This document shows positions 1 to 64,000 of a stretch of DNA of 64,000 bases, piece after piece. The DNA comes from an uncultured Bacilli bacterium (GTDB taxonomy: Bacteria > Bacillota_I > Bacilli_A > RF39 > UBA660). Within the stretch, counting starts at the first letter, position 1, and every line of letters starts with the position of its first letter. The position numbers and the translations under genes are program-made. Under the pieces are notes generated by a model. It worked only from the letters and a program-made list of their open reading frames with translations, had not been told where the DNA came from and made no database searches. The stretch spans positions 36,441-100,440 of the forward strand of contig CAKOPG010000001.1 in assembly GCA_934098745.1 (NCBI GenBank). The letters run 5' to 3'.

Positions 1-2
1 TT

Positions 3-602
3 AATATTATTGCTGATACATTACTTAGCAATAGTGATGTTAAAACAATTGAAGAGGCTAATAAATTAATGCATGATGGTAAAACTATTGAAGAGTTAGT
101 TATTGAGAAAACTTCTACGATTGGAGAAAAGTTATCTTTTAGAAGATTTCAAATAGTAGAGAAAGAAGATAGTCAAGTATTTGGAACTTATTCACATATG
201 GGTGGTAAGATTGTAGCCCTTTGTGTTCTTAGTAAAGATACTGAAGTTGCTAAAGATATAGCTATGCAAATAGCAGCAATGAAACCAATATATTTGAATA
301 GAGATGAAGTTCCTTCAGATGTTTTAGAAAAAGAGAAGACTATTCTTACAGAACAAGCTGAAAATGAAGGATTAGATGCTACAAAGATTCCAATGATTGT
401 TAATGGAAGAATTAATAAATACTATGAAGAAGTTTGTTTAGTAGATCAAGGATTTATTAAAGAAAATAAGATGAAAGTTAACAAATATGTAGAGTCTAAA
501 GGTACAGAAATAGTTTCATTTGTTAGATATGAAGTTGGCGAAGGAATGGAAAAAAGAGAAGAAAACTTTGCTGATGAAGTAATGAAACAAATTAATGGAT
601 AA
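3..602 (+). CDS. tsf: Translation elongation factor Ts, C-terminal portion; 5' end lies upstream of the window
   Basis: The frame is open from base 3. The translation (NIIADTLLSNSDVKTIEEA...KIVALCVL...VNGRINKYYEEVCLVDQ) matches the EF-Ts dimerisation/core region. The ORF-track start at 69 is an internal Met. Confidence 0.85.
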   Translation, partial: NIIADTLLSNSDVKTIEEANKLMHDGKTIEELVIEKTSTIGEKLSFRRFQIVEKEDSQVFGTYSHMGGKIVALCVLSKDTEVAKDIAMQIAAMKPIYLNRDEVPSDVLEKEKTILTEQAENEGLDATKIPMIVNGRINKYYEEVCLVDQGFIKENKMKVNKYVESKGTEIVSFVRYEVGEGMEKREENFADEVMKQING

Positions 603-612
603 TAATATAGAC

Positions 613-646
613 ACTAGGAATGTAAAATTCTAGTGTTTTTCTTTAC
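613..646 (+). terminator. Rho-independent terminator after tsf
   Basis: Stem acactag/ctagtgt with a 12-nt loop, followed by ttttctttac. Confidence 0.5.
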
Positions 647-688
647 TTTGAGATAAACTCCGCGTAAAATAGAAATAGAGGTAGTAAA

Positions 689-967
689 ATGGAAATAAAA
701 AAAGTAGAGAAGACTAAACTTAATGATGTAACGTTAGCTCTTTGTAAAAGATTAGATATCTATAAAGATAGTGTTAAGAGAGATATGACTAAAGGTGATA
801 CTAAAGTAATGGCAGGAGTAGAATTAGTACAAGAATTTATAAGAGAAATTAATCCTTGTATATTAGAAGAGAAAATAAGTTATGATTCAGAATTTATGTT
901 AGATAATTATAGAAAATTAAAAGAAGGCAAAATGCAGTGTATTGTTATATGGTATTTTGCAATCTAA
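689..967 (+). CDS. Hypothetical protein, 92 aa
   Basis: ORF only; no recognisable motif and an unusual hydrophobic C-terminus (QCIVIWYFAI). Confidence 0.3.
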   Translation: MEIKKVEKTKLNDVTLALCKRLDIYKDSVKRDMTKGDTKVMAGVELVQEFIREINPCILEEKISYDSEFMLDNYRKLKEGKMQCIVIWYFAI

Positions 968-1166
968 ATGGATATTAACTAACTATATTCATCGTATGCT
1001 AAGTAATCAGGATATGAATATAGTGAAAGTAAAAAGAAAATTAAATAATATTTGAAATATATAGTTATTCATGATAGAATATGGCATGAAGATGGGAAAA
1101 TAGGGTATATACAGGTATATTATAAATATGTTATTATAGTATAACCATCTTGTGAGGGGAAGTAGT

Positions 1167-2993
1167 ATGAGAAAAGAAGATTTAATTAAATTAAAAGAAA
1201 AGATTAATGATTTATCAAAGAGAAAAGAAACAGGGTATCCAAGTATTGACAAGACACATATGAAAGGAACAACATTATTTGAAAGACATCCAATTATTCC
1301 ATCAATGACTTTTTCTCAAATACTAGACTTAATGTTTATGTTGCAGGGAAATCATAATATAGTAGATTGTTTGGATTTGAGAGTGGATGTAAATGATTTT
1401 AAAAAAGATAGTTTGATAGTAGCTAAAGCATTACTTGAATTGGGAGTAAAGCCTAAAGATATTATTACGGTATCTATGCCTAATTATTATCAAGCTATTC
1501 CGGTATTTAAAGCTGCTAATATGATTGGGGCTACAGTTACATATTTGAATCCACTTGCTTCAATTGAAGAAACTAAAAGATATTTAAACTTATATGAATC
1601 GCAAATATTTATAAATACTGATAATATGAGTATTTACAATGAAGATATAAAAAGAGACACTAAAGTTAAACATATTATTACTATGAGAGAAAAATTAAGA
1701 AATAATAGAGACTTTAATCAAGATAATGGTTATAGTATAGGTAATAATGATAATGTAGATTTTCATGAATTAGAGAGAGTTGGAAGTTATCAAAAGGGAA
1801 GAGTTGGAAAGAGTTTTGGAGGAAAACAAGATGCATTAATATTGTACACTAGTGGATCTACTGGTAAAGCTAAGAGTTTACTTTTTACAAATGAAAATTT
1901 AATTGCTTCTTGTATATATCTAAAAAATTCTACCCATGTTCTTAAAGTTACTCCTGATGATTCTCGTTGGATGAATGTAGTACCATTTATGTATCCATAT
2001 GGATTTGGAGCTTCAGTATTACAAACATTTTTGAGTGGTAGAGAAGTAATTTTAACACCTAATCTAAGTCCTGATAATATTGCTTACTATTATAGTAAAA
2101 ATCCACATTTAGTATTTGGCAGTCCAGCTCATTTAGAACTTACAAAGAGAAATTTACCAAAAGATCAAAAACTTCCTGGTCTTAAAATATATTTGTCAGG
2201 TGGAGATTACTTGTCAGTTAATCAATCACATGCTGCAATTGAGTTTTTTAAAGAACATGGAGCAAATGCTACGATTAGTAATTCTTCAGGTACTGGTGAA
2301 ACTTTAGGCTGTAGTACTAATGCAATGAATGTACCATATCGTCCTGAAACAGTAGGACAATTAGTAGTTGGTCCAAAATATTTAATAGTTAATCCAGATA
2401 CAATGGAAGAAGTAAAATATGGAGAGACTGGAGTTTTATGTACTTCAGGTAAACATGTATTTAAGGGATATTATGGAGAACCTGAAAAAACTGAAGAAGT
2501 AATGACAACAATTAATGGAAAAAGATATTATAAGACTGGTAATATTGGATATTTAGATGAAGATAGATATTTTACTCTTATAGGTAGATCTTCTAGATTC
2601 TTTATTATAAATACTTTAAATAAAGTATATTGTGAATTGGTACAACTAGTGGTTTCTAATATAGATATAGTTGATAGTTGTGCTATTGTTCCTAAACCTA
2701 ATGATGATAGTTTATATAAATGTAAAGCTTATGTAGTACTTAAAGATGGAGTAATGCCTACTAAAGAAGTAGAAGAATATATAATTAATAAATGTCATGA
2801 AACATTTTATGATATAACTACACAAGAAAGTATTACTTTGAAAGACTATGAAATACCTGAATCAGTTAGCTTTTTAGATACTTTACCTAGAACAGAAGTT
2901 GCTGAAAAGATTAATTATGAATTGCTTAAAAAGATGGCTTCGGAAGAATATGAGAAAGAGAAAAATATTAAAATAAGAAAATTAGAAAAATAG
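1167..2993 (+). CDS. AMP-dependent synthetase/ligase (ANL adenylate-forming enzyme)
   Basis: A3 motif LILYTSGSTGKAKS; A8-like YKTGNIGYLDEDRYFTLIGRSSRF. RBS GAGGGGA lies 7 nt upstream of ATG 1167. The ORF-track start at 1152 is an upstream GTG. Confidence 0.8.
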   Translation: MRKEDLIKLKEKINDLSKRKETGYPSIDKTHMKGTTLFERHPIIPSMTFSQILDLMFMLQGNHNIVDCLDLRVDVNDFKKDSLIVAKALLELGVKPKDIITVSMPNYYQAIPVFKAANMIGATVTYLNPLASIEETKRYLNLYESQIFINTDNMSIYNEDIKRDTKVKHIITMREKLRNNRDFNQDNGYSIGNNDNVDFHELERVGSYQKGRVGKSFGGKQDALILYTSGSTGKAKSLLFTNENLIASCIYLKNSTHVLKVTPDDSRWMNVVPFMYPYGFGASVLQTFLSGREVILTPNLSPDNIAYYYSKNPHLVFGSPAHLELTKRNLPKDQKLPGLKIYLSGGDYLSVNQSHAAIEFFKEHGANATISNSSGTGETLGCSTNAMNVPYRPETVGQLVVGPKYLIVNPDTMEEVKYGETGVLCTSGKHVFKGYYGEPEKTEEVMTTINGKRYYKTGNIGYLDEDRYFTLIGRSSRFFIINTLNKVYCELVQLVVSNIDIVDSCAIVPKPNDDSLYKCKAYVVLKDGVMPTKEVEEYIINKCHETFYDITTQESITLKDYEIPESVSFLDTLPRTEVAEKINYELLKKMASEEYEKEKNIKIRKLEK

Positions 2994-2996
2994 TTT

Positions 2997-3027
2997 AGAG
3001 AATAACAGTAGTTTATTCTCTTTTTTT
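2997..3027 (+). terminator. Rho-independent terminator
   Basis: agagaataa-cagtagt-ttattctct followed by T7. Confidence 0.55.
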
Positions 3028-3066
3028 GAGTATTATGATATAATCAATTTATATGATAGGAGTGAT

Positions 3067-4863
3067 ATGATGGCTAGTGGTATTTATTTTCCAATAGCGG
3101 CTTTGGGTTTTGCATTGTTGACAGTTATTACATTTTATGTTAAAAAGCCGATTAAATCAATGGAAACAAGAATATATAAATACTTGATGGTTTCTAATCT
3201 TTTGGGATTGGTATTAGAACTTGATTGTACATTTGCATCTTATATTAGTAATACATTACCAAAAGTTAGTGATTTTATTTTGAAAACTTATTTGGTGTAT
3301 AATTTAATATGGACATTAATTCTTACTATATATGTTTTATATATATCAGTCAATATTAATGTACTTAGTAAGTATAAAAATAATTTAAAATTTCTTATAG
3401 GATTGATATCAGTAGTTAGTATTTATTTTATATATCATTTGGAATGCATTTTAGTAATACAAGATAATTTTAGAGTTAGATATACTGAAGGGCCTAGTGT
3501 TAATTTTACTTATACAATATGTGGTGTTTTGATATTTATAATAGTTTTATTAATGTTTATAAATAGAAAAAATTTAAGTAATAAAAGATATATACCTATT
3601 TTTATATTTTTAGTTGCAATAGTTTTGGGAATTATTATTCAAAAAAATATTCCTGGATTATTGATTATGACTTATGTTGAAACACTTACTGTAGCTATTA
3701 TGTACCATACGATAGAGAATCCAGATATGAAACTACTTAAAGAAATGCATGAAGCTAAAGAGATAAGTGATAATGCTAATGAAGAGAAGACTTTGTTTTT
3801 ATATAATATGACACAAGAGATTAGAGCTACTACTAAGAATATTGATAATGAAGCAGATAATATAATAGATAGTGATGATATAGAATTTGATAGAGATAGT
3901 GCTAGGAATATTAAGGGAGAGACTTCTAAATTTAGAATGATGACGAATGATATCTTAGATGTATCAGCAATAGATTCGGCTAATATTAAGATATATAATA
4001 GTAGTTATAATTTAAAGTTATTACTTAGGAGTATTATAAGTAATTATACGGAAATTTGTAAGAATAAGAATTTAGAATTTAGAACTAATATAGAACATAA
4101 TATACCAGAATCTTTATATGGAGATAGTATAAATTTAAAGAAAGTAATTAGTCAGTTACTTACATATTGTGTTAAGGATACTAGTAAGGGATATGTAGAA
4201 TTTGATATTAATACAATTATTAAAGGTGATATAGTAAGATTAATAATTACGATAGAAGACTCTAGTATGGGGATTAAGAGTAGTGATTTAGAACAGATAA
4301 AAGTAGATGATAAGAATATATCTGAAAGTTATAAATTAATAACACTTATGAATGGAGCTATGGTAATAACTTCTAATTATGGTATTGGTAATAAAATAAA
4401 TATTATTCTTGATCAAAAGATAAATAAGAATAATAATAAAGATAAAAAGAAATATCAAGAAATATATGATAATAAGAAGATATTAGTAATAGATAATAGT
4501 GAATCTAGTATAAAAATAGTAGAGAAGTTACTTAAGAATAGTAATATAGAAATAGATTATTCATTAAATGGGAAAGATGCTTATAAAAAGATTGTTACTA
4601 AGAATAGATATGATTTAATATTATTAGATGAAGAACTCAATACCATTACTGGAGAAGAAATGCTTGAGAATCTTAAGAAAATAAGAAATTTTAATATACC
4701 AGTAATCTTACTAAGTAAAGATAATAAGTATGAATATAATGAAGAATATATTAAGATGGGCTTTAGTGATATATTGATTAAACCTATTAAGAAGGAAGTA
4801 TTATTAGAAAAGATAGATAAGAATATTATTAAGAGAGAGGATATATTTAGTGATAAGAAATAA
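3067..4863 (+). CDS. Polytopic membrane protein with a histidine-kinase-like (HisKA/HATPase-like) region and a C-terminal response-regulator receiver domain; hybrid sensor-kinase-like
   Basis: About 6 N-terminal TM helices. Dimerisation-like segment LFLYNMTQEIRATTKN. ATPase-like segment QLLTYCVKDT...DSSMGI...NYGIGNK. REC segment KILVIDNSE...DLILLDEEL...ILIKP. Confidence 0.6.
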   Translation: MMASGIYFPIAALGFALLTVITFYVKKPIKSMETRIYKYLMVSNLLGLVLELDCTFASYISNTLPKVSDFILKTYLVYNLIWTLILTIYVLYISVNINVLSKYKNNLKFLIGLISVVSIYFIYHLECILVIQDNFRVRYTEGPSVNFTYTICGVLIFIIVLLMFINRKNLSNKRYIPIFIFLVAIVLGIIIQKNIPGLLIMTYVETLTVAIMYHTIENPDMKLLKEMHEAKEISDNANEEKTLFLYNMTQEIRATTKNIDNEADNIIDSDDIEFDRDSARNIKGETSKFRMMTNDILDVSAIDSANIKIYNSSYNLKLLLRSIISNYTEICKNKNLEFRTNIEHNIPESLYGDSINLKKVISQLLTYCVKDTSKGYVEFDINTIIKGDIVRLIITIEDSSMGIKSSDLEQIKVDDKNISESYKLITLMNGAMVITSNYGIGNKINIILDQKINKNNNKDKKKYQEIYDNKKILVIDNSESSIKIVEKLLKNSNIEIDYSLNGKDAYKKIVTKNRYDLILLDEELNTITGEEMLENLKKIRNFNIPVILLSKDNKYEYNEEYIKMGFSDILIKPIKKEVLLEKIDKNIIKREDIFSDKK

Positions 4864-4875
4864 TCCAGGAAGGTT

Positions 4876-5517
4876 ATGATGGAATTAGAAGTTAGATATT
4901 ATTATAATAATGAAAAGTATGATGAATTAGCGAAATTGATTAAAGATAGGACTAGTCTTTTGGATAAGGGAGAATTTTATGAGAAGACTATTCAATATAA
5001 TCATCCGATGAAAGAATATGATTTTTATTCTAAAGAGATAGATGGAAGATTTAGAATTAGAATTACTAAAGGAAAAGATGATAGTAAATGTATGATATCT
5101 TGGAAGAAGAGAATGGGAGAAGTAAAACAAGATGATATTAATCAAGAGGAGGAAATAGAAGTTGGTATTAATAGTCAAGATTATAATAATTTGATAAAGT
5201 TAGTTAGTGATACACTTCATATGGTAAGAGTAGAAAGTTATGAGAGATATCGTCATGTATTTAAAAATGATGAAGTAGAGGTAGTAATAGATAGATATCC
5301 ATTTGGTATTTGTTTAGAGGTAGAAAATAAAATAGATAGTGATGATATTGATATGATTAAAGATAATGTTAAGAAATGGGTATCAATGTTAGGACTTAGA
5401 ATAGAAGACTCTTATAAGTTATCTTGGGATGATAAATATAGTGAATTATGCAAGGAACAGGGAAAGACTATATATAGTGACGTATTATTTAATAAAGATA
5501 TGCCAGAAGTGAAATAA
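4876..5517 (+). CDS. CYTH-like domain protein (triphosphate tunnel metalloenzyme / class IV adenylate cyclase-like)
   Basis: N-terminal MMELEVRYYY resembles the CYTH EIE(R/V)K(F/Y) opening. Size of 213 aa and the charged beta-rich pattern are consistent. Assignment is tentative. Confidence 0.4.
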   Translation: MMELEVRYYYNNEKYDELAKLIKDRTSLLDKGEFYEKTIQYNHPMKEYDFYSKEIDGRFRIRITKGKDDSKCMISWKKRMGEVKQDDINQEEEIEVGINSQDYNNLIKLVSDTLHMVRVESYERYRHVFKNDEVEVVIDRYPFGICLEVENKIDSDDIDMIKDNVKKWVSMLGLRIEDSYKLSWDDKYSELCKEQGKTIYSDVLFNKDMPEVK

Positions 5518-5559
5518 ATACTAGACAAACTATAAAAAAAGTTATATAATAATTTGCGA

Positions 5560-5767
5560 ATCAAGAAAAACTATGATTAGGATACGATTATATTATTAGA
5601 TTTAGAGAGAGTTAGTGGGTGGTGGAAACTAATATGAAGATGATATGATTACTACCTAGGAGTTGCTACTGAAAAGATAGCCGGGATATAATCTCGTTAA
5701 TTAAATTAAGACCAAATTAGGATGGTACCGTGTTTATATACACTCCTTATAAGGGGAGTGTTTTTTA
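5560..5767 (+). promoter_or_regulatory. T-box leader (Thr specifier) with intrinsic terminator, upstream of thrS
   Basis: AGAGA element at 5606-5611. Candidate specifier ACU/ACC in gattACUACCtagg. T-box sequence aaattaggatggtaccgtg at 5714-5732. Terminator cactcc...ggagtg plus T6 at 5741-5766. Confidence 0.7.
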
Positions 5768-5782
5768 GTTATATGAAGGAGA

Positions 5783-7552
5783 GTGAATGATATGATAAAT
5801 ATTAAGGAAAATGAAAAATTAAGTAAAATGAATCATAGTTGTGCACATTTGTTGGCACAAGCGGTAAAGCATCTATACCCACAAGCAATGTTTTGGGTAG
5901 GACCAGTAATAGAAGAAGGCTTCTATTACGATATTGATTTAGGTGATACGGTAATAACAATAGATGATTTAGAAAAAATTGAGAAGGAAATGAAGAAAAT
6001 TAGTAAGGATGGAAAAAGGATAGTTCGTCATGAATTATCTAAAGAAGAGGCTCTTGATATGTTTAAAAATGATCCTTATAAGATTGATTTGATTTCGAGA
6101 ATGGATGAAAATGAAACAGTAATTAGTTGTTATACGCAGGGCGATTTTACGGATTTATGTCGTGGTCCTCATGTAGATAGTGTAAAAGAACTTAAATATT
6201 TTAAATTGCTTAAGGTAAGTGGAGCTTACTGGAAGGGTGATGCTAAAAATAAGATGCTTCAGAGAATTTATGGAGTATGTTTTGAAAATCAGGAGGATTT
6301 GGATAATTGTTTAAAAGAAATAGAAGAGGCTAAAGCAAGAGATCATAGAAAGATAGGCAAAGAATTAGATATTTTTATGTCACATGATTTAGTTGGTAAG
6401 GGAATGCCTTTATGGCTTCCTAATGGAGCAATTATTCGTAAGCAACTGGAGAATTATATTTATGAAAAAGAACAAAAATTAGGATATTTACATGTTTATA
6501 CTCCTTGTGTTGGAACTGTTGATTTATATAAAACTTCTGGACATTGGGAACATTATAAAGATAATATGTTTCCTTCAATGAAGGTAGATGACGAAGAATT
6601 TGTACTTCGTCCAATGAATTGTCCACATCATATGTTGGTATATGGTAATAAATTACATTCTTATCGTGATTTACCAATTAGAATTGGCGAATTTGCTGCG
6701 GATTTTAGATATGAAGCAAGTGGAGCAGTAAAAGGTCTTGAAAGAGTAAGGTGTATGTGTCAAAATGATGCACATTTATTTGTTAGACCGGATCAAATTG
6801 GTGATGAATTTAAAAAAGTAGTATCTTTGATATTAGATGTTTATAAGGATTTTGGTATTAAGAATTATAAGTTTAGATTATCATTAAGAGATCCTATGGA
6901 TAAGGAAAAATATTTTGATGATGATGATATGTGGAATGAAGCGGAAGCAAAACTTCGTGAGGTATTAAATAGTTTAGGTTGTGACTATTATGAAGCTATT
7001 GGAGAAGCAGCATTTTATGGACCTAAGTTGGACGTAGAGGTAAAACCAGCTGTCGGACCTGAAGTAACTTTATCAACTTGTCAACTTGATTTCTTGTTAC
7101 CTAGAAGATTTGAATTATCATATATTGATAAAGATGGTAATAAGCAAATACCAGTAGTAATTCATAGGGCTATACTTGGTACTTTTGATAGATTTACGGC
7201 ATTTATTATTGAAGAGACTAAGGGAGCATTTCCTACATGGCTTAGTCCTGTTCAGGTAAATATTATTCCGGTTAATAATGAATATCATTTAGATTATGCT
7301 CATGAAGTAGATGAAGAATTTAAGGAATTAAATTTACGTACTGAGGTAGATGCTAGAGATGAAAAGCTTGGTTATAAGATAAGAGAAAGTCAAACAAAGA
7401 AAATTCCTTATACGTTGGTTCTTGGGGATAAGGAAAAAGAAGAAAATAAAGTAACTTATCGTAAATTTGGTTCTACAGAATTGGTGACTTTAGGTAAAAA
7501 TGAGTTTATTAAGATGATTCAAGAAGAAATAAAGAACAAAAGAGCATATTAA
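5783..7552 (+). CDS. thrS: Threonine--tRNA ligase (lacks the N-terminal TGS domain)
   Basis: [11 protein letters not shown] editing-domain motif. Class II catalytic core (FRxE-like RYEASGA, GPKLDVE). RBS AGGAGAG. Confidence 0.9.
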
Positions 7553-7562
7553 TGCTCTTTTT
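7541..7562 (+). terminator. Rho-independent terminator overlapping the thrS stop
   Basis: agagcat-atta-atgctct followed by tttt. Confidence 0.55.
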
Positions 7563-7715
7563 AAATGTAAAATTAATGTCAAGTATATAGAAAAACAAAA
7601 AGAATATGCTATAATTAATTTGAATGATAGTGATAGTAATGTGGCTATCATGAGGAGGTGCTTTATCAGGGGAACTAAATTAAAAGTACACAATAAATAG
7701 AAAAGGAAGGTAGAA

Positions 7716-10058
7716 ATGAAAAAGATTCAAGAAAAATTAAGTAAGTTTACTAAGATTCTTCTAATTCTTGGATTATTATTTACTAATTTAATGCCTTTAT
7801 CAATGGTTTTTGCTTATGAAAAAACTGATGATTTTGTATTAGAATTACTTGATAATAATAAAATAAAGATTTCTGGATTGGAAGATTTATTAGTAGATGA
7901 AGAAAATAATGAAGCGACATTAACGCTTAAAGAAAATTATACTTATTTAGATGGTGAAACAGCAACAAAAGAACCACTAGTAAGTACTAAAGATGTTACG
8001 CTTGGAGAAATTAAGAATTCTGTAGTAATGGATACGCAAATACTTAGTTCAGTAGAGTTTGATGGATTATATGAAGCAAGTGTTTCGCTATTTGATAATA
8101 CTTCAGCAAAAGAATTAGGTACGGTAACATTATCTAAAGATATAAAATTTGCTAGAGGATTAAGTTATAAGTTATATGATAGTGAAGGAATAGAAATTGT
8201 AGAGAATGATGGTATATACAATATTACATCTTCTGTAGATGTTAAAGCTAGACTATTATTAGGTGGTTATGCTCCAAGTAGTAAATTTACTTATGAAGGA
8301 GTAGAATATACGGCTAGTGATTTACTAGAAAAAGAATTTTCATTTACAAGTGAATTTACTGGATTATTATATGGAGAATACAATAAAGTATTTGAAGTAA
8401 CTATGTTAGATGAAAATACTGAAGAAGTCGTATTTAGTAGTGATATCGATTATATGTATTATGAGTATAAGGATAATGCCGAAGTACTTAATACAGTGAT
8501 TGGAACACATTTTACTGATTATATTGGTAGATATGCTTTCTTCGGAAATGAAAAAGATGGAATATTGACAGTTTTAACTGATAATAAGGGATATTCTGTT
8601 TTAGAACTAATTTCTATATTAGATAAGGCTATAGAAAATAATGATAAAATATCTTATGTAATAAGTAATAGTACTAGTAAAGATTTAATGGCTGATTATA
8701 TAGAAGCACTTGATGGTAATCCAGAGCTTAAAATAGAGGAGTACTTTGGTGATATTTTAGTAGATAATTCAACAGTTATATCTTTAACTTCAGATGATTT
8801 AACAATTACTTATAAGTGCATTTTATCAGGTGATTTGAATAATGATAATATTATTAATGAAGATGATTTATTATTACTAATTAATCAAGTTATTGGTAGA
8901 GATGAAGCTAACTTAGAAGTAGGAGACTTAGTTCAAGATGAAGAAATAAATATATATGATGTTTTATATTTTAATCAAGTATTAGAAAATAATGATTGGA
9001 ATGTTTCACTAGAAGAAGAAGAAGTTTCTTTTGAAGCAATACTAAAAAATAATAGTGAAGATATTACTAGTGGAGATGAATTTACGGTTGATTATGTAGT
9101 AACGGTAGATGAATACGCTTTAGGTGGTATTGCTGGAATAATTGATTATGATAAAGATTTATTTGAATTAGTTGATGTTACAGAAAAAGAAGAATTTATT
9201 GGAAATATATATGAAGGTAAGTATTTATATTTAACTAATGATAGTTTAACTGGGACAGTTAATGAAACGGAAGATGGACAAGAAGAAACTACTCCAGAAG
9301 ATTATGTATTGTTAACTTTAACTTTTAAAGCATTAAAAGCTGGTACTGGTAATGTTAGTATTAAAGATAGTGAATACTTTAATGAAAATGTTTATTATGT
9401 TGCTTTAAATAATGATATTTCTTTAGAAGTAACTATTAATAAATCAAGTGATAATACTTTAGAGTCATTAATAGTAGGTGATAAAGTAATTGAATTAGTT
9501 GATGGTACATTAAGTTATGAGGTAAAAGTTAGTAATGATGTAACAAGTGTAGATGTATCAGTTATTGTTAAAAATCCTACAGCGACAGTTTCAGCAGTAA
9601 ATATGCCTTCTTCTTTAGAAGTAGGAGAAAATAAGATTACAATAGTAGTAACCGCTGAAAATGGTGATGAATTAATTTATACAGTTATAGTTGTTAGAGA
9701 AGAAGCTCCACAACCAACACCAACTAATTACCAAGATAATACGACAAATGGTGATGATGATAATATTTCAGATAATGTAGCACCAGTAGAGCCAAAAGAT
9801 GATGATGTGAAAGAACCAGATGAGGAAATTAAGAAAGAAGGTAGTGTTTCTAGAATTATAATTATTATTTTGATTTTACTTGTAATTGCTGGACTTATAT
9901 ATTTAATCTTTAAAGATGATAAAGATGATGAGGAAACAAAACAAGTAAATAAAGATATCGATAAAATGAAAAAAAATCAAGAATTTACCCCAAAGAAAAA
10001 AGAAACCCCTGAAAAAAAGATATCTGGAAATAAAAATAATAATAAAAAAGGAAGATAA
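7716..10058 (+). CDS. Large membrane-anchored surface protein with dockerin-like Ca-binding repeats and a cadherin-like beta-sandwich domain
   Basis: Signal peptide MKKIQEKLSKFTKILLILGLLFTNLMPLSMVFA. GDLNNDNIINEDDLLLLINQVIG and GDLVQDEEINIYDVLYF at about 8821-8965. Cadherin-like segment NTLESLIVGDKV...ITIVVTAENGDELIYTVIVV at about 9450-9700. C-terminal TM IIIIILILLVIAGLIYLIF plus a lysine-rich tail. No LPXTG. Confidence 0.6.
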   Translation: MKKIQEKLSKFTKILLILGLLFTNLMPLSMVFAYEKTDDFVLELLDNNKIKISGLEDLLVDEENNEATLTLKENYTYLDGETATKEPLVSTKDVTLGEIKNSVVMDTQILSSVEFDGLYEASVSLFDNTSAKELGTVTLSKDIKFARGLSYKLYDSEGIEIVENDGIYNITSSVDVKARLLLGGYAPSSKFTYEGVEYTASDLLEKEFSFTSEFTGLLYGEYNKVFEVTMLDENTEEVVFSSDIDYMYYEYKDNAEVLNTVIGTHFTDYIGRYAFFGNEKDGILTVLTDNKGYSVLELISILDKAIENNDKISYVISNSTSKDLMADYIEALDGNPELKIEEYFGDILVDNSTVISLTSDDLTITYKCILSGDLNNDNIINEDDLLLLINQVIGRDEANLEVGDLVQDEEINIYDVLYFNQVLENNDWNVSLEEEEVSFEAILKNNSEDITSGDEFTVDYVVTVDEYALGGIAGIIDYDKDLFELVDVTEKEEFIGNIYEGKYLYLTNDSLTGTVNETEDGQEETTPEDYVLLTLTFKALKAGTGNVSIKDSEYFNENVYYVALNNDISLEVTINKSSDNTLESLIVGDKVIELVDGTLSYEVKVSNDVTSVDVSVIVKNPTATVSAVNMPSSLEVGENKITIVVTAENGDELIYTVIVVREEAPQPTPTNYQDNTTNGDDDNISDNVAPVEPKDDDVKEPDEEIKKEGSVSRIIIIILILLVIAGLIYLIFKDDKDDEETKQVNKDIDKMKKNQEFTPKKKETPEKKISGNKNNNKKGR

Positions 10059-10119
10059 TTCTTTCTTTTTTTTTATGGTAATGATATAATTATTATGATA
10101 GAAGATAGGGGTGGTAGTT

Positions 10120-10452
10120 ATGAATAAACGTGGTCAAGCATTAGTTGAATTTGTCCTTATATTACCACTATTTATATTTTTAGTAATGGTTGTGTATGAT
10201 TTTGGAATGATATATACGAAAAAAAATACTTTAGAAAATAAGAGTAATGATATACTAGAGTTATATAGAAATGGTAAGAGTATAGCTGATATTTCTTTAT
10301 TATATCCCGATGTATTTATAGACTTTTCAGTAATAGATGATTATGAAAAAATTACAATATCTACGAATATAAAAACAATAACTCCAGGATTAAATAGAGT
10401 ATTTGGAAATCCTTATAAGATAGAAGTAGTGAGGTATATTCCAAATGAATAA
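10120..10452 (+). CDS. TadE-like pilus assembly protein / pseudopilin
   Basis: N-terminal MNKRGQALVEFVLILPLFIFLV matches the TadE G/xxxxEF class III leader. RBS AGGGGTGG. The ORF-track start at 10111 is an upstream GTG. Confidence 0.7.
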   Translation: MNKRGQALVEFVLILPLFIFLVMVVYDFGMIYTKKNTLENKSNDILELYRNGKSIADISLLYPDVFIDFSVIDDYEKITISTNIKTITPGLNRVFGNPYKIEVVRYIPNE

Positions 10453-10816
10453 TAGAGGACAGAGTTTAGTTTTATTTGTATTAGTCATACCAATAATATT
10501 ACTCATATTAGTAATGGTTGTAGATATAGGAAAGATGGTTTTGAAAAAGACAGAGATGGATAATATTAATAAACTTGCTATTTCGTATGGGCTTGATAAG
10601 ATAGATAGTGATCCATATAAAATTATTAATGATATTATAAGTAAGAATAATAGTGATATAAATATTAAAAAGATAGATATTAAAGATGAAAAAATAGAAG
10701 TAAAGTTAGAAGAAGAAGTTAAATTTATTTTGTTTAAGAATAGTAATTTGGTTAAAATTAATTCAAATTATATTGGATATATAGATAATAATAAAAAAGT
10801 TATCGAAAGAAATTAG
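10445..10816 (+). CDS. TadE/TadG-like pilus assembly protein, second copy
   Basis: N-terminal MNNRGQSLVLFVLVIPIILLIL is similar to TadE leaders but has Leu where the +5 Glu is expected. Confidence 0.55.
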   Translation: MNNRGQSLVLFVLVIPIILLILVMVVDIGKMVLKKTEMDNINKLAISYGLDKIDSDPYKIINDIISKNNSDINIKKIDIKDEKIEVKLEEEVKFILFKNSNLVKINSNYIGYIDNNKKVIERN

Positions 10817-10825
10817 GTGAAAGTT

Positions 10826-11599
10826 ATGAATGAAAAGGGTAAGATAGTGACAATTTCATCAGTTAAGGGTGGGGTTGGTAAGACGACATTAGTACTTAAT
10901 TTAGCTGGATTATATTTTCTTATGAAGAAGAAAGTTTTAATAATTGATTTAGATTTGTATGCAGGGGGAGTAGCTACTTGTTTAAATATTAATAATAAGA
11001 GAGATATATATATGCTTGTAGATGCTCTTAGTAATAATAAGTCTGTATCTTTAAGTGATTACGTAACGGCTTATAATAGTGGTATTAGTGTCTTAGCAAA
11101 TCCAAAAGATCCACGTGATGTTTCAAAAATGGAAAGTAAATACTTAATGCAGATATTTGATTTAGCTAAAAGTGAATACGATGTGGTGTTGGTAGATACT
11201 TCACATTCACTTGATGAAACTTGTTTAGTAGCATTGGATGCTTCAAATTGTAGTGCTTTTGTGATTACTAATGATTTAGTAGATTTAAAGAATATGAAGA
11301 GTTTAGTTAGTATTTTTAAGGAAATGGATAAAGAGAATTATAAGATAGTTTTAAATAATTCTAGAGATACTGGAAGAGATTATATAAGTTTGTTTGATAT
11401 TAGAAATATGATTAAGAGAAATGTTGATTATACGATATCTAGAAATTTTTATATAAAGAATATAGATAAATATGTTTTAAATGGAGAAATATTAACGCTT
11501 AATAAATTTATTACAAGGTTTAATGGGGCAGATATTGCTAATATGAATAAATTGGCTCTTTCCTTGATCAATTATAGTGAGGAGGGAGAAAATGAGTAG
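10826..11599 (+). CDS. CpaE/TadZ-like ParA/MinD-family ATPase
   Basis: Deviant Walker A SSVKGGVGKTT. RBS AGGTGA. The ORF-track start at 10817 is an upstream GTG. Confidence 0.7.
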   Translation: MNEKGKIVTISSVKGGVGKTTLVLNLAGLYFLMKKKVLIIDLDLYAGGVATCLNINNKRDIYMLVDALSNNKSVSLSDYVTAYNSGISVLANPKDPRDVSKMESKYLMQIFDLAKSEYDVVLVDTSHSLDETCLVALDASNCSAFVITNDLVDLKNMKSLVSIFKEMDKENYKIVLNNSRDTGRDYISLFDIRNMIKRNVDYTISRNFYIKNIDKYVLNGEILTLNKFITRFNGADIANMNKLALSLINYSEEGENE

Positions 11600-12920
11600 T
11601 AATGGAACATTATTAAGAGAGTTTAATGTTAAGAAAAAGGAAAAAGAAGTAGTTGATGTTAAAGATTATGAAGTATTTTCGGATAAAGAAAAACTAGATG
11701 AACTTAGAACTAAGATTGTACAGAATTTAATCAATAATAAGATACCACAAAATGTTTCTTTGGAACAATATATTAACGATGAGATAGATGAAGTATTACA
11801 AGATTATGAACTTGGTTCGATGGAACGTAATCATATATGTAATTTAATTCAGAATGAAATAAATGGTTATGGACCGTTGACAGATTTACTTAATAATGAT
11901 ACGGTTACTGAAATAATGGTTAATGGAACAAATGAGATATATGTTGAAGTAGATGGTAAGCTTGTTAAAGATGAGTCAGTATCTTTTATTAATGATGAAC
12001 ATATAATTAGAACTGTTCAACGAATAGTTCAACCTTTAGGAAGAACGATAGATGCAGTTAATCCAATGGTAGATGCAAGACTTAGAGATGGTTCAAGACT
12101 TAATGCGATTATTCCACCATTATCTTTAAAGGGACCAGTAGTAACTATAAGAAAATTTTCAAAGCAGATGAATAGTATTGATGATTTGCTTCGTATGGGA
12201 ACAATGACGGCCCATATGGCCCAGTTTTTACAAGCCTGTGTTAGAGCAAAATTAAATATAATTATATCTGGAGGTACTGGTAGTGGTAAGACAACGTTGT
12301 TAAATATTTTGAGTGGTTTTATTGATGATGAGGAAAGAATTATTACTATTGAAGATGCGGCAGAATTAAAACTTCATCAATCACATGTTATTTCTCTTGA
12401 AACTAGAATGGTTAATTATGAGGGTGAAGGAGAAATTACAATTAGAGATTTAGTTAGAAACTCTTTAAGAATGAGACCTGATAGAATAATTGTTGGAGAA
12501 GTAAGAGGAAAAGAATCTTTTGATATGTTACAGGCTATGAATACTGGACATGAAGGTTCTATTACAACATTACATGCTAATAGTCCAGAAGATGCGATTA
12601 ATAGACTTGAGACGATGATGCTGATGAATGATATGGAACTGCCAGTTAGTGCTATAAGAAATTATATAGAAAAGGCTATTAATATAGTTATTCAGATAGA
12701 AAGACTTAGTGATGGTAAAAGAAAGATTACTTCGATTGAAGAAGTAGTAGGCTTTAAGGATGATAAAGTTTCTTTAAAAGAAATATTCTCATTTAAAGAA
12801 ACGGGAGTTAGTAATCAGGGAAATGTTATTGGAGAATTTGTGGTTTATAAACGTGTACCAAAGGTATATGATAAAATTAAAAGAAAAGGAATTGTTTTAG
12901 ATAATATATTTGGTGAATAA
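11592..12920 (+). CDS. cpaF: CpaF/TadA secretion ATPase (VirB11/GspE superfamily)
   Basis: Walker A ISGGTGSGKTTLLN; Walker B IIVGEVRG; His box TLHANS. RBS GAGGAGGGAG. Overlaps the upstream gene by 8 nt. Confidence 0.85.
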   Translation: MSSNGTLLREFNVKKKEKEVVDVKDYEVFSDKEKLDELRTKIVQNLINNKIPQNVSLEQYINDEIDEVLQDYELGSMERNHICNLIQNEINGYGPLTDLLNNDTVTEIMVNGTNEIYVEVDGKLVKDESVSFINDEHIIRTVQRIVQPLGRTIDAVNPMVDARLRDGSRLNAIIPPLSLKGPVVTIRKFSKQMNSIDDLLRMGTMTAHMAQFLQACVRAKLNIIISGGTGSGKTTLLNILSGFIDDEERIITIEDAAELKLHQSHVISLETRMVNYEGEGEITIRDLVRNSLRMRPDRIIVGEVRGKESFDMLQAMNTGHEGSITTLHANSPEDAINRLETMMLMNDMELPVSAIRNYIEKAINIVIQIERLSDGKRKITSIEEVVGFKDDKVSLKEIFSFKETGVSNQGNVIGEFVVYKRVPKVYDKIKRKGIVLDNIFGE

Positions 12921-12921
12921 G

Positions 12922-13068
12922 ATGAATGGTACTAGTAGATATAAAATGATTAGTTATATATCTTTATTGTTAATTATATGTGTATGCTCATTTTTAGTAG
13001 CGAAATATATTGTTAGAGAAGGTATTGATAATAGTAAGATACCGGTTGATACGAGTGAAAGAATATAA
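12922..13068 (+). CDS. Small single-pass membrane peptide (48 aa), not in the ORF track
   Basis: ATG 1 nt after the cpaF stop, with GGTGA upstream. Translation MNGTSRYKMISYISLLLIICVCSFLVAKYIVREGIDNSKIPVDTSERI. No G/xxxxEY Flp motif. Confidence 0.3.
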   Translation: MNGTSRYKMISYISLLLIICVCSFLVAKYIVREGIDNSKIPVDTSERI

Positions 13069-13084
13069 ATAGGTGGTGATAATT

Positions 13085-14077
13085 GTGGATAAAAAATTAT
13101 TGATTGTTTTTATACAGATAATATTGGTATTTTTAGTGGTAACAATTATCACTTTGTTTATTAGACTTAATAATGCTGTTAAGTTAGAAAAGAGAATATC
13201 TAGATATAGTGTTAAGTATAGTAAAGATTATGAAAATTTATCTTTATTTGATAAATGGTTTGTAAAGTATATAAAATTTGTTAAGATGCAAAGAAAAAAA
13301 ATGAAGAAGTTATTTCCAACATTAATAAAAAGATATGATAAATATGTAGTTAGTTCTTCAGTAAAAGCCGTTGATTATGTAACACATAAGGTGATTTTAG
13401 CAATTATATTTGTAATTTTAACAATTATAGGAAATGCTATTCAAGGAAGGTTTATTACTATTTTACAAATTATAGTTAGTCTTTTATTTGGATTTTTCTC
13501 ATTAGATTTATTTTTGATAATTAGACATAGAGTTAATAAGAAGAAGATTGAAAATGATATGTTAAGAGCAGTTATTATTATGAATAATGCTTTTAAATCT
13601 GGAAAATCTACGATTCAGGCGGTAGAAATAGCGAGTAATGAATTACCCAAACCAATTAATTTTGAATTTAAAAAGATATATGATGAGATGAAATATGGAA
13701 TGTCTGTTGATACGGTATTTGATAGATTTGCTAGAAGAATTAATATAGAGGAGGCTGAATATTTATCTTCATCTTTAACAATACTTAATAGAACTGGTGG
13801 TAATATTGTTAAGGTTTTTGATTCAATAGAGAGAACTTTATTTGATAAAAAGAAACTGAAGGAAGAACTTAAGAATTCAACTTTAGTATCTAAATTAGTA
13901 GTAAGAATATTACTTATTGTACCTATTTTATTTGTACTTATTATTTATTTATTTGATCCGAATTATTTTGATCCATTCTTTGAAAGTACTCTCGGATATA
14001 TTATGTTAGGTATTATATTTATTATGTTTATAATATATGCATATTTACTTGATAGGATTGTGAAGGTGAATTACTGA
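13085..14077 (+). CDS. tadB: TadB-like (T2SSF-domain) pilus assembly membrane protein
   Basis: T2SSF-like core IQAVEIASNELPKPINFEFKKIYDEMKYGMS. The start is ambiguous: GTG at 13073, 13076 or 13085. GTG 13085 sits 5 nt after AGGTGGTGA. Confidence 0.7.
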   Translation: MDKKLLIVFIQIILVFLVVTIITLFIRLNNAVKLEKRISRYSVKYSKDYENLSLFDKWFVKYIKFVKMQRKKMKKLFPTLIKRYDKYVVSSSVKAVDYVTHKVILAIIFVILTIIGNAIQGRFITILQIIVSLLFGFFSLDLFLIIRHRVNKKKIENDMLRAVIIMNNAFKSGKSTIQAVEIASNELPKPINFEFKKIYDEMKYGMSVDTVFDRFARRINIEEAEYLSSSLTILNRTGGNIVKVFDSIERTLFDKKKLKEELKNSTLVSKLVVRILLIVPILFVLIIYLFDPNYFDPFFESTLGYIMLGIIFIMFIIYAYLLDRIVKVNY

Positions 14078-14775
14078 TGAATAAAGAAGATTTTATAAAT
14101 AGGTTATATAGTAAGAGTTATGTTAAGAAGATAAGTGATAAGGTAAAATTATTGGGAGTAGGTAATAAGTTAGATTATAAAGATTTAATAATAGGGAGAT
14201 TGTTATCTTCAGTAATATTATTTTTGTTTATTATTTATGCGAATAGATATGGGTATATAATAGCCCCAGTAGTAACAATTATATATCATTTTCTATTTAA
14301 TAAGATTGTTTTAGATGATAAGATAAAGAAAAGAGTAATTACGCTTGAAAATGAAGCTATGCATTTTTTTGAGGTTTTAACTTTATCATTAGAAACTGGT
14401 AGAAACTTAGTAGAAGCGATAGAAGTAACGACGAGAAATGTTAGTGGTATTTTATCAGATGAATTTAAAGAAGCAGTAAGAGAAGTAGGTTTTGGTAAGA
14501 GTTTGAATGAGGCTTTAAGAGATATGCAAGAGAGAATACCATCTGATACGATTAATAATATAGTTTTATCTTTAACACAAGCTAATTTATATGGTAATAG
14601 TATTATAGATAATTTATATCAACAAGTAGATTATTTAAGAGAAAAGAGAAAATTAGAAGTAAAGGGAAAGATTAGTAAGGTGCCTATTTTAATTAGTGTA
14701 ATATCAGTATTATTCTTTATACCACTTTTACTATTTATAATACTAGGACCAATTCTTTTAGATTATTTAAGTTAA
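14077..14775 (+). CDS. tadC: TadC-like (T2SSF-domain) pilus assembly membrane protein
   Basis: LETGRNLVEAIEVTT...GFGKSLNEALRDMQERIP. TGATG overlap with tadB. Confidence 0.7.
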   Translation: MNKEDFINRLYSKSYVKKISDKVKLLGVGNKLDYKDLIIGRLLSSVILFLFIIYANRYGYIIAPVVTIIYHFLFNKIVLDDKIKKRVITLENEAMHFFEVLTLSLETGRNLVEAIEVTTRNVSGILSDEFKEAVREVGFGKSLNEALRDMQERIPSDTINNIVLSLTQANLYGNSIIDNLYQQVDYLREKRKLEVKGKISKVPILISVISVLFFIPLLLFIILGPILLDYLS

Positions 14776-14841
14776 TATATAGAAAAAACTTGTAATAATT
14801 AAGAAATTTATGATAAGATAATTAAGTGAAGAGGTGATAAT

Positions 14842-15558
14842 ATGTCAGGACATAGTAAATGGTCAACAATCAAAAGAAAAAAGGGAGCTATAGATGCTGC
14901 TAGAAGTAAGGTTTTTCAGAAATTAGCTAAGGAATTATATGTTGCAGTTAAGGGAGGAGATCCAGATCCTGCTAATAACGCTAGCTTAAGAATGGTTGTT
15001 GAAAAATGTAAAAGTGAAAATATGCCAAAAGCAAATATCGAATCAGCAATTGCTAAAGCCGCTAGTAAGGGAGCAACAGATAGTTATGAGGCTATTAGGT
15101 ATGAAGGATATGGTCCTGGTGGTATTGCAATAATTATAGATTGTTTAACAGATAATAAAAATAGAACAGCTGGTTTTGTTAGAAGTACTTTAACTAAAAG
15201 AAATGGTAATTTAGGAACAGCTGGATCAGTTAGTTATATGTTTCATAGAAAAGGTTTAATTGTTTTAGAAGGACAATACGATGAAGATAAAATAATGGAA
15301 GATGTATTGGATCTTGATATTTTAGATGTTTCAGTAGATGAAGATGTTACAATATATACAGAACCAGATAAATTTTTGACAGTTAAGGATGCATTAGATA
15401 AAATGGGATATGATAAATATTTAATTAGTGAGGTAACTTTTATACCAGATAATTATATTTCTTTAGATGAAGCCACAAAAGAAAAAGCTATTTCTTTAAT
15501 TGAAGCTTTAGAAGATATCGATGATGTACAAGATGTTTATCATAATTTAGAGTTGTAG
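14842..15558 (+). CDS. yebC: YebC/PmpR family DNA-binding transcriptional regulator
   Basis: MSGHSKWSTIKRKKGAIDAARSK hallmark N-terminus. Confidence 0.9.
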   Translation: MSGHSKWSTIKRKKGAIDAARSKVFQKLAKELYVAVKGGDPDPANNASLRMVVEKCKSENMPKANIESAIAKAASKGATDSYEAIRYEGYGPGGIAIIIDCLTDNKNRTAGFVRSTLTKRNGNLGTAGSVSYMFHRKGLIVLEGQYDEDKIMEDVLDLDILDVSVDEDVTIYTEPDKFLTVKDALDKMGYDKYLISEVTFIPDNYISLDEATKEKAISLIEALEDIDDVQDVYHNLEL

Positions 15559-15566
15559 GTGAATAT

Positions 15567-15761
15567 ATGGAAAAAAGCTTAGATGAATACAGAAAAGAAA
15601 GAGATTTAATAATTGGAGAAATTGGGGAATTTGACGAAGAAGACTTTGTTAAATCAGGTATTTCTTTAGAAGAATATACGAATCCTTCAGCGGAAACAAT
15701 TAGTAAGTTAATTAAGTATGTTAAAGAAGAATATGATCAAACAACTATATATAGTGAATAG
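15567..15761 (+). CDS. Small acidic hypothetical protein, 64 aa
   Basis: ORF with a plausible RBS context; no recognisable motif. Confidence 0.35.
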   Translation: MEKSLDEYRKERDLIIGEIGEFDEEDFVKSGISLEEYTNPSAETISKLIKYVKEEYDQTTIYSE

Positions 15762-15800
15762 ATAGTAGATATAATACTATCTTTTTTCATATAATTAAGT

Positions 15801-16469
15801 ATGAGATTTAGAAGTTATAAAAAAAATAAATTAGGTGAATTTTTTTCTCGAGGAGTTATAATTATTTTCTTTGCGGTAGTAAGTGCTATTTTTGTGGTGA
15901 AGTATTTTTCTTCAAAGGTGGATAAGGTAATTGTACCAATGGCTGAAGATAAACTTAGAAAAGTAGTTACGACAATTATAAATGATTCGACAAATGATAT
16001 GAAGTTTGATGAAGATTTAATCAATATTAAAAAAAATGAAAAGCAAGAAATACAGATGGTTACTTATAATACTTACGAGGCTACGAAATTAATTAATGAA
16101 ATAACGGGTAATATTCAGAATAATTTAGAGAAATTTATGGAACATGAGGAGTCTTATTTGAATGGTTATATGATACAAGAAATTCCATATGGAGCAATAT
16201 TTAATAGTTCTTTTTTAAGAAATGTTGGGCCGAAGATTAAATTTAAAACAGAAATGAATGGAAGTATTATTAGTAATATAGAAACGGAAGTAAAACCATA
16301 TGGTATTAATAATGCTTATATAGAAACAAGGGTATTTTTAGAGGTTGAAGGAAGAATATATTTACCATTTGTTAGTAAAATTATTAGAATTAGTAATGTT
16401 ATTCCTCTTTCTATGAATATTGTACAAGGGGTAGTACCACAAGCTTATATTACTTCTTTTAAGCAATAG
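15801..16469 (+). CDS. Membrane-anchored protein, possibly YunB-like
   Basis: N-terminal TM, then EIPYGAIFNSSFL...YGINNAYIETRVFLEVEGRIYLP...VVP, reminiscent of the YunB family. Assignment is tentative. Confidence 0.35.
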   Translation: MRFRSYKKNKLGEFFSRGVIIIFFAVVSAIFVVKYFSSKVDKVIVPMAEDKLRKVVTTIINDSTNDMKFDEDLINIKKNEKQEIQMVTYNTYEATKLINEITGNIQNNLEKFMEHEESYLNGYMIQEIPYGAIFNSSFLRNVGPKIKFKTEMNGSIISNIETEVKPYGINNAYIETRVFLEVEGRIYLPFVSKIIRISNVIPLSMNIVQGVVPQAYITSFKQ

Positions 16470-16477
16470 AAAAGATG

Positions 16478-17257
16478 TTACCCTAGAGCAACATCTAAAA
16501 TCATCATAATGGAAAAACCAATAATTGTAAAAATAGCCATAAGTTCTTTTTTTTCGTTTGTTTGACTTTCAGGAATTAATTCGGAAACGACAACATATAT
16601 CATAGCTCCAGCAGCAAAAGCTAAAAAGACGGGAAGTAGGATTTGAACTTTTATGACGAGAATAGCTCCGATTACGCCGAAGATGGGTTCAACAATGGCC
16701 GATAATTGACCAAAGAAGAAAGCTTTTTTTCGAGACATTCCTTCGCGAAGAAGAGGAATTGAAACAGCGGTTCCTTCAGGAAAGTTTTGAAGTCCAATAC
16801 CAATTGCTAACATAATTGCAGATAAGGTTGTAGCCCCATTTAGAGCATAAAAGGTAGAACCAAAGGCAATACCGACAACCATTCCTTCAGGAATATTGTG
16901 AATGGTTATGGAAGAGATAAGCATTAAGACACGTTTATTTTTTTTACTTAATAATTTACTAAATATTTTATCGGCTAAAAGGAGTAATAATCCGCCACAA
17001 AAGAAACCAATAACAGGAATTAACCAAGGATTTAATCCTAAAGATTTACTAGTATCAATAGCGGGGGATAAAAGTGAGAAATAAGAAGAAGCAGTCATTA
17101 CACCAGCGGCAAATCCTAACATGGCATCCATAACATTTTTACTTATTTTTTTGAAGAAAAAGACTAAAGAAGCACCAAGAAGAGTAATAAAATAAGTAAA
17201 TGATGTTGCTATTAAAGCTTGATAAACATAGTTTAAATTAATGAACCAATTATACAT
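16478..17257 (-). CDS. zupT: ZIP-family zinc transporter
   Basis: HNIPEGMVVGIAFG and QNFPEGTAVSIPL motifs; polytopic membrane protein. Confidence 0.85.
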   Translation of the reverse strand: MYNWFINLNYVYQALIATSFTYFITLLGASLVFFFKKISKNVMDAMLGFAAGVMTASSYFSLLSPAIDTSKSLGLNPWLIPVIGFFCGGLLLLLADKIFSKLLSKKNKRVLMLISSITIHNIPEGMVVGIAFGSTFYALNGATTLSAIMLAIGIGLQNFPEGTAVSIPLLREGMSRKKAFFFGQLSAIVEPIFGVIGAILVIKVQILLPVFLAFAAGAMIYVVVSELIPESQTNEKKELMAIFTIIGFSIMMILDVALG

Positions 17258-17314
17258 AAATACACCTCATTTATAGTTTATGAGAATATTTATTTTTGGT
17301 TATTATATAGAGAA

Positions 17315-17899
17315 TTATTCTTCTAAATCTTTTAAATGAATATTCCAGTTTAAGATATGTTCATATATTTTTTCAACGGGCATACCTAAAATATTATAAT
17401 AACTACCTTCAATATTTTTAATGAAGTTTGAAACAATAGTTTCTACTAAAAAGCCAGATACATTCATAATATTTGGTTCATTTTGAATATAATAATCAAT
17501 ATCTTCTTTAGAAATCTTATTAAGAGTTAATTTAGTTTCTTGATAATCTTGAATTATTTCATTAGTTTCTTTATTAATAAGGGCTATTCCAGTAATAACA
17601 GAGGTGGTTTTACCAGAAGATATTTCTAAATTATGACGTGCTTCTTCAATAGTTTTGGGTTTTTCTAGAATAGTGTTATCAATATATACGATAGTATCTA
17701 CTCCTAAAATGATACCTTTATCAACCTTATCAATAATACTTTTAACTTTACCTAACGACAAATCTTTTACATATTGATAGACATTATCTTTATTTTCTGA
17801 GTATTCTTCAAAGGTATTATCAATTTTAGAATGTTTTATACCAACGATATTTAAAATATCATTTTTAATTTTAGAGGTACTTGCTAGTACTAGTTTCAT
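17315..17899 (-). CDS. maf: Maf-like nucleoside triphosphate pyrophosphatase
   Basis: N-terminal LVLASTSKIKNDIL resembles the Maf LILASxSPRR opening; 194 aa. Confidence 0.65.
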   Translation of the reverse strand: MKLVLASTSKIKNDILNIVGIKHSKIDNTFEEYSENKDNVYQYVKDLSLGKVKSIIDKVDKGIILGVDTIVYIDNTILEKPKTIEEARHNLEISSGKTTSVITGIALINKETNEIIQDYQETKLTLNKISKEDIDYYIQNEPNIMNVSGFLVETIVSNFIKNIEGSYYNILGMPVEKIYEHILNWNIHLKDLEE

Positions 17900-17983
17900 A
17901 TTATCACCTTCATTATTAATTATAACATAATATAATTGTAATTAATAACTAATTATGTTATATTTATTTGGGAAGTGATTATT

Positions 17984-18745
17984 ATGATTAGATATTCAGA
18001 AGAAAAAAAGGCTGTAATAAATCCTTGTAATTTTGTTAAGAAGATAGATAATATGCCTAGTATAGCAATAGCATGTTATTCACATATATTATTTAAAGAA
18101 ATAAGAGATAAGTATCATTTAAAAAAGATAGGTTCATTAGATTATACGGATATGAATAAGGAAATATATCAAATTTCATATAAGGGAGCAAATTATGCAG
18201 TATTTATGATGAGTGTAGGGGGACCAGCAGCAGCTACTTGTATTGAAGATATGCATGCTATGGGAGTTAAGAAATTTATTGTTTTTGGTAATTGTGGGGT
18301 ATTAGATAAAGAGATAGAAGATTTAGCAATAATTATTCCTAATAAAGCAATTAGAGATGAGGGGGTAAGTTATCATTATATTCCAGATAGTTTGGAAATA
18401 GAGGTCAATCAAAAATATGGTAATTTATTTAAAGAGTTATTAAATAAACTTAATTATAGTTATGTAGAGGGGAAGACTTGGACAACTGATGCTTTCTATA
18501 GGGAAACAAAAGAAAAAGTAGCATGGATGAAGGAACATGGAGCAAAGTGTGTAGATATGGAAGTGGCTTCTATTTCGGCGGTATGTCAATTTAGAAATAT
18601 TGATTTGGTAACTTTCTTTTATGCTGGAGATAATTTAGATAATGAGTATTGGGATAAGAGAAGTTTATCCGGTAGTGATAGGGTTGATGATAAGATAAGA
18701 GTTATGGATTTAGCTTTGGAATTAGCTAGTATAATAGAAGAATAA
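17984..18745 (+). CDS. Nucleoside phosphorylase, PNP/UDP family 1
   Basis: GNCGVL and VDMEVASI motifs typical of PNP/MTAP/UDP phosphorylases. The ORF-track start at 17975 is a GTG. ATG 17984 follows GGGAAGTGA. Confidence 0.6.
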   Translation: MIRYSEEKKAVINPCNFVKKIDNMPSIAIACYSHILFKEIRDKYHLKKIGSLDYTDMNKEIYQISYKGANYAVFMMSVGGPAAATCIEDMHAMGVKKFIVFGNCGVLDKEIEDLAIIIPNKAIRDEGVSYHYIPDSLEIEVNQKYGNLFKELLNKLNYSYVEGKTWTTDAFYRETKEKVAWMKEHGAKCVDMEVASISAVCQFRNIDLVTFFYAGDNLDNEYWDKRSLSGSDRVDDKIRVMDLALELASIIEE

Positions 18746-18895
18746 TCTATATATTACGTAGTCCCTTAGGGATAAAAAAATAAAAAGTTTTATTATAATG
18801 ATAAGACTTTTTTTACGTATAGTTAATAAAATTGACAAAGAAATAAATATCTAATATTATTAAGATGTCTAACTTTCATATTAATATGGAGGAAT

Positions 18896-21034
18896 ATGTT
18901 ACAATTAAGAAATATATCTAAATATTATATGTATGGAAAGAATAAAAAGATGGTATTAGATGGGGTATCTATTGATTTTAAAAGGGAAGAATTAGTATTT
19001 ATATTAGGAGCATCTGGATCAGGTAAGAGTACATTACTTAATATTATTGCAGGTAATAAAAGGTGTGATAGTGGAGAAATATTATTAGATGGTGAAGATA
19101 TTAGTAAGAGGAATGATAAATATTTAGATAATTATCGTGGTAGTATGATTGGATATGTTTATCAGGATTATAATTTAATAGAATATTTATCGGTATATGA
19201 TAATGTTATGTTGGGATGTACTAAGAAGGTAGATAAGAGAAGGGTTACTTTATTATTAAAACAACTAGGGATAAGTGATAAGAGACATATAATTGTCAGT
19301 AAGCTATCGGGAGGAGAAAAGCAAAGGGTAGCTATAGCAAGAGCTATGATTAAAGATCCTGCAATAATACTTTGTGATGAACCTACGGGTGCAGTTGATA
19401 GTGTTAATAGTAGGAATATTATTCAAATACTTAAGATAATATCTGAGAAAAGATTAGTTATTGTAGTTAGTCATGATGAGGATTTAGCTATGGATTATGG
19501 GGATAGAATTATCAGGATAAAGGATGGACATGTCAATTATCAAAAGATAAATGATAATAAGTTAATAGGTAATGTTAGAGAGAATAAAGTAAGAAAAAGA
19601 AGTCTTCTTTTAATGGCTATTAAAAACTTAGGTATGAAGTTAGGAAGAACTATATGGTCATCTTTAGCTTTATCTTTAGGTATTATCAGTATGTCTTTAG
19701 TAATATGTTTGGGAAATAATTTTAATAAAGAAATAAATAGTTTAGAGAAGAAAATAGTGGGATTATTTCCTATTAGTATAATAAATGAAGAAATAGATAT
19801 TCAAGATACTACTAAAAATACTAGTAATAAGATAATTATAAAGAATAATAATTATAAACATATAAATAAGATAGATAATAATTATTTAGAATATTTAAAA
19901 AATATTAAAGAAATTAATTATATTAGATATAGTTATGATGTATTAATACCTTTTATTAGTGATAGATATAAGTTATTAGATAATAATTATTTAGAAATGA
20001 TTCCAGATAGTGAGTTTATAATAGATAATTATGATATTATTTATGGTAATAATATAAATAATAAATTTGATATTCTTATTAAGATAGATAGTAATAATAG
20101 TGTAGATAGGGAATTACTTAATTATTTTAATATAGTTAGTGATATTTCTTATAATGATATTATAGGGAGAAAGATAAAAGTTATTTTAAATGATAGTTAT
20201 TATCAGGAGAATAATGGTTATTATTATATAAATACAAATAATAAGGAAATGTATAATGATAGTTTAATAGAACTTAAGATAGTTGGTGTTGTTAAAGAGA
20301 AGGAAAGTATTGATAATAATAGTAAGATTATATATAGTAGTGAATTATTTGCGATGATAATAAATAAGAATATGGATAGTAATATTATTAATAGTCAAAA
20401 GGTTAATAGTTATAATGTCATTGGAATTAATAAGAATAAGGAAGAAATGTTAAATTATTTGGGATATAAAAGTAGGCCTACAGGGGTATTTATATATGTA
20501 GATAATCTTAATAATAAGAAAATAGTTATTAATAAACTAGATGATTATAATAAGAAAATGGGCGATAAATATTTAAAGTATTCGGATACTTTTGAAGATA
20601 TGCTTAAGATAGTAAGAGATTTTATTAAGATAATTACAGTAGTACTTTTAGTATTTTCAATTATATCTATAATAATATCTTTAATAATGGTGGGAATACT
20701 TACTAATGTTAGAATATTAGAAAGAAGAAAAGAAATAGGAATACTTAGGGGTCTTGGTTTTAGTAAGAGAAATATAAGATGGTTATTTAATATGGAGAAT
20801 AGAATTATAGTTATTTTTTCTTCAGTAATAGGAATATTTGTTCTTAAAGGGTTAGAAACTCCTGTTAACAAGATAATGTATAAGGTAATGGAGGTAGATA
20901 ATATATTTATAATAGATTATTTTTATGTATTAGAAATAGTAATTATTAATTTATTGCTTGTTAGATTAATTAGTTTTATTCCTTTAAGAAGGGCTAGTAA
21001 TATGGAAATTACTAAGTGTATTTATAATAGATAG
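18896..21034 (+). CDS. ABC transporter, fused ATP-binding domain and FtsX/MacB-type permease
   Basis: Walker A GASGSGKSTLLN; signature LSGGEKQRVAIARAM; Walker B ILCDEPTGAVD. TM1, then an approximately 290-aa N/I/K/Y-rich extracytoplasmic domain. C-terminal FtsX-like ILRGLGFSKRNIRW with 3 TMs. TTGACA-17-TATTAT promoter at 18831-18859. Confidence 0.8.
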   Translation: MLQLRNISKYYMYGKNKKMVLDGVSIDFKREELVFILGASGSGKSTLLNIIAGNKRCDSGEILLDGEDISKRNDKYLDNYRGSMIGYVYQDYNLIEYLSVYDNVMLGCTKKVDKRRVTLLLKQLGISDKRHIIVSKLSGGEKQRVAIARAMIKDPAIILCDEPTGAVDSVNSRNIIQILKIISEKRLVIVVSHDEDLAMDYGDRIIRIKDGHVNYQKINDNKLIGNVRENKVRKRSLLLMAIKNLGMKLGRTIWSSLALSLGIISMSLVICLGNNFNKEINSLEKKIVGLFPISIINEEIDIQDTTKNTSNKIIIKNNNYKHINKIDNNYLEYLKNIKEINYIRYSYDVLIPFISDRYKLLDNNYLEMIPDSEFIIDNYDIIYGNNINNKFDILIKIDSNNSVDRELLNYFNIVSDISYNDIIGRKIKVILNDSYYQENNGYYYINTNNKEMYNDSLIELKIVGVVKEKESIDNNSKIIYSSELFAMIINKNMDSNIINSQKVNSYNVIGINKNKEEMLNYLGYKSRPTGVFIYVDNLNNKKIVINKLDDYNKKMGDKYLKYSDTFEDMLKIVRDFIKIITVVLLVFSIISIIISLIMVGILTNVRILERRKEIGILRGLGFSKRNIRWLFNMENRIIVIFSSVIGIFVLKGLETPVNKIMYKVMEVDNIFIIDYFYVLEIVIINLLLVRLISFIPLRRASNMEITKCIYNR

Positions 21035-21411
21035 GTAAGATATGGGGATACGGGTATTAATATAGCTATATGTATAGAGGAATTTATTAGCTAGAATTAG
21101 GAATAGATAATTAACTAACGGTAATTCTAGCTTTGTCATATTTATAATATTAAAGAGTATAATATTTAGAGGTTAAGTATTAAAGATATGAAAAGATAGA
21201 TATAAGAAGGGTTATGAATAATATATGAAGTGTAATAAAATTAGAGAAAATACTTGACTAAATAATAATAATTTGATATTATTGAAATGTTCATGAATTT
21301 AGGTTTTGCTTTTGGCAAGACTTATATTTATTAAGCAAAATGAAACACCTGGGTATGTGTATGCAAAACATACTTAAAATACTGGGTGTATAAGTGAGAG
21401 GAGGATAAGAA

Positions 21412-21825
21412 ATGCCTACAGTAAATCAAATAATTAGAAAAGGTAGAGGTAGTAAGAAGAGAAAGAGTAAATCACCAGCTTTATTAGTTGGAATGAACAC
21501 AATTGAAAGACATCAAACTAATCAAACTTCACCACAAAAAAGAGGTGTATGTACAAGGGTTGGAACAATGACTCCCAAAAAACCAAACTCTGCTTTAAGA
21601 AAGTATGCGAGAGTTAGATTATCTAATGGAATGGAAGTTACTTGTTATATTCCAGGAATTGGACATAATTTACAGGAACATAGTGTTGTTCTAATTAGAG
21701 GTGGCCGTGTTAAAGACTTAATCGGTGTTCGTTATCATATTATTCGTGGTACAATGGATACTGCTGGAGTTCAAGATCGTAAACAAGGAAGAAGTAAATA
21801 CGGTGCTAAGAAACCTAAAAAGTAA
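21412..21825 (+). CDS. rpsL: 30S ribosomal protein S12
   Basis: [12 protein letters not shown]...[10 protein letters not shown]. Promoter TTGACT-17-TATTAT at 21256-21284. Confidence 0.95.
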
Positions 21826-21863
21826 GATAGAAATATATTAAATATATTGAAGGGAGGATAAAA

Positions 21864-22331
21864 ATGAGAAAGAGACAAGCTGTTAAAAGAGATGTACTAC
21901 CAGATCCTATATATAAATCTAAAGTAGTTACTAAACTTATCAATCAAATAATGAGAGATGGTAAAAAGGGTACTTCACAAAAGATTTTATATGGTGCTTT
22001 CGATATGATTCGTGAGAAAACTGGTGAAGAACCAATGACAATATTTGAAAAAGCAATGAATAATATAAAACCAGCTCTAGAAGTTAAATCAAGAAGAGTT
22101 GGAGGAGCTAACTATCAAGTTCCAGTTGAAGTTAAACCTGAAAGAGCACAAGCATTAGCTTTTAGATGGTTAATTAATTATGCTAGACTTAGAAATGGTC
22201 ATAGTATGGCTGAAAATTTAGCAAATGAAATTATTGATGCATCAAATGGTATTGGTGCTTCAGTTAAGAAGAAAGATGATACCCATAAAATGGCAGAGGC
22301 TAATAAGGCATTTGCACATTATAGATGGTAG
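21864..22331 (+). CDS. rpsG: 30S ribosomal protein S7
   Basis: Conserved S7 sequence; RBS GGGAGG. Confidence 0.95.
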
Positions 22332-22346
22332 AAAGGATAAAACAAT

Positions 22347-24419
22347 ATGGCTCGTAAAATTAGTTTAGAGAATACAAGAAATATTGGAATTATGGCTCAT
22401 ATTGATGCAGGTAAGACTACTTGTACTGAACGTGTTCTATATCATACTGGTAAGATTCATAAGATTGGTGAAACACATGATGGAGCTAGTCAAATGGACT
22501 GGATGGAACAAGAACAAGAAAGAGGTATTACTATTACATCAGCGGCAACGACAGCCTATTGGAAAGGTCATAGATTTAATATAATTGATACTCCAGGACA
22601 CGTAGATTTTACTATTGAAGTTCAAAGAAGTTTAAGAGTACTAGATGGGGCTGTACTATTATTAGACTCTCAAGCTGGTGTTGAACCACAAAGTGAAACT
22701 GTATGGAGACAAGCAAATGAATATAAAGTACCTAGAATAATATTCTCAAATAAGATGGATAAGATGGGTGCAGATTTCTTTATGAGTTTAAATAGTGTTA
22801 AGGATAGACTTGGTGCGAAGAGTGCTGCTATCGAATTACCTATTGGGGCTGAAAATGAATTTAGAGGTGTTGTTAACTTAGTTACAATGACAGCTTTAGA
22901 ATTTGATGGAAGTCAGGATGAAAACGCTAAAGAAATAGAAATTCCTGAGGAATTAAAAGATAAGGCTTTAGAATATAGAAATATATTAATTGAAGCAGTA
23001 GCTGATTATGATGAAGAATTAATGATGAAGTATCTAGATGGTGAAGAGATATCTGTAGAACTTTTAAAGAAAGCTATTAGAGAGGCTACTTTAAAAGCTG
23101 AATTCTTCCCATTCATGTGTGGAACAGCTTTAGGAAATATGGGTATTAAACCACTTCTTGATGCAGTTATTGATTATTTACCTAGTCCACTTGATGTACC
23201 TTCAATTGAATGTACAGATGCAAATGGTAATGAGGTACTTAGACATCCTTCTGATTCTGAACCATTTACAGCTTTAGCATTTAAGGTTATGACAGATCCA
23301 TTCGTAGGTAAGCTTACTTTCTTTAGAGTATATTCAGGTACTTTAAAGAGTGGTAGTTATGTAATGAATTCTACGAAGGGTGAGAAAGAAAGAATTGGAA
23401 GAATCTTATTAATGCATGCAAATCACAGAGAAGAAATTGACGAAGTTTATGCTGGTGATATAGCAGCAGCTGTAGGACTTAAAGATACAACAACAGCTGA
23501 TACATTATGCGATGAAAAGAAGATTGCAATTCTTAAAGGTATGGAATTCCCAGAACCAGTTATTACTCAAGCTGTTGAACCTAAATCAAAAGCTGATCAA
23601 GATAAGATGGGAATTGCTTTAGCTAAATTAGCGGAAGAAGATCCAACATTTAGAATGAAGACTGATCATGAAACTGGTCAAACAGTAATTAGTGGTATGG
23701 GTGAACTTCATCTAGATGTACTTATCGATAGAATGAGAAGAGAATTTGGTGTTGAAGCTACAGTTGGTGCTCCACAAGTAGCATACCGTGAAACTATTAC
23801 CCAAGCTGCTGATTGTGTTGGAAAACATATTAAACAATCTGGTGGTCGTGGACAATATGGACACGTTGAAATTCACTTTGAACCAAATCCTGATAAGGGA
23901 TATGAATTTGTTGATAAAATTGTTGGTGGTGTAGTTCCAAGAGAATACATTCCAGTAGTTGATAAAGGATTACAAGAAGCAATGGCTTCAGGTATTTTAG
24001 CAGGATATCCAATGGTAGATGTTAAAGCAACATTATTCTTTGGATCATATCATGATGTCGATTCATCTGAAATGGCCTTTAAGATAGCTGCTTCACTTGC
24101 TTTAAAGGAAGCTAAAGCTAAATGTAAACCAGTATTACTTGAACCTATTATGAAAGTAGTAGTAGTTGCTCCAGATGAATATACAGGTGGGGTAATTGGT
24201 GATATTACTTCAAGAAGAGGTAAACCACTTGGTCAAGAATCAAGAGGAAATGCAATAGCATTTACGGCAATGGTTCCCCTTGCAGAAATGTTTGGTTATG
24301 CAACAAGTTTAAGATCTAATACTCAAGGTAGAGGTACATTTACAATGACAATGGATCACTACGAAGAGGTTCCAAAATCTATTGCTGAAGAAATTATTAA
24401 GAAAAATGGTGGAAATTAG
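22347..24419 (+). CDS. fusA: Elongation factor G
   Basis: G1 AHIDAGKTT; DTPGHVDF; 690 aa. Confidence 0.96.
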
Positions 24420-24486
24420 TAATAGTACTTGCAAAAATTTTAAAATTTGCTAAAATTATATATATAAAGAAAGAGAGGAAATTAAA

Positions 24487-25671
24487 ATGGCAAAAGCAAA
24501 ATTTGATCGTAGCAAACCACATGTTAACATTGGTACAATTGGCCACGTTGACCATGGTAAAACTACATTAACAGCTGCTATATCTGCACATTTAGCTGGA
24601 AAAAACGGAAATGAAAAAGTTGATTTCGCTAATATCGATAAAGCACCTGAAGAAAGAGAAAGAGGAATTACAATTAATACTGCTCATATCGAGTACAGTA
24701 CTGAAAAGAGACACTATGCACACGTTGACTGCCCAGGACATGCTGACTACGTTAAGAACATGATTACTGGTGCTGCTCAAATGGATGGAGCAATCTTAGT
24801 TATTGCTGCTACTGATGGACCAATGGCGCAAACTAGAGAACATATCTTACTTGCTCGTCAAGTTGGAGTTCCTAGAATGGTTGTATTCATGAACAAGTGT
24901 GATATGGTTGATGATGAAGAATTACTAGACTTAGTTGAAATGGAAATTCGTGAATTATTAACTGAATATGGATATGATGGAGATAATACACCAATCATTA
25001 GAGGTTCTGCTCTTAAGGCTCTTGAAGGAGATCCTGCTTGGACAGCTAAGATTGATGAATTAATGGATGCTGTTGATACTTGGATTCCAACTCCAGAAAG
25101 AGATAATGACAAACCATTCTTAATGTCAATTGAAGACGTATTTACTATCACAGGACGTGGAACTGTTGTTACAGGTCGTGTTGAAAGAGGTATGTTAAAA
25201 CTTAACGATGAAGTTGAAATCGTTGGTCTTAAAGATACTAAAAAGACAGTTGTTACTGGTATTGAAATGTTCAGAAAACAACTTGACTTTGCTGAAGCTG
25301 GAGATAATGCTGGTGTACTTCTACGTGGTATTGCAAGAGAAGACGTTGAAAGAGGTCAAGTACTTGCTAAACCAGGAAGTGTTCATCCACATAAAAAATT
25401 CAAAGCACAAGTTTATGTACTTTCTAAAGAAGAAGGTGGAAGACATACACCATTCTTTACAAACTACAGACCACAATTCTACTTCAGAACTACTGATGTT
25501 ACTGGTGTAATTACATTACCAGAAGGAACTGAAATGGTTATGCCTGGAGATAATGTAACTATGACTGTTGAATTAATAGCTCCAATCGCTGTTGAAAACG
25601 GAACTAAGTTCTCTATTCGTGAGGGTGGAAGAACTGTTGGTGCTGGATCAGTTTCTGAAATTATTGAATAA
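24487..25671 (+). CDS. tuf: Elongation factor Tu
   Basis: [22 protein letters not shown]; 394 aa. Confidence 0.97.
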
Positions 25672-25681
25672 TTAAACTAAA

Positions 25682-25711
25682 ACTATCAAGAAATACTTGG
25701 TAGTTTTTTTC
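25682..25711 (+). terminator. Rho-independent terminator after tuf
   Basis: actatcaag-aaata-cttggtagt followed by T7. Confidence 0.6.
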
Positions 25712-25766
25712 TTTATGTATATCTTTATTTTTCTTTTAATATGTGTTATATTTAAAATGGTGATAG

Positions 25767-26411
25767 ATGATGTTAATATATGTAGCTAGTGCATTAATAT
25801 TAATGCCATACATTATTTATTTTTTTAATATATTGATTAATAAAGATAAAAAGGTAACTGATGATAATGGATTTAATGTTACTAAGGATATTGTATCTTC
25901 ATATGATAAGATTAATATTATAGAGACAACAGGATTAGTTACTTATTATAATCCTAAAAGAAAAGTAATTAAACTTAATAGTAAGTGCTATTATGGATCT
26001 AATTTAAGTGTAATAGCCATATCTTTATTGGAAGCAGGAATATCGGTTACTGATAATAAAAAGAATAAATACTTAAAGATATTTAAAGTATTATTTAGTA
26101 ATTTAAAATTACTTTATATATTTCCATTAATAATATGTTTTATAAATACCCAAGTATATGAATTATATGATGCAGTAGTTGGTTTAATTTTAGTTATACT
26201 TTGTACAACAATTACTTATATGTTTAATAATATAATAATTTTGTCTTTTGATTGGGTAAGTAATAATATTGAAAAAGTTAAATCTATCTCAAAAAGGAAT
26301 AAAGAATTAGTTATTAATTATATTAAGAATATTGTTTTTATGAATAGATTTATCTTTTTTGGAGAATTATTAATAATTATTAGAATGGTAGCAATAATTA
26401 TTAGTAAATAA
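25767..26411 (+). CDS. Polytopic membrane protein, YugP-like (putative zinc-metallopeptidase family) with a degenerate HExxH motif
   Basis: GLVTYYNPKRKVIKLNSKCYYGSNLSVIAISLLEAGISV aligns to my memory of the YugP-family G.LSDHYDPR.K.VRLS...AAHExGHAI block. LEAGI sits where HExGH is expected. N- and C-terminal TMs. Confidence 0.4.
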   Translation: MMLIYVASALILMPYIIYFFNILINKDKKVTDDNGFNVTKDIVSSYDKINIIETTGLVTYYNPKRKVIKLNSKCYYGSNLSVIAISLLEAGISVTDNKKNKYLKIFKVLFSNLKLLYIFPLIICFINTQVYELYDAVVGLILVILCTTITYMFNNIIILSFDWVSNNIEKVKSISKRNKELVINYIKNIVFMNRFIFFGELLIIIRMVAIIISK

Positions 26412-26481
26412 TAAATAGTACTGATATAATTAATTTAAGGTAGGAGTATATGAATGAGTAAGAAGAAAATAATTAGGGGTA

Positions 26482-27609
26482 ATGGTATTTTGTTTAGCAT
26501 TGGTATTGGGGTATACAATATTAAATAATAAGAATGATAAGAAAGATAATTCAGTAAGTATAGATGATAAGGTTGAGTCTGTAATTACTTTAGATATTAA
26601 TCCAAGTATAAAGTTAGAAATAAATAAAGATAAACAAGTTATTAATATGATATCTTTAAATGAAGATGGAAAAGATATCATTATAAATAATTATAAAGGA
26701 AAGAATTTTGAGGTAATTATAGATAATATTACTGATAAATTAATTGATAAAGGATATGCCAAAGATGAATTGATTATTTTAGTAGGAGTTAAGGGAAAGA
26801 TTCTTGAAGAAGAAGTAAAAGAGGTTTTTGATAATAAGTTAGAGAATAAGGATATTAAATATAATATAATTATTCCAGAAATTAGTGAGAGTTCTTCTTT
26901 AATAGCTAAAAAGTATAATATTACTGATAGTAAGGCTTCATATTTAGAGGATATTTTAGAAAAATATACAGATTTAAAAATAGAAGATTTAAAAGATATG
27001 AATATAAAAGATATTATTACTAAAACTGAAGAAATAGATAAATCACTTGATAATGATAATAAGGAAGAGAATAATAATAGTGATAATCAGGGAAATGGCA
27101 ATTCTTATGGTGGAGGGTATGGAACACTAGAGAAATGTAATTATGTAAGCAGGGCTTTAACGAATGAAGAAGCAGGTAAGAAAGTGGCTTCATTAATGGG
27201 AGCTAGTGTTGGTACGGGAAAATACTGCGATAAGTTGGCACCGGAGTCGGTGGCAGATTTGTCGGCTGATGGTACATGTGTATATAAAGTAACATTTGCC
27301 CATAGGACTAGATCATGCGTTTATTATGTAGGGGTTGAGACAGGTAATATAATAGGAGAACCTAGTTGTACTTCAAAATTAGTAGATGAAGGAGAAGTCC
27401 AATGTATTGTTATGGAATCAATGGGAATTACAAAGCGTGAACAAGCATATTTAAAAAATAATAGAGATAATGGTAGTGGATGGATATATGATGTAGAAGA
27501 TGTATATGGAACACCTGATGAAGAAGGAAAAAAATATATTTATGAATATCATGTATCTAAATATACGGGAGAGATTACTAGTAAAATAAAAATTGGGGAA
27601 TTATCTTGA
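26482..27609 (+). CDS. Exported or membrane-anchored protein with an N-terminal DINPS-containing region and two C-terminal PepSY-like domains; N-terminus possibly frameshifted (alternative start 26454)
   Basis: ITLDINPSIKLEINKDKQVINMISLNEDGKDII (RsgI-like, from memory). PepSY-like KVTFAHRTRSCVYYVGVETGNIIGE and YEYHVSKYTGEITSKIKIGE. Strong RBS AGGAGT serves ATG 26454, which is in another frame. Confidence 0.5.
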   Translation: MVFCLALVLGYTILNNKNDKKDNSVSIDDKVESVITLDINPSIKLEINKDKQVINMISLNEDGKDIIINNYKGKNFEVIIDNITDKLIDKGYAKDELIILVGVKGKILEEEVKEVFDNKLENKDIKYNIIIPEISESSSLIAKKYNITDSKASYLEDILEKYTDLKIEDLKDMNIKDIITKTEEIDKSLDNDNKEENNNSDNQGNGNSYGGGYGTLEKCNYVSRALTNEEAGKKVASLMGASVGTGKYCDKLAPESVADLSADGTCVYKVTFAHRTRSCVYYVGVETGNIIGEPSCTSKLVDEGEVQCIVMESMGITKREQAYLKNNRDNGSGWIYDVEDVYGTPDEEGKKYIYEYHVSKYTGEITSKIKIGELS

Positions 27610-27765
27610 GATATTTTAGAATAAATGTATAAATAAAATTATATATTTATTCTATTTTTTGTAAAATAAATGATTTGTTTTGGAAATAGTTTGTTACAAA
27701 TTATTTATGTTGCCTTTTAATAAAAAAAATGATATACTCTAAATAAAGGATAGTGGGTAAATTAT

Positions 27766-29358
27766 ATGAAAAAGAGTGATAAGAAATTAATTATAGTATT
27801 ATTGATTATGTTAGTTGTTTATGTTGTAAGAAACGTAAGTATTAACATTGGAAAAAGTGTAATATTTAATACAGATAATGTTTTGAATATATTATCTTCT
27901 TATGAGAATGCTGATTTAGAAGATAATATAAAATCTTATGCTAAAAGGAAGAAAATTAATTTGAAATTTACCTACATGGGGGATTTGGATATAGTAGATG
28001 AATTAAATATTAATTCTAAGAATTATGATGCTGTATGGATAGCTAATTCTATGTGGTTATATATGTTAGATAATCCATATTTAGCGAGTGATTCAAAGAG
28101 TATTAGTATTAGCCCAGTAGTATTTGGAGTTAAGAAAAGTAAGGCTTTAGATTTGGGATTAACATCAGGTGATGTTTCAAATGAAGATATATTAAATTTA
28201 ATTATGGAAAATAAATTAAAATATATTATGCCTTCGGCTACTAAAACAAATACTGGAGCTACGGCGTATATCGGATTTTTAAATTCACTTGCCGGTAATC
28301 CAGAAATATTAACAGAAAGTCATTTAGATAATGAAGAACTAATTAGTAAATTAACTAATTTATTTAAAGGAGTAGAACGTGTAAGTGGTGATGAAAACTT
28401 CTTAAGGGAAATGTTTTTGAATAATGATGAATATGAAGCTGTTATATCGGATGAGGCATCTTTAATTAATATTAATAAAACATTGAAAAGCCAAGGAAAA
28501 GAAGAATTATATTTGATCTATCCTACTGATGGGGTAGCAGTTAATGATTCGACACTAGGATTTATTGGTAATGATGAAGAAAAAAAAGATAAATTTTTAG
28601 TTATCCAGAATTATTTACTTAGTGAAGATGGACAAAAAATGCTAAATGAGGTTGGTAGGAGAACTTGGTATGGGGGAACAAATGATAATGTAGATAAGAG
28701 TGTATTTAATCAAGATTGGGGGATAGATACTACTAAATATTTAAATGTAACAAGATTTCCTTCTAAGAAAGTAATAACTAAAGCAATTAATTTATATATC
28801 GAAGCAATAAGGAAACCTACTCATACAGTATTTTGTTTAGATTATTCAGGAAGTATGTATGGTGATGGTATTAAAGAATTAACTAATGCTATGAAGTATA
28901 TTTTAGATTATAATGAATCTTCCGTAGATAAATTACAATTTTCTAAGAAAGATAAAATAACTGTTATAACATTTAGTAATGAGGTAAGTAATGTGTGGAC
29001 TACTGATAGTGGTTATGAAACGGAAACTTTGATAAATAATATAGAAGGCTTTAATACAGGTGGGGGAACGGCTTTGTATGATGCTATAGAAAATGGGTTA
29101 TTAATATTAAATGATGAAACAGATGATTATACAAAGACGATAATTGCGATGACCGATGGGGCTGTTAATATTGGTAGTTTTAATGATTTATCAAGAACTT
29201 ATAGAAATTTAGATAAAGAGATACCAGTATATAGTATTACTTTTGGAAATGCTAATGAAACAGAATTATCAAGAATTGCAACACTTACAAATGCTAAAGT
29301 ATTTGATGGTAAAACAGATTTACTTAAGGCATTTAAAGAAGTTAGAGGATATAATTAG
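27766..29358 (+). CDS. Membrane-anchored protein with a solute-binding-protein-like domain and a C-terminal von Willebrand factor A domain
   Basis: N-terminal TM. SBP-like PSATKTNTGATAYIGFL. vWA MIDAS LDYSGSM...TDG. Confidence 0.6.
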   Translation: MKKSDKKLIIVLLIMLVVYVVRNVSINIGKSVIFNTDNVLNILSSYENADLEDNIKSYAKRKKINLKFTYMGDLDIVDELNINSKNYDAVWIANSMWLYMLDNPYLASDSKSISISPVVFGVKKSKALDLGLTSGDVSNEDILNLIMENKLKYIMPSATKTNTGATAYIGFLNSLAGNPEILTESHLDNEELISKLTNLFKGVERVSGDENFLREMFLNNDEYEAVISDEASLININKTLKSQGKEELYLIYPTDGVAVNDSTLGFIGNDEEKKDKFLVIQNYLLSEDGQKMLNEVGRRTWYGGTNDNVDKSVFNQDWGIDTTKYLNVTRFPSKKVITKAINLYIEAIRKPTHTVFCLDYSGSMYGDGIKELTNAMKYILDYNESSVDKLQFSKKDKITVITFSNEVSNVWTTDSGYETETLINNIEGFNTGGGTALYDAIENGLLILNDETDDYTKTIIAMTDGAVNIGSFNDLSRTYRNLDKEIPVYSITFGNANETELSRIATLTNAKVFDGKTDLLKAFKEVRGYN

Positions 29359-29369
29359 GGGGTGATATT

Positions 29370-29996
29370 ATGAAACATAAGGATACAGTATCTGCAGTTA
29401 TTGGTAGTATGTTCTTCGCTGTTCCTTATTTAGCATTATCACTTCCGGTATTACCATCGCTTGCTATTGGAGTATCAGCCTTTTGTGCAGGAGAGTTAGT
29501 GTTTGGTAAAACAAAAAATCCTAGTTTAAAAGAGGCAAACTTTGATTTATATAAAGTATTAGAAAATGCTAAAAAGCAAAATAAACATATATTAGAAATG
29601 AAGTCATGTATAGATAATGAAGAAATAAATGCATATTTAACTCAAATACATGATAGTACTGCAAAGATAATTAAAACAGTAGAAAAGAATCCTAAGAAAA
29701 TTAAAAATATAGATAATTTCTTTGATTACTATTTACCAATAACAGTCAGAATAGTAGATAGATATGATGAGATAGAAAATCAAAATTTATCTTCAAAGGA
29801 TAGTAAAAAGTTTATCAGTTCTACATCTAATATGCTTGAAGCAGTGAGTAAAGCTTTTAAAAATATATTAAATAGTTTGTATCAATCGGAAATAGTTGAT
29901 ATGGATGCAGAAATGAAAGTATTTAGTTCGATGTTAAGAGCAGATGGATTTGATGATAATGGAATAGAAGTTAATAAGGAGGATAATAATGGATAA
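29370..29996 (+). CDS. XpaC-like membrane protein (5-bromo-4-chloroindolyl phosphate hydrolysis protein family)
   Basis: About 208 aa with two N-terminal TMs and a helical C-terminal domain. Lies upstream of a TelA-like gene, as for Bacillus subtilis xpaC-yaaN. Assignment by family architecture. Confidence 0.5.
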   Translation: MKHKDTVSAVIGSMFFAVPYLALSLPVLPSLAIGVSAFCAGELVFGKTKNPSLKEANFDLYKVLENAKKQNKHILEMKSCIDNEEINAYLTQIHDSTAKIIKTVEKNPKKIKNIDNFFDYYLPITVRIVDRYDEIENQNLSSKDSKKFISSTSNMLEAVSKAFKNILNSLYQSEIVDMDAEMKVFSSMLRADGFDDNGIEVNKEDNNG

Positions 29997-31173
29997 GAAG
30001 AAATGGATTGGTATTTTGGTGTTCATTGTACTTATTCTATTGATAATTGGAATAAAAACATTTAGTGGATCAAGTACAATAGGTAATTTAACGACTGTTT
30101 ATGTAGCTACAGGTGGCGGAAAAGAAGATTTTCTATCTGATGAAAGAGTTCAAGAAATACTAAGAAAAAAATATAAATTAAATGTAGTATTCGATACTTG
30201 GAGTAATGGTAAAACAATAACGAAACCATTAATAAGAGAATCTGTTAAATTAGGTAATGAGAGTATAATTAATAGGATTAATAATGGAGAAGATATAACT
30301 ATTAATACTAGTGGGGTTACTAAGTATGATGTATTGTTTACTTCAGATCAAAGATTTTATGATTATTATAAGTTATCTCCAAATAAAGAAAATGGTGAAG
30401 CTGATAGGTATACGGTGTTAGCAGGAGGGTTAACGTTAAATACACCAATTGTGGTATATAGTTGGAAAGAAGTAGTTAATGCTTTGATAAATGAAAATAT
30501 TGTTACAGAAACTGATGGAGTATATTATATAACTGATATGAATAAGTTAATAGATTATATACTAAGTAATAAGAAATGGAGTGATATAGGATTAAATGAT
30601 TTATATGGTAATATTAATATAGCATCTACTGATCCAGTATCATCTAGTCCTGGAGCAACTTATTATGGATTACTTTTATCAGTATTAAGTAATGGACAGA
30701 TATCTGATGATAATATAGATGAAAATTTAGTAAAATTAAAACAATTTTATCAGAAATCTGGTTATATGAATAATACGCCAGCTGATTTATTTGAAAGATA
30801 TTTAAAAACAGGTATGGGTGGAGAACCAATGATTGTTGATTATGAAAAAAGTATAATAGATTTTGCTAATTCTAATCCTAATGGGTTTAATCAAGTAAAA
30901 GATGATATTGTGGTATTATATCCTAAACCTACTATATGGAATTCACATTGTTTAACAATATTTACAGAGAATGGTAAGAAGTTATATGATGCTTTTGAGG
31001 ATCCTGAAATAGGACAGATAGCGTGGGAAAAATATGGATTTAGAACAGGTATTTCTGGAGGAACATATGATGTATCTACGATTGGAATTGGCGTACCACA
31101 AAATATAACTAGTACAGTTACAAGTTTAAAAATGGATTATTATAATAAATTAATAGATTATTTAAAAAATTAG
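29989..31173 (+). CDS. Membrane-anchored solute-binding-protein-like protein, paralogous to the N-terminal domain of the vWA protein
   Basis: N-terminal TM. VYVATGGGKEDF and ASTDPVSSSPGATYYGLL, compare PSATKTNTGATAYIGFL in the 27766 gene. Confidence 0.5.
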   Translation: MDKKKWIGILVFIVLILLIIGIKTFSGSSTIGNLTTVYVATGGGKEDFLSDERVQEILRKKYKLNVVFDTWSNGKTITKPLIRESVKLGNESIINRINNGEDITINTSGVTKYDVLFTSDQRFYDYYKLSPNKENGEADRYTVLAGGLTLNTPIVVYSWKEVVNALINENIVTETDGVYYITDMNKLIDYILSNKKWSDIGLNDLYGNINIASTDPVSSSPGATYYGLLLSVLSNGQISDDNIDENLVKLKQFYQKSGYMNNTPADLFERYLKTGMGGEPMIVDYEKSIIDFANSNPNGFNQVKDDIVVLYPKPTIWNSHCLTIFTENGKKLYDAFEDPEIGQIAWEKYGFRTGISGGTYDVSTIGIGVPQNITSTVTSLKMDYYNKLIDYLKN

Positions 31174-31184
31174 GAGTGAGGAAT

Positions 31185-32324
31185 ATGGAATTAAAGGTAG
31201 AGAATAAAATATCTGCACAAACGGCAGAGAAGTTAACCGAGAATGTGGGAAAGATAACTGATGAGAAGATAGAAAAATCATTAAATTATGATGAACTGTC
31301 TAAAGAAGAACAGAAGGCTGTTGATGAATTTAATGCTAAGATAGATGTTATGGATTCAACGCAAGTATTACAATATGGAGCTAGTGCTCAAAATAAGATA
31401 AGTGAATTTTCTGATTCAGTACTTGAAGATGTTAAAACTAAGAATGTAGGGGACGTCGGAGATTTATTAGCAAATTTAGTATCTGAAATTAAGTCATTCG
31501 ATTCAGCAATCAATAAATCTTCACCAAAAGGATTGGCAAAGTTATTTCATAGTTTTAAAAAGGAAGTAAATTATATTGTTGCTAAATATAACAAAATAGA
31601 AAACAATATTGATACTATTGAAAAAGGACTTGAAAGTAATAAATTACAATTATTAAAAGATATTAATTTATTTGATACGATGTATGAGAAAAATTTAGAT
31701 TATTTTAAAGAAATATCTTTATATATAATTGCTGGTGAGAGAAAACTTGAAGAATTAAAGACTAAAGTATTACCAGAATTAAAGAAAAAAGCGCAGGAGT
31801 CTAATGATCAAATAGAAATACAAAAAGTAAATGATATGGAGACGCAAATAAATAGATTTGAAAAGAAATTATATGATTTAAAAACAACTAGAATTATTTC
31901 TATTCAAATGGCTCCACAAATTAGATTACTTCAAAATAATGATGCTGAATTAGTAGAAAAGATTCAAAGTTCAATTACTAATACAATTCCTTTATGGAAA
32001 AATCAGATAGTATTGGCACTAGGAATAAATAATTCTAAGAAGGCATTAAAACAACAGCAAGCAGTATCAGAATTAACTAATGATATGTTAAAGAAAAATA
32101 GTGAGACTTTGAAACAAGGTTCTATTGATATAGCAAAAGAATCTGAGAAAGCTATTATTGATATTGAAACATTAAAGAAAACTAATAAAGATATAATTGA
32201 TACATTAGATACTGTTATTAAGATTCATGAAGATGGTAGAGTTAAACGTGCTGAAGCAGAAAAAGAACTTGAAACTATTGAGAAAGAATTAAAAGATAAG
32301 TTATTAGAAATAAATGTAAAATAA
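31185..32324 (+). CDS. telA: TelA-like toxic anion resistance protein
   Basis: DSTQVLQYGASAQNKISEFSDSVLEDVKTKNVGDVGDLL matches the TelA/KlaA family core. RBS TAGGAGTGAGG. The ORF-track start at 31176 is a GTG. Confidence 0.7.
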   Translation: MELKVENKISAQTAEKLTENVGKITDEKIEKSLNYDELSKEEQKAVDEFNAKIDVMDSTQVLQYGASAQNKISEFSDSVLEDVKTKNVGDVGDLLANLVSEIKSFDSAINKSSPKGLAKLFHSFKKEVNYIVAKYNKIENNIDTIEKGLESNKLQLLKDINLFDTMYEKNLDYFKEISLYIIAGERKLEELKTKVLPELKKKAQESNDQIEIQKVNDMETQINRFEKKLYDLKTTRIISIQMAPQIRLLQNNDAELVEKIQSSITNTIPLWKNQIVLALGINNSKKALKQQQAVSELTNDMLKKNSETLKQGSIDIAKESEKAIIDIETLKKTNKDIIDTLDTVIKIHEDGRVKRAEAEKELETIEKELKDKLLEINVK

Positions 32325-32367
32325 AAATAAAGCATAGTAATATGCTTTTATTTATAAGGGATGAATT

Positions 32368-33948
32368 ATGAATAATCGAGTTAATTTTAATGAAATATAT
32401 GAGGATTTTTTTGGGAAAAATGCTAATCTTGTATTAAATAGTAATGAAACAAATAAAGAAGAAATAATATCAATAGATGAATACAGTAATAAAATAGATA
32501 GGATGTATTTATCTGATTCATCAAAAGAATTATTAAAGAAGATAATTAATTATATGGCTAATTATAAAGAAGATAATATTTATGTTAATTTTAATATAAT
32601 AATAGAATCTAAGAATAAAGAATTAATTAAAGATATAATTGATCTAATTAATAGTGTAGGTTTATCAAGTAAATATATTAAAGGAAATGGTATAAGTAAT
32701 ATATCATTATATAGATTAGAAGTTATAAATATATTTGAAGAATCTTATAATAATCATAGTATGATAATATTAAGTGATTTAGAGGGGTTATCATTACATG
32801 ATACAAATTATAATAAGAAGATATTATATATAATTAAAGAACATTTAAAAGATAAGAAAATAACAATAATTACAGGAAATAAGAATGAGATAAATAATTT
32901 GTTTTTAGATGATATAGAAGAGAAAAATAATTGTTTTAATTTTATTCTTACAGAGATATTACCAAAAAGTAATGAAATAGTAGAAAATATTATAGATAGT
33001 TTACCAAATAATTTAGTTAATGATAAGTTTAGAATAGATTTATTAAATTATATTGAAGAGACATTTATAAAGAGTGGATTAGATTATCCAACATATAGAG
33101 ATAATCTATGTAGATATATTACATTTAATCAAGAATTACCTAAGTTATATATAAATAAAACAACTGAAGAAATATTTAGAGAGTTAAATTCACTAGTGGG
33201 ATTGACTAAAGTTAAGAAATCATTATATGATCTAGTAGATTTAATTACTTTGAAGAATAAAACTAAAGGGGATTTAAAATTAAATAATATAAATTTGCAT
33301 ATGTTATTTTTAGGTAATCCAGGTACAGGTAAGACAACAGTAGCTAGAATGTTAAGTAATATTTTATATAATTTAAAGTATATTAGACAGAATAAATTAA
33401 TAGAGGTTAGTTCTAAAGATCTAGTTGCTGAATATGTTGGACAGACAGCTCCTAAAACAATGGCAGTAATTAACAAGGCATTAGGAGGAATATTATTTAT
33501 TGATGAAGCATATTCTTTGGCGGTAGATAAAAATAATTCTTATAATGCTGAAGCTATCGCTACCTTGATAAAAGCAATGGAAGATTATCGAGATGACTTG
33601 GTAGTAATATTTGCTGGATATACCAAAGAGATGCAAGATTTTATAAATTCTAATTCTGGTATAGCTTCAAGAATTGGATATACATTTACTTTTGATGATT
33701 ATACTAATGAAGAATTAAAGAAAATATTTACTAATATGATGGAAAAATCAGGATTTAAAGTAGTACAAGAAGCATTAGTTAAATTAGATGATATAATTAA
33801 TAAAGAAAGATTAAATAACAATTTTGGTAATGCAAGATTTATTAGAAATGTATATGAGAAAACTATTATTAATCATGCTACAAATACTAAGAATATTAAA
33901 GATAAAAATAAATTAAAAACAATAACAGAAGATGATATAATTATTTAA
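32368..33948 (+). CDS. AAA+ ATPase of the CbbX/SpoVK family with an approximately 260-aa N-terminal domain of unknown function
   Basis: Walker A LGNPGTGKTTVA; Walker B ILFIDEAYSL; sensor and arginine-finger region typical of SpoVK/CbbX. Confidence 0.7.
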   Translation: MNNRVNFNEIYEDFFGKNANLVLNSNETNKEEIISIDEYSNKIDRMYLSDSSKELLKKIINYMANYKEDNIYVNFNIIIESKNKELIKDIIDLINSVGLSSKYIKGNGISNISLYRLEVINIFEESYNNHSMIILSDLEGLSLHDTNYNKKILYIIKEHLKDKKITIITGNKNEINNLFLDDIEEKNNCFNFILTEILPKSNEIVENIIDSLPNNLVNDKFRIDLLNYIEETFIKSGLDYPTYRDNLCRYITFNQELPKLYINKTTEEIFRELNSLVGLTKVKKSLYDLVDLITLKNKTKGDLKLNNINLHMLFLGNPGTGKTTVARMLSNILYNLKYIRQNKLIEVSSKDLVAEYVGQTAPKTMAVINKALGGILFIDEAYSLAVDKNNSYNAEAIATLIKAMEDYRDDLVVIFAGYTKEMQDFINSNSGIASRIGYTFTFDDYTNEELKKIFTNMMEKSGFKVVQEALVKLDDIINKERLNNNFGNARFIRNVYEKTIINHATNTKNIKDKNKLKTITEDDIII

Positions 33949-34016
33949 GATTATTATTTAGAGAGATAAGTATTAATATTTAGAATTTAATTGCATAGTT
34001 TTTACTAGGTGAGAAA

Positions 34017-35162
34017 ATGAAAAAAATATGGATATTTATCTTTTTAATTTTGTTTATACCTGTAAGAGTACATGGAGAAGAATTAAATTTGGCAGAGAAT
34101 GCTAAAAGTGCAATAATGATTGAGGCAACTACGGGAGAAATATTATATCAGAAGAATGCTAATGAAAGATTGGCTCCGGCTTCGATGACAAAGATTATGT
34201 CTTTAATTTTGATAATGGAAAACATTGAAAAAGGTAATTTAAAATGGAATGATATAGTGGTAGTATCTAAGAATGCTGCTTCGATGGGTGGAAGTCAAAT
34301 ATTTCTTGAAGCTAACGAAATGATGACGGTTGAAGACTTGGTTAAGGGAATATGTATTGCAAGTGGAAATGACGCCACGGTAGCTTTAGCTGAAAAAATA
34401 GCTGGTACCGAAACAGCATTTGTTAAATTAATGAATGAGAAGGCTAAGAGTTTGGGACTTAAAAATACTAATTTTGTCAATGCTACAGGTCTTGATGCAG
34501 AGGGTCATTATTCTACGGCTAATGATATGGCGGTAATGGCTAGGGAATTGGTTAAACATGAAAAAATATTAGAATTTTCATCAATATATGAAGATTATTT
34601 AAGAAAAAATACAAGTAAAAGTTTTTGGTTAGTTAATACGAATAAATTAGTAAAATTTTATTCCTATATAGATGGGCTTAAAACAGGATTTACTAATAAT
34701 GCTGGTTATTGTTTAACAGCTACCGGTAAGAAGAAAGATATGCGTTTAATTAGTGTTGTAATGGGAGAAGCAAGTACTGATAAAAGAAGTACAGATACTT
34801 TAGCGATGCTCGATTATGGATTTAATATGTATAATATAGATAAAGTTGTTGATAAAAATAATTCTTTAGGAAAGATAAAAGTTAATTTAGGTAAGGAAGA
34901 AGAAGTAGATATTAAAGCAATGGATGATATTACTATTTTAAATAATACTCAAAAAGATAAAAGAAATGTTACATATGAAATAAAAACAGATGATATTAAT
35001 GCTCCGGTAAAAGTTGGAGATATTATAGGTAAGATAGAAGTATATGAGAATGGTAATTATAAATTTTCGACAGATATTACTGTTAGTAAGGATATAGAAA
35101 AAGCTAATATATTTAAGATTTTTTTAAGAAATTTAAGAGATGTCTTTAGTATAAATATATAA
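34017..35162 (+). CDS. dacA: Serine-type D-alanyl-D-alanine carboxypeptidase (PBP5-like)
   Basis: Signal peptide; SMTK (SxxK); SGND (SxN); KTG. Confidence 0.8.
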   Translation: MKKIWIFIFLILFIPVRVHGEELNLAENAKSAIMIEATTGEILYQKNANERLAPASMTKIMSLILIMENIEKGNLKWNDIVVVSKNAASMGGSQIFLEANEMMTVEDLVKGICIASGNDATVALAEKIAGTETAFVKLMNEKAKSLGLKNTNFVNATGLDAEGHYSTANDMAVMARELVKHEKILEFSSIYEDYLRKNTSKSFWLVNTNKLVKFYSYIDGLKTGFTNNAGYCLTATGKKKDMRLISVVMGEASTDKRSTDTLAMLDYGFNMYNIDKVVDKNNSLGKIKVNLGKEEEVDIKAMDDITILNNTQKDKRNVTYEIKTDDINAPVKVGDIIGKIEVYENGNYKFSTDITVSKDIEKANIFKIFLRNLRDVFSINI

Positions 35163-35255
35163 TACTTAGAATGTTAATTCTAGGTATTTTTTTAGTTTCT
35201 TGGCTTTTATAATTATTTATGTTATAATATAATTATTAAGATTGGAGGATGTATT

Positions 35256-35822
35256 ATGAAGAAGAAATTTATTTTGATAGGCGGATTATTTGCTATTATT
35301 ATGGTAATTGTTGGCTTAGTAATGATATTTAATGGTAAAAAGGTAGAGAGCAATATTAAGACGGTTGCTGATATTGAAAAGATGTTTAATAATATTTATA
35401 ATGGGGTTTCATTACCTGCGATTGAAACTATAGAAGTTGAAGTAAATGAAGATAATGTAAAAGCTTATACTGGTTTATCATCTGCGGTAGATATTGAAAA
35501 AATGGTTGTATCTGAGCCAATGATGAATGCTCAAGCATATTCAGCTGTAACGATTATTGTAAAAGACGGTTCTGATATAGAAAAAATAAAGCAAGAAATA
35601 TTAGATAATATTAATATGCAGAAATGGATATGTGTTTCAGCAGAACAATTATATATAACTAATAATGGCAATGTAATATTTTTAGTTATGGCTTCTGATG
35701 AATGGGCTAAGCCTGTTTATGAAAATTTTAAAGAGTATGTTAATAATGAAATTGGTAAAGAATTACATAGAGAAAATAAGGAAGAAAATATAGAACTTCC
35801 ACCTGAACGACCAATAGTATAG
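35256..35822 (+). CDS. Membrane-anchored hypothetical protein
   Basis: N-terminal TM; no confident family call. Confidence 0.4.
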   Translation: MKKKFILIGGLFAIIMVIVGLVMIFNGKKVESNIKTVADIEKMFNNIYNGVSLPAIETIEVEVNEDNVKAYTGLSSAVDIEKMVVSEPMMNAQAYSAVTIIVKDGSDIEKIKQEILDNINMQKWICVSAEQLYITNNGNVIFLVMASDEWAKPVYENFKEYVNNEIGKELHRENKEENIELPPERPIV

Positions 35823-35860
35823 AAGCACCTTATGGGTGCTTTATTTCTAAGGAGGGTAAT

Positions 35861-37252
35861 ATGTTATTTACAAGTATTAGTTTTTTGTATTATTTTTTGC
35901 CAATAGTTTTATTGTTTTATTTCATCTTACCAAATAAATTTAAGAATGTTGTTTTATTTTTAGCATCGATGTTCTTTTATTTCTATGGAGAACCTAAATA
36001 TATATTTTTAATGTTATTTGAAATATTAGTTGCTTATATTGGAGCTATTTTAATAGATAAATATAGAAGTAAAACAATTTTTATAATTATTCTTATAATT
36101 CATATTGGTCTTTTAGGAATATTTAAGTATACAGATTTTTTTATTCAAAATATTAATAATATATTTAAAAGTAATCTTTCACTTTTAAGAATAATTTTAC
36201 CAATAGGAATATCTTTTTATACATTTCAAATTATTAGTTATATTGTTGATGTTTATAATGGCAAAGTTAGAGTACAAAAAAGTTTTTTAAAGTTAGCTAC
36301 TTATATTGCTTTATTTCCGCAACTAATTGCGGGACCTATTGTTCGTTATGAAACTATAGAAAATGAATTAGATAATCGAACTCACAGTATCGATGATTTT
36401 GCAATTGGAGCAAGGCGTTTTACAATGGGATTAGTTAAAAAGGTTTTAATAGCTAATGCTTTGGGGGAACTTTGTTCTAAATTTGGTTTGGAAATGGAAC
36501 GTAGTGTGTTATTTTATTGGATTAATGCAATTAGTTATATGTTACAAATTTATTTTGATTTTTCAGCTTATTCGGATATGGCAATTGGTCTTGGAAGAAT
36601 GTTGGGATTTCATTTTTTAGAGAATTTTAATTATCCTTACATTTCTAAAAGTATAACAGAATTTTGGCGGAGGTGGCATATTTCTTTAGGTTCTTGGTTT
36701 CGTGATTATGTTTATATTCCTTTAGGAGGTAATCGCAAAGGTAAATTAATTTTACTTAGAAATATTTTAATTGTTTGGTTTTTAACAGGATTTTGGCATG
36801 GAGCTAGTTGGAATTTTGTTATTTGGGGATTAATGTTTGGTATTCTTCTTATTATAGAAAAATTGTGGATAGGTAAATATTTAGAAAAATTACCTAAATT
36901 TGTACAAAGATTATATGTTTTATTTATTGTTATGATTAGTTTTATTATTTTTAATGCTGATAATATGAAGATTGCTTTTAAAAATATAAGAGGATTATTT
37001 GGTTTGAATGGTGAAAGTTTTATAAATGATTATACTATTTATAATATAAAAAGTTATGCTATTGTTTTAATTATTGCTATAATAGGGGCAACACCTTTGT
37101 TTAAAAATATAATAGCAAGATTAAAGAAAAATAAGTTTATGAATAGAACAATTAATATTTTAGAACCAATATTTATGATTATTTTATTATTAATTGTAAC
37201 GGCTTATTTAGTTGATAATTCTTATAATCCATTTTTATATTTTAGATTTTAG
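35861..37252 (+). CDS. MBOAT-family membrane O-acyltransferase (AlgI/DltB-like)
   Basis: Polytopic protein; FWRRWHISLGSWFRDYVYIPLGGNRKG with the conserved His. Confidence 0.85.
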   Translation: MLFTSISFLYYFLPIVLLFYFILPNKFKNVVLFLASMFFYFYGEPKYIFLMLFEILVAYIGAILIDKYRSKTIFIIILIIHIGLLGIFKYTDFFIQNINNIFKSNLSLLRIILPIGISFYTFQIISYIVDVYNGKVRVQKSFLKLATYIALFPQLIAGPIVRYETIENELDNRTHSIDDFAIGARRFTMGLVKKVLIANALGELCSKFGLEMERSVLFYWINAISYMLQIYFDFSAYSDMAIGLGRMLGFHFLENFNYPYISKSITEFWRRWHISLGSWFRDYVYIPLGGNRKGKLILLRNILIVWFLTGFWHGASWNFVIWGLMFGILLIIEKLWIGKYLEKLPKFVQRLYVLFIVMISFIIFNADNMKIAFKNIRGLFGLNGESFINDYTIYNIKSYAIVLIIAIIGATPLFKNIIARLKKNKFMNRTINILEPIFMIILLLIVTAYLVDNSYNPFLYFRF

Positions 37253-37260
37253 GAGGATTT

Positions 37261-38340
37261 ATGATAGAGAAAAATAAAAATATTGTTGTTACGATTATCT
37301 TTTCTTTGTTTCTATTTAGTTTTTTCTTAGTTAATATCTTTAAAGAGGATGCGAAGGTGTCAGTATCTGAAAGACGAAAGTTAGAACAATTTCCTGAATT
37401 TTCTTTTAAATCTTTATTTGATGGGACTTTTTTTCGGAAGTTTGATAGTTATACGACAGATCAGTTTGTTATGCGTGATGATTTTAGATTATTAAAAGTT
37501 AATTTAGAATTGAATATAAAACATAATTATGATGATTTATATGTTTATAATGATTATATAGTTAAACAACTGTATCCAATATCTGAAAATTCGATTATAC
37601 ATTTAACAAATAAAATTGATTTTATTAAAGAAAATTATTTAAAAAATAATGAGATTTATTTTAGTATTATTCCGGATAAGAATTATTTTATTTCTAATGG
37701 TAATTTAAAGATTGATTATGAAAAAATGGAAATGATTATGAAAACAAATTTAGATTATGCTCATTATATTGATATTTTTGATTTATTATCTTTAGACAAT
37801 TATTACAAGACAGATACACATTGGAAACAAGAAATGTTAAGAGATGTTGCTAAAGAATTTGCTGATTGTATGGATTTTACTATATCTGATAATTATAAAA
37901 TAGAAAAAGTAACTGATTTTTTGGGTGTTTATGCTGGACAATTACCCATTAAAAGTGATTATGAAGAAGTAAATATTTTACTTAATGATACGATTAAAAA
38001 TAGTAAGGTTTATAATTATGAAAATAATAAAATAACGGATATTTATGATTTTACTAAGATTAATTCAATTGATAAATATGATGTTTATTTATCGGGAGCC
38101 GTTTCTTTACTTACTATAACAAATAATATAACTGATAGTGAACGTGAACTTATTGTTTTTAGGGATTCTTATGGTAGTAGTTTAATTCCGTTATTTACTT
38201 CAGGATATAAAAAAATAACGGTTGTTGATACGCGTTATATTTCTCCGAAGATATTAAATCAATTTATTAAATTTACTGATCAAGATGTTTTGTTTCTTTA
38301 TAGTACTTTATTAATTAATGATAGTTCATCTTTAAAATAA
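37261..38340 (+). CDS. DHHW-motif protein (AlgJ/AlgX-like MBOAT partner)
   Basis: N-terminal TM; YYKTDTHW motif; immediately downstream of the MBOAT gene. Confidence 0.6.
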   Translation: MIEKNKNIVVTIIFSLFLFSFFLVNIFKEDAKVSVSERRKLEQFPEFSFKSLFDGTFFRKFDSYTTDQFVMRDDFRLLKVNLELNIKHNYDDLYVYNDYIVKQLYPISENSIIHLTNKIDFIKENYLKNNEIYFSIIPDKNYFISNGNLKIDYEKMEMIMKTNLDYAHYIDIFDLLSLDNYYKTDTHWKQEMLRDVAKEFADCMDFTISDNYKIEKVTDFLGVYAGQLPIKSDYEEVNILLNDTIKNSKVYNYENNKITDIYDFTKINSIDKYDVYLSGAVSLLTITNNITDSERELIVFRDSYGSSLIPLFTSGYKKITVVDTRYISPKILNQFIKFTDQDVLFLYSTLLINDSSSLK

Positions 38341-38543
38341 TTTATGTGCTGATATATCGGAATATAAACTATTAATAATATTTATTATTTTAAAATATAT
38401 GATTCAAATGTATAGATAAATTATATTAATTATGATTAAAGAATATTTAGATATTATGCAAGGCATTCTTTTTAAATAAATTTATATTATTTCATGATAT
38501 AATATGTGTAGAAGTGATAAAAGAGAAAAATGGAGGAATAAAT

Positions 38544-39104
38544 ATGAAAAAAACAATGTTAGCTATTTTAATATGTGGAGTTATGGTTTTAGGTTTGTCT
38601 GGATGTGGTAAATCTTCTTTAGAAAATGATAAAAAGAATTTACAAGAAAGTCAAGAAAAGTATGGGGCTGTTGAAAAAGAAACTGTTGATGAATTAGTTG
38701 CAAAATTTAATACAGAAGTAGTTGATAATAGTTCGTTAAATCCGGCATCAACTGATTATTTAACTGAAAGTGATAAACAATATTGGTATGGATTAATAGA
38801 GGGGATTTATTTGGTAGTTGTTCCGGAAGATTATACAGGAGATAAAACAACTGAAATTGTGAATTATATGCTTTTATATGTAAATAAAACTAGTGAATAT
38901 GAGTCAGATGCTATTTCATATATTAAATATTTAATTAAAGCAAATAATAAGCAAATTACTGATACAGAAATTGATACATTATTAGAGGATGTAAGAACAA
39001 AAGCTAATTCTGGTAAAATAGCAAATAATGGAAAAGGTATTTCTATTGGTTATACAGAAAATGATGAAGTATATCAATATCAAGTTTTAAGATTATATAA
39101 GTAA
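38544..39104 (+). CDS. Lipoprotein
   Basis: MKKTMLAILICGVMVLGLSGC lipobox; RBS GGAGG. The ORF-track start at 38514 lies upstream. Confidence 0.6.
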   Translation: MKKTMLAILICGVMVLGLSGCGKSSLENDKKNLQESQEKYGAVEKETVDELVAKFNTEVVDNSSLNPASTDYLTESDKQYWYGLIEGIYLVVVPEDYTGDKTTEIVNYMLLYVNKTSEYESDAISYIKYLIKANNKQITDTEIDTLLEDVRTKANSGKIANNGKGISIGYTENDEVYQYQVLRLYK

Positions 39105-39131
39105 TTATAATGTGTAGGAAAGAAAAAGATA

Positions 39132-39632
39132 ATGACAGATGAATTTATATGTAAAATAGCTAATTTATGTGAAATGAATACTAAATGGGATTACGAAATA
39201 AGTATAGCTGATGATAAGAGTAATTGGAAAATATGGAAAGTTAAGAATATTGAAAGATTTAAAAAAGGTTTAATTATTCCATATTATGGAGTATTAAATG
39301 GCCAAATAATTTGTGAAGCAACGGCTATGTTAGACGCTAATATAATGCAAAATAGTACTGATTTAATAGGAAATGGAGTAGTATATTTATCTGGATTTAG
39401 AACAAATAAAGAATATCAAGAAAAAGGTTATTTTTCTAAACTGTTTAAATATATGATTAATGATTTAAAAGAAAAGGGATATACAAAGGTAACTTTAGGG
39501 GTAGAACCAAAAGAATTAAAAAATAAAGAGATATATAATCATTATGGATTTACGGAATATATAAAAACATCTTATGAAACATATCCGGATGGAACTAAAA
39601 TTAAAGTAGAATATTATGGAAAAAATATATAG
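39132..39632 (+). CDS. GNAT-family N-acetyltransferase (probable)
   Basis: GYFSKLFKYMINDLKEKGYTKVTLGVE resembles the GNAT core. Confidence 0.45.
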   Translation: MTDEFICKIANLCEMNTKWDYEISIADDKSNWKIWKVKNIERFKKGLIIPYYGVLNGQIICEATAMLDANIMQNSTDLIGNGVVYLSGFRTNKEYQEKGYFSKLFKYMINDLKEKGYTKVTLGVEPKELKNKEIYNHYGFTEYIKTSYETYPDGTKIKVEYYGKNI

Positions 39633-39873
39633 AAATATTTTATAAATTACTATTTTGAAATAAGTAAGATAGAAGTATATGAAGAATGATAAGTATAAAT
39701 TCATTGTATTTATTAAAGAAAATAACATAGAACTTTATAGTAGGTATTTGAATAATAACTAAAAAGCAAATGAATGTGATTGAAGAAAAAAGTAATTGGC
39801 AATAGGACTTGGAAGATGGAACTTATTAATAGTTGAATTAATTATTTATTTAATTTTAAAAAATATAATTTTG

Positions 39874-39945
39874 TGATATAATAATTTAGACATTAAATGC
39901 TGTCTAGTCTATGTCTGCGACTAGATGGTATTTTTTCATTTTTTA
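39874..39945 (+). promoter_or_regulatory. Leader with an extended -10 element and two overlapping, mutually exclusive hairpins (attenuator-like) upstream of the DUF2798-like gene
   Basis: TGaTATAAT at 39874-39882. Hairpin A: tagaca (39887-92) / tgtcta (39901-06). Hairpin B: tctagtc (39903-09) / gactaga (39919-25) followed by a T-rich run. Confidence 0.35.
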
Positions 39946-39988
39946 GAAAAAGTACCAATGATTTTTTAGAGAAAGGAGGTAGGATGTA

Positions 39989-40363
39989 ATGCCTAAAACA
40001 AAGTTGCAAAATTTTATATTTACGTTGATGACTGCTATTTTAATGGCTTACTTTATGATAGTTTATAGTGTAGCAATAAATTCTAAAGAAGGTTTAATAA
40101 ATCAAACTTTTTTAATAGCATTAAAAGAATTTCCATTAGAGGGAATTTTAGTCTTTGTATTAGCGTATTTTGTTGCAAGTCCTATGGCCAAAAAATTAGC
40201 CTTTAGGATAGTAAATCCTAAAGAGGATAATAAGATGTATATTATTTTATCAATTCAAACATTTACGGTATTAATTATGGTAGGATTAATGAGTGTGTAC
40301 GCCTTATTTATTCAGCACTTAATTAATAGTAATATTATATGTAATTATATAAAGAATAGATAG
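39989..40363 (+). CDS. Small polytopic membrane protein (DUF2798-like)
   Basis: Four hydrophobic segments; RBS GAAAGGAGG. Confidence 0.45.
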   Translation: MPKTKLQNFIFTLMTAILMAYFMIVYSVAINSKEGLINQTFLIALKEFPLEGILVFVLAYFVASPMAKKLAFRIVNPKEDNKMYIILSIQTFTVLIMVGLMSVYALFIQHLINSNIICNYIKNR

Positions 40364-40504
40364 TTTAAAATATTTAGTATAACAAGTTTGTTAATATAAA
40401 GATAAATACTTAGAATATTAATTCTAGGTATTTTTATATATGGGGTAATAAATTTTATGGTAGAATAATATATAGAAGAAATAATTTTGAAATGAGGTTG
40501 TAAT

Positions 40505-40918
40505 ATGATTAATATAAAAGAGAATATAAATGATGTTAAGGAATTTAATTTGTTATATGATTTAGTTGGTTGGGGAGCAAATGATGAAGTAATATCACAA
40601 AAGGCATTAAATAATACATTTTATTCTGTAAGTGTATATGATGATGAGAAAATTATAGGTTATGGAAGACTTATTGGAGATGGAATATGTTTTATGTATA
40701 TACATGATGTGATGGTTGATCCGGAATATCAAGGTAGAAAAATAGGGACAATGATAATGAATAAATTATTAGAAAAAATAAAAATTATTGAAAAAGAAAA
40801 TCCTTATTTAAGGACATATTTAGGAGCTTCTAAGGGGAAAGAAGGTTTTTATGAGAGATTTGGTTTTGTTAAAAGAATAGATGATGGGTTAGGATATGGG
40901 ATGATTTTAAAAAAATAA
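40505..40918 (+). CDS. GNAT-family N-acetyltransferase
   Basis: VMVDPEYQGRKIGTMIMNKLLE motif A. Confidence 0.7.
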   Translation: MINIKENINDVKEFNLLYDLVGWGANDEVISQKALNNTFYSVSVYDDEKIIGYGRLIGDGICFMYIHDVMVDPEYQGRKIGTMIMNKLLEKIKIIEKENPYLRTYLGASKGKEGFYERFGFVKRIDDGLGYGMILKK

Positions 40919-40949
40919 TAGAAAATTAATAAGGAGGATTATTTATTAA

Positions 40950-41432
40950 ATGAAAATAATTGAATATGAGGAAAAATATTTAGAAGATGTAAGAGATTTA
41001 TTGGTGGAATTAGAAGAGTATATACTTGAGATAGATAGAGATAATTTAGATCAGTTACATGAAGAATATAGAGAAAAGATGGCTGTTTTAGAAATAGATG
41101 AAGTTAATAATAATAATGGAAAATGTTATTTAGCTGTAGAAGATGATAGGGTTGTTGGTTTGATTATGGGGTATGTTAGGAAGTATGAGGAGTATGATTA
41201 TTTAGATTATAAGTGTCCAAAGAGTGGCGTGGTATCAGAATTAATTATTTCTAAAAATGTTAGAGGAAGAGGGATTGGAAAAAAATTAATGAATAAGATG
41301 GAAGATTATTTTAAATCTATCGATTGTGAATATGTTTTTATCGATGTTTTTGCCTATAATGAAAAGGCAATATCTTTTTATGAGGGACAAGGATATCATA
41401 CGAGAGGGTTAATAGATGTTAAAAAGTTATAG
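40950..41432 (+). CDS. GNAT-family N-acetyltransferase
   Basis: ISKNVRGRGIGKKLMNKMEDY motif A. Confidence 0.7.
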   Translation: MKIIEYEEKYLEDVRDLLVELEEYILEIDRDNLDQLHEEYREKMAVLEIDEVNNNNGKCYLAVEDDRVVGLIMGYVRKYEEYDYLDYKCPKSGVVSELIISKNVRGRGIGKKLMNKMEDYFKSIDCEYVFIDVFAYNEKAISFYEGQGYHTRGLIDVKKL

Positions 41433-41442
41433 GAGTTAATTT

Positions 41443-41943
41443 ATGTTAGAAAAAAATAGATGTGTATGTGAAAATGTTAAAATAGAGGATTATTTAAAAC
41501 TATATAATTATGTAAGAGATAATATGGAACATCCTGAATGGTTAGGTACTTTTACAAGGGAAGAAATAGTTAATATATTAGATAATGGTGGAAAAATATG
41601 GCTTTATTATGATAATGATAATTTGGTATGTTCTATGTTATATATAACGATAAGTAATGAGAGTTTAATAAAACATAATGTATATTATGACTGTAGTGTA
41701 GTGGGAGCATTAGGACCTATAATGGTAAGTCCTCAGTATGTAGGTAATTGATATCAAAGTGCAATGATGGATGTATTAGAAGAATACTGTAAGAAAATAA
41801 ATAAAAAGTATATATATGCTAAAGTGGCAGAGGATAATATATATTCATTAAATAATATGTTGAAAAGTAATTATAAGATTGTAGATAGATATATTAATGA
41901 AAGAGGTAAGAATATAGCTTTATTAAAAGAAATAAAAATGTAG
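41443..41943 (+). pseudogene. GNAT-family acetyltransferase interrupted by an in-frame TGA at 41749-41751
   Basis: VSPQYVGN-TGA-YQSAMMDVLEEYCKK reads continuously across the stop. The TGA falls where the paralogue has the Gly of RGxG. Confidence 0.55.
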
Positions 41944-42065
41944 ATTTTAATGGATATAAATTATATGTCGGAGGGGTAGCTATTAATTAAGACTTTAAGA
42001 GTCTTTTTTCTTTTATATATTTATTTTGTTTTAAAAAAATGGTAGAATTGTGTTAGAGGTGTATT

Positions 42066-42995
42066 ATGAAGAAAAAGGTAGCAGTTTTAATTCCTTGTTA
42101 TAATGAGGCATTAACAATAGAGAAAGTTGTAAAGGATTATAAGAAGGCTTTGCCAATGGCAGATATTTATGTATATGATAATAATTCAACAGATAAGACA
42201 GATGAAATAGCTAGAAAGGCTGGAGCTATTGTTAGGTATGAATATAAACAGGGAAAGGGAAATGTTATTAGGAGAATGTTTCAAGAAGTAGAAGCAGATT
42301 GTTATTTGATGATTGATGGAGATGATACGTATCCTTGTGAAAATGCCAAAGAAATGTGCGATTTGGTATTATCAGGAAGAGCAGATATGGTAATTGGTGA
42401 TAGATTATCATCAACTTATTTTACAGAGAATAAAAGACCTTTTCATAATTTTGGAAATAAAATCGTAAGAATGCTTATTAATAAGTTATTTCATAATAAT
42501 ATTAAAGATATAATGACTGGATATAGAGCATTTAGTTATCAGTTTGTTAAGAGTTTCCCAGTTTTGTCTAAGGGATTTGAAATTGAGACAGAGATGACAA
42601 TTCATGCTGTGGATAAGAATTTTAAATTAGAAGAAATACCGGTAGCTTATCGTGATCGTCCTGAGGGTTCAGCTTCAAAGTTAAATACTTATAGTGATGG
42701 ATTTAAGGTATTAAAGACAATTGCAATATTGTTTAAGGAATATAAACCAGCATTTTTCTTCAATATTTTAGCAGGAATATTAGCTATAGCGGCAATATTA
42801 TTTATGATGCCGGTATTTATATATTATTATCAAACGGGATTAGTTCCTAAGTTTCCCACTTTAATTGTAGGATGTTTTATTTTACTAGTAGCTATTCTTC
42901 TTTGGGTAGCGGGAATTATTTTAGAAGTAATTACTAAAAAACATAAGCAATTATATGAATTATATTTAATTCAGTTAGGAAGTAGAAATGAATAA
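42066..42995 (+). CDS. Family 2 glycosyltransferase, polyprenyl-phosphate sugar synthase type (GtrB/CsbB-like)
   Basis: VLIPCYNE...YDNNSTD...IDGDD and two C-terminal TMs. Confidence 0.8.
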   Translation: MKKKVAVLIPCYNEALTIEKVVKDYKKALPMADIYVYDNNSTDKTDEIARKAGAIVRYEYKQGKGNVIRRMFQEVEADCYLMIDGDDTYPCENAKEMCDLVLSGRADMVIGDRLSSTYFTENKRPFHNFGNKIVRMLINKLFHNNIKDIMTGYRAFSYQFVKSFPVLSKGFEIETEMTIHAVDKNFKLEEIPVAYRDRPEGSASKLNTYSDGFKVLKTIAILFKEYKPAFFFNILAGILAIAAILFMMPVFIYYYQTGLVPKFPTLIVGCFILLVAILLWVAGIILEVITKKHKQLYELYLIQLGSRNE

Positions 42996-43368
42996 ATTGA
43001 TAAAACAGTTATTACGTTTTGGAGTAGTTGGAGGAATAGCTTTTTTAATAGATTACTTACTTTTGTATGTTTTAACAGAATACATAAATATTCCAGTAAT
43101 GTTTTCTTCAGTAATTTCTTTTTCAGTATCGGTTATATTTAATTATATTTTAAGTACTAAATGGGTTTTTGATACGAAGAAGAAACAAGGAATAAAAGAA
43201 TTTATTATATTTATAGTACTTAGTTTGATAGGTTTAGGAATAAATCAGATAATTATGTATCTTGGTATAAATAAAATTAATATATATTATATGATAGTTA
43301 AATTATTTGCAACGGTTATAGTAATGATATATAACTTTATAACAAGGAAGCTTTTTTTAGAGAAATAG
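42988..43368 (+). CDS. GtrA-like small membrane protein
   Basis: LLRFGVVGGIAFLIDYLLLYVL and four TMs; overlaps the GT2 gene by 8 nt. Confidence 0.7.
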   Translation: MNKLIKQLLRFGVVGGIAFLIDYLLLYVLTEYINIPVMFSSVISFSVSVIFNYILSTKWVFDTKKKQGIKEFIIFIVLSLIGLGINQIIMYLGINKINIYYMIVKLFATVIVMIYNFITRKLFLEK

Positions 43369-43424
43369 ATGACTTTTTATTGAGATGAGTAAGAAAGTAT
43401 ATGTTAAAGGAGTAGTGAACTATA

Positions 43425-44042
43425 ATGACGACGGTATATTTGATTAGGCATTCAAAACCGGGAAAGTGTAGTATATTGTTTAAATATTCAAGTTTACAGA
43501 TAAAAAATGAAAAGAGAAAACTAACAAGAGAAGGCAAAATGATGGCTCAAAAGTTTTTTAACAATAAAGAATTTGCTTGTATCGATGAAATTTATTCTTC
43601 AAATTATCTTAGAGCATATCAAACAGCAAATATATTATCCAAAAGACTAAAATTAAAAGTCAATGTTGTACAAGCTTTTGGAGAGAGAAAGATTGGTATA
43701 AAATCATGGGATGAATATCCGAATGATTTTGAACTCCACCAATTTAAAGATAATGACTATAAATTAAAAGATGGGGAGTCTTTAAATGAAGTTAGAAAAA
43801 GAGAATTAGTAGCTTTAAATAGTATTTTAAATAAATCAAAGGCAAATAACATTGCTATAGTTTTTCACTCAACAGCTATGATGACGTTGTTAAAGACTTG
43901 GTGTGATATAAGAAATGATTCAAATTATTATTTTAAAGACAAAGTATTTTTTAATGGTAAATGGAATTATTGTGAAACATTTAAGTTAGAATTTGATAAT
44001 GAAAATAAATTGATTAATATTGAGAATATAAAACTTAATTAG
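43425..44042 (+). CDS. Histidine phosphatase superfamily (phosphoglycerate-mutase-like) protein
   Basis: N-terminal VYLIRHSK, an RHG-type catalytic motif variant; 205 aa. Confidence 0.6.
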   Translation: MTTVYLIRHSKPGKCSILFKYSSLQIKNEKRKLTREGKMMAQKFFNNKEFACIDEIYSSNYLRAYQTANILSKRLKLKVNVVQAFGERKIGIKSWDEYPNDFELHQFKDNDYKLKDGESLNEVRKRELVALNSILNKSKANNIAIVFHSTAMMTLLKTWCDIRNDSNYYFKDKVFFNGKWNYCETFKLEFDNENKLINIENIKLN

Positions 44043-44054
44043 GAGATGAATTAG

Positions 44055-44621
44055 ATGAGTAAATATGTAAAAGTAATGTATGGAACAACGAGTGGAGCAA
44101 AAAGTGATTTTAAATATAAGATAGGCGAAGTTAATGTAAGTGAACATTGGAATCCGGATGCTAAAAATGGAAAAGATTTTGGAGGGTTTAATTATTGCAG
44201 TGAAGACTGTATATTAAGATGGCTTCATCGGGGAGATACAATTTATGATGTTGAAATTCCAGAAGATGCGGAAAACATTAGGTTAGATGGAGCAACAACA
44301 ATATATAGAAGTAATAAAATAATTGTAAAAAATCCGCGAAAAGTAGATGATGATTTAGCATTTCATTTTTATAAGATATCGAATATTCCTGAAAAAGCAT
44401 ATTATAAGGCATTAGGTGTGGTTAGTATTATGAATTATAAGAAAACTGCTTATGCCATATTAAGTGATAAAGTAAATAAAGATAATATCAATGAGGTTTT
44501 AGAGGAATGGAATGATTTTATTTTACATGGCGGTAAAGATGATAGAAAAGATATTAATAGTCTTATAAAAGAAATTGAAAGCTGTTTATATGAGATTAAA
44601 TCAACAAATAAGCAAGTATAG
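44055..44621 (+). CDS. Hypothetical protein, 188 aa
   Basis: ORF with an RBS; no motif recognised. Confidence 0.4.
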   Translation: MSKYVKVMYGTTSGAKSDFKYKIGEVNVSEHWNPDAKNGKDFGGFNYCSEDCILRWLHRGDTIYDVEIPEDAENIRLDGATTIYRSNKIIVKNPRKVDDDLAFHFYKISNIPEKAYYKALGVVSIMNYKKTAYAILSDKVNKDNINEVLEEWNDFILHGGKDDRKDINSLIKEIESCLYEIKSTNKQV

Positions 44622-44693
44622 TAAAATAAAAGCAATCTAAAGTTATTTTAAAGATAGAAAAATATAATAAAGTTAAACATTTGAAGGTATTTA

Positions 44694-45200
44694 TGGAAAA
44701 CTATACGGCTGATTTAAAGATGATTGTGGATAACTTTTCTTATTATGAGTTTATTGATCTATTAAAAAAATAGATAGTGAAGTTATTAATGGTAATATAC
44801 ATTTTGATTCTGAATTTATATATTATTTTTATCAAGTAATAAGTATGGTTAATGATTTCAGGTAAGCTTGGTACACTTGGACATATTATTTAAAAAATGA
44901 TAAAAATGTTGATGAATATAATTATGATATGATGTTTGATATATTACATGAATTAACACATGTATATCAATTAATAAGAACAGAACAAACTAATAATTCA
45001 ATTGATAAGTTAGTATGATTATCAAAAAGATAATATATTAGTTAAAAACGGATGAAAGACGCAATAAATGGTGGTAATAATGGGCGAATCCACGAATGTC
45101 ATTTGAAAAATTAATATTTGATATACGAAAACTGTATGAAAGATATTCAAATGAAAAAGTTCTCCGAGTATTAGATGAGGTAGAAAAACTGTGATAGTTA
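44694..45200 (+). pseudogene. Decayed gene fragments encoding an HExxH zinc-metallopeptidase-like protein
   Basis: MENYTADLKMIVDNFSYYEFIDLLKK stops at an A7 run. IDSEVINGNIHFDSEF...NDFR is followed by a stop, then ...DMMFDILHELTHVYQLIRTEQ. Multiple frame breaks, and no intact ORF longer than 60 aa. Confidence 0.4.
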
Positions 45201-45338
45201 TTATAATATATATTTAAAAACATTATATCATTTTGATGGTAAAAATATTGTATTAAATAATAATTTACCAAGAAGAATTTGAGGTATCGAAACTTATATT
45301 ATAAATTAAAAAAAGTGGAACAAATTTGTGGCCACTTT

Positions 45339-46949
45339 TTAGTTTATGTTTTCTTTTTTTAGATTTAGAGAAAAGGCTATAATAATGGGAAGCATTAAGG
45401 TAAAGGAAAACATGTATCTTTCTGATGATGCTAAGGGAGCAGCTACCATCATACTTAACCATACAGATAATATAGGAATGTATGTTATTAGGTAGGCCGA
45501 TTTCTTTTTATAGATTATTACTAACATAGAAATGATAGTGAGCCAGAAACAGATGCCACCACTTAGGAAAGTTGTATATTCATGATAAAAGTTTTCTAAT
45601 TTATTTTGAATGTTTGTGGGTAGTAAGTTATCACAATAAATATCATATTCATCTTTTTGTCTTCCTACAAAACCATCTGTTTGACCAGTTTGGGTATCAT
45701 AATACATATTTTTACCAGAGGTCAAATTAGAAATAGTCCAATATCCTTCGGTTTGAAGGGCATAACTTTCGACATAAGTATCAAAATTTTTAACAAGAAT
45801 GGTAGTCCAATGTTTTAAAAAACGTAATTTGTTTGCTTCGAGATATTCTCTGTTAAAGTTAGAATGCCATTTAATTGCATCAACGGTTTGAGGATTATAA
45901 GAAGCTTTAATTTCTTCAATAGTTAATAGATTGTTTATAAAGTCTTTTTCTTGTTCGGTTAATGAACCATCAGTGTATACGGTAGCTGATATTTGTTGAA
46001 GAGGAATCGCCATACTTTCTTGAAAATAATGTTTTACATGATAACGCATAGATGTAATTTTATTAACACTATAATTAAGTAAGATAGGTATTAAGAAGAT
46101 TATTATAAAGTATTTATTTAGATATTTATGGTAATAGATAATTATTGCCAGAGTAGAGAGAATATATATAATAAAAGCATTACTACGTATGAAATAAAGA
46201 GAAGTACTTAAGAATATATATAGAAATACATATTTTTTGTTTTGGAGTATTTTACCTTTGGTTTCAACAAGTTTAATTAGTAATAAGAATATATATATTA
46301 AGATGGTAGCAAATAAGACATCTTTAACAGCAAATAGAGAATAGGTAGCATAGATAGGAATGAAGGTGTAGATAATAATTAGGGAGAAGATAAGATATTT
46401 ATTTAGGTTTCTTTTAGCTAGAAAACAAATAGTATAAGAGAGAGTAAAGATTATAAAGCACATTTGTAGAAAACTAAAGATGGCCCATCCAGCAATGGAA
46501 CTTCCTAAAATATTATAGCCTAGTTTAACAATAAAGAAATTAAGAAGATAGCTATGGACTATAGGGTGCTGGGTAGAAGCAGCTCCAGGAGCTGATAATT
46601 GATAGTAGGTATCATAATCGCCACCACCAGGAAATACGGTTATGTAACAAATAAGCCATATTAAGAACATAGAGATGGAAGATATAATAAATATCTTTTT
46701 AATTTGTTTATCATTATAATTTTGATGAGAGATATTTATTAGACTTAATTTTTTAATAAGATATTTAAGAGGAAAGTAATAAATAAATGACAATAATATA
46801 ATTATAATAAGTAAGATAAAGAAGTTTATATTATTTAGAAATTTAATTTTATTAGGGTTAGTTTTTATTAGATATTCAAAGGTAGTAACTATTCCTAAGA
46901 GAATAGATGTTATAATTATACTTAGATTATTTTTTAGATTTTTTTTCAT
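45339..46949 (-). CDS. Polytopic membrane protein, possible GT-C-type glycosyltransferase
   Basis: At least 10 TMs; early loop GGGDYDTYYQ; approximately 200-aa extracytoplasmic domain; near GtrA/GtrB-like genes. Start taken at the internal MKKNLKNN with an AAGAGTGA RBS. Confidence 0.4.
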   Translation of the reverse strand: MKKNLKNNLSIIITSILLGIVTTFEYLIKTNPNKIKFLNNINFFILLIIIILLSFIYYFPLKYLIKKLSLINISHQNYNDKQIKKIFIISSISMFLIWLICYITVFPGGGDYDTYYQLSAPGAASTQHPIVHSYLLNFFIVKLGYNILGSSIAGWAIFSFLQMCFIIFTLSYTICFLAKRNLNKYLIFSLIIIYTFIPIYATYSLFAVKDVLFATILIYIFLLLIKLVETKGKILQNKKYVFLYIFLSTSLYFIRSNAFIIYILSTLAIIIYYHKYLNKYFIIIFLIPILLNYSVNKITSMRYHVKHYFQESMAIPLQQISATVYTDGSLTEQEKDFINNLLTIEEIKASYNPQTVDAIKWHSNFNREYLEANKLRFLKHWTTILVKNFDTYVESYALQTEGYWTISNLTSGKNMYYDTQTGQTDGFVGRQKDEYDIYCDNLLPTNIQNKLENFYHEYTTFLSGGICFWLTIISMLVIIYKKKSAYLITYIPILSVWLSMMVAAPLASSERYMFSFTLMLPIIIAFSLNLKKENIN

Positions 46950-47021
46950 ATATATCACTCTTTCTTCTAATATTATAACATGTATATAGAGCAAATAAAG
47001 AAAAAATAGCTAAATAATTAG

Positions 47022-47219
47022 CTATTTATCTAAATCTTTGGTAAGAATACCAATATTAATAAGTCCTGATACCATTACTAGTACGTAGACGATACGGGTA
47101 ATTAGGGAACCATCTCCAAGTAGGTATTCAACTAGATTAAAATTGAATAATCCTACTAATCCCCAATTGATACAACCAATGATACTTAAGACTAAAGTGG
47201 TTTTAAATAATGTATTCAT
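47022..47219 (-). CDS. DUF378-family small membrane protein
   Basis: LSIIGCINWGLVGLFNFNLVEYLLGDGSLITRIVYVLVMVSGL. RBS GGAGGAAAT precedes the internal ATG used here. Confidence 0.6.
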   Translation of the reverse strand: MNTLFKTTLVLSIIGCINWGLVGLFNFNLVEYLLGDGSLITRIVYVLVMVSGLINIGILTKDLDK

Positions 47220-47328
47220 AATTTCCTCCTTGATAATTTTATTTTTCCCAAAAATTATATAATTATTCATCATATTAAGAAATTAGAGCCATATAATTTA
47301 CCATAAGATAAAAAGAATGAGGTGAAGA

Positions 47329-48447
47329 GTGAAGAAAATATTTTTATGTTTTGTTTTAATATGTTTAATTTTGACAGGATGTGGTAAGAAGGATGAGAAA
47401 ACAGTATTAAAAGAATTTGGAGATAAAGTAAATAAAGCTAATTCATACTATTTAGCAGGTAATATGGAACTAGTTAATAATGAAGATGTTTATACTTATA
47501 ATATAGCAGTATCTTATGAAAAAGAAGATCATTATAAGATAGAACTTACTAATGTAATAAATGATCATAAACAAGTAATACTTAGAAATGAAGAAGGAGT
47601 ATATGTAGTAACACCATCACTTAATAAAAGTTTTAAATTTCAAAGTGATTGGCCATATAATAATTCACAAGTATATTTACTATCTAGTTTATTAGATGAT
47701 ATTACAAATGATGAAGAGCGTTTATTTGAAAAAACTGATGAAGGTTATATCTTTACTTCAACAGTTAATTATCCAAATAATGAGAAGTTGGTTAATCAGA
47801 AAGTAGTTTTTGGGGATGATTATTTACCGAAGAAAGTATCTGTTATGGATAAAGATGGTAATGTTCAAATTAAGATGGAGTTTAGTAAGATAGATTTAAA
47901 GACACAATTTAATGAGACATATTTTAATTTAGATTCAATACTAGATACGAAGAATATTGAAACTAGAAAAGATGATAATAAAGTAACAAATAATAGTAGT
48001 AATAATAACAATAATAATGTTAATGAAAATAATAATCAGAATAAGACTAATGAGGCACAGGAACCATCTGATAATAATAAGAAGGAAGAAACTAAGACTA
48101 CAGCTACAATAGAGGATATTATATATCCAATGTATTTACCAGCTAATACTTATTTAACTAATCAAGAGAGAGTAAGTACAGATGATGGTGAGAGATTAAT
48201 TTTAACTTTTACTGGGGATAGTTCCTTTATCTTAGTAGAAGAGACTGCTAAATATAGTGATGCACCAGAGATTATTCCGACTTATGGTGATGTAGAATTA
48301 ATTGGAGCATCTTTGGCGGTTATTAATGATAATTCAGCTAATTGGTTTGATAGTGGAATTGAATACTATGTAGTAAGTGATGTAATGAGTACAGAAGAAC
48401 TTTTACAAGTAGTAAAATCAATAAGTGTTTTACCAGTTAGTAAATAA
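47329..48447 (+). CDS. Lipoprotein with an Asn-rich linker
   Basis: MKKIFLCFVLICLILTGC lipobox; SSNNNNNNVNENNNQN low-complexity linker. Confidence 0.65.
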   Translation: MKKIFLCFVLICLILTGCGKKDEKTVLKEFGDKVNKANSYYLAGNMELVNNEDVYTYNIAVSYEKEDHYKIELTNVINDHKQVILRNEEGVYVVTPSLNKSFKFQSDWPYNNSQVYLLSSLLDDITNDEERLFEKTDEGYIFTSTVNYPNNEKLVNQKVVFGDDYLPKKVSVMDKDGNVQIKMEFSKIDLKTQFNETYFNLDSILDTKNIETRKDDNKVTNNSSNNNNNNVNENNNQNKTNEAQEPSDNNKKEETKTTATIEDIIYPMYLPANTYLTNQERVSTDDGERLILTFTGDSSFILVEETAKYSDAPEIIPTYGDVELIGASLAVINDNSANWFDSGIEYYVVSDVMSTEELLQVVKSISVLPVSK

Positions 48448-48533
48448 TATATATGGGAATAGTTGAGATAACTATTTCTTTTTTATGAGTAATAATTTAA
48501 TAAAAATAGCATATATTTAGTTAGGAGGTGGCT

Positions 48534-48923
48534 ATGAACGAAGTAAATAATATGGCAACTTCAAGTGGAACGTATGATAGTATTCCAACTTCTCTTACTT
48601 CAAATACTTCTGTGGTAAATCTTGTCGATGGACTTACTTTGACAATGGATGCAGATAAAAAGACGTGGGTGAGTGGATATCTTACATATACGATAACACT
48701 TGATAATACAACAGATAAAGCATATTTAAAGCCAATTATTAAGGATGAGATAGATACTAGTAAGATTGAGTTTGTAACGGGTAGTGTAAAAATTAATGGG
48801 GTAGAAGCTACAGAGGGACAACATAGTTATGATGATAGTACACATACATTGACAGTTAATTTGGATGATGTAGCACAATCTTCGACAACTATTGTTACAT
48901 TCTCTGTCAAAAAAAAAATATAA
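48534..48923 (+). CDS. Hypothetical small beta-rich protein
   Basis: RBS TTAGGAGGTG. The ORF-track start at 48528 is a GTG. Confidence 0.4.
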   Translation: MNEVNNMATSSGTYDSIPTSLTSNTSVVNLVDGLTLTMDADKKTWVSGYLTYTITLDNTTDKAYLKPIIKDEIDTSKIEFVTGSVKINGVEATEGQHSYDDSTHTLTVNLDDVAQSSTTIVTFSVKKKI

Positions 48924-49139
48924 CAAGTTTTTCTATTTAAAAAATATGGCTACATTATTAAGTGAGGGATATAATATAGTTAGTAATGTTGTAGTAGTAA
49001 TTAGTCCGATAAATAAATATTCAAATGATAACTGTGGTTGTGATGTCCCTTATTGGAGAATTTAGTATTTGACAATTTATAAAAAGAATGATATTATTTA
49101 GTAAATGTAGGGAATAGGAGAAGTAGCAATAATAAAATA

Positions 49140-49368
49140 ATACAGTGAGTTAGAAGTAGTGAGAACTAATAAAATTGATTATTGTGAATAACACCTAGGA
49201 GCAGGTTAGCTGAAATAAGGAGTAAGTTAATTCGGAAGACAAACCGTTATCAGATTGTTAGGCTTGATGGAGCTAAAAGAGTGATTATAATGAAAGTTAT
49301 AATAATGTAGGTGGTACCGCGGATACACAGTGTTCGTCCTATTTGGGATGAATACTGTTTTTTCATAT
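49140..49368 (+). promoter_or_regulatory. T-box leader (candidate Asp specifier GAC) with intrinsic terminator, upstream of aspS
   Basis: TTGACA-17-TATTAT promoter at 49069-49097. Candidate specifier ggaaGACAaa. T-box sequence aatgtaggtggtaccgcgg at 49305-49323. Terminator acagtgttc...gaatactgt plus T6. Confidence 0.7.
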
Positions 49369-49405
49369 TAAAGTATTTATCCTTAGAAAGAAAGGAGTAT
49401 AAAAT

Positions 49406-51139
49406 ATGAAGACAATTTATAGGGACCACTTATGTGGTATGATTAGTGAAAAAGAAATAGGAAGAGAGATTAGAATTTCGGGATTTGTCAGTAATATTAG
49501 AGATCATGGAGGAATATTGTTTCTAGATATTAGAGATGAATCGGGGGTTATGCAAGTAGTTAGTATGGATGATAAGATACTTATGGATATTAATAAGGAG
49601 AGCAGTGTAACAGTAACGGGGATAATAAGAGAAAGAGATATAGATGATTATAATGATAAAATAAGTACAGGAAGAATAGAATTACTTATATCTAAAATAG
49701 AATGTTTAAATAAGGTAAGAAAAACTTTACCTTTTGAAATAATTACTTCTCATGAATTATCAACTGATATTAGATTTAAGTATCGTTATTTAGATTTAAG
49801 AAACAAAAAAATTCATGATTTAATAGTAAATAGAACAAAGGTAATTAAGTATTTAAGAGATATGATGAGTAGAGATGATTTTTTAGAAATAACAACGCCA
49901 ATAATTACTTCTAGTTCTCCCGAAGGCGCAAGAGATTTTATAATTCCATCAAGAAAATTTTATGGGAAATTTTATGCTTTGCCACAAGCACCGCAAGTAT
50001 TTAAACAGTTATTAATGGCTTCAGGGTTTGAAAAATATTTTCAAATAGCGCCTTGTTTTAGAGATGAAGATGCAAGGGTAGATAGGTTATATGGGGAATT
50101 TTATCAATTAGATTTAGAGATGGCTTATGTTACTGAAGAAGATGTTTTAAAGGTTGGTAAAAAGATATTTCGTAATATTTTTAAAAAGTTTGTAGGTTGG
50201 AAGAAAATAGAATTTCCAGAAATTACTTATAGAGAAAGTATTAGTAAATATGGGACGGATAAACCTGATTTGAGAATTCCATATATTATTCAAGATGTAA
50301 GTAAGGTATTTGATACGACAACTTTTAAACCTTTTAGAGGAGTAGAAGTAAAGGCTATTGTTGTCCCTTCTATATATAATAAAAGTAATAGTTGGTATAA
50401 TGAACTTCAAGAGTATGCTAAGAGTATTGGTTTACCGGGTATAGGTTATTTTAAGGTAATGGATGATATGTCTTTTAATGGACCAATAGATAAATTTTTA
50501 ACAGATAAAGAGAGAAAAGACTTAATAGAGATAGCTGGTCTTAAGAAGAAGGATGTAATATTTTTTATTGCAGATAAAGATAAGGCTTTAAAATATGCTT
50601 CTTTAGTTAGAATAGAGTTAGGAAGAAAAATGGGATATTTGGATACTAAGGAATATAAATTTTGTATTGTAAAGAATTTTCCAATGTATGAATATGATAT
50701 TGAGACTGATAAATATAAATTTTGTCATAACCCTTTTTCAATGCCTAAATGTAGGATTGATGATATGACTATGGAGAATATTGATAAGATAGAAGCATAT
50801 CAATATGACTTTGTATGTAATGGAATAGAGATGGCTAGTGGGGCAGTTAGATGTCATAAGATAGAGATGATGAAGAAAGTATTTTCTTTGATTGGATATG
50901 GAGAAGATAAAATACGCGATAAGTTTGGGGCTTTGTATGAGGCATTTTGTTATGGAACACCACCACATGCTGGAATGGCTATCGGAATTGAGAGAATGTT
51001 AATGCTTATAAATGATACGAGTAGTATTAGAGAAGTCGTGGCATTTCCACTTAATGCATCGGGAATTGATATGATGATGCAGACACCAGATACTATAACG
51101 GAAGAACAACTTAGAGAAACACATATAAAAATAAGATAA
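49406..51139 (+). CDS. aspS: Aspartate--tRNA ligase, bacterial type, probably non-discriminating
   Basis: Class II motifs FRDED, QLDLEMAY, GIERM; GAD insertion; immediately upstream of gatCAB. Confidence 0.9.
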   Translation: MKTIYRDHLCGMISEKEIGREIRISGFVSNIRDHGGILFLDIRDESGVMQVVSMDDKILMDINKESSVTVTGIIRERDIDDYNDKISTGRIELLISKIECLNKVRKTLPFEIITSHELSTDIRFKYRYLDLRNKKIHDLIVNRTKVIKYLRDMMSRDDFLEITTPIITSSSPEGARDFIIPSRKFYGKFYALPQAPQVFKQLLMASGFEKYFQIAPCFRDEDARVDRLYGEFYQLDLEMAYVTEEDVLKVGKKIFRNIFKKFVGWKKIEFPEITYRESISKYGTDKPDLRIPYIIQDVSKVFDTTTFKPFRGVEVKAIVVPSIYNKSNSWYNELQEYAKSIGLPGIGYFKVMDDMSFNGPIDKFLTDKERKDLIEIAGLKKKDVIFFIADKDKALKYASLVRIELGRKMGYLDTKEYKFCIVKNFPMYEYDIETDKYKFCHNPFSMPKCRIDDMTMENIDKIEAYQYDFVCNGIEMASGAVRCHKIEMMKKVFSLIGYGEDKIRDKFGALYEAFCYGTPPHAGMAIGIERMLMLINDTSSIREVVAFPLNASGIDMMMQTPDTITEEQLRETHIKIR

Positions 51140-51199
51140 AAGTATTAAATAATTGGTAGAAATATGTTATACTAAAGTGTATATGAAAGAGGGATAATT

Positions 51200-51487
51200 A
51201 TGGATAAAGAAACTTTAAAGATGTTAGCTTCAAAACTTATGTTTACGATGAATGAAGAGGAATATGATACTTTATCAGAGGAATTTAAGGTTATTTTAAA
51301 GCAAATGGATTTAATAGGAAAAATTAAAGATATTAAGGATGTTTCACCAATGATATATCCATTTGAATTAGAGGGAGTTACATTAAGAGAAGATGTAGTT
51401 ATAGATGAATTACCAATAGAGGAGATATTACTTAATAGTGGTAGTAATTTATATAATCAAGTAAAGTTACCAAAGGTAGTAGAATAA
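51200..51487 (+). CDS. gatC: Asp/Glu-tRNA amidotransferase subunit C
   Basis: 95-aa GatC-like sequence in the conserved operon position. Confidence 0.85.
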   Translation: MDKETLKMLASKLMFTMNEEEYDTLSEEFKVILKQMDLIGKIKDIKDVSPMIYPFELEGVTLREDVVIDELPIEEILLNSGSNLYNQVKLPKVVE

Positions 51488-51509
51488 CTAGTATAAGTGG
51501 GTGATAGGA

Positions 51510-52940
51510 ATGAAGAATATAAGTGAATTAAGACGTGAATTAGATAATGGAGAGATTACTAAGGAGAAGTTATTTGAAGAGAGTACTAAAGCAGCTATAG
51601 ATACACAAGAGGAATATAATTGTTTTGTAACTATTATGGATAAATATGATGAGGTAGATAGTAATAGTATGATAAGTGGTATTCCATATGCTTTAAAAGA
51701 TAATATATCTACGAAAGGAATTTTAACAACAGCTTCTTCAAATATTTTGGCTAATTATGTACCGGTATATGATGCTACTATATATAAGAAATTAAAAGAA
51801 AGTGGAGCTTTATTAGTAGGAAAGACAGTATTAGATGAATTAGCAATGGGAGGAACAGGAACAACGGGACATACGGGAATTGTTCGTAATCCTTGGGATA
51901 AAGATAGATTAATAGGAGGTTCTTCAGCTGGTTCGGCAGCGGCTGTTGCGATGGGAATAGTACCGTTTGCGATTGGATCTGATACAGGAGATTCTATTAG
52001 AAAACCGGCGGCATATGGTGGAGTAGTAGGATTTAAGCCAACATATGGAAAAATATCTAGATATGGTTTATTTGCCTTTGCTTCTAGTTTAGATCATTTG
52101 GGAGTATTCTCTAGATGTGTAAGAGACGTTGCTATAGTTACAGATATAGTAAAGGGACATGATAGTCATGATATGACAAGTTTACCTGATGATAATAAGA
52201 ATTATGTTAGGGAATTAGATAATGATGTTAGAGGAAGAAAATTATTTTATATCAAAGAAGCTTTAGAAAATAAAGATAATGATAAAGATTTAGAAAAGGT
52301 ATTAGGTAATTTTTATGAGACAGTTAAGAAGTGTGAAGATTTAGGAATAGAGGTTTCAGGAGAATCTATTGATAAAGAATTGTTATTAGCATTGTATCCA
52401 ACATATATGTCAATATCATGTGCTGAGGTTACTTCAAATGATGCTAATTTAACAGGAATTCATTTTGGAGTAAGAGGAGAAGGAAATACTCCGGATGAGA
52501 TTATTAGAGATGCTAGAACTAAGGGATTTAGTGAATTAATTAAAAGAAGATTTGTTTTAGGTAGTTATATTTTACAAAGAGAGAATCAAGAAAAATTATT
52601 TTTAAATGCATGTCGTGTTAGAAGAATGGTTGTTGAGAGAGTTAATGAATTATTTACTAAGTATGATGGAATTATTATGCCGGCAGCTGCTAGTATAGCA
52701 CCAAGATTTGATAATAATAGTGGGGATAAATTAAGTGATAAGTATTTAATACTAGATAATCATTTAGTTATTGGCAATTTTGGAGGATTTCCAAGTATTA
52801 CAATACCGTCAGGATTAGTTGATAAGATGCCGGTGGCGATAAATATTACTGGTAGAGTTAATGAAGATGATGTCGTATTAAATATGGCTAATAAGATAGA
52901 AGAAGTATTGGAATTTGATAAGTTAAGGGAGATGAAATAA
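51510..52940 (+). CDS. gatA: Asp/Glu-tRNA amidotransferase subunit A
   Basis: Amidase signature GGSSAGSAAAVA...GSDTGDSIRKPA. The ORF-track start at 51501 is a GTG. Confidence 0.9.
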   Translation: MKNISELRRELDNGEITKEKLFEESTKAAIDTQEEYNCFVTIMDKYDEVDSNSMISGIPYALKDNISTKGILTTASSNILANYVPVYDATIYKKLKESGALLVGKTVLDELAMGGTGTTGHTGIVRNPWDKDRLIGGSSAGSAAAVAMGIVPFAIGSDTGDSIRKPAAYGGVVGFKPTYGKISRYGLFAFASSLDHLGVFSRCVRDVAIVTDIVKGHDSHDMTSLPDDNKNYVRELDNDVRGRKLFYIKEALENKDNDKDLEKVLGNFYETVKKCEDLGIEVSGESIDKELLLALYPTYMSISCAEVTSNDANLTGIHFGVRGEGNTPDEIIRDARTKGFSELIKRRFVLGSYILQRENQEKLFLNACRVRRMVVERVNELFTKYDGIIMPAAASIAPRFDNNSGDKLSDKYLILDNHLVIGNFGGFPSITIPSGLVDKMPVAINITGRVNEDDVVLNMANKIEEVLEFDKLREMK

Positions 52941-54364
52941 TGTATAAGACAGTTATTGGGTTAGAAGTTCATTGTGAGCTTAAATCAAAAAGTAAGAATT
53001 TTTCATCTAGTAGAAATAGTTATTCGCAAATTCCAAATAGTAATGTTTCAGTAGTAGATTTGGGAATGCCAGGAATATTACCGGTAGTTAATAAAGAAGC
53101 TGTTAAGAATTCTATTAAGATGGCTTTGGCATTTAACTGTGATATACCAGAATATTTAACTTTTGAAAGAAAGAATTATTTTTATCCAGATTTACCTAAG
53201 GGATATCAGATTACGCAGTTTAAGCATCCAATTGGAATAAATGGATATGTAATGATAAATGTCGATGGTAAAGATAAAAAAGTTTTAATTCATGATACGC
53301 ACTTAGAAGAAGATACAGCTAGTTTAGATCATTATAATGCATATTCTTTAATCGATTATAATAGATGTGGAGTCCCATTACTAGAAACCGTTACAGAACC
53401 TTGTTTGAATTCAGCTGATGAGGCCGTAGCTTTTCTTGAAGGACTTAGAAGTATATTTTTGTACTGTGAAACATCAGATGCTAGAAGTGATAGAGGACAG
53501 ATAAGGTGTGATGTTAATGTTTCTTTGATGAAAGAAGATGATAAGGAACTTGGTACAAAGGTAGAAATGAAGAATATAAACTCTTTTAGTAGTGTTAGAG
53601 AAGCTATTATTTGTGAGGTAGCAAGACAGACAGAAATACTAGAAAGTGGTGGGAAGGTTTTACAAGAAACGAGAAGATTTGATGAAAATCTTGGTAAAAC
53701 TTTTACAATGAGAAGTAAGGAAGATGCGATTGATTATAGATATTTTACGGATCCTAATTTACCTCCTATTAAGATAGATAAGGAATGGATTGAAGAGATA
53801 AGGAAAACTATTCCTAAACTACATAATGAAAGATTTAAAACTTATACAGAAGAGTATGCTATTAATTCTAAGGATGCTAATACTATTGTTAAGGATAAAG
53901 ATATATCAGATTATTATGAAGAGTGTTTAAGATTGGGAGCAGATCCAATAATTACTTCTAATTGGTTAACAGGTGACTTGATGGGTAATTTGAATAAACA
54001 AAGTATGACAATTAAGGAGACTTCTTTTAAGCCAGAAATGTTGGTATCTTTGATTAAGATGATTAATGAGGGTAAGATATCTGGTAAGCAAGGTAAATTA
54101 GTTTTAGAAAAATCAATTGAAGATGGTAAAACACCGGATAGTGTCGTTTCAGAACTTGGTCTTAGTCAAATAGGAGATGAGGAAACGATTAGAAATATTG
54201 TACTTGAAGTAATTCAAGAAAATGCTAATTTGGTGGAAGATTATAAGAATGGAAAAAGAGTATTTGATTATTTTATAGGACAAATAATGAAAAAAAGTCG
54301 TGGAAGAGCAAACCCGGTTATAACATCTAAAGTATTAAAAGAAGAGTTAGATAAAAGGTTATAA
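52940..54364 (+). CDS. gatB: Asp/Glu-tRNA amidotransferase subunit B
   Basis: MYKTVIGLEVHCEL hallmark N-terminus. Confidence 0.92.
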   Translation: MYKTVIGLEVHCELKSKSKNFSSSRNSYSQIPNSNVSVVDLGMPGILPVVNKEAVKNSIKMALAFNCDIPEYLTFERKNYFYPDLPKGYQITQFKHPIGINGYVMINVDGKDKKVLIHDTHLEEDTASLDHYNAYSLIDYNRCGVPLLETVTEPCLNSADEAVAFLEGLRSIFLYCETSDARSDRGQIRCDVNVSLMKEDDKELGTKVEMKNINSFSSVREAIICEVARQTEILESGGKVLQETRRFDENLGKTFTMRSKEDAIDYRYFTDPNLPPIKIDKEWIEEIRKTIPKLHNERFKTYTEEYAINSKDANTIVKDKDISDYYEECLRLGADPIITSNWLTGDLMGNLNKQSMTIKETSFKPEMLVSLIKMINEGKISGKQGKLVLEKSIEDGKTPDSVVSELGLSQIGDEETIRNIVLEVIQENANLVEDYKNGKRVFDYFIGQIMKKSRGRANPVITSKVLKEELDKRL

Positions 54365-54369
54365 AATTA

Positions 54370-54416
54370 AAAGTATATAGATTATATTTTTTAGATAATT
54401 TATATACTTTTTCTTT
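54370..54416 (+). terminator. Rho-independent terminator after gatB
   Basis: Perfect 10-bp stem aaagtatata/tatatacttt followed by a T-rich tail. Confidence 0.55.
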
Positions 54417-54434
54417 AAGATTATGAATATATGT

Positions 54435-54463
54435 TTGACAGAAAGAATAATATTTGATATAAT
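54435..54463 (+). promoter_or_regulatory. Consensus sigma-A promoter
   Basis: TTGACA at 54435-54440; exactly 17 nt spacer; TATAAT at 54458-54463. Confidence 0.6.
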
Positions 54464-54469
54464 CTATAT

Positions 54470-55030
54470 CAATTGATGGCACATTATTCTAGTCAATTGA
54501 TTCGTTAGGAAGACGGGAGTAAAAAACCGTTAAAGAGCATATCTATGAAACCTTTGGTGTTTGCTTTGGATGCCCAATCTAGGGTGGATGCTGAAGATGA
54601 GAATACTGGATAGAATGTAATGGCATATATTTGATTCCATTATTCGTGGAGACCTATCTTTGTAATGTTGATTATTACGAACTAGGATTAAACCTGCTAT
54701 GTGGTGTTAAGCTATGAGCAGTGTAGCTTGTCTTGAGTGAAGGCTTTGGGATTAGTTTAGGAATTATTGTAACTGGCCAATTACGTAATGCCCGTACTAT
54801 GAAATTACTTTTGCAAAAGAGAACTAATAACGATGCGTTGGTGAGGAAATCTCCTAGAGTGTACTATGATATGGGATTGCAGTGGGAACTAAGTGGCAAT
54901 CAAGTCGTATGATGTGGAAACACCATGCTGTCTTCTTTAAAGGGGAACCGCAATACTGGTAACGGTATGTAGAAGATAGGGAAATCCAACTTGACCTAAG
55001 TCTCAAAGTTAACTATATCTATAAGCCATT
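54470..55030 (+). ncRNA. Candidate large structured non-coding RNA (approximately 560 nt), possibly OLE-like
   Basis: No ORF of 60 aa or more on either strand across about 670 bp. GC is visibly elevated against the flanks. Driven by a perfect promoter. Followed in the same orientation by a small 4-TM protein. Not RNase P, tmRNA or T-box by their hallmark motifs. Confidence 0.4.
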
Positions 55031-55048
55031 ATTTTTTTGGAGGAAAAA

Positions 55049-55570
55049 ATGAAGAGTAATTATAAATGGAGCTTAATAGTAACATTAATGGCATTTACAA
55101 TATCTTTAATAATGTCATTGATATCTTCTTTAATTCTTAAGAATGTTACTTTATTAATAGCTATATTAGTTACTTTTCTTTTTATTATAATAGGAATAGT
55201 TTTTGATATAGTAGGGGTAGCGGTTACTAGTGGTGATATTACTAAATTTCATTCAATGAGTGCAAGAAAAGTAAAAGGAAGTAAAATTGGAGTTAAATTA
55301 ATGAAAAATTCTTCTAAGGTATCGTCAGTTTGTTGTGATGTTATTGGAGATATATGTGGTATTATTTCGGGTAGTGCAGGAGTAACAATTGTAGCTTTAA
55401 TAATTAAATTAACTTCTGCAAATCAGCTGGTTGTTTCTTTATTAGTTACTTCTTTGATATCGGCTTTAACTATTGGTGGTAAGGCTCTTGGTAAGAATTT
55501 AGCAATAAATAAGAGTACAGAGGTTGTAACTTTTGTATGTAAGATATTAGCTATATTTAGTAAGAATTAG
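55049..55570 (+). CDS. Small polytopic membrane protein with a duplicated Asp-Gly motif (OapA-like candidate)
   Basis: Four hydrophobic segments. FDIVGVAVTSGD and CDVIGDICGIISGSAG each sit at the start of a helix pair. RBS GGAGG 5 nt upstream of ATG 55049. The ORF-track start at 55037 is a TTG. Confidence 0.5.
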   Translation: MKSNYKWSLIVTLMAFTISLIMSLISSLILKNVTLLIAILVTFLFIIIGIVFDIVGVAVTSGDITKFHSMSARKVKGSKIGVKLMKNSSKVSSVCCDVIGDICGIISGSAGVTIVALIIKLTSANQLVVSLLVTSLISALTIGGKALGKNLAINKSTEVVTFVCKILAIFSKN

Positions 55571-55659
55571 AATAAGTAATTATTCTTTTTTAATTGTAAA
55601 AAAATGTTTGTAAAATAAAAAGTTATATGATAAAATATTATCATAAAGAGGTAGTGAGT

Positions 55660-57228
55660 ATGGATAGTAATAATCAAAATAATAATAATAATAATCAAAA
55701 TACTGTTAATAACAGTCCTTTTGGTAATCAAGAAAATAATTTTAATAATCTAAATACTTCGGGAATGGCTTTTAATAATGTTGATATGACTAATCAGAGT
55801 ATTAATCAAATTAATAATGATATGATTAATCAAAACATTAATCAAGTTAACAGTGAGATGAGTAGTCAAAATATTAATCAAAGTAATAACGGTATAGTTA
55901 ATCAACAAGTTAGTAATAGTATGACTAATCAGAGTATTAATCAAGTTATGAATAATTCAATGGCTTCTTCACAAGTAATGGGAAGTCAGCCGGTAAATAA
56001 TAATGGACAGACTGTAAATGTACAATCAATATATGCTAATCAGTTAAAAAATGATGGTCAGGATTTTTCAGAACCTAAAAAATCTAAAGCTGGTATGATT
56101 GTAGGAATAGTATTAGGAATTTTAATTATTCTTTTAGGATGTGGCTATTATTTTATTATAGATAGTCCTAAGACAATATTTAGTAGTTTTGTAAATAAGA
56201 CATTTTCTGAAAGTAAAATAGGAAAAAATGATGCGAATAAGGTATTTTCTACATATGAAATGAAATATAATATAGATGTTTCAGCAGGAGAATATAAAGA
56301 TTATCAAGAGATATTTAATATTATTAATAAATTTACTTTTAAGGCTAGTGTAGGAATTGACAAAGATAAGGATATATTATCATTAGGATTTAAGGCAGTA
56401 TATGGAGATGATGAAGTAATTAATGTAGATGCAATGACAAATACTAATTCTTCAGAAACAGTGTATTTTGATTTGCATGACTTATATGACAAAAAGATAA
56501 AGATGTCTTTAAATGATGATACGGGAAGTTCTAATAATGGAGAAGATACCGATATAGATACGATCGTTGAATCTTTAAAGAAAGCTTTAACGGAAACAAT
56601 GGATACAGCTGATTATTCAAAAGAAATTGTTAAATTAGATGGAAAGAATGTTAAAAAGATAACATTACATATTAATAATACATTTGTAAATACACTTGGT
56701 ACAAAGTTATTAAATGATAGTAATTTTATGAGTGATGTTTCTAATATAAGTGGTAAGAGTGAAGATGATATTAGAAGTATTATTAATGATTATATGGAAA
56801 TGGATTATAAAGAGGATATATCATTATATTTATCTTTATTTGGAAATGACTTTATAAGGTTAGTAATTGGTGATGATAGTGATAATATAACTATATGGAT
56901 AGATGGTAATAAGTATATGTATGAGTATGCTTCTAATTATACACTTACATATAAGGGTTATGTTATGATAGATAAAGAAAATTCTATTCTTGGTATTAAT
57001 ATAGAACTAGTATCTGAAGGAATTACTATAGGAATAACAGAAAAAATAACTACTAGTTATGATAAAGATATTCCACAGATAGATACATCTAACAGTATTG
57101 ATTATACAGAATTAACAGAAGAAGATATGAGTAAGATAATTGATAATTTACTTGAAAAGAAAGCTATTAATAATTTGATTGCTGATATGGGATTAGATCA
57201 ATTATTTGATTTTCAGAGTGATATTTAG
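55660..57228 (+). CDS. Membrane-anchored protein with an N/Q-rich cytoplasmic N-terminus and a large extracytoplasmic domain
   Basis: About 130 aa N/Q-rich with xNQ(x)INQ repeats; TM GMIVGIVLGILIILLGCGYYFII; RBS GAGGTAGTGAGT before ATG 55660. Confidence 0.5.
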   Translation: MDSNNQNNNNNNQNTVNNSPFGNQENNFNNLNTSGMAFNNVDMTNQSINQINNDMINQNINQVNSEMSSQNINQSNNGIVNQQVSNSMTNQSINQVMNNSMASSQVMGSQPVNNNGQTVNVQSIYANQLKNDGQDFSEPKKSKAGMIVGIVLGILIILLGCGYYFIIDSPKTIFSSFVNKTFSESKIGKNDANKVFSTYEMKYNIDVSAGEYKDYQEIFNIINKFTFKASVGIDKDKDILSLGFKAVYGDDEVINVDAMTNTNSSETVYFDLHDLYDKKIKMSLNDDTGSSNNGEDTDIDTIVESLKKALTETMDTADYSKEIVKLDGKNVKKITLHINNTFVNTLGTKLLNDSNFMSDVSNISGKSEDDIRSIINDYMEMDYKEDISLYLSLFGNDFIRLVIGDDSDNITIWIDGNKYMYEYASNYTLTYKGYVMIDKENSILGINIELVSEGITIGITEKITTSYDKDIPQIDTSNSIDYTELTEEDMSKIIDNLLEKKAINNLIADMGLDQLFDFQSDI

Positions 57229-57306
57229 ATAATAAATAAGCTAATAATTATTTTATAATAGTTATTAGTTTTATTTTGTGGTATTATATTTATAGGATGT
57301 GATATT

Positions 57307-59871
57307 ATGAAGAAGGTAATACTGGTAGATGGTAATAATTTAATGTTTAGAAGTTATTATGCAACGTTATATTCTGGTAGTGTGATGACTAATAAAGAAG
57401 GATTTCCTACAAATGCTTTATTTGGATTTGTCAATATGATGAATAAAATTATTCATGAAGAAAATCCAGAATATATTATGGTAGCTTTTGATATAGGAAG
57501 AACATTTAGACATGATAAGTATGATTACTATAAAGGAAAAAGAGATGAAACGCCAGAAGATTTAAAGAAACAGTTTCCAGTAGCTAAGAAGATTCTTAAT
57601 GCTATGGGAATTAAATATTTTGAGTTAGAGGGATATGAAGCTGATGATATTATTGGAACATTTGCTAAGAAAATAGATCTTGATGAAGATTATATAGGTA
57701 CGATTATCAGTAGTGATAAAGATTTATTACAGTTAATATCAGCCGATGTATCGGTTAAGTTATTGAAACAAAAAGATTATATAAGAATGGATGAGAATAC
57801 TTTTAGAGAACATTATGGAATGTTAGATCCAATAAAGATGATAGATCTTAAATCTTTAATGGGTGATGCTTCAGATAATATACCGGGAGTTAAGGGTATT
57901 GGAGAAAAGACGGCTTTAAAATTATTACAGGAATATGGTTCATTAGATGGAGTATATGAAAATATTGATAAGATAAAAGGAGCTACTAAAGAGAAGTTAA
58001 TTATAGATAAAGAGAATGCTTATATGTCTTATGATATAGCTACAATATATAGGGATGTACCAATAGATACATCTTTTGAGAATATTAAATATAAGGAAGA
58101 AGAAACTGATGAACTTATTAATATATATAATGATTTAGATTTTTATTCTTTTTTAAGAAAGAGTAATCATGAGGTAAGTAAGAAAGAACTATCTTATAAA
58201 GAGGTTAGTAATGTAGATGAGATTAAGATAGATGGTGATGTAGCTATTAGTTTAGAACTTGATAATGATAATTATCATCATGCTAATATTAGAGGAATTA
58301 GTATATATAATAAAGATATAGCAATATATATTAAGGGGATTAATTTAAGAAATACAGATTTTTTGAAAGATGTATGTATATATACATATGATTATAAGAA
58401 ATTATATTCAGTATTTAAGAGAAATAATTTATATATTCCAGAATGTAGTTTTGATACGATGTTAGCGGGATATTTACTCAATTATTCAGTTAAGGATGAT
58501 ATTGCTTATTTAGCTAATGCAATGAAGAGGGAAATACCTTTTTATGATAAGAAGATGGATGTAGATAGTCAGGAATATAAAGATATAAGTATTAGAAGAG
58601 CAGAATTTATATATGATAGTTATAATGAATTATTAGATAGATTGAAAGAAAATGATCAGGTAGATTTATTTTATAAGATAGAATTACCTTTATCTGTAGT
58701 ACTTGCTAAGATGGAATTAAAGGGAATAAGGGTAGATAAAGAGATACTTATTGATATGAAGGAAGATATAGTAAGAAGAATAGATGAGGTAAGTAAAGAT
58801 ATTTATAATTTAGCAGGAAAAGTTTTTAATATAGCTAGTCCTAAACAACTTGGAGAGGTATTGTTTGATGAACTTAATTTACCTCATGGTAAGAAGAATA
58901 AGACTGGATATGTAACTGATGCGAATACTTTAGGCAAATTAATCGATTATGAAATAGTAAGAAAAATTTTAGAATATCGTCTTTTAAATAAGTTGTATAC
59001 TACTTATATTGAAGGGATACTTAAAGCTATTTCTCCGGATGGGTTAATTCATACGATATATACTCAGACTATTACTAGAACAGGAAGGTTATCTTCAATA
59101 GAACCTAATTTACAAAATATTCCGGTTAGAAATGAGTTTGGAAAATTAATTAGAAAGGCTTTTGTACCATTTGATAATGCTTTAATTATGTCTTCGGATT
59201 ATTCACAAATAGAGTTAAGGGTATTTGCCCATTTATCTAATGTTAGTGAGTTATTATATGCTTTTAATAATAATATGGATATTCATACGAAGACAGCAAT
59301 GGATATATTTAAAGTACCAATGGATAAGGTAACTAAGAATATGCGTAGACAAGCTAAGGCAGTTAACTTTGGTATTCTTTATGGTATTAGTCCTTATGGG
59401 TTAGCTGAAGATATTGGAATATCTCCCAAGGAGGCTAAGAAATTTATTGAGACTTATTTTGAGACTTATCCAGGTATTAAGGATTACATGAATAAGGTAA
59501 TTGAAGAAGCACATCAAAAAGGCTATGTTAAAACTATTATGAATAGAGTTAGAACGATTGATGAATTAAATAGTTCTAATTATATGCAAAGAAGTATGGG
59601 AGAAAGAATGGCTTTAAATACTCCGGTACAGGGAAGTAGTGCAGATATTCTTAAGAAAGCTATGGTAGAAATTGATGAAGAATTTACTAAAAAGAATATT
59701 AAGAGTGAGATGTTACTTCAAGTACATGATGAATTAATTTTTAATGTTTATAAAGATGAACAAGAAGAAGTTAAGAATATTGTTAAAAATATTATGGAGA
59801 ATACGGTTAAGTTAAATGTGCCATTACTTGTAGATATAGAGTTTGGTGATAACTGGTATGATGCTAAATAG
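57307..59871 (+). CDS. polA: DNA polymerase I
   Basis: 5' nuclease N-terminus (VILVDGNNLMFRSYYA). Polymerase motifs A (DYSQIELR), B (RRQAKAVNFGILYG) and C (LQVHDEL). Confidence 0.92.
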   Translation: MKKVILVDGNNLMFRSYYATLYSGSVMTNKEGFPTNALFGFVNMMNKIIHEENPEYIMVAFDIGRTFRHDKYDYYKGKRDETPEDLKKQFPVAKKILNAMGIKYFELEGYEADDIIGTFAKKIDLDEDYIGTIISSDKDLLQLISADVSVKLLKQKDYIRMDENTFREHYGMLDPIKMIDLKSLMGDASDNIPGVKGIGEKTALKLLQEYGSLDGVYENIDKIKGATKEKLIIDKENAYMSYDIATIYRDVPIDTSFENIKYKEEETDELINIYNDLDFYSFLRKSNHEVSKKELSYKEVSNVDEIKIDGDVAISLELDNDNYHHANIRGISIYNKDIAIYIKGINLRNTDFLKDVCIYTYDYKKLYSVFKRNNLYIPECSFDTMLAGYLLNYSVKDDIAYLANAMKREIPFYDKKMDVDSQEYKDISIRRAEFIYDSYNELLDRLKENDQVDLFYKIELPLSVVLAKMELKGIRVDKEILIDMKEDIVRRIDEVSKDIYNLAGKVFNIASPKQLGEVLFDELNLPHGKKNKTGYVTDANTLGKLIDYEIVRKILEYRLLNKLYTTYIEGILKAISPDGLIHTIYTQTITRTGRLSSIEPNLQNIPVRNEFGKLIRKAFVPFDNALIMSSDYSQIELRVFAHLSNVSELLYAFNNNMDIHTKTAMDIFKVPMDKVTKNMRRQAKAVNFGILYGISPYGLAEDIGISPKEAKKFIETYFETYPGIKDYMNKVIEEAHQKGYVKTIMNRVRTIDELNSSNYMQRSMGERMALNTPVQGSSADILKKAMVEIDEEFTKKNIKSEMLLQVHDELIFNVYKDEQEEVKNIVKNIMENTVKLNVPLLVDIEFGDNWYDAK

Positions 59872-59886
59872 AAGGAAGGGATAAGA

Positions 59887-60702
59887 ATGCCAGAACTACC
59901 AGAGGTTGAAACGGTAAAAAATGGTTTAAAGGAAAAAGTAAGGGGAAGAAAAATATTATCTTGTAATGTTTTATGGCCGGGTATTATAGCATATCCAGAT
60001 AAAGATACTTTTATGAAGGAAATAGCTAATCAAACTATTTTAGATTTATCTCGTAGAGGAAAATTTATAATCTTTCATTTAGATAATTATGCACTTATTT
60101 CACATTTAAGAATGGAAGGAAAGTACTTTATTAAGAAAGAAAATACTAAATTAACAAAACATGATCATGTGGTATTTAATTTAGATAATCAGGAGAATCT
60201 TATATATAATGATACGCGTAAATTTGGTAAAATGTATTTATTAAAGAGTAAAGATGATATTCATAGTCCGTTAAATAAATTAGGTAAAGAACCATGGGAT
60301 AAGGATTTAACGGTAGCTTATCTAAAAGAAAAATTAAAGAAGAAGAAAGCTATTAAGACACTTCTTTTAGATCAAGAGATAATTACTGGTATTGGCAATA
60401 TATATGCTGATGAAATATTATTTTTAGCCGGTATTAATCCGGAAGAATATGGAGTTAATCTAACTGATAAGAAGTTAGCGGATATTATTAAATATACTAA
60501 GGAAATATTAGAAAAATCTATTTCTTTAGGAGGAACTACTATTCATTCTTATGCTGCTGTCGATGGAGTAAGTGGACGTTTTCAACAAGAGTTATTAGTT
60601 CATGGTAAGGCGGGAGAACTTTGTCCTAATTGTAAGAATAAGATAATTAAAATAACGGTAAATGGCCGGGGTACATATTATTGTCCACATTGTCAGAAAT
60701 AG
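59887..60702 (+). CDS. mutM: Formamidopyrimidine-DNA glycosylase
   Basis: MPELPEVETV N-terminus; C-terminal zinc finger CPNC...CPHC. Confidence 0.9.
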   Translation: MPELPEVETVKNGLKEKVRGRKILSCNVLWPGIIAYPDKDTFMKEIANQTILDLSRRGKFIIFHLDNYALISHLRMEGKYFIKKENTKLTKHDHVVFNLDNQENLIYNDTRKFGKMYLLKSKDDIHSPLNKLGKEPWDKDLTVAYLKEKLKKKKAIKTLLLDQEIITGIGNIYADEILFLAGINPEEYGVNLTDKKLADIIKYTKEILEKSISLGGTTIHSYAAVDGVSGRFQQELLVHGKAGELCPNCKNKIIKITVNGRGTYYCPHCQK

Positions 60703-60722
60703 ATAGATAGTGGAGGTATTAT

Positions 60723-61268
60723 ATGAAATATATTGCATTATTAAGAGGAATAAATATTAGTGGTAAGAATAAAATAGCGATGTCAGAACTAAAAAGACTT
60801 TTCGAAGAAAATAATTATCAAAATGTATCTACTTATCTCAATAGTGGTAATGTTATCTTTGAAAGTAATATAGATAATAAAGAAGATATTATGAATAATA
60901 TTTATAAACTTATAGAGATTAATTTTTCGCTTAAAATACCAGTATATATCATGACGGATAAAGAATTAGAAAATATTTTAAATAATAGTCCAGAATGGTG
61001 GGGTAATAAGAATAAAGATATATATGATAATTTAATATTTATAATTCCTCCGACTAAATATGAAGAAGTATATAATACGGTGGGGTTACCAAAAGAAGAT
61101 ATTGAGAAAATTAAAGAATATAATAATACTATATTTTGGTCATTTGATTTAAATAATTATCGAAAATCTAATTGGTGGATTAAAACAGCTAGTACTGATA
61201 TAAAAGATAAGATTACGATAAGGACTGCTAATACGATGAAGAAAATATTAGAAATATGTCAGAAATAG
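60723..61268 (+). CDS. DUF1697-family protein
   Basis: MKYIALLRGINISGKNKIAMSELKRLFEE hallmark N-terminus. Confidence 0.6.
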   Translation: MKYIALLRGINISGKNKIAMSELKRLFEENNYQNVSTYLNSGNVIFESNIDNKEDIMNNIYKLIEINFSLKIPVYIMTDKELENILNNSPEWWGNKNKDIYDNLIFIIPPTKYEEVYNTVGLPKEDIEKIKEYNNTIFWSFDLNNYRKSNWWIKTASTDIKDKITIRTANTMKKILEICQK

Positions 61269-61398
61269 ATTATAAGATTAGTTAAGAAGAGTATCACTTT
61301 TATTAGTGATGCTTTTTAAATATTATATAAGTCTCTTTCTTAAAATAGTAAAGTTATGATATAATATTTATATATATAAACAGATAAAAGGTGTAAAT

Positions 61399-62127
61399 AT
61401 GGATTATAGTATTAAGATAAATGAATTTGAGGGACCATTAGATTTACTTTTACATTTAATAAAACAGTCTAATATAAATATTCAAGATATTGATATAGCA
61501 GTGATAACAAAACAATATTTAGATTATATTAATAAGATGGAAGAGTTAAATATTAATGTAGCAGCAACTTATATTGTTATGGCAGCAGAACTTATGGAAA
61601 TTAAGTCTAGATCTTTACTTCCTAAGAAGGAAGATGAAAATATAGAAAATGAAGAAGATGAAGAAATATCTAGGGAAAATCTTATTAATAAACTAGTGGA
61701 ATATCAAAAGTATAAAGATATGACAGGAAAGTTTAAAGAGTTAGAAAATGAGAGAAAGATGATATATGTTAAAGCTCCAGAGAAAGCTAATAATTATATA
61801 GATAATACAATAGTTAGAGATGATAGTGTATCTTTAGATGACTTGGTTAATGCTTTTAAGAAATTTTTAGAGAGAATTGATAGAGAGAAACCATTAACAA
61901 CGAAGATTACTTCAAAAGAGTATAGTGTTAAGGAAAGAAAACAAAATATTAGAAAGATTCTTCGAGATAAGAAGAAGGTATTATTTACAGAGTTATTTGA
62001 AGAAAAAAATATTGCTTATGTTGTAGTAACTTTTTTATCAATATTAGAGATGACTAAAGAGCATGAGGTTATGTTAAAACAAGATGGTAATTTTAAAGAT
62101 ATTTTAATAGAGTTGAAGGTGAAATAA
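61399..62127 (+). CDS. scpA: Segregation and condensation protein A
   Basis: FEGPLDLLLHLIKQSNINIQDIDIAVITKQYLDYI. Confidence 0.85.
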   Translation: MDYSIKINEFEGPLDLLLHLIKQSNINIQDIDIAVITKQYLDYINKMEELNINVAATYIVMAAELMEIKSRSLLPKKEDENIENEEDEEISRENLINKLVEYQKYKDMTGKFKELENERKMIYVKAPEKANNYIDNTIVRDDSVSLDDLVNAFKKFLERIDREKPLTTKITSKEYSVKERKQNIRKILRDKKKVLFTELFEEKNIAYVVVTFLSILEMTKEHEVMLKQDGNFKDILIELKVK

Positions 62128-62684
62128 TGAAAGGTATTATTGAAGGACTTTTATATGTACAAGGTGATTTAGGTCTTACTATAAATCAGGTGTCTGAGAT
62201 ATTAGAGATATCTTTAGATGAGGCAAAAGAATTAATTCTTTCATTGAAACAAGATTATATAAATGAAGATAGAGGACTTAGGATTAATTATTTGGGGAAT
62301 TCTTTTAAGTTAGCTACAAAGGAAGAACATAGAAAGTATTATCAGAAGTTATTAGAGAATCCTAAGAATAATACTTTATCTAATCAAGCATTAGAAACTT
62401 TAGCTATTATTGCTTATAATGAACCTATTACTAGAGGGGATATCGATGAAATGAGAGGCGTAGATTCAGTATATGTAATAAGAAGATTATTAGCTAAGGG
62501 ATTGATTAAAGAAAATGGTCGTAGTGATAAACCGGGTCATCCTATTTTATATAAGACGACAGATGAATTTTTAGATTATTTTGGATTATCTACTAAAGAA
62601 GATTTACCGAAGATAGAAATGCTTGATAATATTAATAATGAAGATAAGGATTTGTTTAAATCAACTTATAAAGATGAAATATAA
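62127..62684 (+). CDS. scpB: Segregation and condensation protein B
   Basis: IEGLLYVQGDLGLTINQVSEIL...ETLAIIAYNEPITRGDIDEMRG. Confidence 0.85.
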   Translation: MKGIIEGLLYVQGDLGLTINQVSEILEISLDEAKELILSLKQDYINEDRGLRINYLGNSFKLATKEEHRKYYQKLLENPKNNTLSNQALETLAIIAYNEPITRGDIDEMRGVDSVYVIRRLLAKGLIKENGRSDKPGHPILYKTTDEFLDYFGLSTKEDLPKIEMLDNINNEDKDLFKSTYKDEI

Positions 62685-62704
62685 TATATAAAGGAGATGG
62701 AAAA

Positions 62705-63973
62705 ATGAATTTTATTGATTTGATTAATAAGAAAAGAATGGGTTTGGAATTAACGGATGAAGAAATTAATTATATGATAAAAGGATACTTAGATGGCAGT
62801 ATTAAAGATTATCAGATGAGTGCGATGCTTATGGCGATAGTATTAAAAGGAATGACTAATGAAGAAATATTTTCACTTACTAAATATATGGCAACATCAT
62901 CAGATATGTTAGATTTATCAGTTCTTGGTGATAAGACAATAGATAAGCATTCAACGGGTGGGGTTGGTGATAAAACAACGCTTATAATTAGTCCAATAGT
63001 GGCTGCTTGTGGAGTAAAGGTAGCTAAGATGAGTGGACGTGGGTTAGGACATACGGGCGGAACGATCGATAAGTTAGAAGCAATTCCCCACTTTTCAGTT
63101 AATTTATCGAAAGAAGATTTTATTAAACAAGTAAATGAAATAGGCGTGGCTATTACGAGTCAAACAGAAAATGTAGCAATAGCTGATAAAAAAATATATG
63201 CTTTAAGAGATGCTACAGGAACTGTACAATCTATTCCATTAATCGCATCATCTATTATGAGTAAGAAAATAGCTCTTGGAACTAAAAAGTTGGTAATAGA
63301 TGTTAAAGTTGGTCAAGGGGCTTTGATGAAAACGAAAGAAGATGCTTTAGAACTTGCTAGACTAATGATAGAGATAGGGCATGCTCATGGCATGCAAGTA
63401 GTGGCAATGCTTACTAATATGGATATTCCTCTTGGTAATAATATAGGTAATGCTTTAGAAGTAGAAGAAGCTATTGATATATTAAAAAATGGCAAAAAGG
63501 GTAATTTAAGAGATATATGTATTCTTCTTGCTACGGAGATGGTTAGTTTAGGACTTGATATTTCACCAGATTTAGCTAAAGATAAGGTAATTAAGGTACT
63601 AGATGAGGGCGATGCGTATAAGAAATTTATAGAGTTAGTAGAATATCAACATGGCGATATTACAAGGTTACCTAAAGCTAAGAATTATTATGAAATAAAA
63701 GCTAGTGATGAGGGATATTTAACAAATATTGATGCTTATAAACTAGGAGTATTATCAATGCATTTAGGAGCAGGAAGAATTAATAAAGAAGATGAGATCG
63801 ATTATAGTGCTGGAATTGTTTTAAATAAAAATTTGAATGATTATGTAGCAAAGGGTGATGTCTTAATGACTCTTTATACGAATAGAGAATTACCTAAGAT
63901 AAGTGATGATATATTTAAGATATCTCCGGATAAAACAGAAGATGAAAAATTAATTATAGATATTGTTAAATAG
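62705..63973 (+). CDS. pdp: Pyrimidine-nucleoside (thymidine) phosphorylase
   Basis: DKHSTGGVGDKTTL and SGRGLGHTGGTIDKLE motifs. Confidence 0.9.
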   Translation: MNFIDLINKKRMGLELTDEEINYMIKGYLDGSIKDYQMSAMLMAIVLKGMTNEEIFSLTKYMATSSDMLDLSVLGDKTIDKHSTGGVGDKTTLIISPIVAACGVKVAKMSGRGLGHTGGTIDKLEAIPHFSVNLSKEDFIKQVNEIGVAITSQTENVAIADKKIYALRDATGTVQSIPLIASSIMSKKIALGTKKLVIDVKVGQGALMKTKEDALELARLMIEIGHAHGMQVVAMLTNMDIPLGNNIGNALEVEEAIDILKNGKKGNLRDICILLATEMVSLGLDISPDLAKDKVIKVLDEGDAYKKFIELVEYQHGDITRLPKAKNYYEIKASDEGYLTNIDAYKLGVLSMHLGAGRINKEDEIDYSAGIVLNKNLNDYVAKGDVLMTLYTNRELPKISDDIFKISPDKTEDEKLIIDIVK

Positions 63974-64000
63974 CATTTAGTAAGAAGACTAAGTGCTTTT

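Follow-up and report, generated by a model that had tools for sequence, protein, structure and literature searches.

A five-gene block combining two binding-protein-like paralogues, XpaC, TelA, and a tandem AAA+ ATPase in an uncultured Bacilli bacterium

Introduction

In 2012, Anantharaman, Iyer and Aravind reportedly used comparative genomics to predict membrane complexes centred on TelA, possibly with periplasmic-binding-protein-II domains, and an AAA+ fifth gene is not known to form part of that description. Proteins containing TelA or von Willebrand factor A (vWA) domains have been described, by the Anantharaman, Iyer and Aravind group, as components of sub-membrane structures (PMC7824862).

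The XpaC-TelA (xpaC-yaaN) pair of the Bacillota is found in envelope-stress regulons, and alters the susceptibility to nisin or daptomycin in Listeria, Enterococcus, and Bacillus. In B. subtilis, for example, the xpaC-yaaN operon belongs to the core sigma-W regulon (PMC3498285). The lmo1966-67 operon of Listeria responds to bacteriocin, and the sensitivity to nisin of the telA mutant in this genus is increased 4-fold (PMC12791056). In E. faecium, the deletion of xpaC lowers the daptomycin MIC 8-fold, which occurs only when telA is intact, and shifts the phospholipid microdomains (PMC6811118).

The window analysed here, a stretch of 64,000 nucleotides from an uncultured Bacilli bacterium, carries clear members of both the XpaC and the TelA families in a single co-directional block of five genes, which encode the proteins P1 to P5. 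The first four of these genes form a core that is present in several bacterial phyla, and has never been studied as a unit. The block may be an outside-in device for the sensing and protection of the envelope, in which the ATPase would remodel the cytoplasmic part, a tentative reading that is given here with a little less than even confidence.

Organization of the locus

All five genes are open reading frames on the plus strand (Table 1), co-directional and closely packed at 27766-33948, as the preliminary description of this DNA had claimed. The 8-nt overlap that it reported is also present, with the genes of P2 and P3 sharing ATGGATAA at 29989-29996, and the domains that it proposed are borne out by Pfam, which recovers SBP_bac_11 and VWA in P1, Halogen_Hydrol/XpaC in P2, TelA in P4, and AAA together with AAA_lid_6 in P5. 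The neighbours of the block are housekeeping genes, such as those of EF-G, EF-Tu, FtsW, and transketolase, and a PBP5/DacF-like gene is found downstream of the block in the window.

Table 1. Coordinates of the genes, candidate signals, and protein regions of the block (nucleotide positions in the window; residues in the respective protein).
Feature	Position	Strand	Description
P1 gene	27766-29358	+	530 aa; ORF
P2 gene	29370-29996	+	208 aa; ORF
P3 gene	29989-31173	+	394 aa; ORF
P4 gene	31176-32324	+	382 aa; ORF
P5 gene	32368-33948	+	526 aa; ORF
Candidate operon promoter	27710..27738	+	TTGCCT, 17 nt spacer, TATACT, TG ahead of the -10; 28 nt upstream of the P1 start
Small hairpin	32329..32348	+	AAAGCAUA-GUAA-UAUGCUUU, then a U-rich run; inside the 43-nt TelA-P5 spacer
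P1, N-terminal anchor	residues 8-24		hydrophobic
P1, binding domain	residues ~40-340		type-II binding-protein-like
P1, vWA domain	residues 354-512		intact MIDAS
P5, tail	residues 1-34		disordered
P5, first module	residues 35-258		degenerate AAA+ (predicted structure), no P-loop
P5, second module	residues 263-526		intact, CbbX/SpoVK/EccA type

The operon promoter is listed as a candidate only, and the promoter-like matches in the region are not in excess of those obtained in shuffled sequences (76 versus 81). The start of P2 is preceded by the ribosome-binding site GGGGGTG, and the analysis of these sites and the start codons indicates that the true start of P4 is more probably the ATG at 31185, behind the ribosome-binding site GGAGTGAGGA, than the GTG at 31176.

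The hairpin in the spacer between the TelA and P5 genes has a fold energy of -8.4 kcal/mol (z = -3.1), and a similar structure is found in a number of related loci (L004, L005, L013, L015, L017, L033, and L038), while the spacer is just 1-17 nt long in others. The consensus terminator scan, which called no terminator-like site on the plus strand within the five-gene block, missed this hairpin because its stem has fewer than three G-C pairs. Partial termination or attenuation may take place at this hairpin, so that the expression of P5 could be partly separate from that of genes 1-4.

Conservation and taxonomic distribution

The same five genes were found, in the same order, in the 72 loci that were fetched, of which 70 are independent, given that three (L001-L003) are near-identical places with the same flanks, obtained from the look-up of one protein. 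The flanks vary, their genes falling into 49 families upstream and 44 downstream, and the median intergenic gaps are 7, -8, 4, and 33 nt, from P1 to P5. As the gene order is constant in 72 loci with differing flanks, the five-gene arrangement goes far beyond what chance would produce. The selection of the 80 closest loci was by similarity, however, and the linkage of the ATPase is thus established for one clade only.

The four-gene core is found in the same order in the Clostridia-type loci L084-L087, in an alphaproteobacterium (L093), and in L098 and L099, and in permuted order in the betaproteobacterium Sphaerotilus and the actinomycete Nonomuraea, with partial sets in Schekmanbacteria, Chloroflexota, and Deinococcus. 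The order of the vWA protein, XpaC, P3, and TelA, and the recurring overlap between the XpaC and P3 genes, persist across phyla. Most lineages have this core without the ATPase, which is restricted to loci in which the identity of P3 is approximately 71% or more, and some half of the sampled distant loci have no TelA (L088, L090, L091, L092, L094, and L097). Genes 1-4 are a much older and widespread module, then, and the ATPase is an addition in one uncultured gut/rumen lineage of the Bacilli. The five-gene unit of the preliminary description stands insofar as the genes are co-conserved in the 72 loci, but it is not a single ancient architecture, as the ATPase is a lineage-specific fifth gene on an old four-gene core. 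In L091, an ECF sigma factor gene lies directly upstream of the module, and the module is immediately followed by the genes of a response regulator and a histidine kinase.

The Ter/TelA determinants have been tied to phage inhibition and colicin resistance (PMC9240799; PMC7824862), and the block might have a similar role in anti-phage or colicin defence, with the ATPase as the effector or switch, given that it stays together as its genomic position shifts, and that P5 has weak matches to the TRIP13 and IetA AAA+ models of PADLOC. These matches are to generic AAA+ models only, however, at 22-31 bits, and P1-P4 match no model of PADLOC-DB 2.0. There is no relative among 50,697 phage records, the matches in plasmids are to large, non-mobilizable replicons, and the block, which is surrounded by housekeeping genes and is present wherever the locus of a relative reaches far enough, looks core rather than accessory. 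A role in defence is, on these grounds, improbable.

The binding-protein-like proteins P1 and P3

In Pfam, P1 matches SBP_bac_11 over residues 51-297, at 30 bits against a cut-off of 25, and VWA over residues 355-512, at 58 bits. The preliminary description had claimed an intact MIDAS motif (DxSGSM...TDG), and the residues D359, S361, S363, T435, and D464 are all present, and invariant across 88 P1-like sequences. The vWA domain of P1 has the DxSxS, T, and D residues of a functional MIDAS, and is predicted to bind metal. The hydrophobic N-terminus is here a membrane anchor, which is replaced by a lipobox Cys in nine P1-like proteins of other lineages, while the P1-like protein of L094 is anchored by a transmembrane segment, unlike the lipobox-bearing homologues examined in other lineages. 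P1, including the vWA domain, is predicted to be extracytoplasmic, since this domain is located after the lipoprotein signal or membrane anchor and the binding-protein domain.

This topology bears on the analogy drawn previously with the MoxR-vWA chaperone pairs, in which the ATPase would mature the vWA protein or load its metal. While a vWA protein and an AAA+ protein do share one block, the analogy fails because the two are predicted to occupy opposite sides of the membrane, with the ATPase lacking any signal or membrane segment. The ATPase is, in addition, of the CbbX/SpoVK/EccA type, with no match to the MoxR family in Pfam or NCBIfam, and in most lineages there is a vWA protein but no ATPase, which leaves a pair of this type barely credible.

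No match to P3 was obtained in the Pfam, NCBIfam, or PDB sequence searches, and its paralogy with the N-domain of P1 is invisible to BLASTP (E = 0.15). The comparison of the two by hhalign, however, resulted in a probability of 98.7% (E = 3.7e-16, 271 columns), which upholds the earlier claim of paralogy, and shows P3 to be a true, yet ancient, paralogue of this domain. The AF2 model of P3 (pLDDT 85.7) was matched by Foldseek to STM0429 and to the binding proteins of iron (FbpA/FutA), sulfate (Sbp), and molybdate (ModA), with E down to 2.5e-11 and TM of 0.5-0.68, and the two-component-system binding protein 6lkg is also among the matches. A type-II periplasmic binding protein fold is assigned to the P1 N-domain by the Pfam profile, and to P3 by the predicted structure and hhalign. 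A membrane anchor is present in every P3-like protein examined, and P3 is predicted to be extracytoplasmic, held in the membrane by a single helix. No other gene of the block is as well conserved as that of P3 (71-94% identity in the close loci), and the P3 family has 736 representatives at 50% clustering.

In a narrower form of the envelope-sensing reading, the binding pair would sense phosphate or a phosphate-like oxyanion (arsenate, tellurite, sulfate, or molybdate), as part of a response to limiting phosphate or toxic oxyanions. Among solved structures, the nearest in fold to P3 bind sulfate, molybdate, and iron(III), and iron(III) binding proteins use a synergistic anion. The Pfam match of P1 is SBP_bac_11, and a conserved loop of P3, TDPxxSxxG, precedes the N-terminus of a helix in the AF2 model, which would be a common anion-binding geometry. 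The name of XpaC comes from the hydrolysis of a phosphate ester, according to the Pfam description, and that of TelA from tellurite resistance. In L095, the P3-like gene begins 5 nt after the end of a PhoX phosphatase gene, and an extracellular nuclease gene follows the module, while the module of L084 is flanked by a Na/Pi cotransporter-PhoU gene and two PstS-like genes. These phosphate-related neighbours are found in only two of approximately 15 diverse loci, however, and none was noticed in a non-systematic look at the 72 close loci. The ligand is not fixed by the similarity of the fold, and the experimental phenotypes of XpaC and TelA involve membrane-active peptides, rather than phosphate, and the sensing of oxyanions is thus considered unlikely.

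Such a fold, with anchoring as a lipoprotein or in the membrane, is also typical of the binding proteins of Gram-positive transporters, and P1 and P3 could be ordinary subunits of an ABC transporter encoded elsewhere, with only an incidental proximity to XpaC and TelA. In one locus of the Chloroflexota (L090), an ABC ATPase and a BPD_transp_1 permease are in fact encoded two genes downstream. This is the sole exception among the distant loci, however, as no such pair is present in the other 13 of the 14, nor in the block of the window, nor is one conserved across the 72 close loci. The gene order and the XpaC/P3 overlap kept across phyla argue for function as a unit, and the fusion with an extracytoplasmic MIDAS vWA domain is not a feature of transporters. 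The preliminary view that these domains are not ordinary ABC-transporter subunits has thus held, and the contrary is very improbable.

XpaC and TelA

P2 matches Halogen_Hydrol/XpaC (PF10112) at 81 bits, against a cut-off of 29.8, and has both the profile and the N-terminal two-helix hairpin of the XpaC family, with hydrophobic windows at residues 6-35. It is predicted to consist of a two-helix membrane hairpin (approximately residues 6-45), with a cytoplasmic helical domain of approximately 160 aa after it. P4 is a full-length TelA (PF05816), with 402 bits against a cut-off of 30, over residues 49-377 and the profile positions 1-331 of 332. Neither TelA nor P5 has a hydrophobic segment, and both are thus taken to be cytoplasmic.

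The tandem AAA+ ATPase

The C-terminal half of P5 matches CbbX in the PDB at 1.5e-54, in agreement with the SpoVK/CbbX-like C-terminus that had been claimed for this 526-aa ATPase. The Walker A (GNPGTGKT), Walker B (LFIDEAY), pore loop (EYVGQ), sensor 1 (VIFAGYT), and Arg finger (SRIG) motifs of this module, which are those of an active AAA+ motor, are conserved at approximately 100% in 71 sequences, and the module is predicted to be an ATPase. The N-terminal module has no such conservation of motifs in the same sequences. The AF2 model of this domain (pLDDT 83.7) has CbbX as its best fold match in the PDB (TM 0.60, E = 8.6e-6), and the N-terminal 260 aa, unassigned in the preliminary description, would be, from this predicted structure, a degenerate second AAA+ module, rather than a novel domain. 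The profile comparison of the two halves of P5 was not significant (2% probability). In the N-terminal tail, Y11, D13, F14, and F15 are invariant.

The assignment of P5 to SpoVK, CbbX, or EccA was rejected, as it scored 250 bits against SpoVK (TIGR02881; cut-off 423), 227 bits against CbbX (TIGR02880; cut-off 459), and 190 bits against EccA (TIGR03922; cut-off 467), and thus missed all three equivalog cut-offs. The neighbourhoods that were examined showed no Rubisco genes.

The best NCBIfam match of P5 is nevertheless spore_V_K, and P5 could be a SpoVK orthologue in a block that serves the remodelling of the envelope in spore formation. SirA is found near L001, GerA-type genes and SpoIVA near L098, and the PBP5/DacF-like gene follows the block in the window. 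The score of P5 is far under the SpoVK cut-off, however, and it carries an extra dead AAA+ module, which is not known from the SpoVK of B. subtilis. The four-gene core is also found in non-sporulating phyla, and the locus of a spore-former, L098, has this core without the ATPase. An unlinked SpoVK, a possibility that had been raised at the outset, does not agree with these scores, nor with the position of P5, which adjoins TelA while the flanks change, and a role in sporulation is quite improbable.

Proposed mechanism

The block can be read as one functional unit with two layers, in which genes 1-4 would form a membrane-spanning system, to which gene 5 was added. The two paralogous type-II binding-like domains would be located on the outer face of the cytoplasmic membrane, in P1 together with the MIDAS vWA adhesion domain, and in P3 held by its helix. 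As there is no dedicated permease, P1 and P3 most likely form a pair of receptors that recognise a small anionic ligand or a component of the envelope, rather than transporter subunits. XpaC, which is encoded between the two and is translationally coupled to P3, may pass the signal across the membrane through its hairpin and cytoplasmic domain.

TelA would be the cytoplasmic effector at the inner leaflet, where it may guard the membrane against membrane-active agents. The binding-protein pair can apparently work without TelA, given the absence of the latter from about half of the distant loci, which weakens the case for TelA as an obligatory effector. P5, with its dead first module and live threading module of the CbbX/SpoVK/EccA type, most likely remodels or recycles TelA or the cytoplasmic domain of XpaC, and the conserved motif of its N-terminal tail, together with the fast-evolving dead module, would be the docking part. 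The envelope-stress or ligand-sensing function suggested in the preliminary description fits the experimental literature on XpaC and TelA.

Comparison with known systems

The block differs from the Ter (terZABCDE-type) clusters, given that its TelA is not accompanied by TerB, TerC, or TerD, either in or flanking the block in the window, or in the neighbourhoods of the relatives listed. The same absence separates it from the predicted TelA/TerB sensory complexes, from which it also differs in the predicted position of the vWA domain, which is outside the membrane, rather than beneath it. The MoxR-vWA pairs likewise have AAA+ and vWA genes in one cluster, but both the compartments and the AAA+ group differ here.

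Binding-protein sensors that are independent of transporters, such as those acting through two-component kinases, also have a type-II fold without an adjoining permease. In this block, by contrast, there is no kinase, chemoreceptor, or cyclase, and the part of the transducer would fall to XpaC, for which no signalling chemistry is known.

Over its full length, the C-terminal module of P5 can be aligned with CbbX, and it retains the key motifs of the CbbX/SpoVK/EccA group. P5 resembles EccA in having a distinct region at the N-terminus, which could serve in the choice of substrate, although this region is predicted to be a degenerate AAA+ fold, rather than a TPR domain, and the genomic partner of P5 is TelA, rather than Rubisco, a type VII secretion system, or sporulation genes.

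In comparison with xpaC-yaaN, the pair is split here by a binding-protein paralogue, preceded by the fusion of a binding protein with a vWA domain, and followed by the gene of a tandem AAA+ protein. The putative extracytoplasmic input that this arrangement gives to the cytoplasmic pair is absent from the two-gene xpaC-telA operons of the model organisms.

Organization of the gene block

ORF calling in the window, where the G+C content is approximately 27%, recovered the five co-directional genes that the preliminary description had proposed as a membrane cluster, and at the same positions. These genes (P1 to P5 in the table) encode a binding-protein-like protein with a C-terminal vWA domain, the small protein XpaC, a second binding-protein-like protein, TelA, and a tandem AAA+ ATPase. 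A ribosome-binding site is found 5' of each gene, P2 and P3 overlap at the sequence ATGGATAA, and the more probable start of the TelA gene is the ATG at 31185, rather than the GTG at 31176. The consensus terminator scan called no terminator-like site on the + strand within the block, and missed the hairpin, followed by a U-rich run, which lies in the spacer between the TelA and ATPase genes. No NCBIfam family was found for P2, P3, or P4, and TelA had no match among the PDB sequences. Elsewhere in the window, a T-box leader and a full-length OLE (ornate large extremophilic) RNA were identified; the latter is a known family, and its presence in an uncultured gut lineage of the Bacilli is notable.

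Coordinates and matches of the features in the window
Feature	Position	Strand	Length	Match or remark
Zn_peptidase_2-like ORF	25767-26411	+		Weak match; directly upstream of the block, with the RsgI_M ORF
RsgI_M ORF	26482-27609	+	375 aa	RsgI_M anti-sigma central domain; no adjoining sigma factor gene
P1 (binding-vWA protein)	27766-29358	+	530 aa	Pfam SBP_bac_11, 30 bits (cut-off 25); VWA, 58 bits
P2 (XpaC)	29370-29996	+	208 aa	XpaC / Halogen_Hydrol, 81 bits
P3 (binding-like protein)	29989-31173	+	394 aa	No match in Pfam, NCBIfam, or PDB sequences
Insertion in P3	30271-30363	+		P3 residues ~95-125; AlphaFold2 pLDDT 60-78 (lower confidence)
P4 (TelA)	31176-32324	+	382 aa	TelA, 402 bits
Hairpin, then U-rich run	32329-32348	+		-8.4 kcal/mol, z = -3.1
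P5 (ATPase)	32368-33948	+	526 aa	AAA and AAA_lid_6
T-box leader	49101-49344	+		RF00230, 112 bits; just 5' of ORF 49406-51139
OLE RNA	54460-55044	+		Rfam RF01071, 359 bits, E = 6e-102

Conservation of the block in close relatives

When one genome per species was scanned, 336 stretches encoding a relative of P3 were recovered, of which the best 80 (identity 71-94%) were fetched; with the tight P3 alignment A3 as the query, these 80 loci represent a single clade, and the more distant contexts were sampled one at a time. The relatives belong to an uncultured gut or rumen lineage, with records labelled as Bacilli, Erysipelotrichaceae, Tenericutes, Clostridium sp. CAG:762, and Acholeplasma sp. CAG:878. 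Nearly all of the fetched loci that are uncut by a contig end have P1-P2-P3-P4-P5 in one order and on one strand, the sole exception being L005, in which P1 is split in two and P2 was not detected. The median spacers within the block are 7, -8, 4, and 33 nt.

The comparison of gene neighborhoods supports the cluster as a unit, given that the five genes are co-conserved in 72 of the fetched loci (70 of them independent, since L001-L003 are near-identical places with common flanks, derived from the look-up of one protein), while their flanks vary. The nearest upstream neighbors fall into 49 families at 67 loci, and the nearest downstream neighbors into 44 families at 64 loci. The flanking genes of the window (EF-G, EF-Tu, the Zn_peptidase_2-like and RsgI_M-like ORFs, and a PBP5-like gene) almost never recur at the other loci. 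Membership of the RsgI_M-like and Zn_peptidase_2-like ORFs in the unit was considered and rejected, because both are absent from the loci of the relatives. A Zn_peptidase_2 gene lies two genes upstream of the vWA/P3 pair at the distant locus L094, and an ECF sigma factor gene and a 377-aa protein gene lie directly upstream of the module in L091.

An anti-phage defense role for the block is improbable, given its housekeeping gene context, the lack of any specific PADLOC match, and the lack of relatives of P3 in 50,697 phage records.

A four-gene core in distant lineages

The P3 family comprises 736 representatives at 50% clustering, and extends to the Schekmanbacteria, Chloroflexota, and Alphaproteobacteria. 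The genes for the binding-vWA protein, XpaC, P3, and TelA are found in the order of the window in Clostridia-type loci (L084 to L087, P3 identity 35-39%), in an alphaproteobacterium (L093), and in two loci with a P3 identity of 61-64% (L098 and L099), which lack the ATPase. The order is permuted in Sphaerotilus (L095) and Nonomuraea (L096), with P3, TelA, the binding-vWA protein, and a small hairpin protein; taken as a group, the small hairpin proteins of these permuted loci have an 85% probability of a match to the XpaC profile. Other loci carry part of the set: L091 and those of the Schekmanbacteria (L092) and Deinococcus (L097) lack TelA and have the vWA protein, P3, and either XpaC or a small protein resembling it, while that of the Chloroflexota (L090) and L094 have the vWA protein and P3 only. 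In Ca. Weimeria (L088), where the contig begins inside the XpaC gene, XpaC and P3 are found with no TelA downstream.

No ATPase was found at any of these distant loci (L084-L088 and L090-L099). Because of this, P5 would have joined the module within the sublineage with a P3 identity of approximately 71% or more, and the four-gene core is, on the comparison of these loci, older than this addition. TelA is missing from around half of the distant loci sampled, so the more fundamental unit may be the outer pair together with XpaC.

Elsewhere, the genes found 3' of TelA are unrelated, such as a cardiolipin-synthase-type PLD gene (L084) or a 246-aa ORF (L099), which was considered as a counterpart of P5, and proved to be unrelated to it. 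The PLD gene (L084 9295-10908; PLDc_N and two PLDc_2 domains) is on the strand of TelA, in the place held by the AAA+ gene in the window, and hints at a connection with anionic phospholipids, which would agree with the xpaC phenotype of Enterococcus faecium. In L090, the binding-vWA/P3 pair is preceded (positions 1-3397) by DUF5682 and VWA_CoxE genes, together with EF-hand, HEAT-repeat, and pentapeptide proteins, a second vWA-containing set at this locus.

The paired binding domains

The pairwise BLASTP comparison of P1 and P3 was not significant (E = 0.15), so their paralogy could be recognized only through the comparison of profiles. The profile of the P1 N-domain, built from 82 sequences of related loci, matched the 55-sequence alignment of the P3 family with a probability of 98.7% (E = 3.7e-16, 271 columns, 16% identity), and the two share, among other motifs, YDxxW/F-xS, SP(V/I)V, T-x-x-(S/T)-G-A-T, YE-x-S-(I/L)I, LYP, and G-(F/R)-R-T. 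At the level of the sequence profiles, then, the P1 N-domain and P3 are true paralogues, as first proposed. Two of the 55 P3-family members reach SBP_bac_11 unaided, and neither the single P3 sequence nor its profile retrieved anything from the PDB sequences. AlphaFold2 models P3 (pLDDT 85.7, pTM 0.81) as an N-terminal helix leading into a type-II binding-protein fold, with STM0429 and the iron (FbpA/FutA), sulfate (Sbp), and molybdate (ModA) binding proteins as the top solved matches (E down to 2.5e-11, TM 0.5-0.68). Unlike the other family members, P3 in the window and the two representatives nearest to it contain an insertion of approximately 25-30 residues (ESVKLGNESIINRINNGEDITINTSGVT).

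That P1 and P3 might be the ordinary binding proteins of a transporter is highly improbable, given that no permease is conserved beside the pair. A phosphate-like ligand represents a narrower lead. The fold neighbors of P3 bind oxyanions, and the name XpaC derives from phosphate-ester hydrolysis. In Sphaerotilus L095, 5 nt separate the end of a PhoX phosphatase gene from the P3-like gene that follows, with an ExeM/NucH nuclease 3' of the module (4924-6846 and 11809-14673), and the module of L084 is flanked by a Na/Pi cotransporter-PhoU gene and two PstS-like binding proteins (1792-4586 and 11490-12488). Such phosphate-related neighbors were found at these two loci, from unrelated lineages, of about 15 diverse ones.

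Membrane topology

The N-terminus of the P1 of the window has a positive charge followed by a hydrophobic helix, with no cysteine, while nine P1-like proteins of other lineages have a lipoprotein signal with a lipobox cysteine at this position. All of the P3-like proteins examined carry a membrane anchor at the N-terminus. These anchors and signals place both binding domains and the vWA domain, in which the five MIDAS residues are invariant across 88 P1-like sequences, on the outer face of the membrane. XpaC has a two-helix hairpin, and TelA and P5 contain no hydrophobic segments and are presumably cytoplasmic.

The preliminary description had likened the vWA protein and the ATPase to a MoxR-vWA pair. 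This analogy is barely credible, given that the vWA domain would be outside the cell and the ATPase inside, and that P5 belongs to another AAA+ group.

The tandem ATPase

The C-terminal half of P5 matches CbbX in the PDB (1.5e-54), with the Walker A, Walker B, pore loop (EYVGQ), sensor 1, and arginine finger essentially invariant in 71 sequences. The protein falls short of the curated cut-offs of three families, namely SpoVK (250 vs 423), CbbX (227 vs 459), and EccA (190 vs 467). The possibility that P5 is the sporulation protein SpoVK is thus very slight, all the more so as the four-gene core is also found in non-sporulating phyla.

The N-terminal part, previously left unassigned, is predicted to be a second AAA+ module. 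In the AlphaFold2 model of residues 1-265 (pLDDT 83.7), residues 1-33 are disordered, and the remainder forms a five-stranded alpha/beta core followed by a helical bundle, with CbbX as the best PDB fold match (E = 8.6e-6, TM 0.60), and then Sec18/NSF, Hda, FtsH, DnaA, and Vps4. The expected places of Walker A and Walker B read FNIIIESKNKE and MIILSDLEG in the P5 of the window, neither of which is conserved in the orthologues, and the mean identity to this protein is 0.39 in the first module and 0.73 in the second. Comparing the profiles of the two halves gave no significant match (2% probability), so that the identification of the first module as a degenerate AAA+ is based on the predicted fold, and an internal duplication is not established by the sequence. 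The disordered tail retains four invariant residues (Y11, D13, F14, and F15), which could form a docking motif. A group of proteins of approximately 850-910 aa (P0415, P0417, P0420, P0430, P0460, P0468, and P0477), from Paenibacillus luteus, for example, match the live AAA+ half of P5 only, apparently contain several AAA+ modules, and may be the multi-module relatives that gave rise to the tandem architecture.

Proposed function and relation to known systems

Experimental work on the xpaC-telA two-gene operons links them to envelope stress. The operon of Bacillus subtilis belongs to the core sigma-W regulon (PMC3498285), and that of Listeria is induced by a bacteriocin, with the telA mutant being more sensitive to nisin (PMC12791056). 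In E. faecium, the deletion of xpaC redistributes the phospholipid microdomains; it also causes an 8-fold drop in the daptomycin MIC, but solely in cells with an intact telA (PMC6811118). The best-supported reading of the block, which combines its anatomy with these operon experiments, is that P1 and P3 would form an outward-facing receptor pair coupled through the XpaC hairpin to the cytoplasmic TelA and that, in the lineage of the window, P5 would remodel the cytoplasmic part.

Screens for nisin, daptomycin, and cationic-peptide resistance repeatedly identify TelA and XpaC, which are also recurrent members of envelope-stress regulons. In many phyla, this pair is hard-wired to two outward-facing binding-protein paralogues, one with a metal-dependent adhesion domain, so that a ligand-sensing complex may have TelA and XpaC as its cytoplasmic output. 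The lineage-specific tandem AAA+ provides a handle for finding the remodelled component, and the presence of the core in cultured organisms (Sphaerotilus, Nonomuraea, Streptomyces, Variovorax, and Deinococcus, the latter without TelA in L097) makes genetics feasible.

The TelA, XpaC, vWA, binding-protein, and CbbX-type AAA+ domains are all already known. A comparative-genomics paper of 2012 reportedly predicted membrane complexes centred on TelA, with binding-protein-II domains among their components. Among the papers searchable in full text, none was found to describe the order of the four genes, the position of the vWA domain outside the cytoplasm, or the addition of the tandem AAA+.

A more ambitious reading, though a rather unlikely one, is that the core is a complete outside-in pathway of membrane integrity, in which the receptor pair would sense envelope damage or a ligand, XpaC would gate a protective TelA scaffold on the inner leaflet, and the dedicated tandem AAA+ of this lineage would disassemble the scaffold. 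If true, this would account for the influence of TelA and XpaC on daptomycin and nisin resistance. The logic of such a scaffold and its disassembly by an AAA+ would be a bacterial parallel to that of ESCRT-III and Vps4, although the proteins themselves are unrelated.

What the first reader, a model, noticed from the sequence alone, without database searches (positions are those of the whole stretch)
54435..55570. GC-elevated, ORF-free approximately 570-nt transcript behind a perfect promoter, followed by a small 4-TM protein with duplicated Asp motifs: candidate OLE-like RNA with an OapA-like partner
Between gatB and the next gene there are about 670 bp with no ORF of 60 aa or more on either strand, in a genome that is otherwise densely coding. 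The stretch starts right after a terminator. It has a textbook TTGACA-17-TATAAT promoter at 54435-54463. Its GC content is visibly higher than the surrounding DNA, which is typical of structured RNAs in AT-rich genomes. Examples of the GC-rich stretches are ggaagacgggag, ggatgcccaatctagggtggatgc and ggggaaccgcaatactggtaacgg. Immediately downstream and co-oriented is a 173-aa, 4-TM protein. It carries an internally duplicated [FC]-D-[IV]-[IV]-G-x4-5-[ST]-G motif at the start of each helix pair. A roughly 600-nt ornate RNA encoded just upstream of a small membrane protein with conserved aspartates is the arrangement I recall for OLE RNA and OapA in anaerobic and extremophilic Firmicutes. Hallmarks of RNase P RNA (GGAAAGUCC), tmRNA (tRNA-like 3' end) and T-box (GGUGGUACCGCG) are absent. 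Alternatives are a different large ncRNA class (ROOL, GOLLD, raiA-like) or an unusually long structured 5' UTR.
Basis: partly seen in the sequence, partly recalled or inferred. Interest (0 to 1): 0.7.

Follow-up and report, generated by a model that had tools for sequence, protein, structure and literature searches.

The report
OLE RNA with its OapA partner

Summary
The observation and the interpretation both hold. Rfam's OLE model (RF01071) matches window 54460-55044 (+) over its full length at 359 bits (threshold 50, E 6e-102). No other large-RNA family matches there.

The 173-aa protein (55049-55570) has the features published for OapA:
- four long hydrophobic helices and a basic loop between TM2 and TM3;
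- an invariant DxxxD motif (D97-D101) and no proline;
- a sub-threshold CNNM Pfam hit;

All 25 other loci I scanned that encode a homologue carry an Rfam OLE upstream on the same strand. In an alignment of 22 OLEs, 96 of 156 predicted pairs show compensatory changes, and the window forms 149 of those pairs.

Local details:
- a consensus extended -10 promoter sits about 10 nt before helix P1;
- P7 is short and one small hairpin is missing;
- no stem-loop terminator separates OLE from oapA, and about 16 nt lie between P1 and the start codon.

The host is an uncultured, 27% GC gut Bacilli lineage. The 'internal duplication' in the protein is not supported. Verdict: a correct call of an already known RNP locus, of low novelty.

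The parts
54369..54418 (+). A/U-rich intrinsic terminator of the aspS-gatCAB operon: 17-bp stem at 54369-54385 / 54395-54411, then a U-rich tail.
   Evidence: -13.8 kcal/mol, z = -4.5, and none of 200 shuffles folds as well. The GC-based scan missed it.
54435..54463 (+). Sigma-70 promoter of ole: -35 TTGACA at 54435-54440, 17-nt spacer ending in TGA (extended -10), -10 TATAAT at 54458-54463. The transcription start is inferred at about 54470, 2-3 nt before P1.
   Evidence: A TTGACA...TATAAT-like promoter sits at the same distance from P1 in most of the 22 related loci.
54460..55044 (+). OLE RNA gene (Rfam RF01071). The structured core, from the P1 5' strand to the P1 3' strand, is 54473-55032.
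   Evidence: 359.3 bits, E 6.1e-102, model 1-616 of 616, not truncated. 211 of 249 highly conserved consensus nucleotides are kept. 149 of 156 consensus pairs form.
54512..54531 (+). P4 hairpin with the A-rich loop (GAGUAAAAAAC). In the cryo-EM dimers this loop makes the A-A bridge.
   Evidence: The role comes from PMC12286853 and PMC12265935.
54552..54596 (+). P5/P5.1 hairpin with loop GCCCA at 54572-54576. UGCC (54571-54574) is complementary to GGCA in the P6.1 loop.
   Evidence: The loop nucleotides are invariant in 22 OLEs.
54615..54630 (+). Apical P6.1 hairpin with loop AUGGCA. GGCA at 54622-54625 is the kissing partner of the P5.1 loop.
   Evidence: GGCAT is invariant in 22 OLEs.
54654..54685 (+). 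P7, shortened to 32 nt. Six of the 22 OLEs, including the window, have 28-33 nt and the other 16 have 42-69 nt.
54692..54724 (+). P8 hairpin, intact.
   Evidence: 13 of 13 pairs form.
54731..54822 (+). P9 long arm, with the palindromic apical loop GGCC at 54775-54778 (self-kissing dimer contact).
   Evidence: The palindrome switches to GUAC or AGCU in relatives, as described in PMC12286853.
54907..54928 (+). P13 hairpin with GAAA (GNRA) tetraloop at 54917-54920 and a 2-nt bulge (A54912, U54913). This is the position of the OapB-binding site.
   Evidence: The site is defined in PMC7936274.
54950..54970 (+). P14.1 hairpin with GUAA (GNRA) tetraloop at 54959-54962.
55033..55048 (+). U-run after P1, then the ribosome-binding site GGAGGA (55039-55044). 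There is no stem-loop terminator and no room for a separate oapA promoter.
55049..55570 (+). oapA: a 173-aa membrane protein with four transmembrane helices. DxxxD motif is D97-D101 (codons 55337-55351). Basic loop spans residues 62-90.
   Evidence: OLE lies upstream of homologues in 25 of 25 loci.
55569..55591 (+). Weak A/U hairpin (7 bp, loop GUAA) followed by U6: a possible terminator of the ole-oapA unit.
   Evidence: -4.3 kcal/mol, z = -1.55, which is not significant. Inferred only.

Best explanation
Window 54435-55570 is an ole-oapA locus.

Shown or inferred from this sequence:
- A consensus extended -10 promoter drives a roughly 570-nt OLE (ornate, large, extremophilic) RNA. The RNA is followed, with no stem-loop terminator, by the gene for OapA.
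- OapA here is a small membrane protein with four transmembrane helices, distantly related to the transmembrane domain of CNNM/CorB/CorC/MpfA Mg2+ transporters.
- The sequence keeps the P4, P5.1/P6.1 and P9 loop motifs and both GNRA loops, and OapA keeps its DxxxD motif and its basic loop.
- Inference: oapA is translated from the OLE-containing transcript.

Taken from published work on other species, not tested here:
- OLE RNA folds into a two-domain structure and dimerises. The contacts are the A-rich P4 loop, the complementary P5.1 and P6.1 loops, and the palindromic P9 loop.
- OapA binds OLE and holds it at the membrane, forming a ribonucleoprotein particle.
- That particle helps cells cope with short-chain alcohols, cold, raised Mg2+ and poor carbon sources.
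- Its chemistry is still unknown in the field.
For: RNA identity:
- Full-length Rfam OLE hit at 359.3 bits against a threshold of 50; no other family matches in the region.
- 85% of the highly conserved consensus nucleotides are kept.
- RNAalifold on 22 OLEs from diverse Bacillota MAGs and isolates, run independently of the Rfam model, recovers the nested architecture. 96 of 156 pairs have compensatory changes, and the window forms 149 of the 156.
- The dimer-contact loops are present.

Protein identity:
- 5977 homologues with E <= 0.001 among the word-matched candidates and 1089 cluster representatives in the full HMMER scan.
- D53, D97, G100, D101, K145 and K149 are invariant in 74 homologues.
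- The CNNM Pfam hit is below threshold: 17 bits against 28.4. No proline is present, and the TM2-TM3 loop has 8 K/R against 1 D/E.

Linkage:
- OLE lies upstream on the same strand in 5 of 5 metagenome loci and 20 of 20 genome loci that encode a homologue.

Transcription unit:
- Perfect promoter, conserved in position across relatives.
- About 16 nt between P1 and the ATG, with no terminator found.
Against: - Nothing in the data contradicts the identification.
- No expression, membrane-localisation or binding data exist for this organism.
- I did not compare the protein directly with the experimentally studied H. halodurans OapA sequence.
- P7 is shortened and the small hairpin at Rfam model positions 424-433 is absent.
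- The P13 bulge is 2 nt, whereas the H. halodurans OapB site needs a single-nucleotide bulge.
- No OapB-like or OapC (YbxF/L7Ae)-like ORF is evident among the small ORFs of the 64-kb window by eye; they were not profile-searched, and the rest of the genome was not available.
- The biochemical function of OLE is unresolved in the literature, so the mechanism is a description of the particle, not of its chemistry.
Confidence: 0.96

Rival explanations
1. The structured stretch is only a cis-acting 5' leader that regulates oapA, like a riboswitch, and is not a stable RNA that works as part of a particle.
For: In the window and its closest relatives no terminator lies between the RNA and oapA. The ribosome-binding site starts about 6 nt after the P1 3' strand, so the RNA is physically the 5' leader of the oapA mRNA.
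Against: The RNA is a full-length member of the OLE family. In other lineages with the same RNA and protein, a stem-loop terminator follows OLE, and at least one locus (L020) has a separate promoter in front of oapA. Published work shows OLE is an abundant, stable, membrane-localised RNP component (PMC12265935, PMC11332333). No known riboswitch is 570 nt long with about 25 helices.
Confidence: 0.03
2. It is a decaying, non-functional remnant of OLE in a reduced genome.
For: P7 is shortened, one small hairpin is lost, and the score (359 bits) is lower than for Clostridium-type OLEs (up to 557 bits). PMC11332333 mentions rare defective ole genes.
Against: 149 of 156 consensus pairs form and 85% of the conserved nucleotides are kept. 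The promoter is a perfect consensus. oapA is intact with all its invariant residues. Same-species contigs from other samples differ by only 1-2 SNPs in OLE. The defective cases described in the literature lack oapA.
Confidence: 0.02
3. It is a different large non-coding RNA class (ROOL, GOLLD, raiA), or a protein-coding gene hidden by sequencing errors.
For: None was found.
Against: The Rfam scan of the whole window against 4227 families reports only OLE in this stretch. An independent assembly is base-for-base identical and two more have the same length. The largest ORF is 59 aa with a TTG start. Substitutions in relatives follow base-pairing, not codon structure.
Confidence: 0.005

Closest known systems
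OLE RNA (Rfam RF01071), for example from Halalkalibacterium halodurans and Clostridium acetobutylicum
   Same: - Full-length match to the covariance model.
- Same nested architecture (P1-P15).
- Same conserved loops: A-rich L4, GCCCA/AUGGCA kissing loops, GGCC palindrome in P9, two GNRA loops.
- Similar size: about 570 nt here against 577 nt in C. acetobutylicum.
- oapA lies immediately downstream.
- Neighbours include translation genes (aspS, gatCAB) and DNA-repair genes (polA, fpg). The literature names translation and DNA repair among the processes that typical ole neighbours belong to.
   Different: - P7 is about 20-25 nt shorter than in most relatives.
- The small hairpin at model positions 424-433 is absent.
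- The P13 bulge is 2 nt.
- The host is an uncultured, low-GC gut commensal lineage, not an extremophile.
- The RNA has its own consensus promoter and abuts oapA with no terminator. In H. halodurans ole is part of a long polycistronic transcript.
Reduced 'variant 1' and 'variant 2' OLE RNAs of the TANB77 and RF39 gut lineages (Fernando and Breaker 2024, PMC11332333)
   Same: The host is a reduced-genome, uncultured gut bacterium, and the P7 region is trimmed.
   Different: Variant 2 lacks P7 and P8 altogether; here P8 is intact and P7 is only shortened. Variant 1 also shortens P8 and P9 and often loses the P13 tip; here P8, P9 and the P13 GNRA loop are kept. Some relatives in my set do show such losses: L009 and L010 lose the P13 tip, and L008 and L067 lose apical P9. 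The window's RNA sits between 'full-length' and 'variant 1'.
OapA (OLE-associated protein A)
   Same: - Small protein with four transmembrane helices.
- Invariant DxxxD motif and a basic loop between TM2 and TM3 (placed on the cytoplasmic side by analogy with published OapA).
- No proline.
- Weak CNNM similarity, with CorB 7M1U as the best structural match.
- Encoded directly after ole.
   Different: It was not compared directly with the H. halodurans protein. Its closest sequences, at most 88% identical, all come from metagenomes and are unnamed.
CNNM / CorB / CorC / MpfA Mg2+ transporters (Pfam PF01595 and partner domains)
   Different: It has no CBS pair and no CorC_HlyC domain. The Pfam score is below the gathering threshold. 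It has four rather than three transmembrane helices, a DxxxD motif, and lacks the conserved CNNM proline. It is therefore not a member of this family, only a distant structural relative.

Membership tests
OLE RNA (RF01071) | Scores above the curated Rfam threshold over the whole covariance model | tested here: met
   359.3 bits against a threshold of 50, E 6.1e-102, model 1-616 of 616, no truncation.
OLE RNA (RF01071) | Keeps the highly conserved nucleotides of the family | tested here: met
   211 of 249 upper-case consensus positions are identical. Many of these are invariant across 22 OLEs.
OLE RNA (RF01071) | Ornate secondary structure supported by covariation | tested here: met
   156 consensus pairs, 96 with compensatory double changes; the window forms 149 of 156; three of the misses are gaps in the shortened P7.
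OLE RNA (RF01071) | Dimer-contact loops: A-rich L4, complementary L5.1 and L6.1, palindromic L9 | tested here: met
   GAGUAAAAAAC; UGCC opposite GGCA; GGCC at 54775-54778. Dimerisation itself was not tested.
OLE RNA (RF01071) | oapA gene immediately downstream on the same strand | tested here: met
   for the window; 25 of 25 related loci.
OLE RNA (RF01071) | [quoted passage not shown] | tested here: inconclusive
   A GAAA loop is present at 54917-54920, but the bulge is 2 nt (A54912, U54913). No OapB-like ORF was evident among the window's small ORFs by eye (not profile-searched); the rest of the genome was not available.
OLE RNA (RF01071) | Abundant stable transcript localised to the membrane | not testable with these tools
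   Needs RNA-seq, Northern blots or imaging.
OapA | Small protein with four transmembrane helices | tested here: met
   helices 5-30, 35-61, 88-121 and 126-154 at pLDDT 89.9; the hydropathy segments agree.
OapA | DxxxD motif (distinctive of OapA and absent from CNNM; PMC11332333) | tested here: met
   D97-V-I-G-D101. D97, G100 and D101 are invariant in 74 homologues.
OapA | Cluster of basic residues on the cytoplasmic loop | tested here: met
   Residues 62-90 hold 8 K/R against 1 D/E. Topology was not determined.
OapA | Weak homology to the CNNM domain, best structural match CorB 7M1U, and no conserved CNNM proline | tested here: met
OapA | Sequence homology to the experimentally studied H. 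halodurans OapA | not tested
The link is indirect: homologues sit next to canonical OLEs, for example Clostridium rectalis L074 at 557 bits.
OapA | Binds OLE RNA and is needed for its membrane localisation | not testable with these tools
   Needs biochemistry.
CNNM / MpfA Mg2+ transporter | Passes the Pfam CNNM threshold and carries CBS-pair and CorC_HlyC domains | tested here: not met
   the score is below the gathering threshold. The protein is only 173 aa with no further domains.

The most novel reading that the evidence does not exclude
In this reduced-genome gut lineage, OLE may be made only as the 5' part of the oapA mRNA. It has a dedicated consensus promoter, no terminator, and about 16 nt between P1 and the start codon. 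RNP assembly could then be coupled in cis: the ribosome translating OapA, and the insertion of OapA into the membrane, would carry the same transcript's OLE domain to the membrane. Other clades have a stem-loop terminator after OLE, and at least one (L020) a separate oapA promoter. This lineage may also be a natural minimal version of the particle (short P7, one hairpin lost, possibly no OapB or OapC).
Probability: 0.3. Interest if true: 0.4.

Novelty: already known. Interest (0 to 1): 0.2.

Why it matters
OLE is one of the most intriguing bacterial RNAs without a known biochemical function. It is large, highly conserved, bound to the membrane, forms dimers, and has recently been proposed to span the lipid bilayer.

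This locus adds no new class and no new principle. Its modest value is as a compact, naturally trimmed example from a human-gut commensal with a small, AT-rich genome. It has its own strong promoter, a short P7 and a direct fusion to oapA. That helps define which parts of the RNP are dispensable, and it could be a convenient minimal construct for structural work.

For the scan itself, it shows that a reader working from sequence alone can recognise an OLE locus correctly.

Tried and rejected
- Sequence searches of the protein against PDB chains, both as a single sequence and as a 74-sequence profile, found nothing at E <= 1 and E <= 10 respectively. The CorB/CorC relationship appears only at the level of fold.
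- NCBIfam has no model for the protein.
- The first AlphaFold run, with 23 close homologues, was too poor to use (pLDDT 62). A 74-sequence diverse alignment fixed this.
- The internal-duplication idea was tested with hhalign on the two halves and rejected (4 columns, E 0.11).
- I asked whether the 522-aa protein after oapA is a conserved extra partner. It is not: homologues occur only in contigs of the same species.
- I looked through the window's small ORFs by eye for OapB or OapC and saw no candidate; in particular no L7Ae-like ORF of 55 aa or more lies between the ABC-transporter gene and rpsL. They were not profile-searched.
- Among the 21 ORFs scanned against Pfam, none had a CNNM/MpfA architecture. 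The rest of the genome could not be examined.
- The GTDB order of the host (for example RF39) could not be established. Record titles say only 'Bacilli bacterium', 'uncultured Tenericutes' or 'uncultured Mycoplasma sp.'.

Full report
**1. The observation**

gatB (52940-54364) is followed by 684 bp before the next credible start codon, the ATG at 55049, which is preceded by GGAGGA at 55039-55044. Within this gap the longest ORFs on either strand are 59, 51, 50 and 36 aa.

A perfect TTGACA-17-TATAAT promoter with a TG extended -10 lies at 54435-54463. It is the only 12-of-12 site in 54000-56000.

The GC content rises to 0.38-0.41 in 300-nt windows. The whole window is 0.27, gatB 0.31 and the downstream gene 0.27.

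The simple terminator scan found nothing.

**2. What the RNA is**

A scan of the whole window against all 4227 Rfam families at gathering thresholds gives two hits. One is OLE (RF01071) at 54460-55044 on the + strand: 359.3 bits against a threshold of 50, E 6.1e-102, model positions 1-616 of 616, not truncated. The other is a T-box at 49101-49344. ROOL, GOLLD, raiA, RNase P and tmRNA do not match.

Of the 249 upper-case (highly conserved) consensus positions, the window keeps 211, or 85%.

**3. Independent comparative test**

I collected loci that encode homologues of the downstream protein:
- five metagenome contigs;
- 80 loci from species-representative genomes, mostly MAGs labelled Bacilli, Tenericutes, Mycoplasma, Oscillospiraceae or Clostridia, plus isolates such as Clostridium rectalis and Neopoerus faecalis.

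Rfam finds OLE upstream on the same strand in 5 of 5 metagenome loci and 20 of 20 genome loci tested. Scores range from 298 to 557 bits.

I aligned 22 of these OLEs with MAFFT and folded the alignment with RNAalifold, without using the Rfam structure. This gave 156 consensus pairs, of which 96 have at least one sequence where both sides changed and pairing is kept. The window forms 149 of the 156 pairs; three of the seven misses are gaps in a shortened helix. The predicted nesting matches the published OLE architecture:
- P1 closes the molecule (54473-54480 / 55025-55032);
- two further closing helices follow;
- a 5' domain holds the P4 to P9 hairpins;
- a 3' domain holds two GNRA-capped hairpins.

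**4. Functional elements named in the literature**

The cryo-EM papers (PMC12286853) and the review PMC12265935 describe dimer contacts through three elements. The window has all three:
- the A-rich P4 loop: GAGUAAAAAAC at 54515-54525;
- base pairing between the P5.1 and P6.1 loops: UGCC at 54571-54574 opposite GGCA at 54622-54625;
- a self-complementary P9 loop: GGCC at 54775-54778.

In relatives the P9 palindrome switches to GUAC or AGCU. This is the type of covariation reported in PMC12286853.

The OapB site described in PMC7936274 is P13 with a GNRA loop and a bulge. Here it is a GAAA loop at 54917-54920 with a 2-nt rather than 1-nt bulge. The second GNRA loop (GUAA, 54959-54962) is also present.

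Differences from the consensus:
- P7 is 32 nt here. Six of the 22 OLEs, including the window, have 28-33 nt; the other 16 have 42-69 nt.
- The small hairpin at model positions 424-433 is missing.
- P8 and P9 are intact.

The RNA is therefore not the 'variant 2' form, which lacks P7 and P8, and it only partly resembles 'variant 1' of Fernando and Breaker 2024.

**5. The protein**

The 173-aa product has no Pfam or NCBIfam family of its own. It gives a sub-threshold hit to CNNM (PF01595, E 0.0044, 17.1 bits against 28.4).

It has thousands of homologues: 5977 with E <= 0.001 among the word-matched candidates and 1089 cluster representatives in the full HMMER scan. The closest are at most 88% identical, all from metagenomes and unnamed.

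In a 74-sequence alignment, D53, D97, G100, D101, S107, G108, K145 and K149 are invariant. D97-x-x-x-D101 is the DxxxD motif that PMC11332333 calls distinctive of OapA and absent from CNNM domains. The same paper notes that OapA lacks the conserved CNNM proline, and this protein has no proline at all. The loop between TM2 and TM3 (residues 62-90) holds 8 K/R against 1 D/E. This matches the basic cytoplasmic cluster described for OapA.

With the 25-of-25 linkage to OLE, the protein is OapA in every respect I could test. The one step not done is a direct alignment with the H. halodurans protein.

**6. The 'internal duplication'**

Both Asp-containing motifs are real and conserved. However, a profile-profile comparison of residues 1-86 with residues 87-173 aligns only four columns (DIVG against DICG, E 0.11). 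Motif 1 lies at the C-terminal end of TM2, not at the start of a helix pair. I do not regard the protein as an internal repeat.

**7. Transcription unit**

The -10 box ends 9 nt before P1, so transcription should start at about 54470, practically at the base of P1 (inference). A TTGACA / TATAAT-like pair occupies the same position in most of the 22 related loci, including distant Oscillospiraceae. The Rfam consensus itself begins with 'uaau'.

At the 3' end, the window and its nearest relatives (L001, L003, L006-L008) have only a U-run after P1, then the ribosome-binding site and the ATG within about 16-20 nt. There is no terminator.

Several other clades (L016, L019, L020, L021, L022, L024, L036, L052) have a clear stem-loop terminator after OLE. 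In at least one (L020) a separate promoter precedes oapA. I infer that here oapA is translated from the OLE-containing transcript. A weak A/U hairpin plus U6 at 55569-55591 may end the unit, but it is not statistically distinguishable from shuffles.

**8. Host and context**

The window from 49049 to 61570 is base-for-base identical to ENA assembly ERZ28614532 scaffold_116. Hadza gut-metagenome contigs of the same species differ by 1-2 SNPs in OLE. The nearest species-level genomes are MAGs called 'Bacilli bacterium', 'uncultured Tenericutes' and 'uncultured Mycoplasma sp.'. Window GC is 27%.

The gene order is T-box, aspS, gatC, gatA, gatB, ole, oapA, an unknown gene, polA, fpg, DUF1697, scpA, scpB. 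This fits the published remark that ole sits among genes for translation, DNA repair and other basic processes.

Among the window's small ORFs I saw no OapB- or OapC-like candidate by eye (they were not profile-searched). None of the 21 ORFs scanned against Pfam had a CNNM/MpfA architecture. The rest of the genome could not be searched.

**9. Mechanism**

Shown here: the sequence-level identity of both components, their linkage, the covariation, and the presence of the dimerisation and protein-binding motifs.

Taken from the literature, not tested here: OLE dimerises, is bound cooperatively by OapA dimers, localises to the membrane, and is needed for tolerance to ethanol, cold, raised Mg2+ and poor carbon sources in H. 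halodurans. The biochemical activity is unknown in the field. The transmembrane-RNA model is a proposal.

**10. Verdict**

The system is already known and is found directly by Rfam. The local peculiarities are small variations within the known range: a short P7, one lost hairpin, a dedicated consensus promoter, direct fusion to oapA, and a gut-commensal host. Interest is low (0.2).

Noticed in passing
window 49101-49344 (+), upstream of aspS 49406-51139 and gatCAB 51200-54364: A T-box leader (Rfam, 111.9 bits). By its position in the model alignment the specifier triplet reads AAC (49190-49192, in the context GAA-U-AAC-A), which is Asn. It would then control aspS-gatCAB, the indirect Asn-tRNA(Asn) pathway, by sensing tRNA-Asn. 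The same T-box is present in the same-species contigs L003-L005.
   Followed up: partly
window 55660-57228 (+): A 522-aa ORF directly after oapA. It has an N/Q-rich low-complexity N-terminus, one transmembrane segment and no Pfam domain. Among 85 fetched loci, homologues occur only in contigs of the same species, so it is a fast-evolving, lineage-specific membrane-anchored protein and not a conserved OLE neighbour.
   Followed up: yes
L008:2451-2996, L067:2354-2915, L009:2301-2903, L010:2303-2905: Related gut MAGs carry naturally trimmed OLEs. L008 and L067 lack the apical part of P9, including the palindromic dimer loop. L009 and L010 lack the GNRA tip of P13, which is the OapB site. These natural deletions show which elements are dispensable.
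   Followed up: partly
L011, L012, L019, L020, L022, L024 (P9 apical loops): The self-complementary P9 loop tetranucleotide switches between GGCC, GUAC and AGCU while staying palindromic. This is consistent with the intermolecular kissing contact seen by cryo-EM. The passages I read of the Kretsch et al. paper mention GGCC, GAUC and AGCU but not GUAC.
   Followed up: partly
L019:2630-3000 and L024:1232-3000: In two MAGs a small ORF lies just upstream of oapA. It encodes a single-pass membrane protein of about 75-85 aa with an acidic, N-rich N-terminus followed by one transmembrane helix. In L019 it lies between ole and oapA. In L024 a further, larger gene is also inserted. I did not test whether these small proteins are related to each other or to the OLE particle.
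   Followed up: no
window 10111-12920 (+): Two small proteins with TadE-like hydrophobic N-termini, followed by a T2SSE-family secretion ATPase. This looks like a Tad-type pilus cluster in a small-genome gut bacterium.
   Followed up: no
window 49049-61570: This stretch is base-for-base identical to ENA metagenome assembly ERZ28614532 scaffold_116 (153 kb). Hadza gut contigs of the same species differ in OLE only at 54667 (G>A) and 54859 (G>A).
   Followed up: yes
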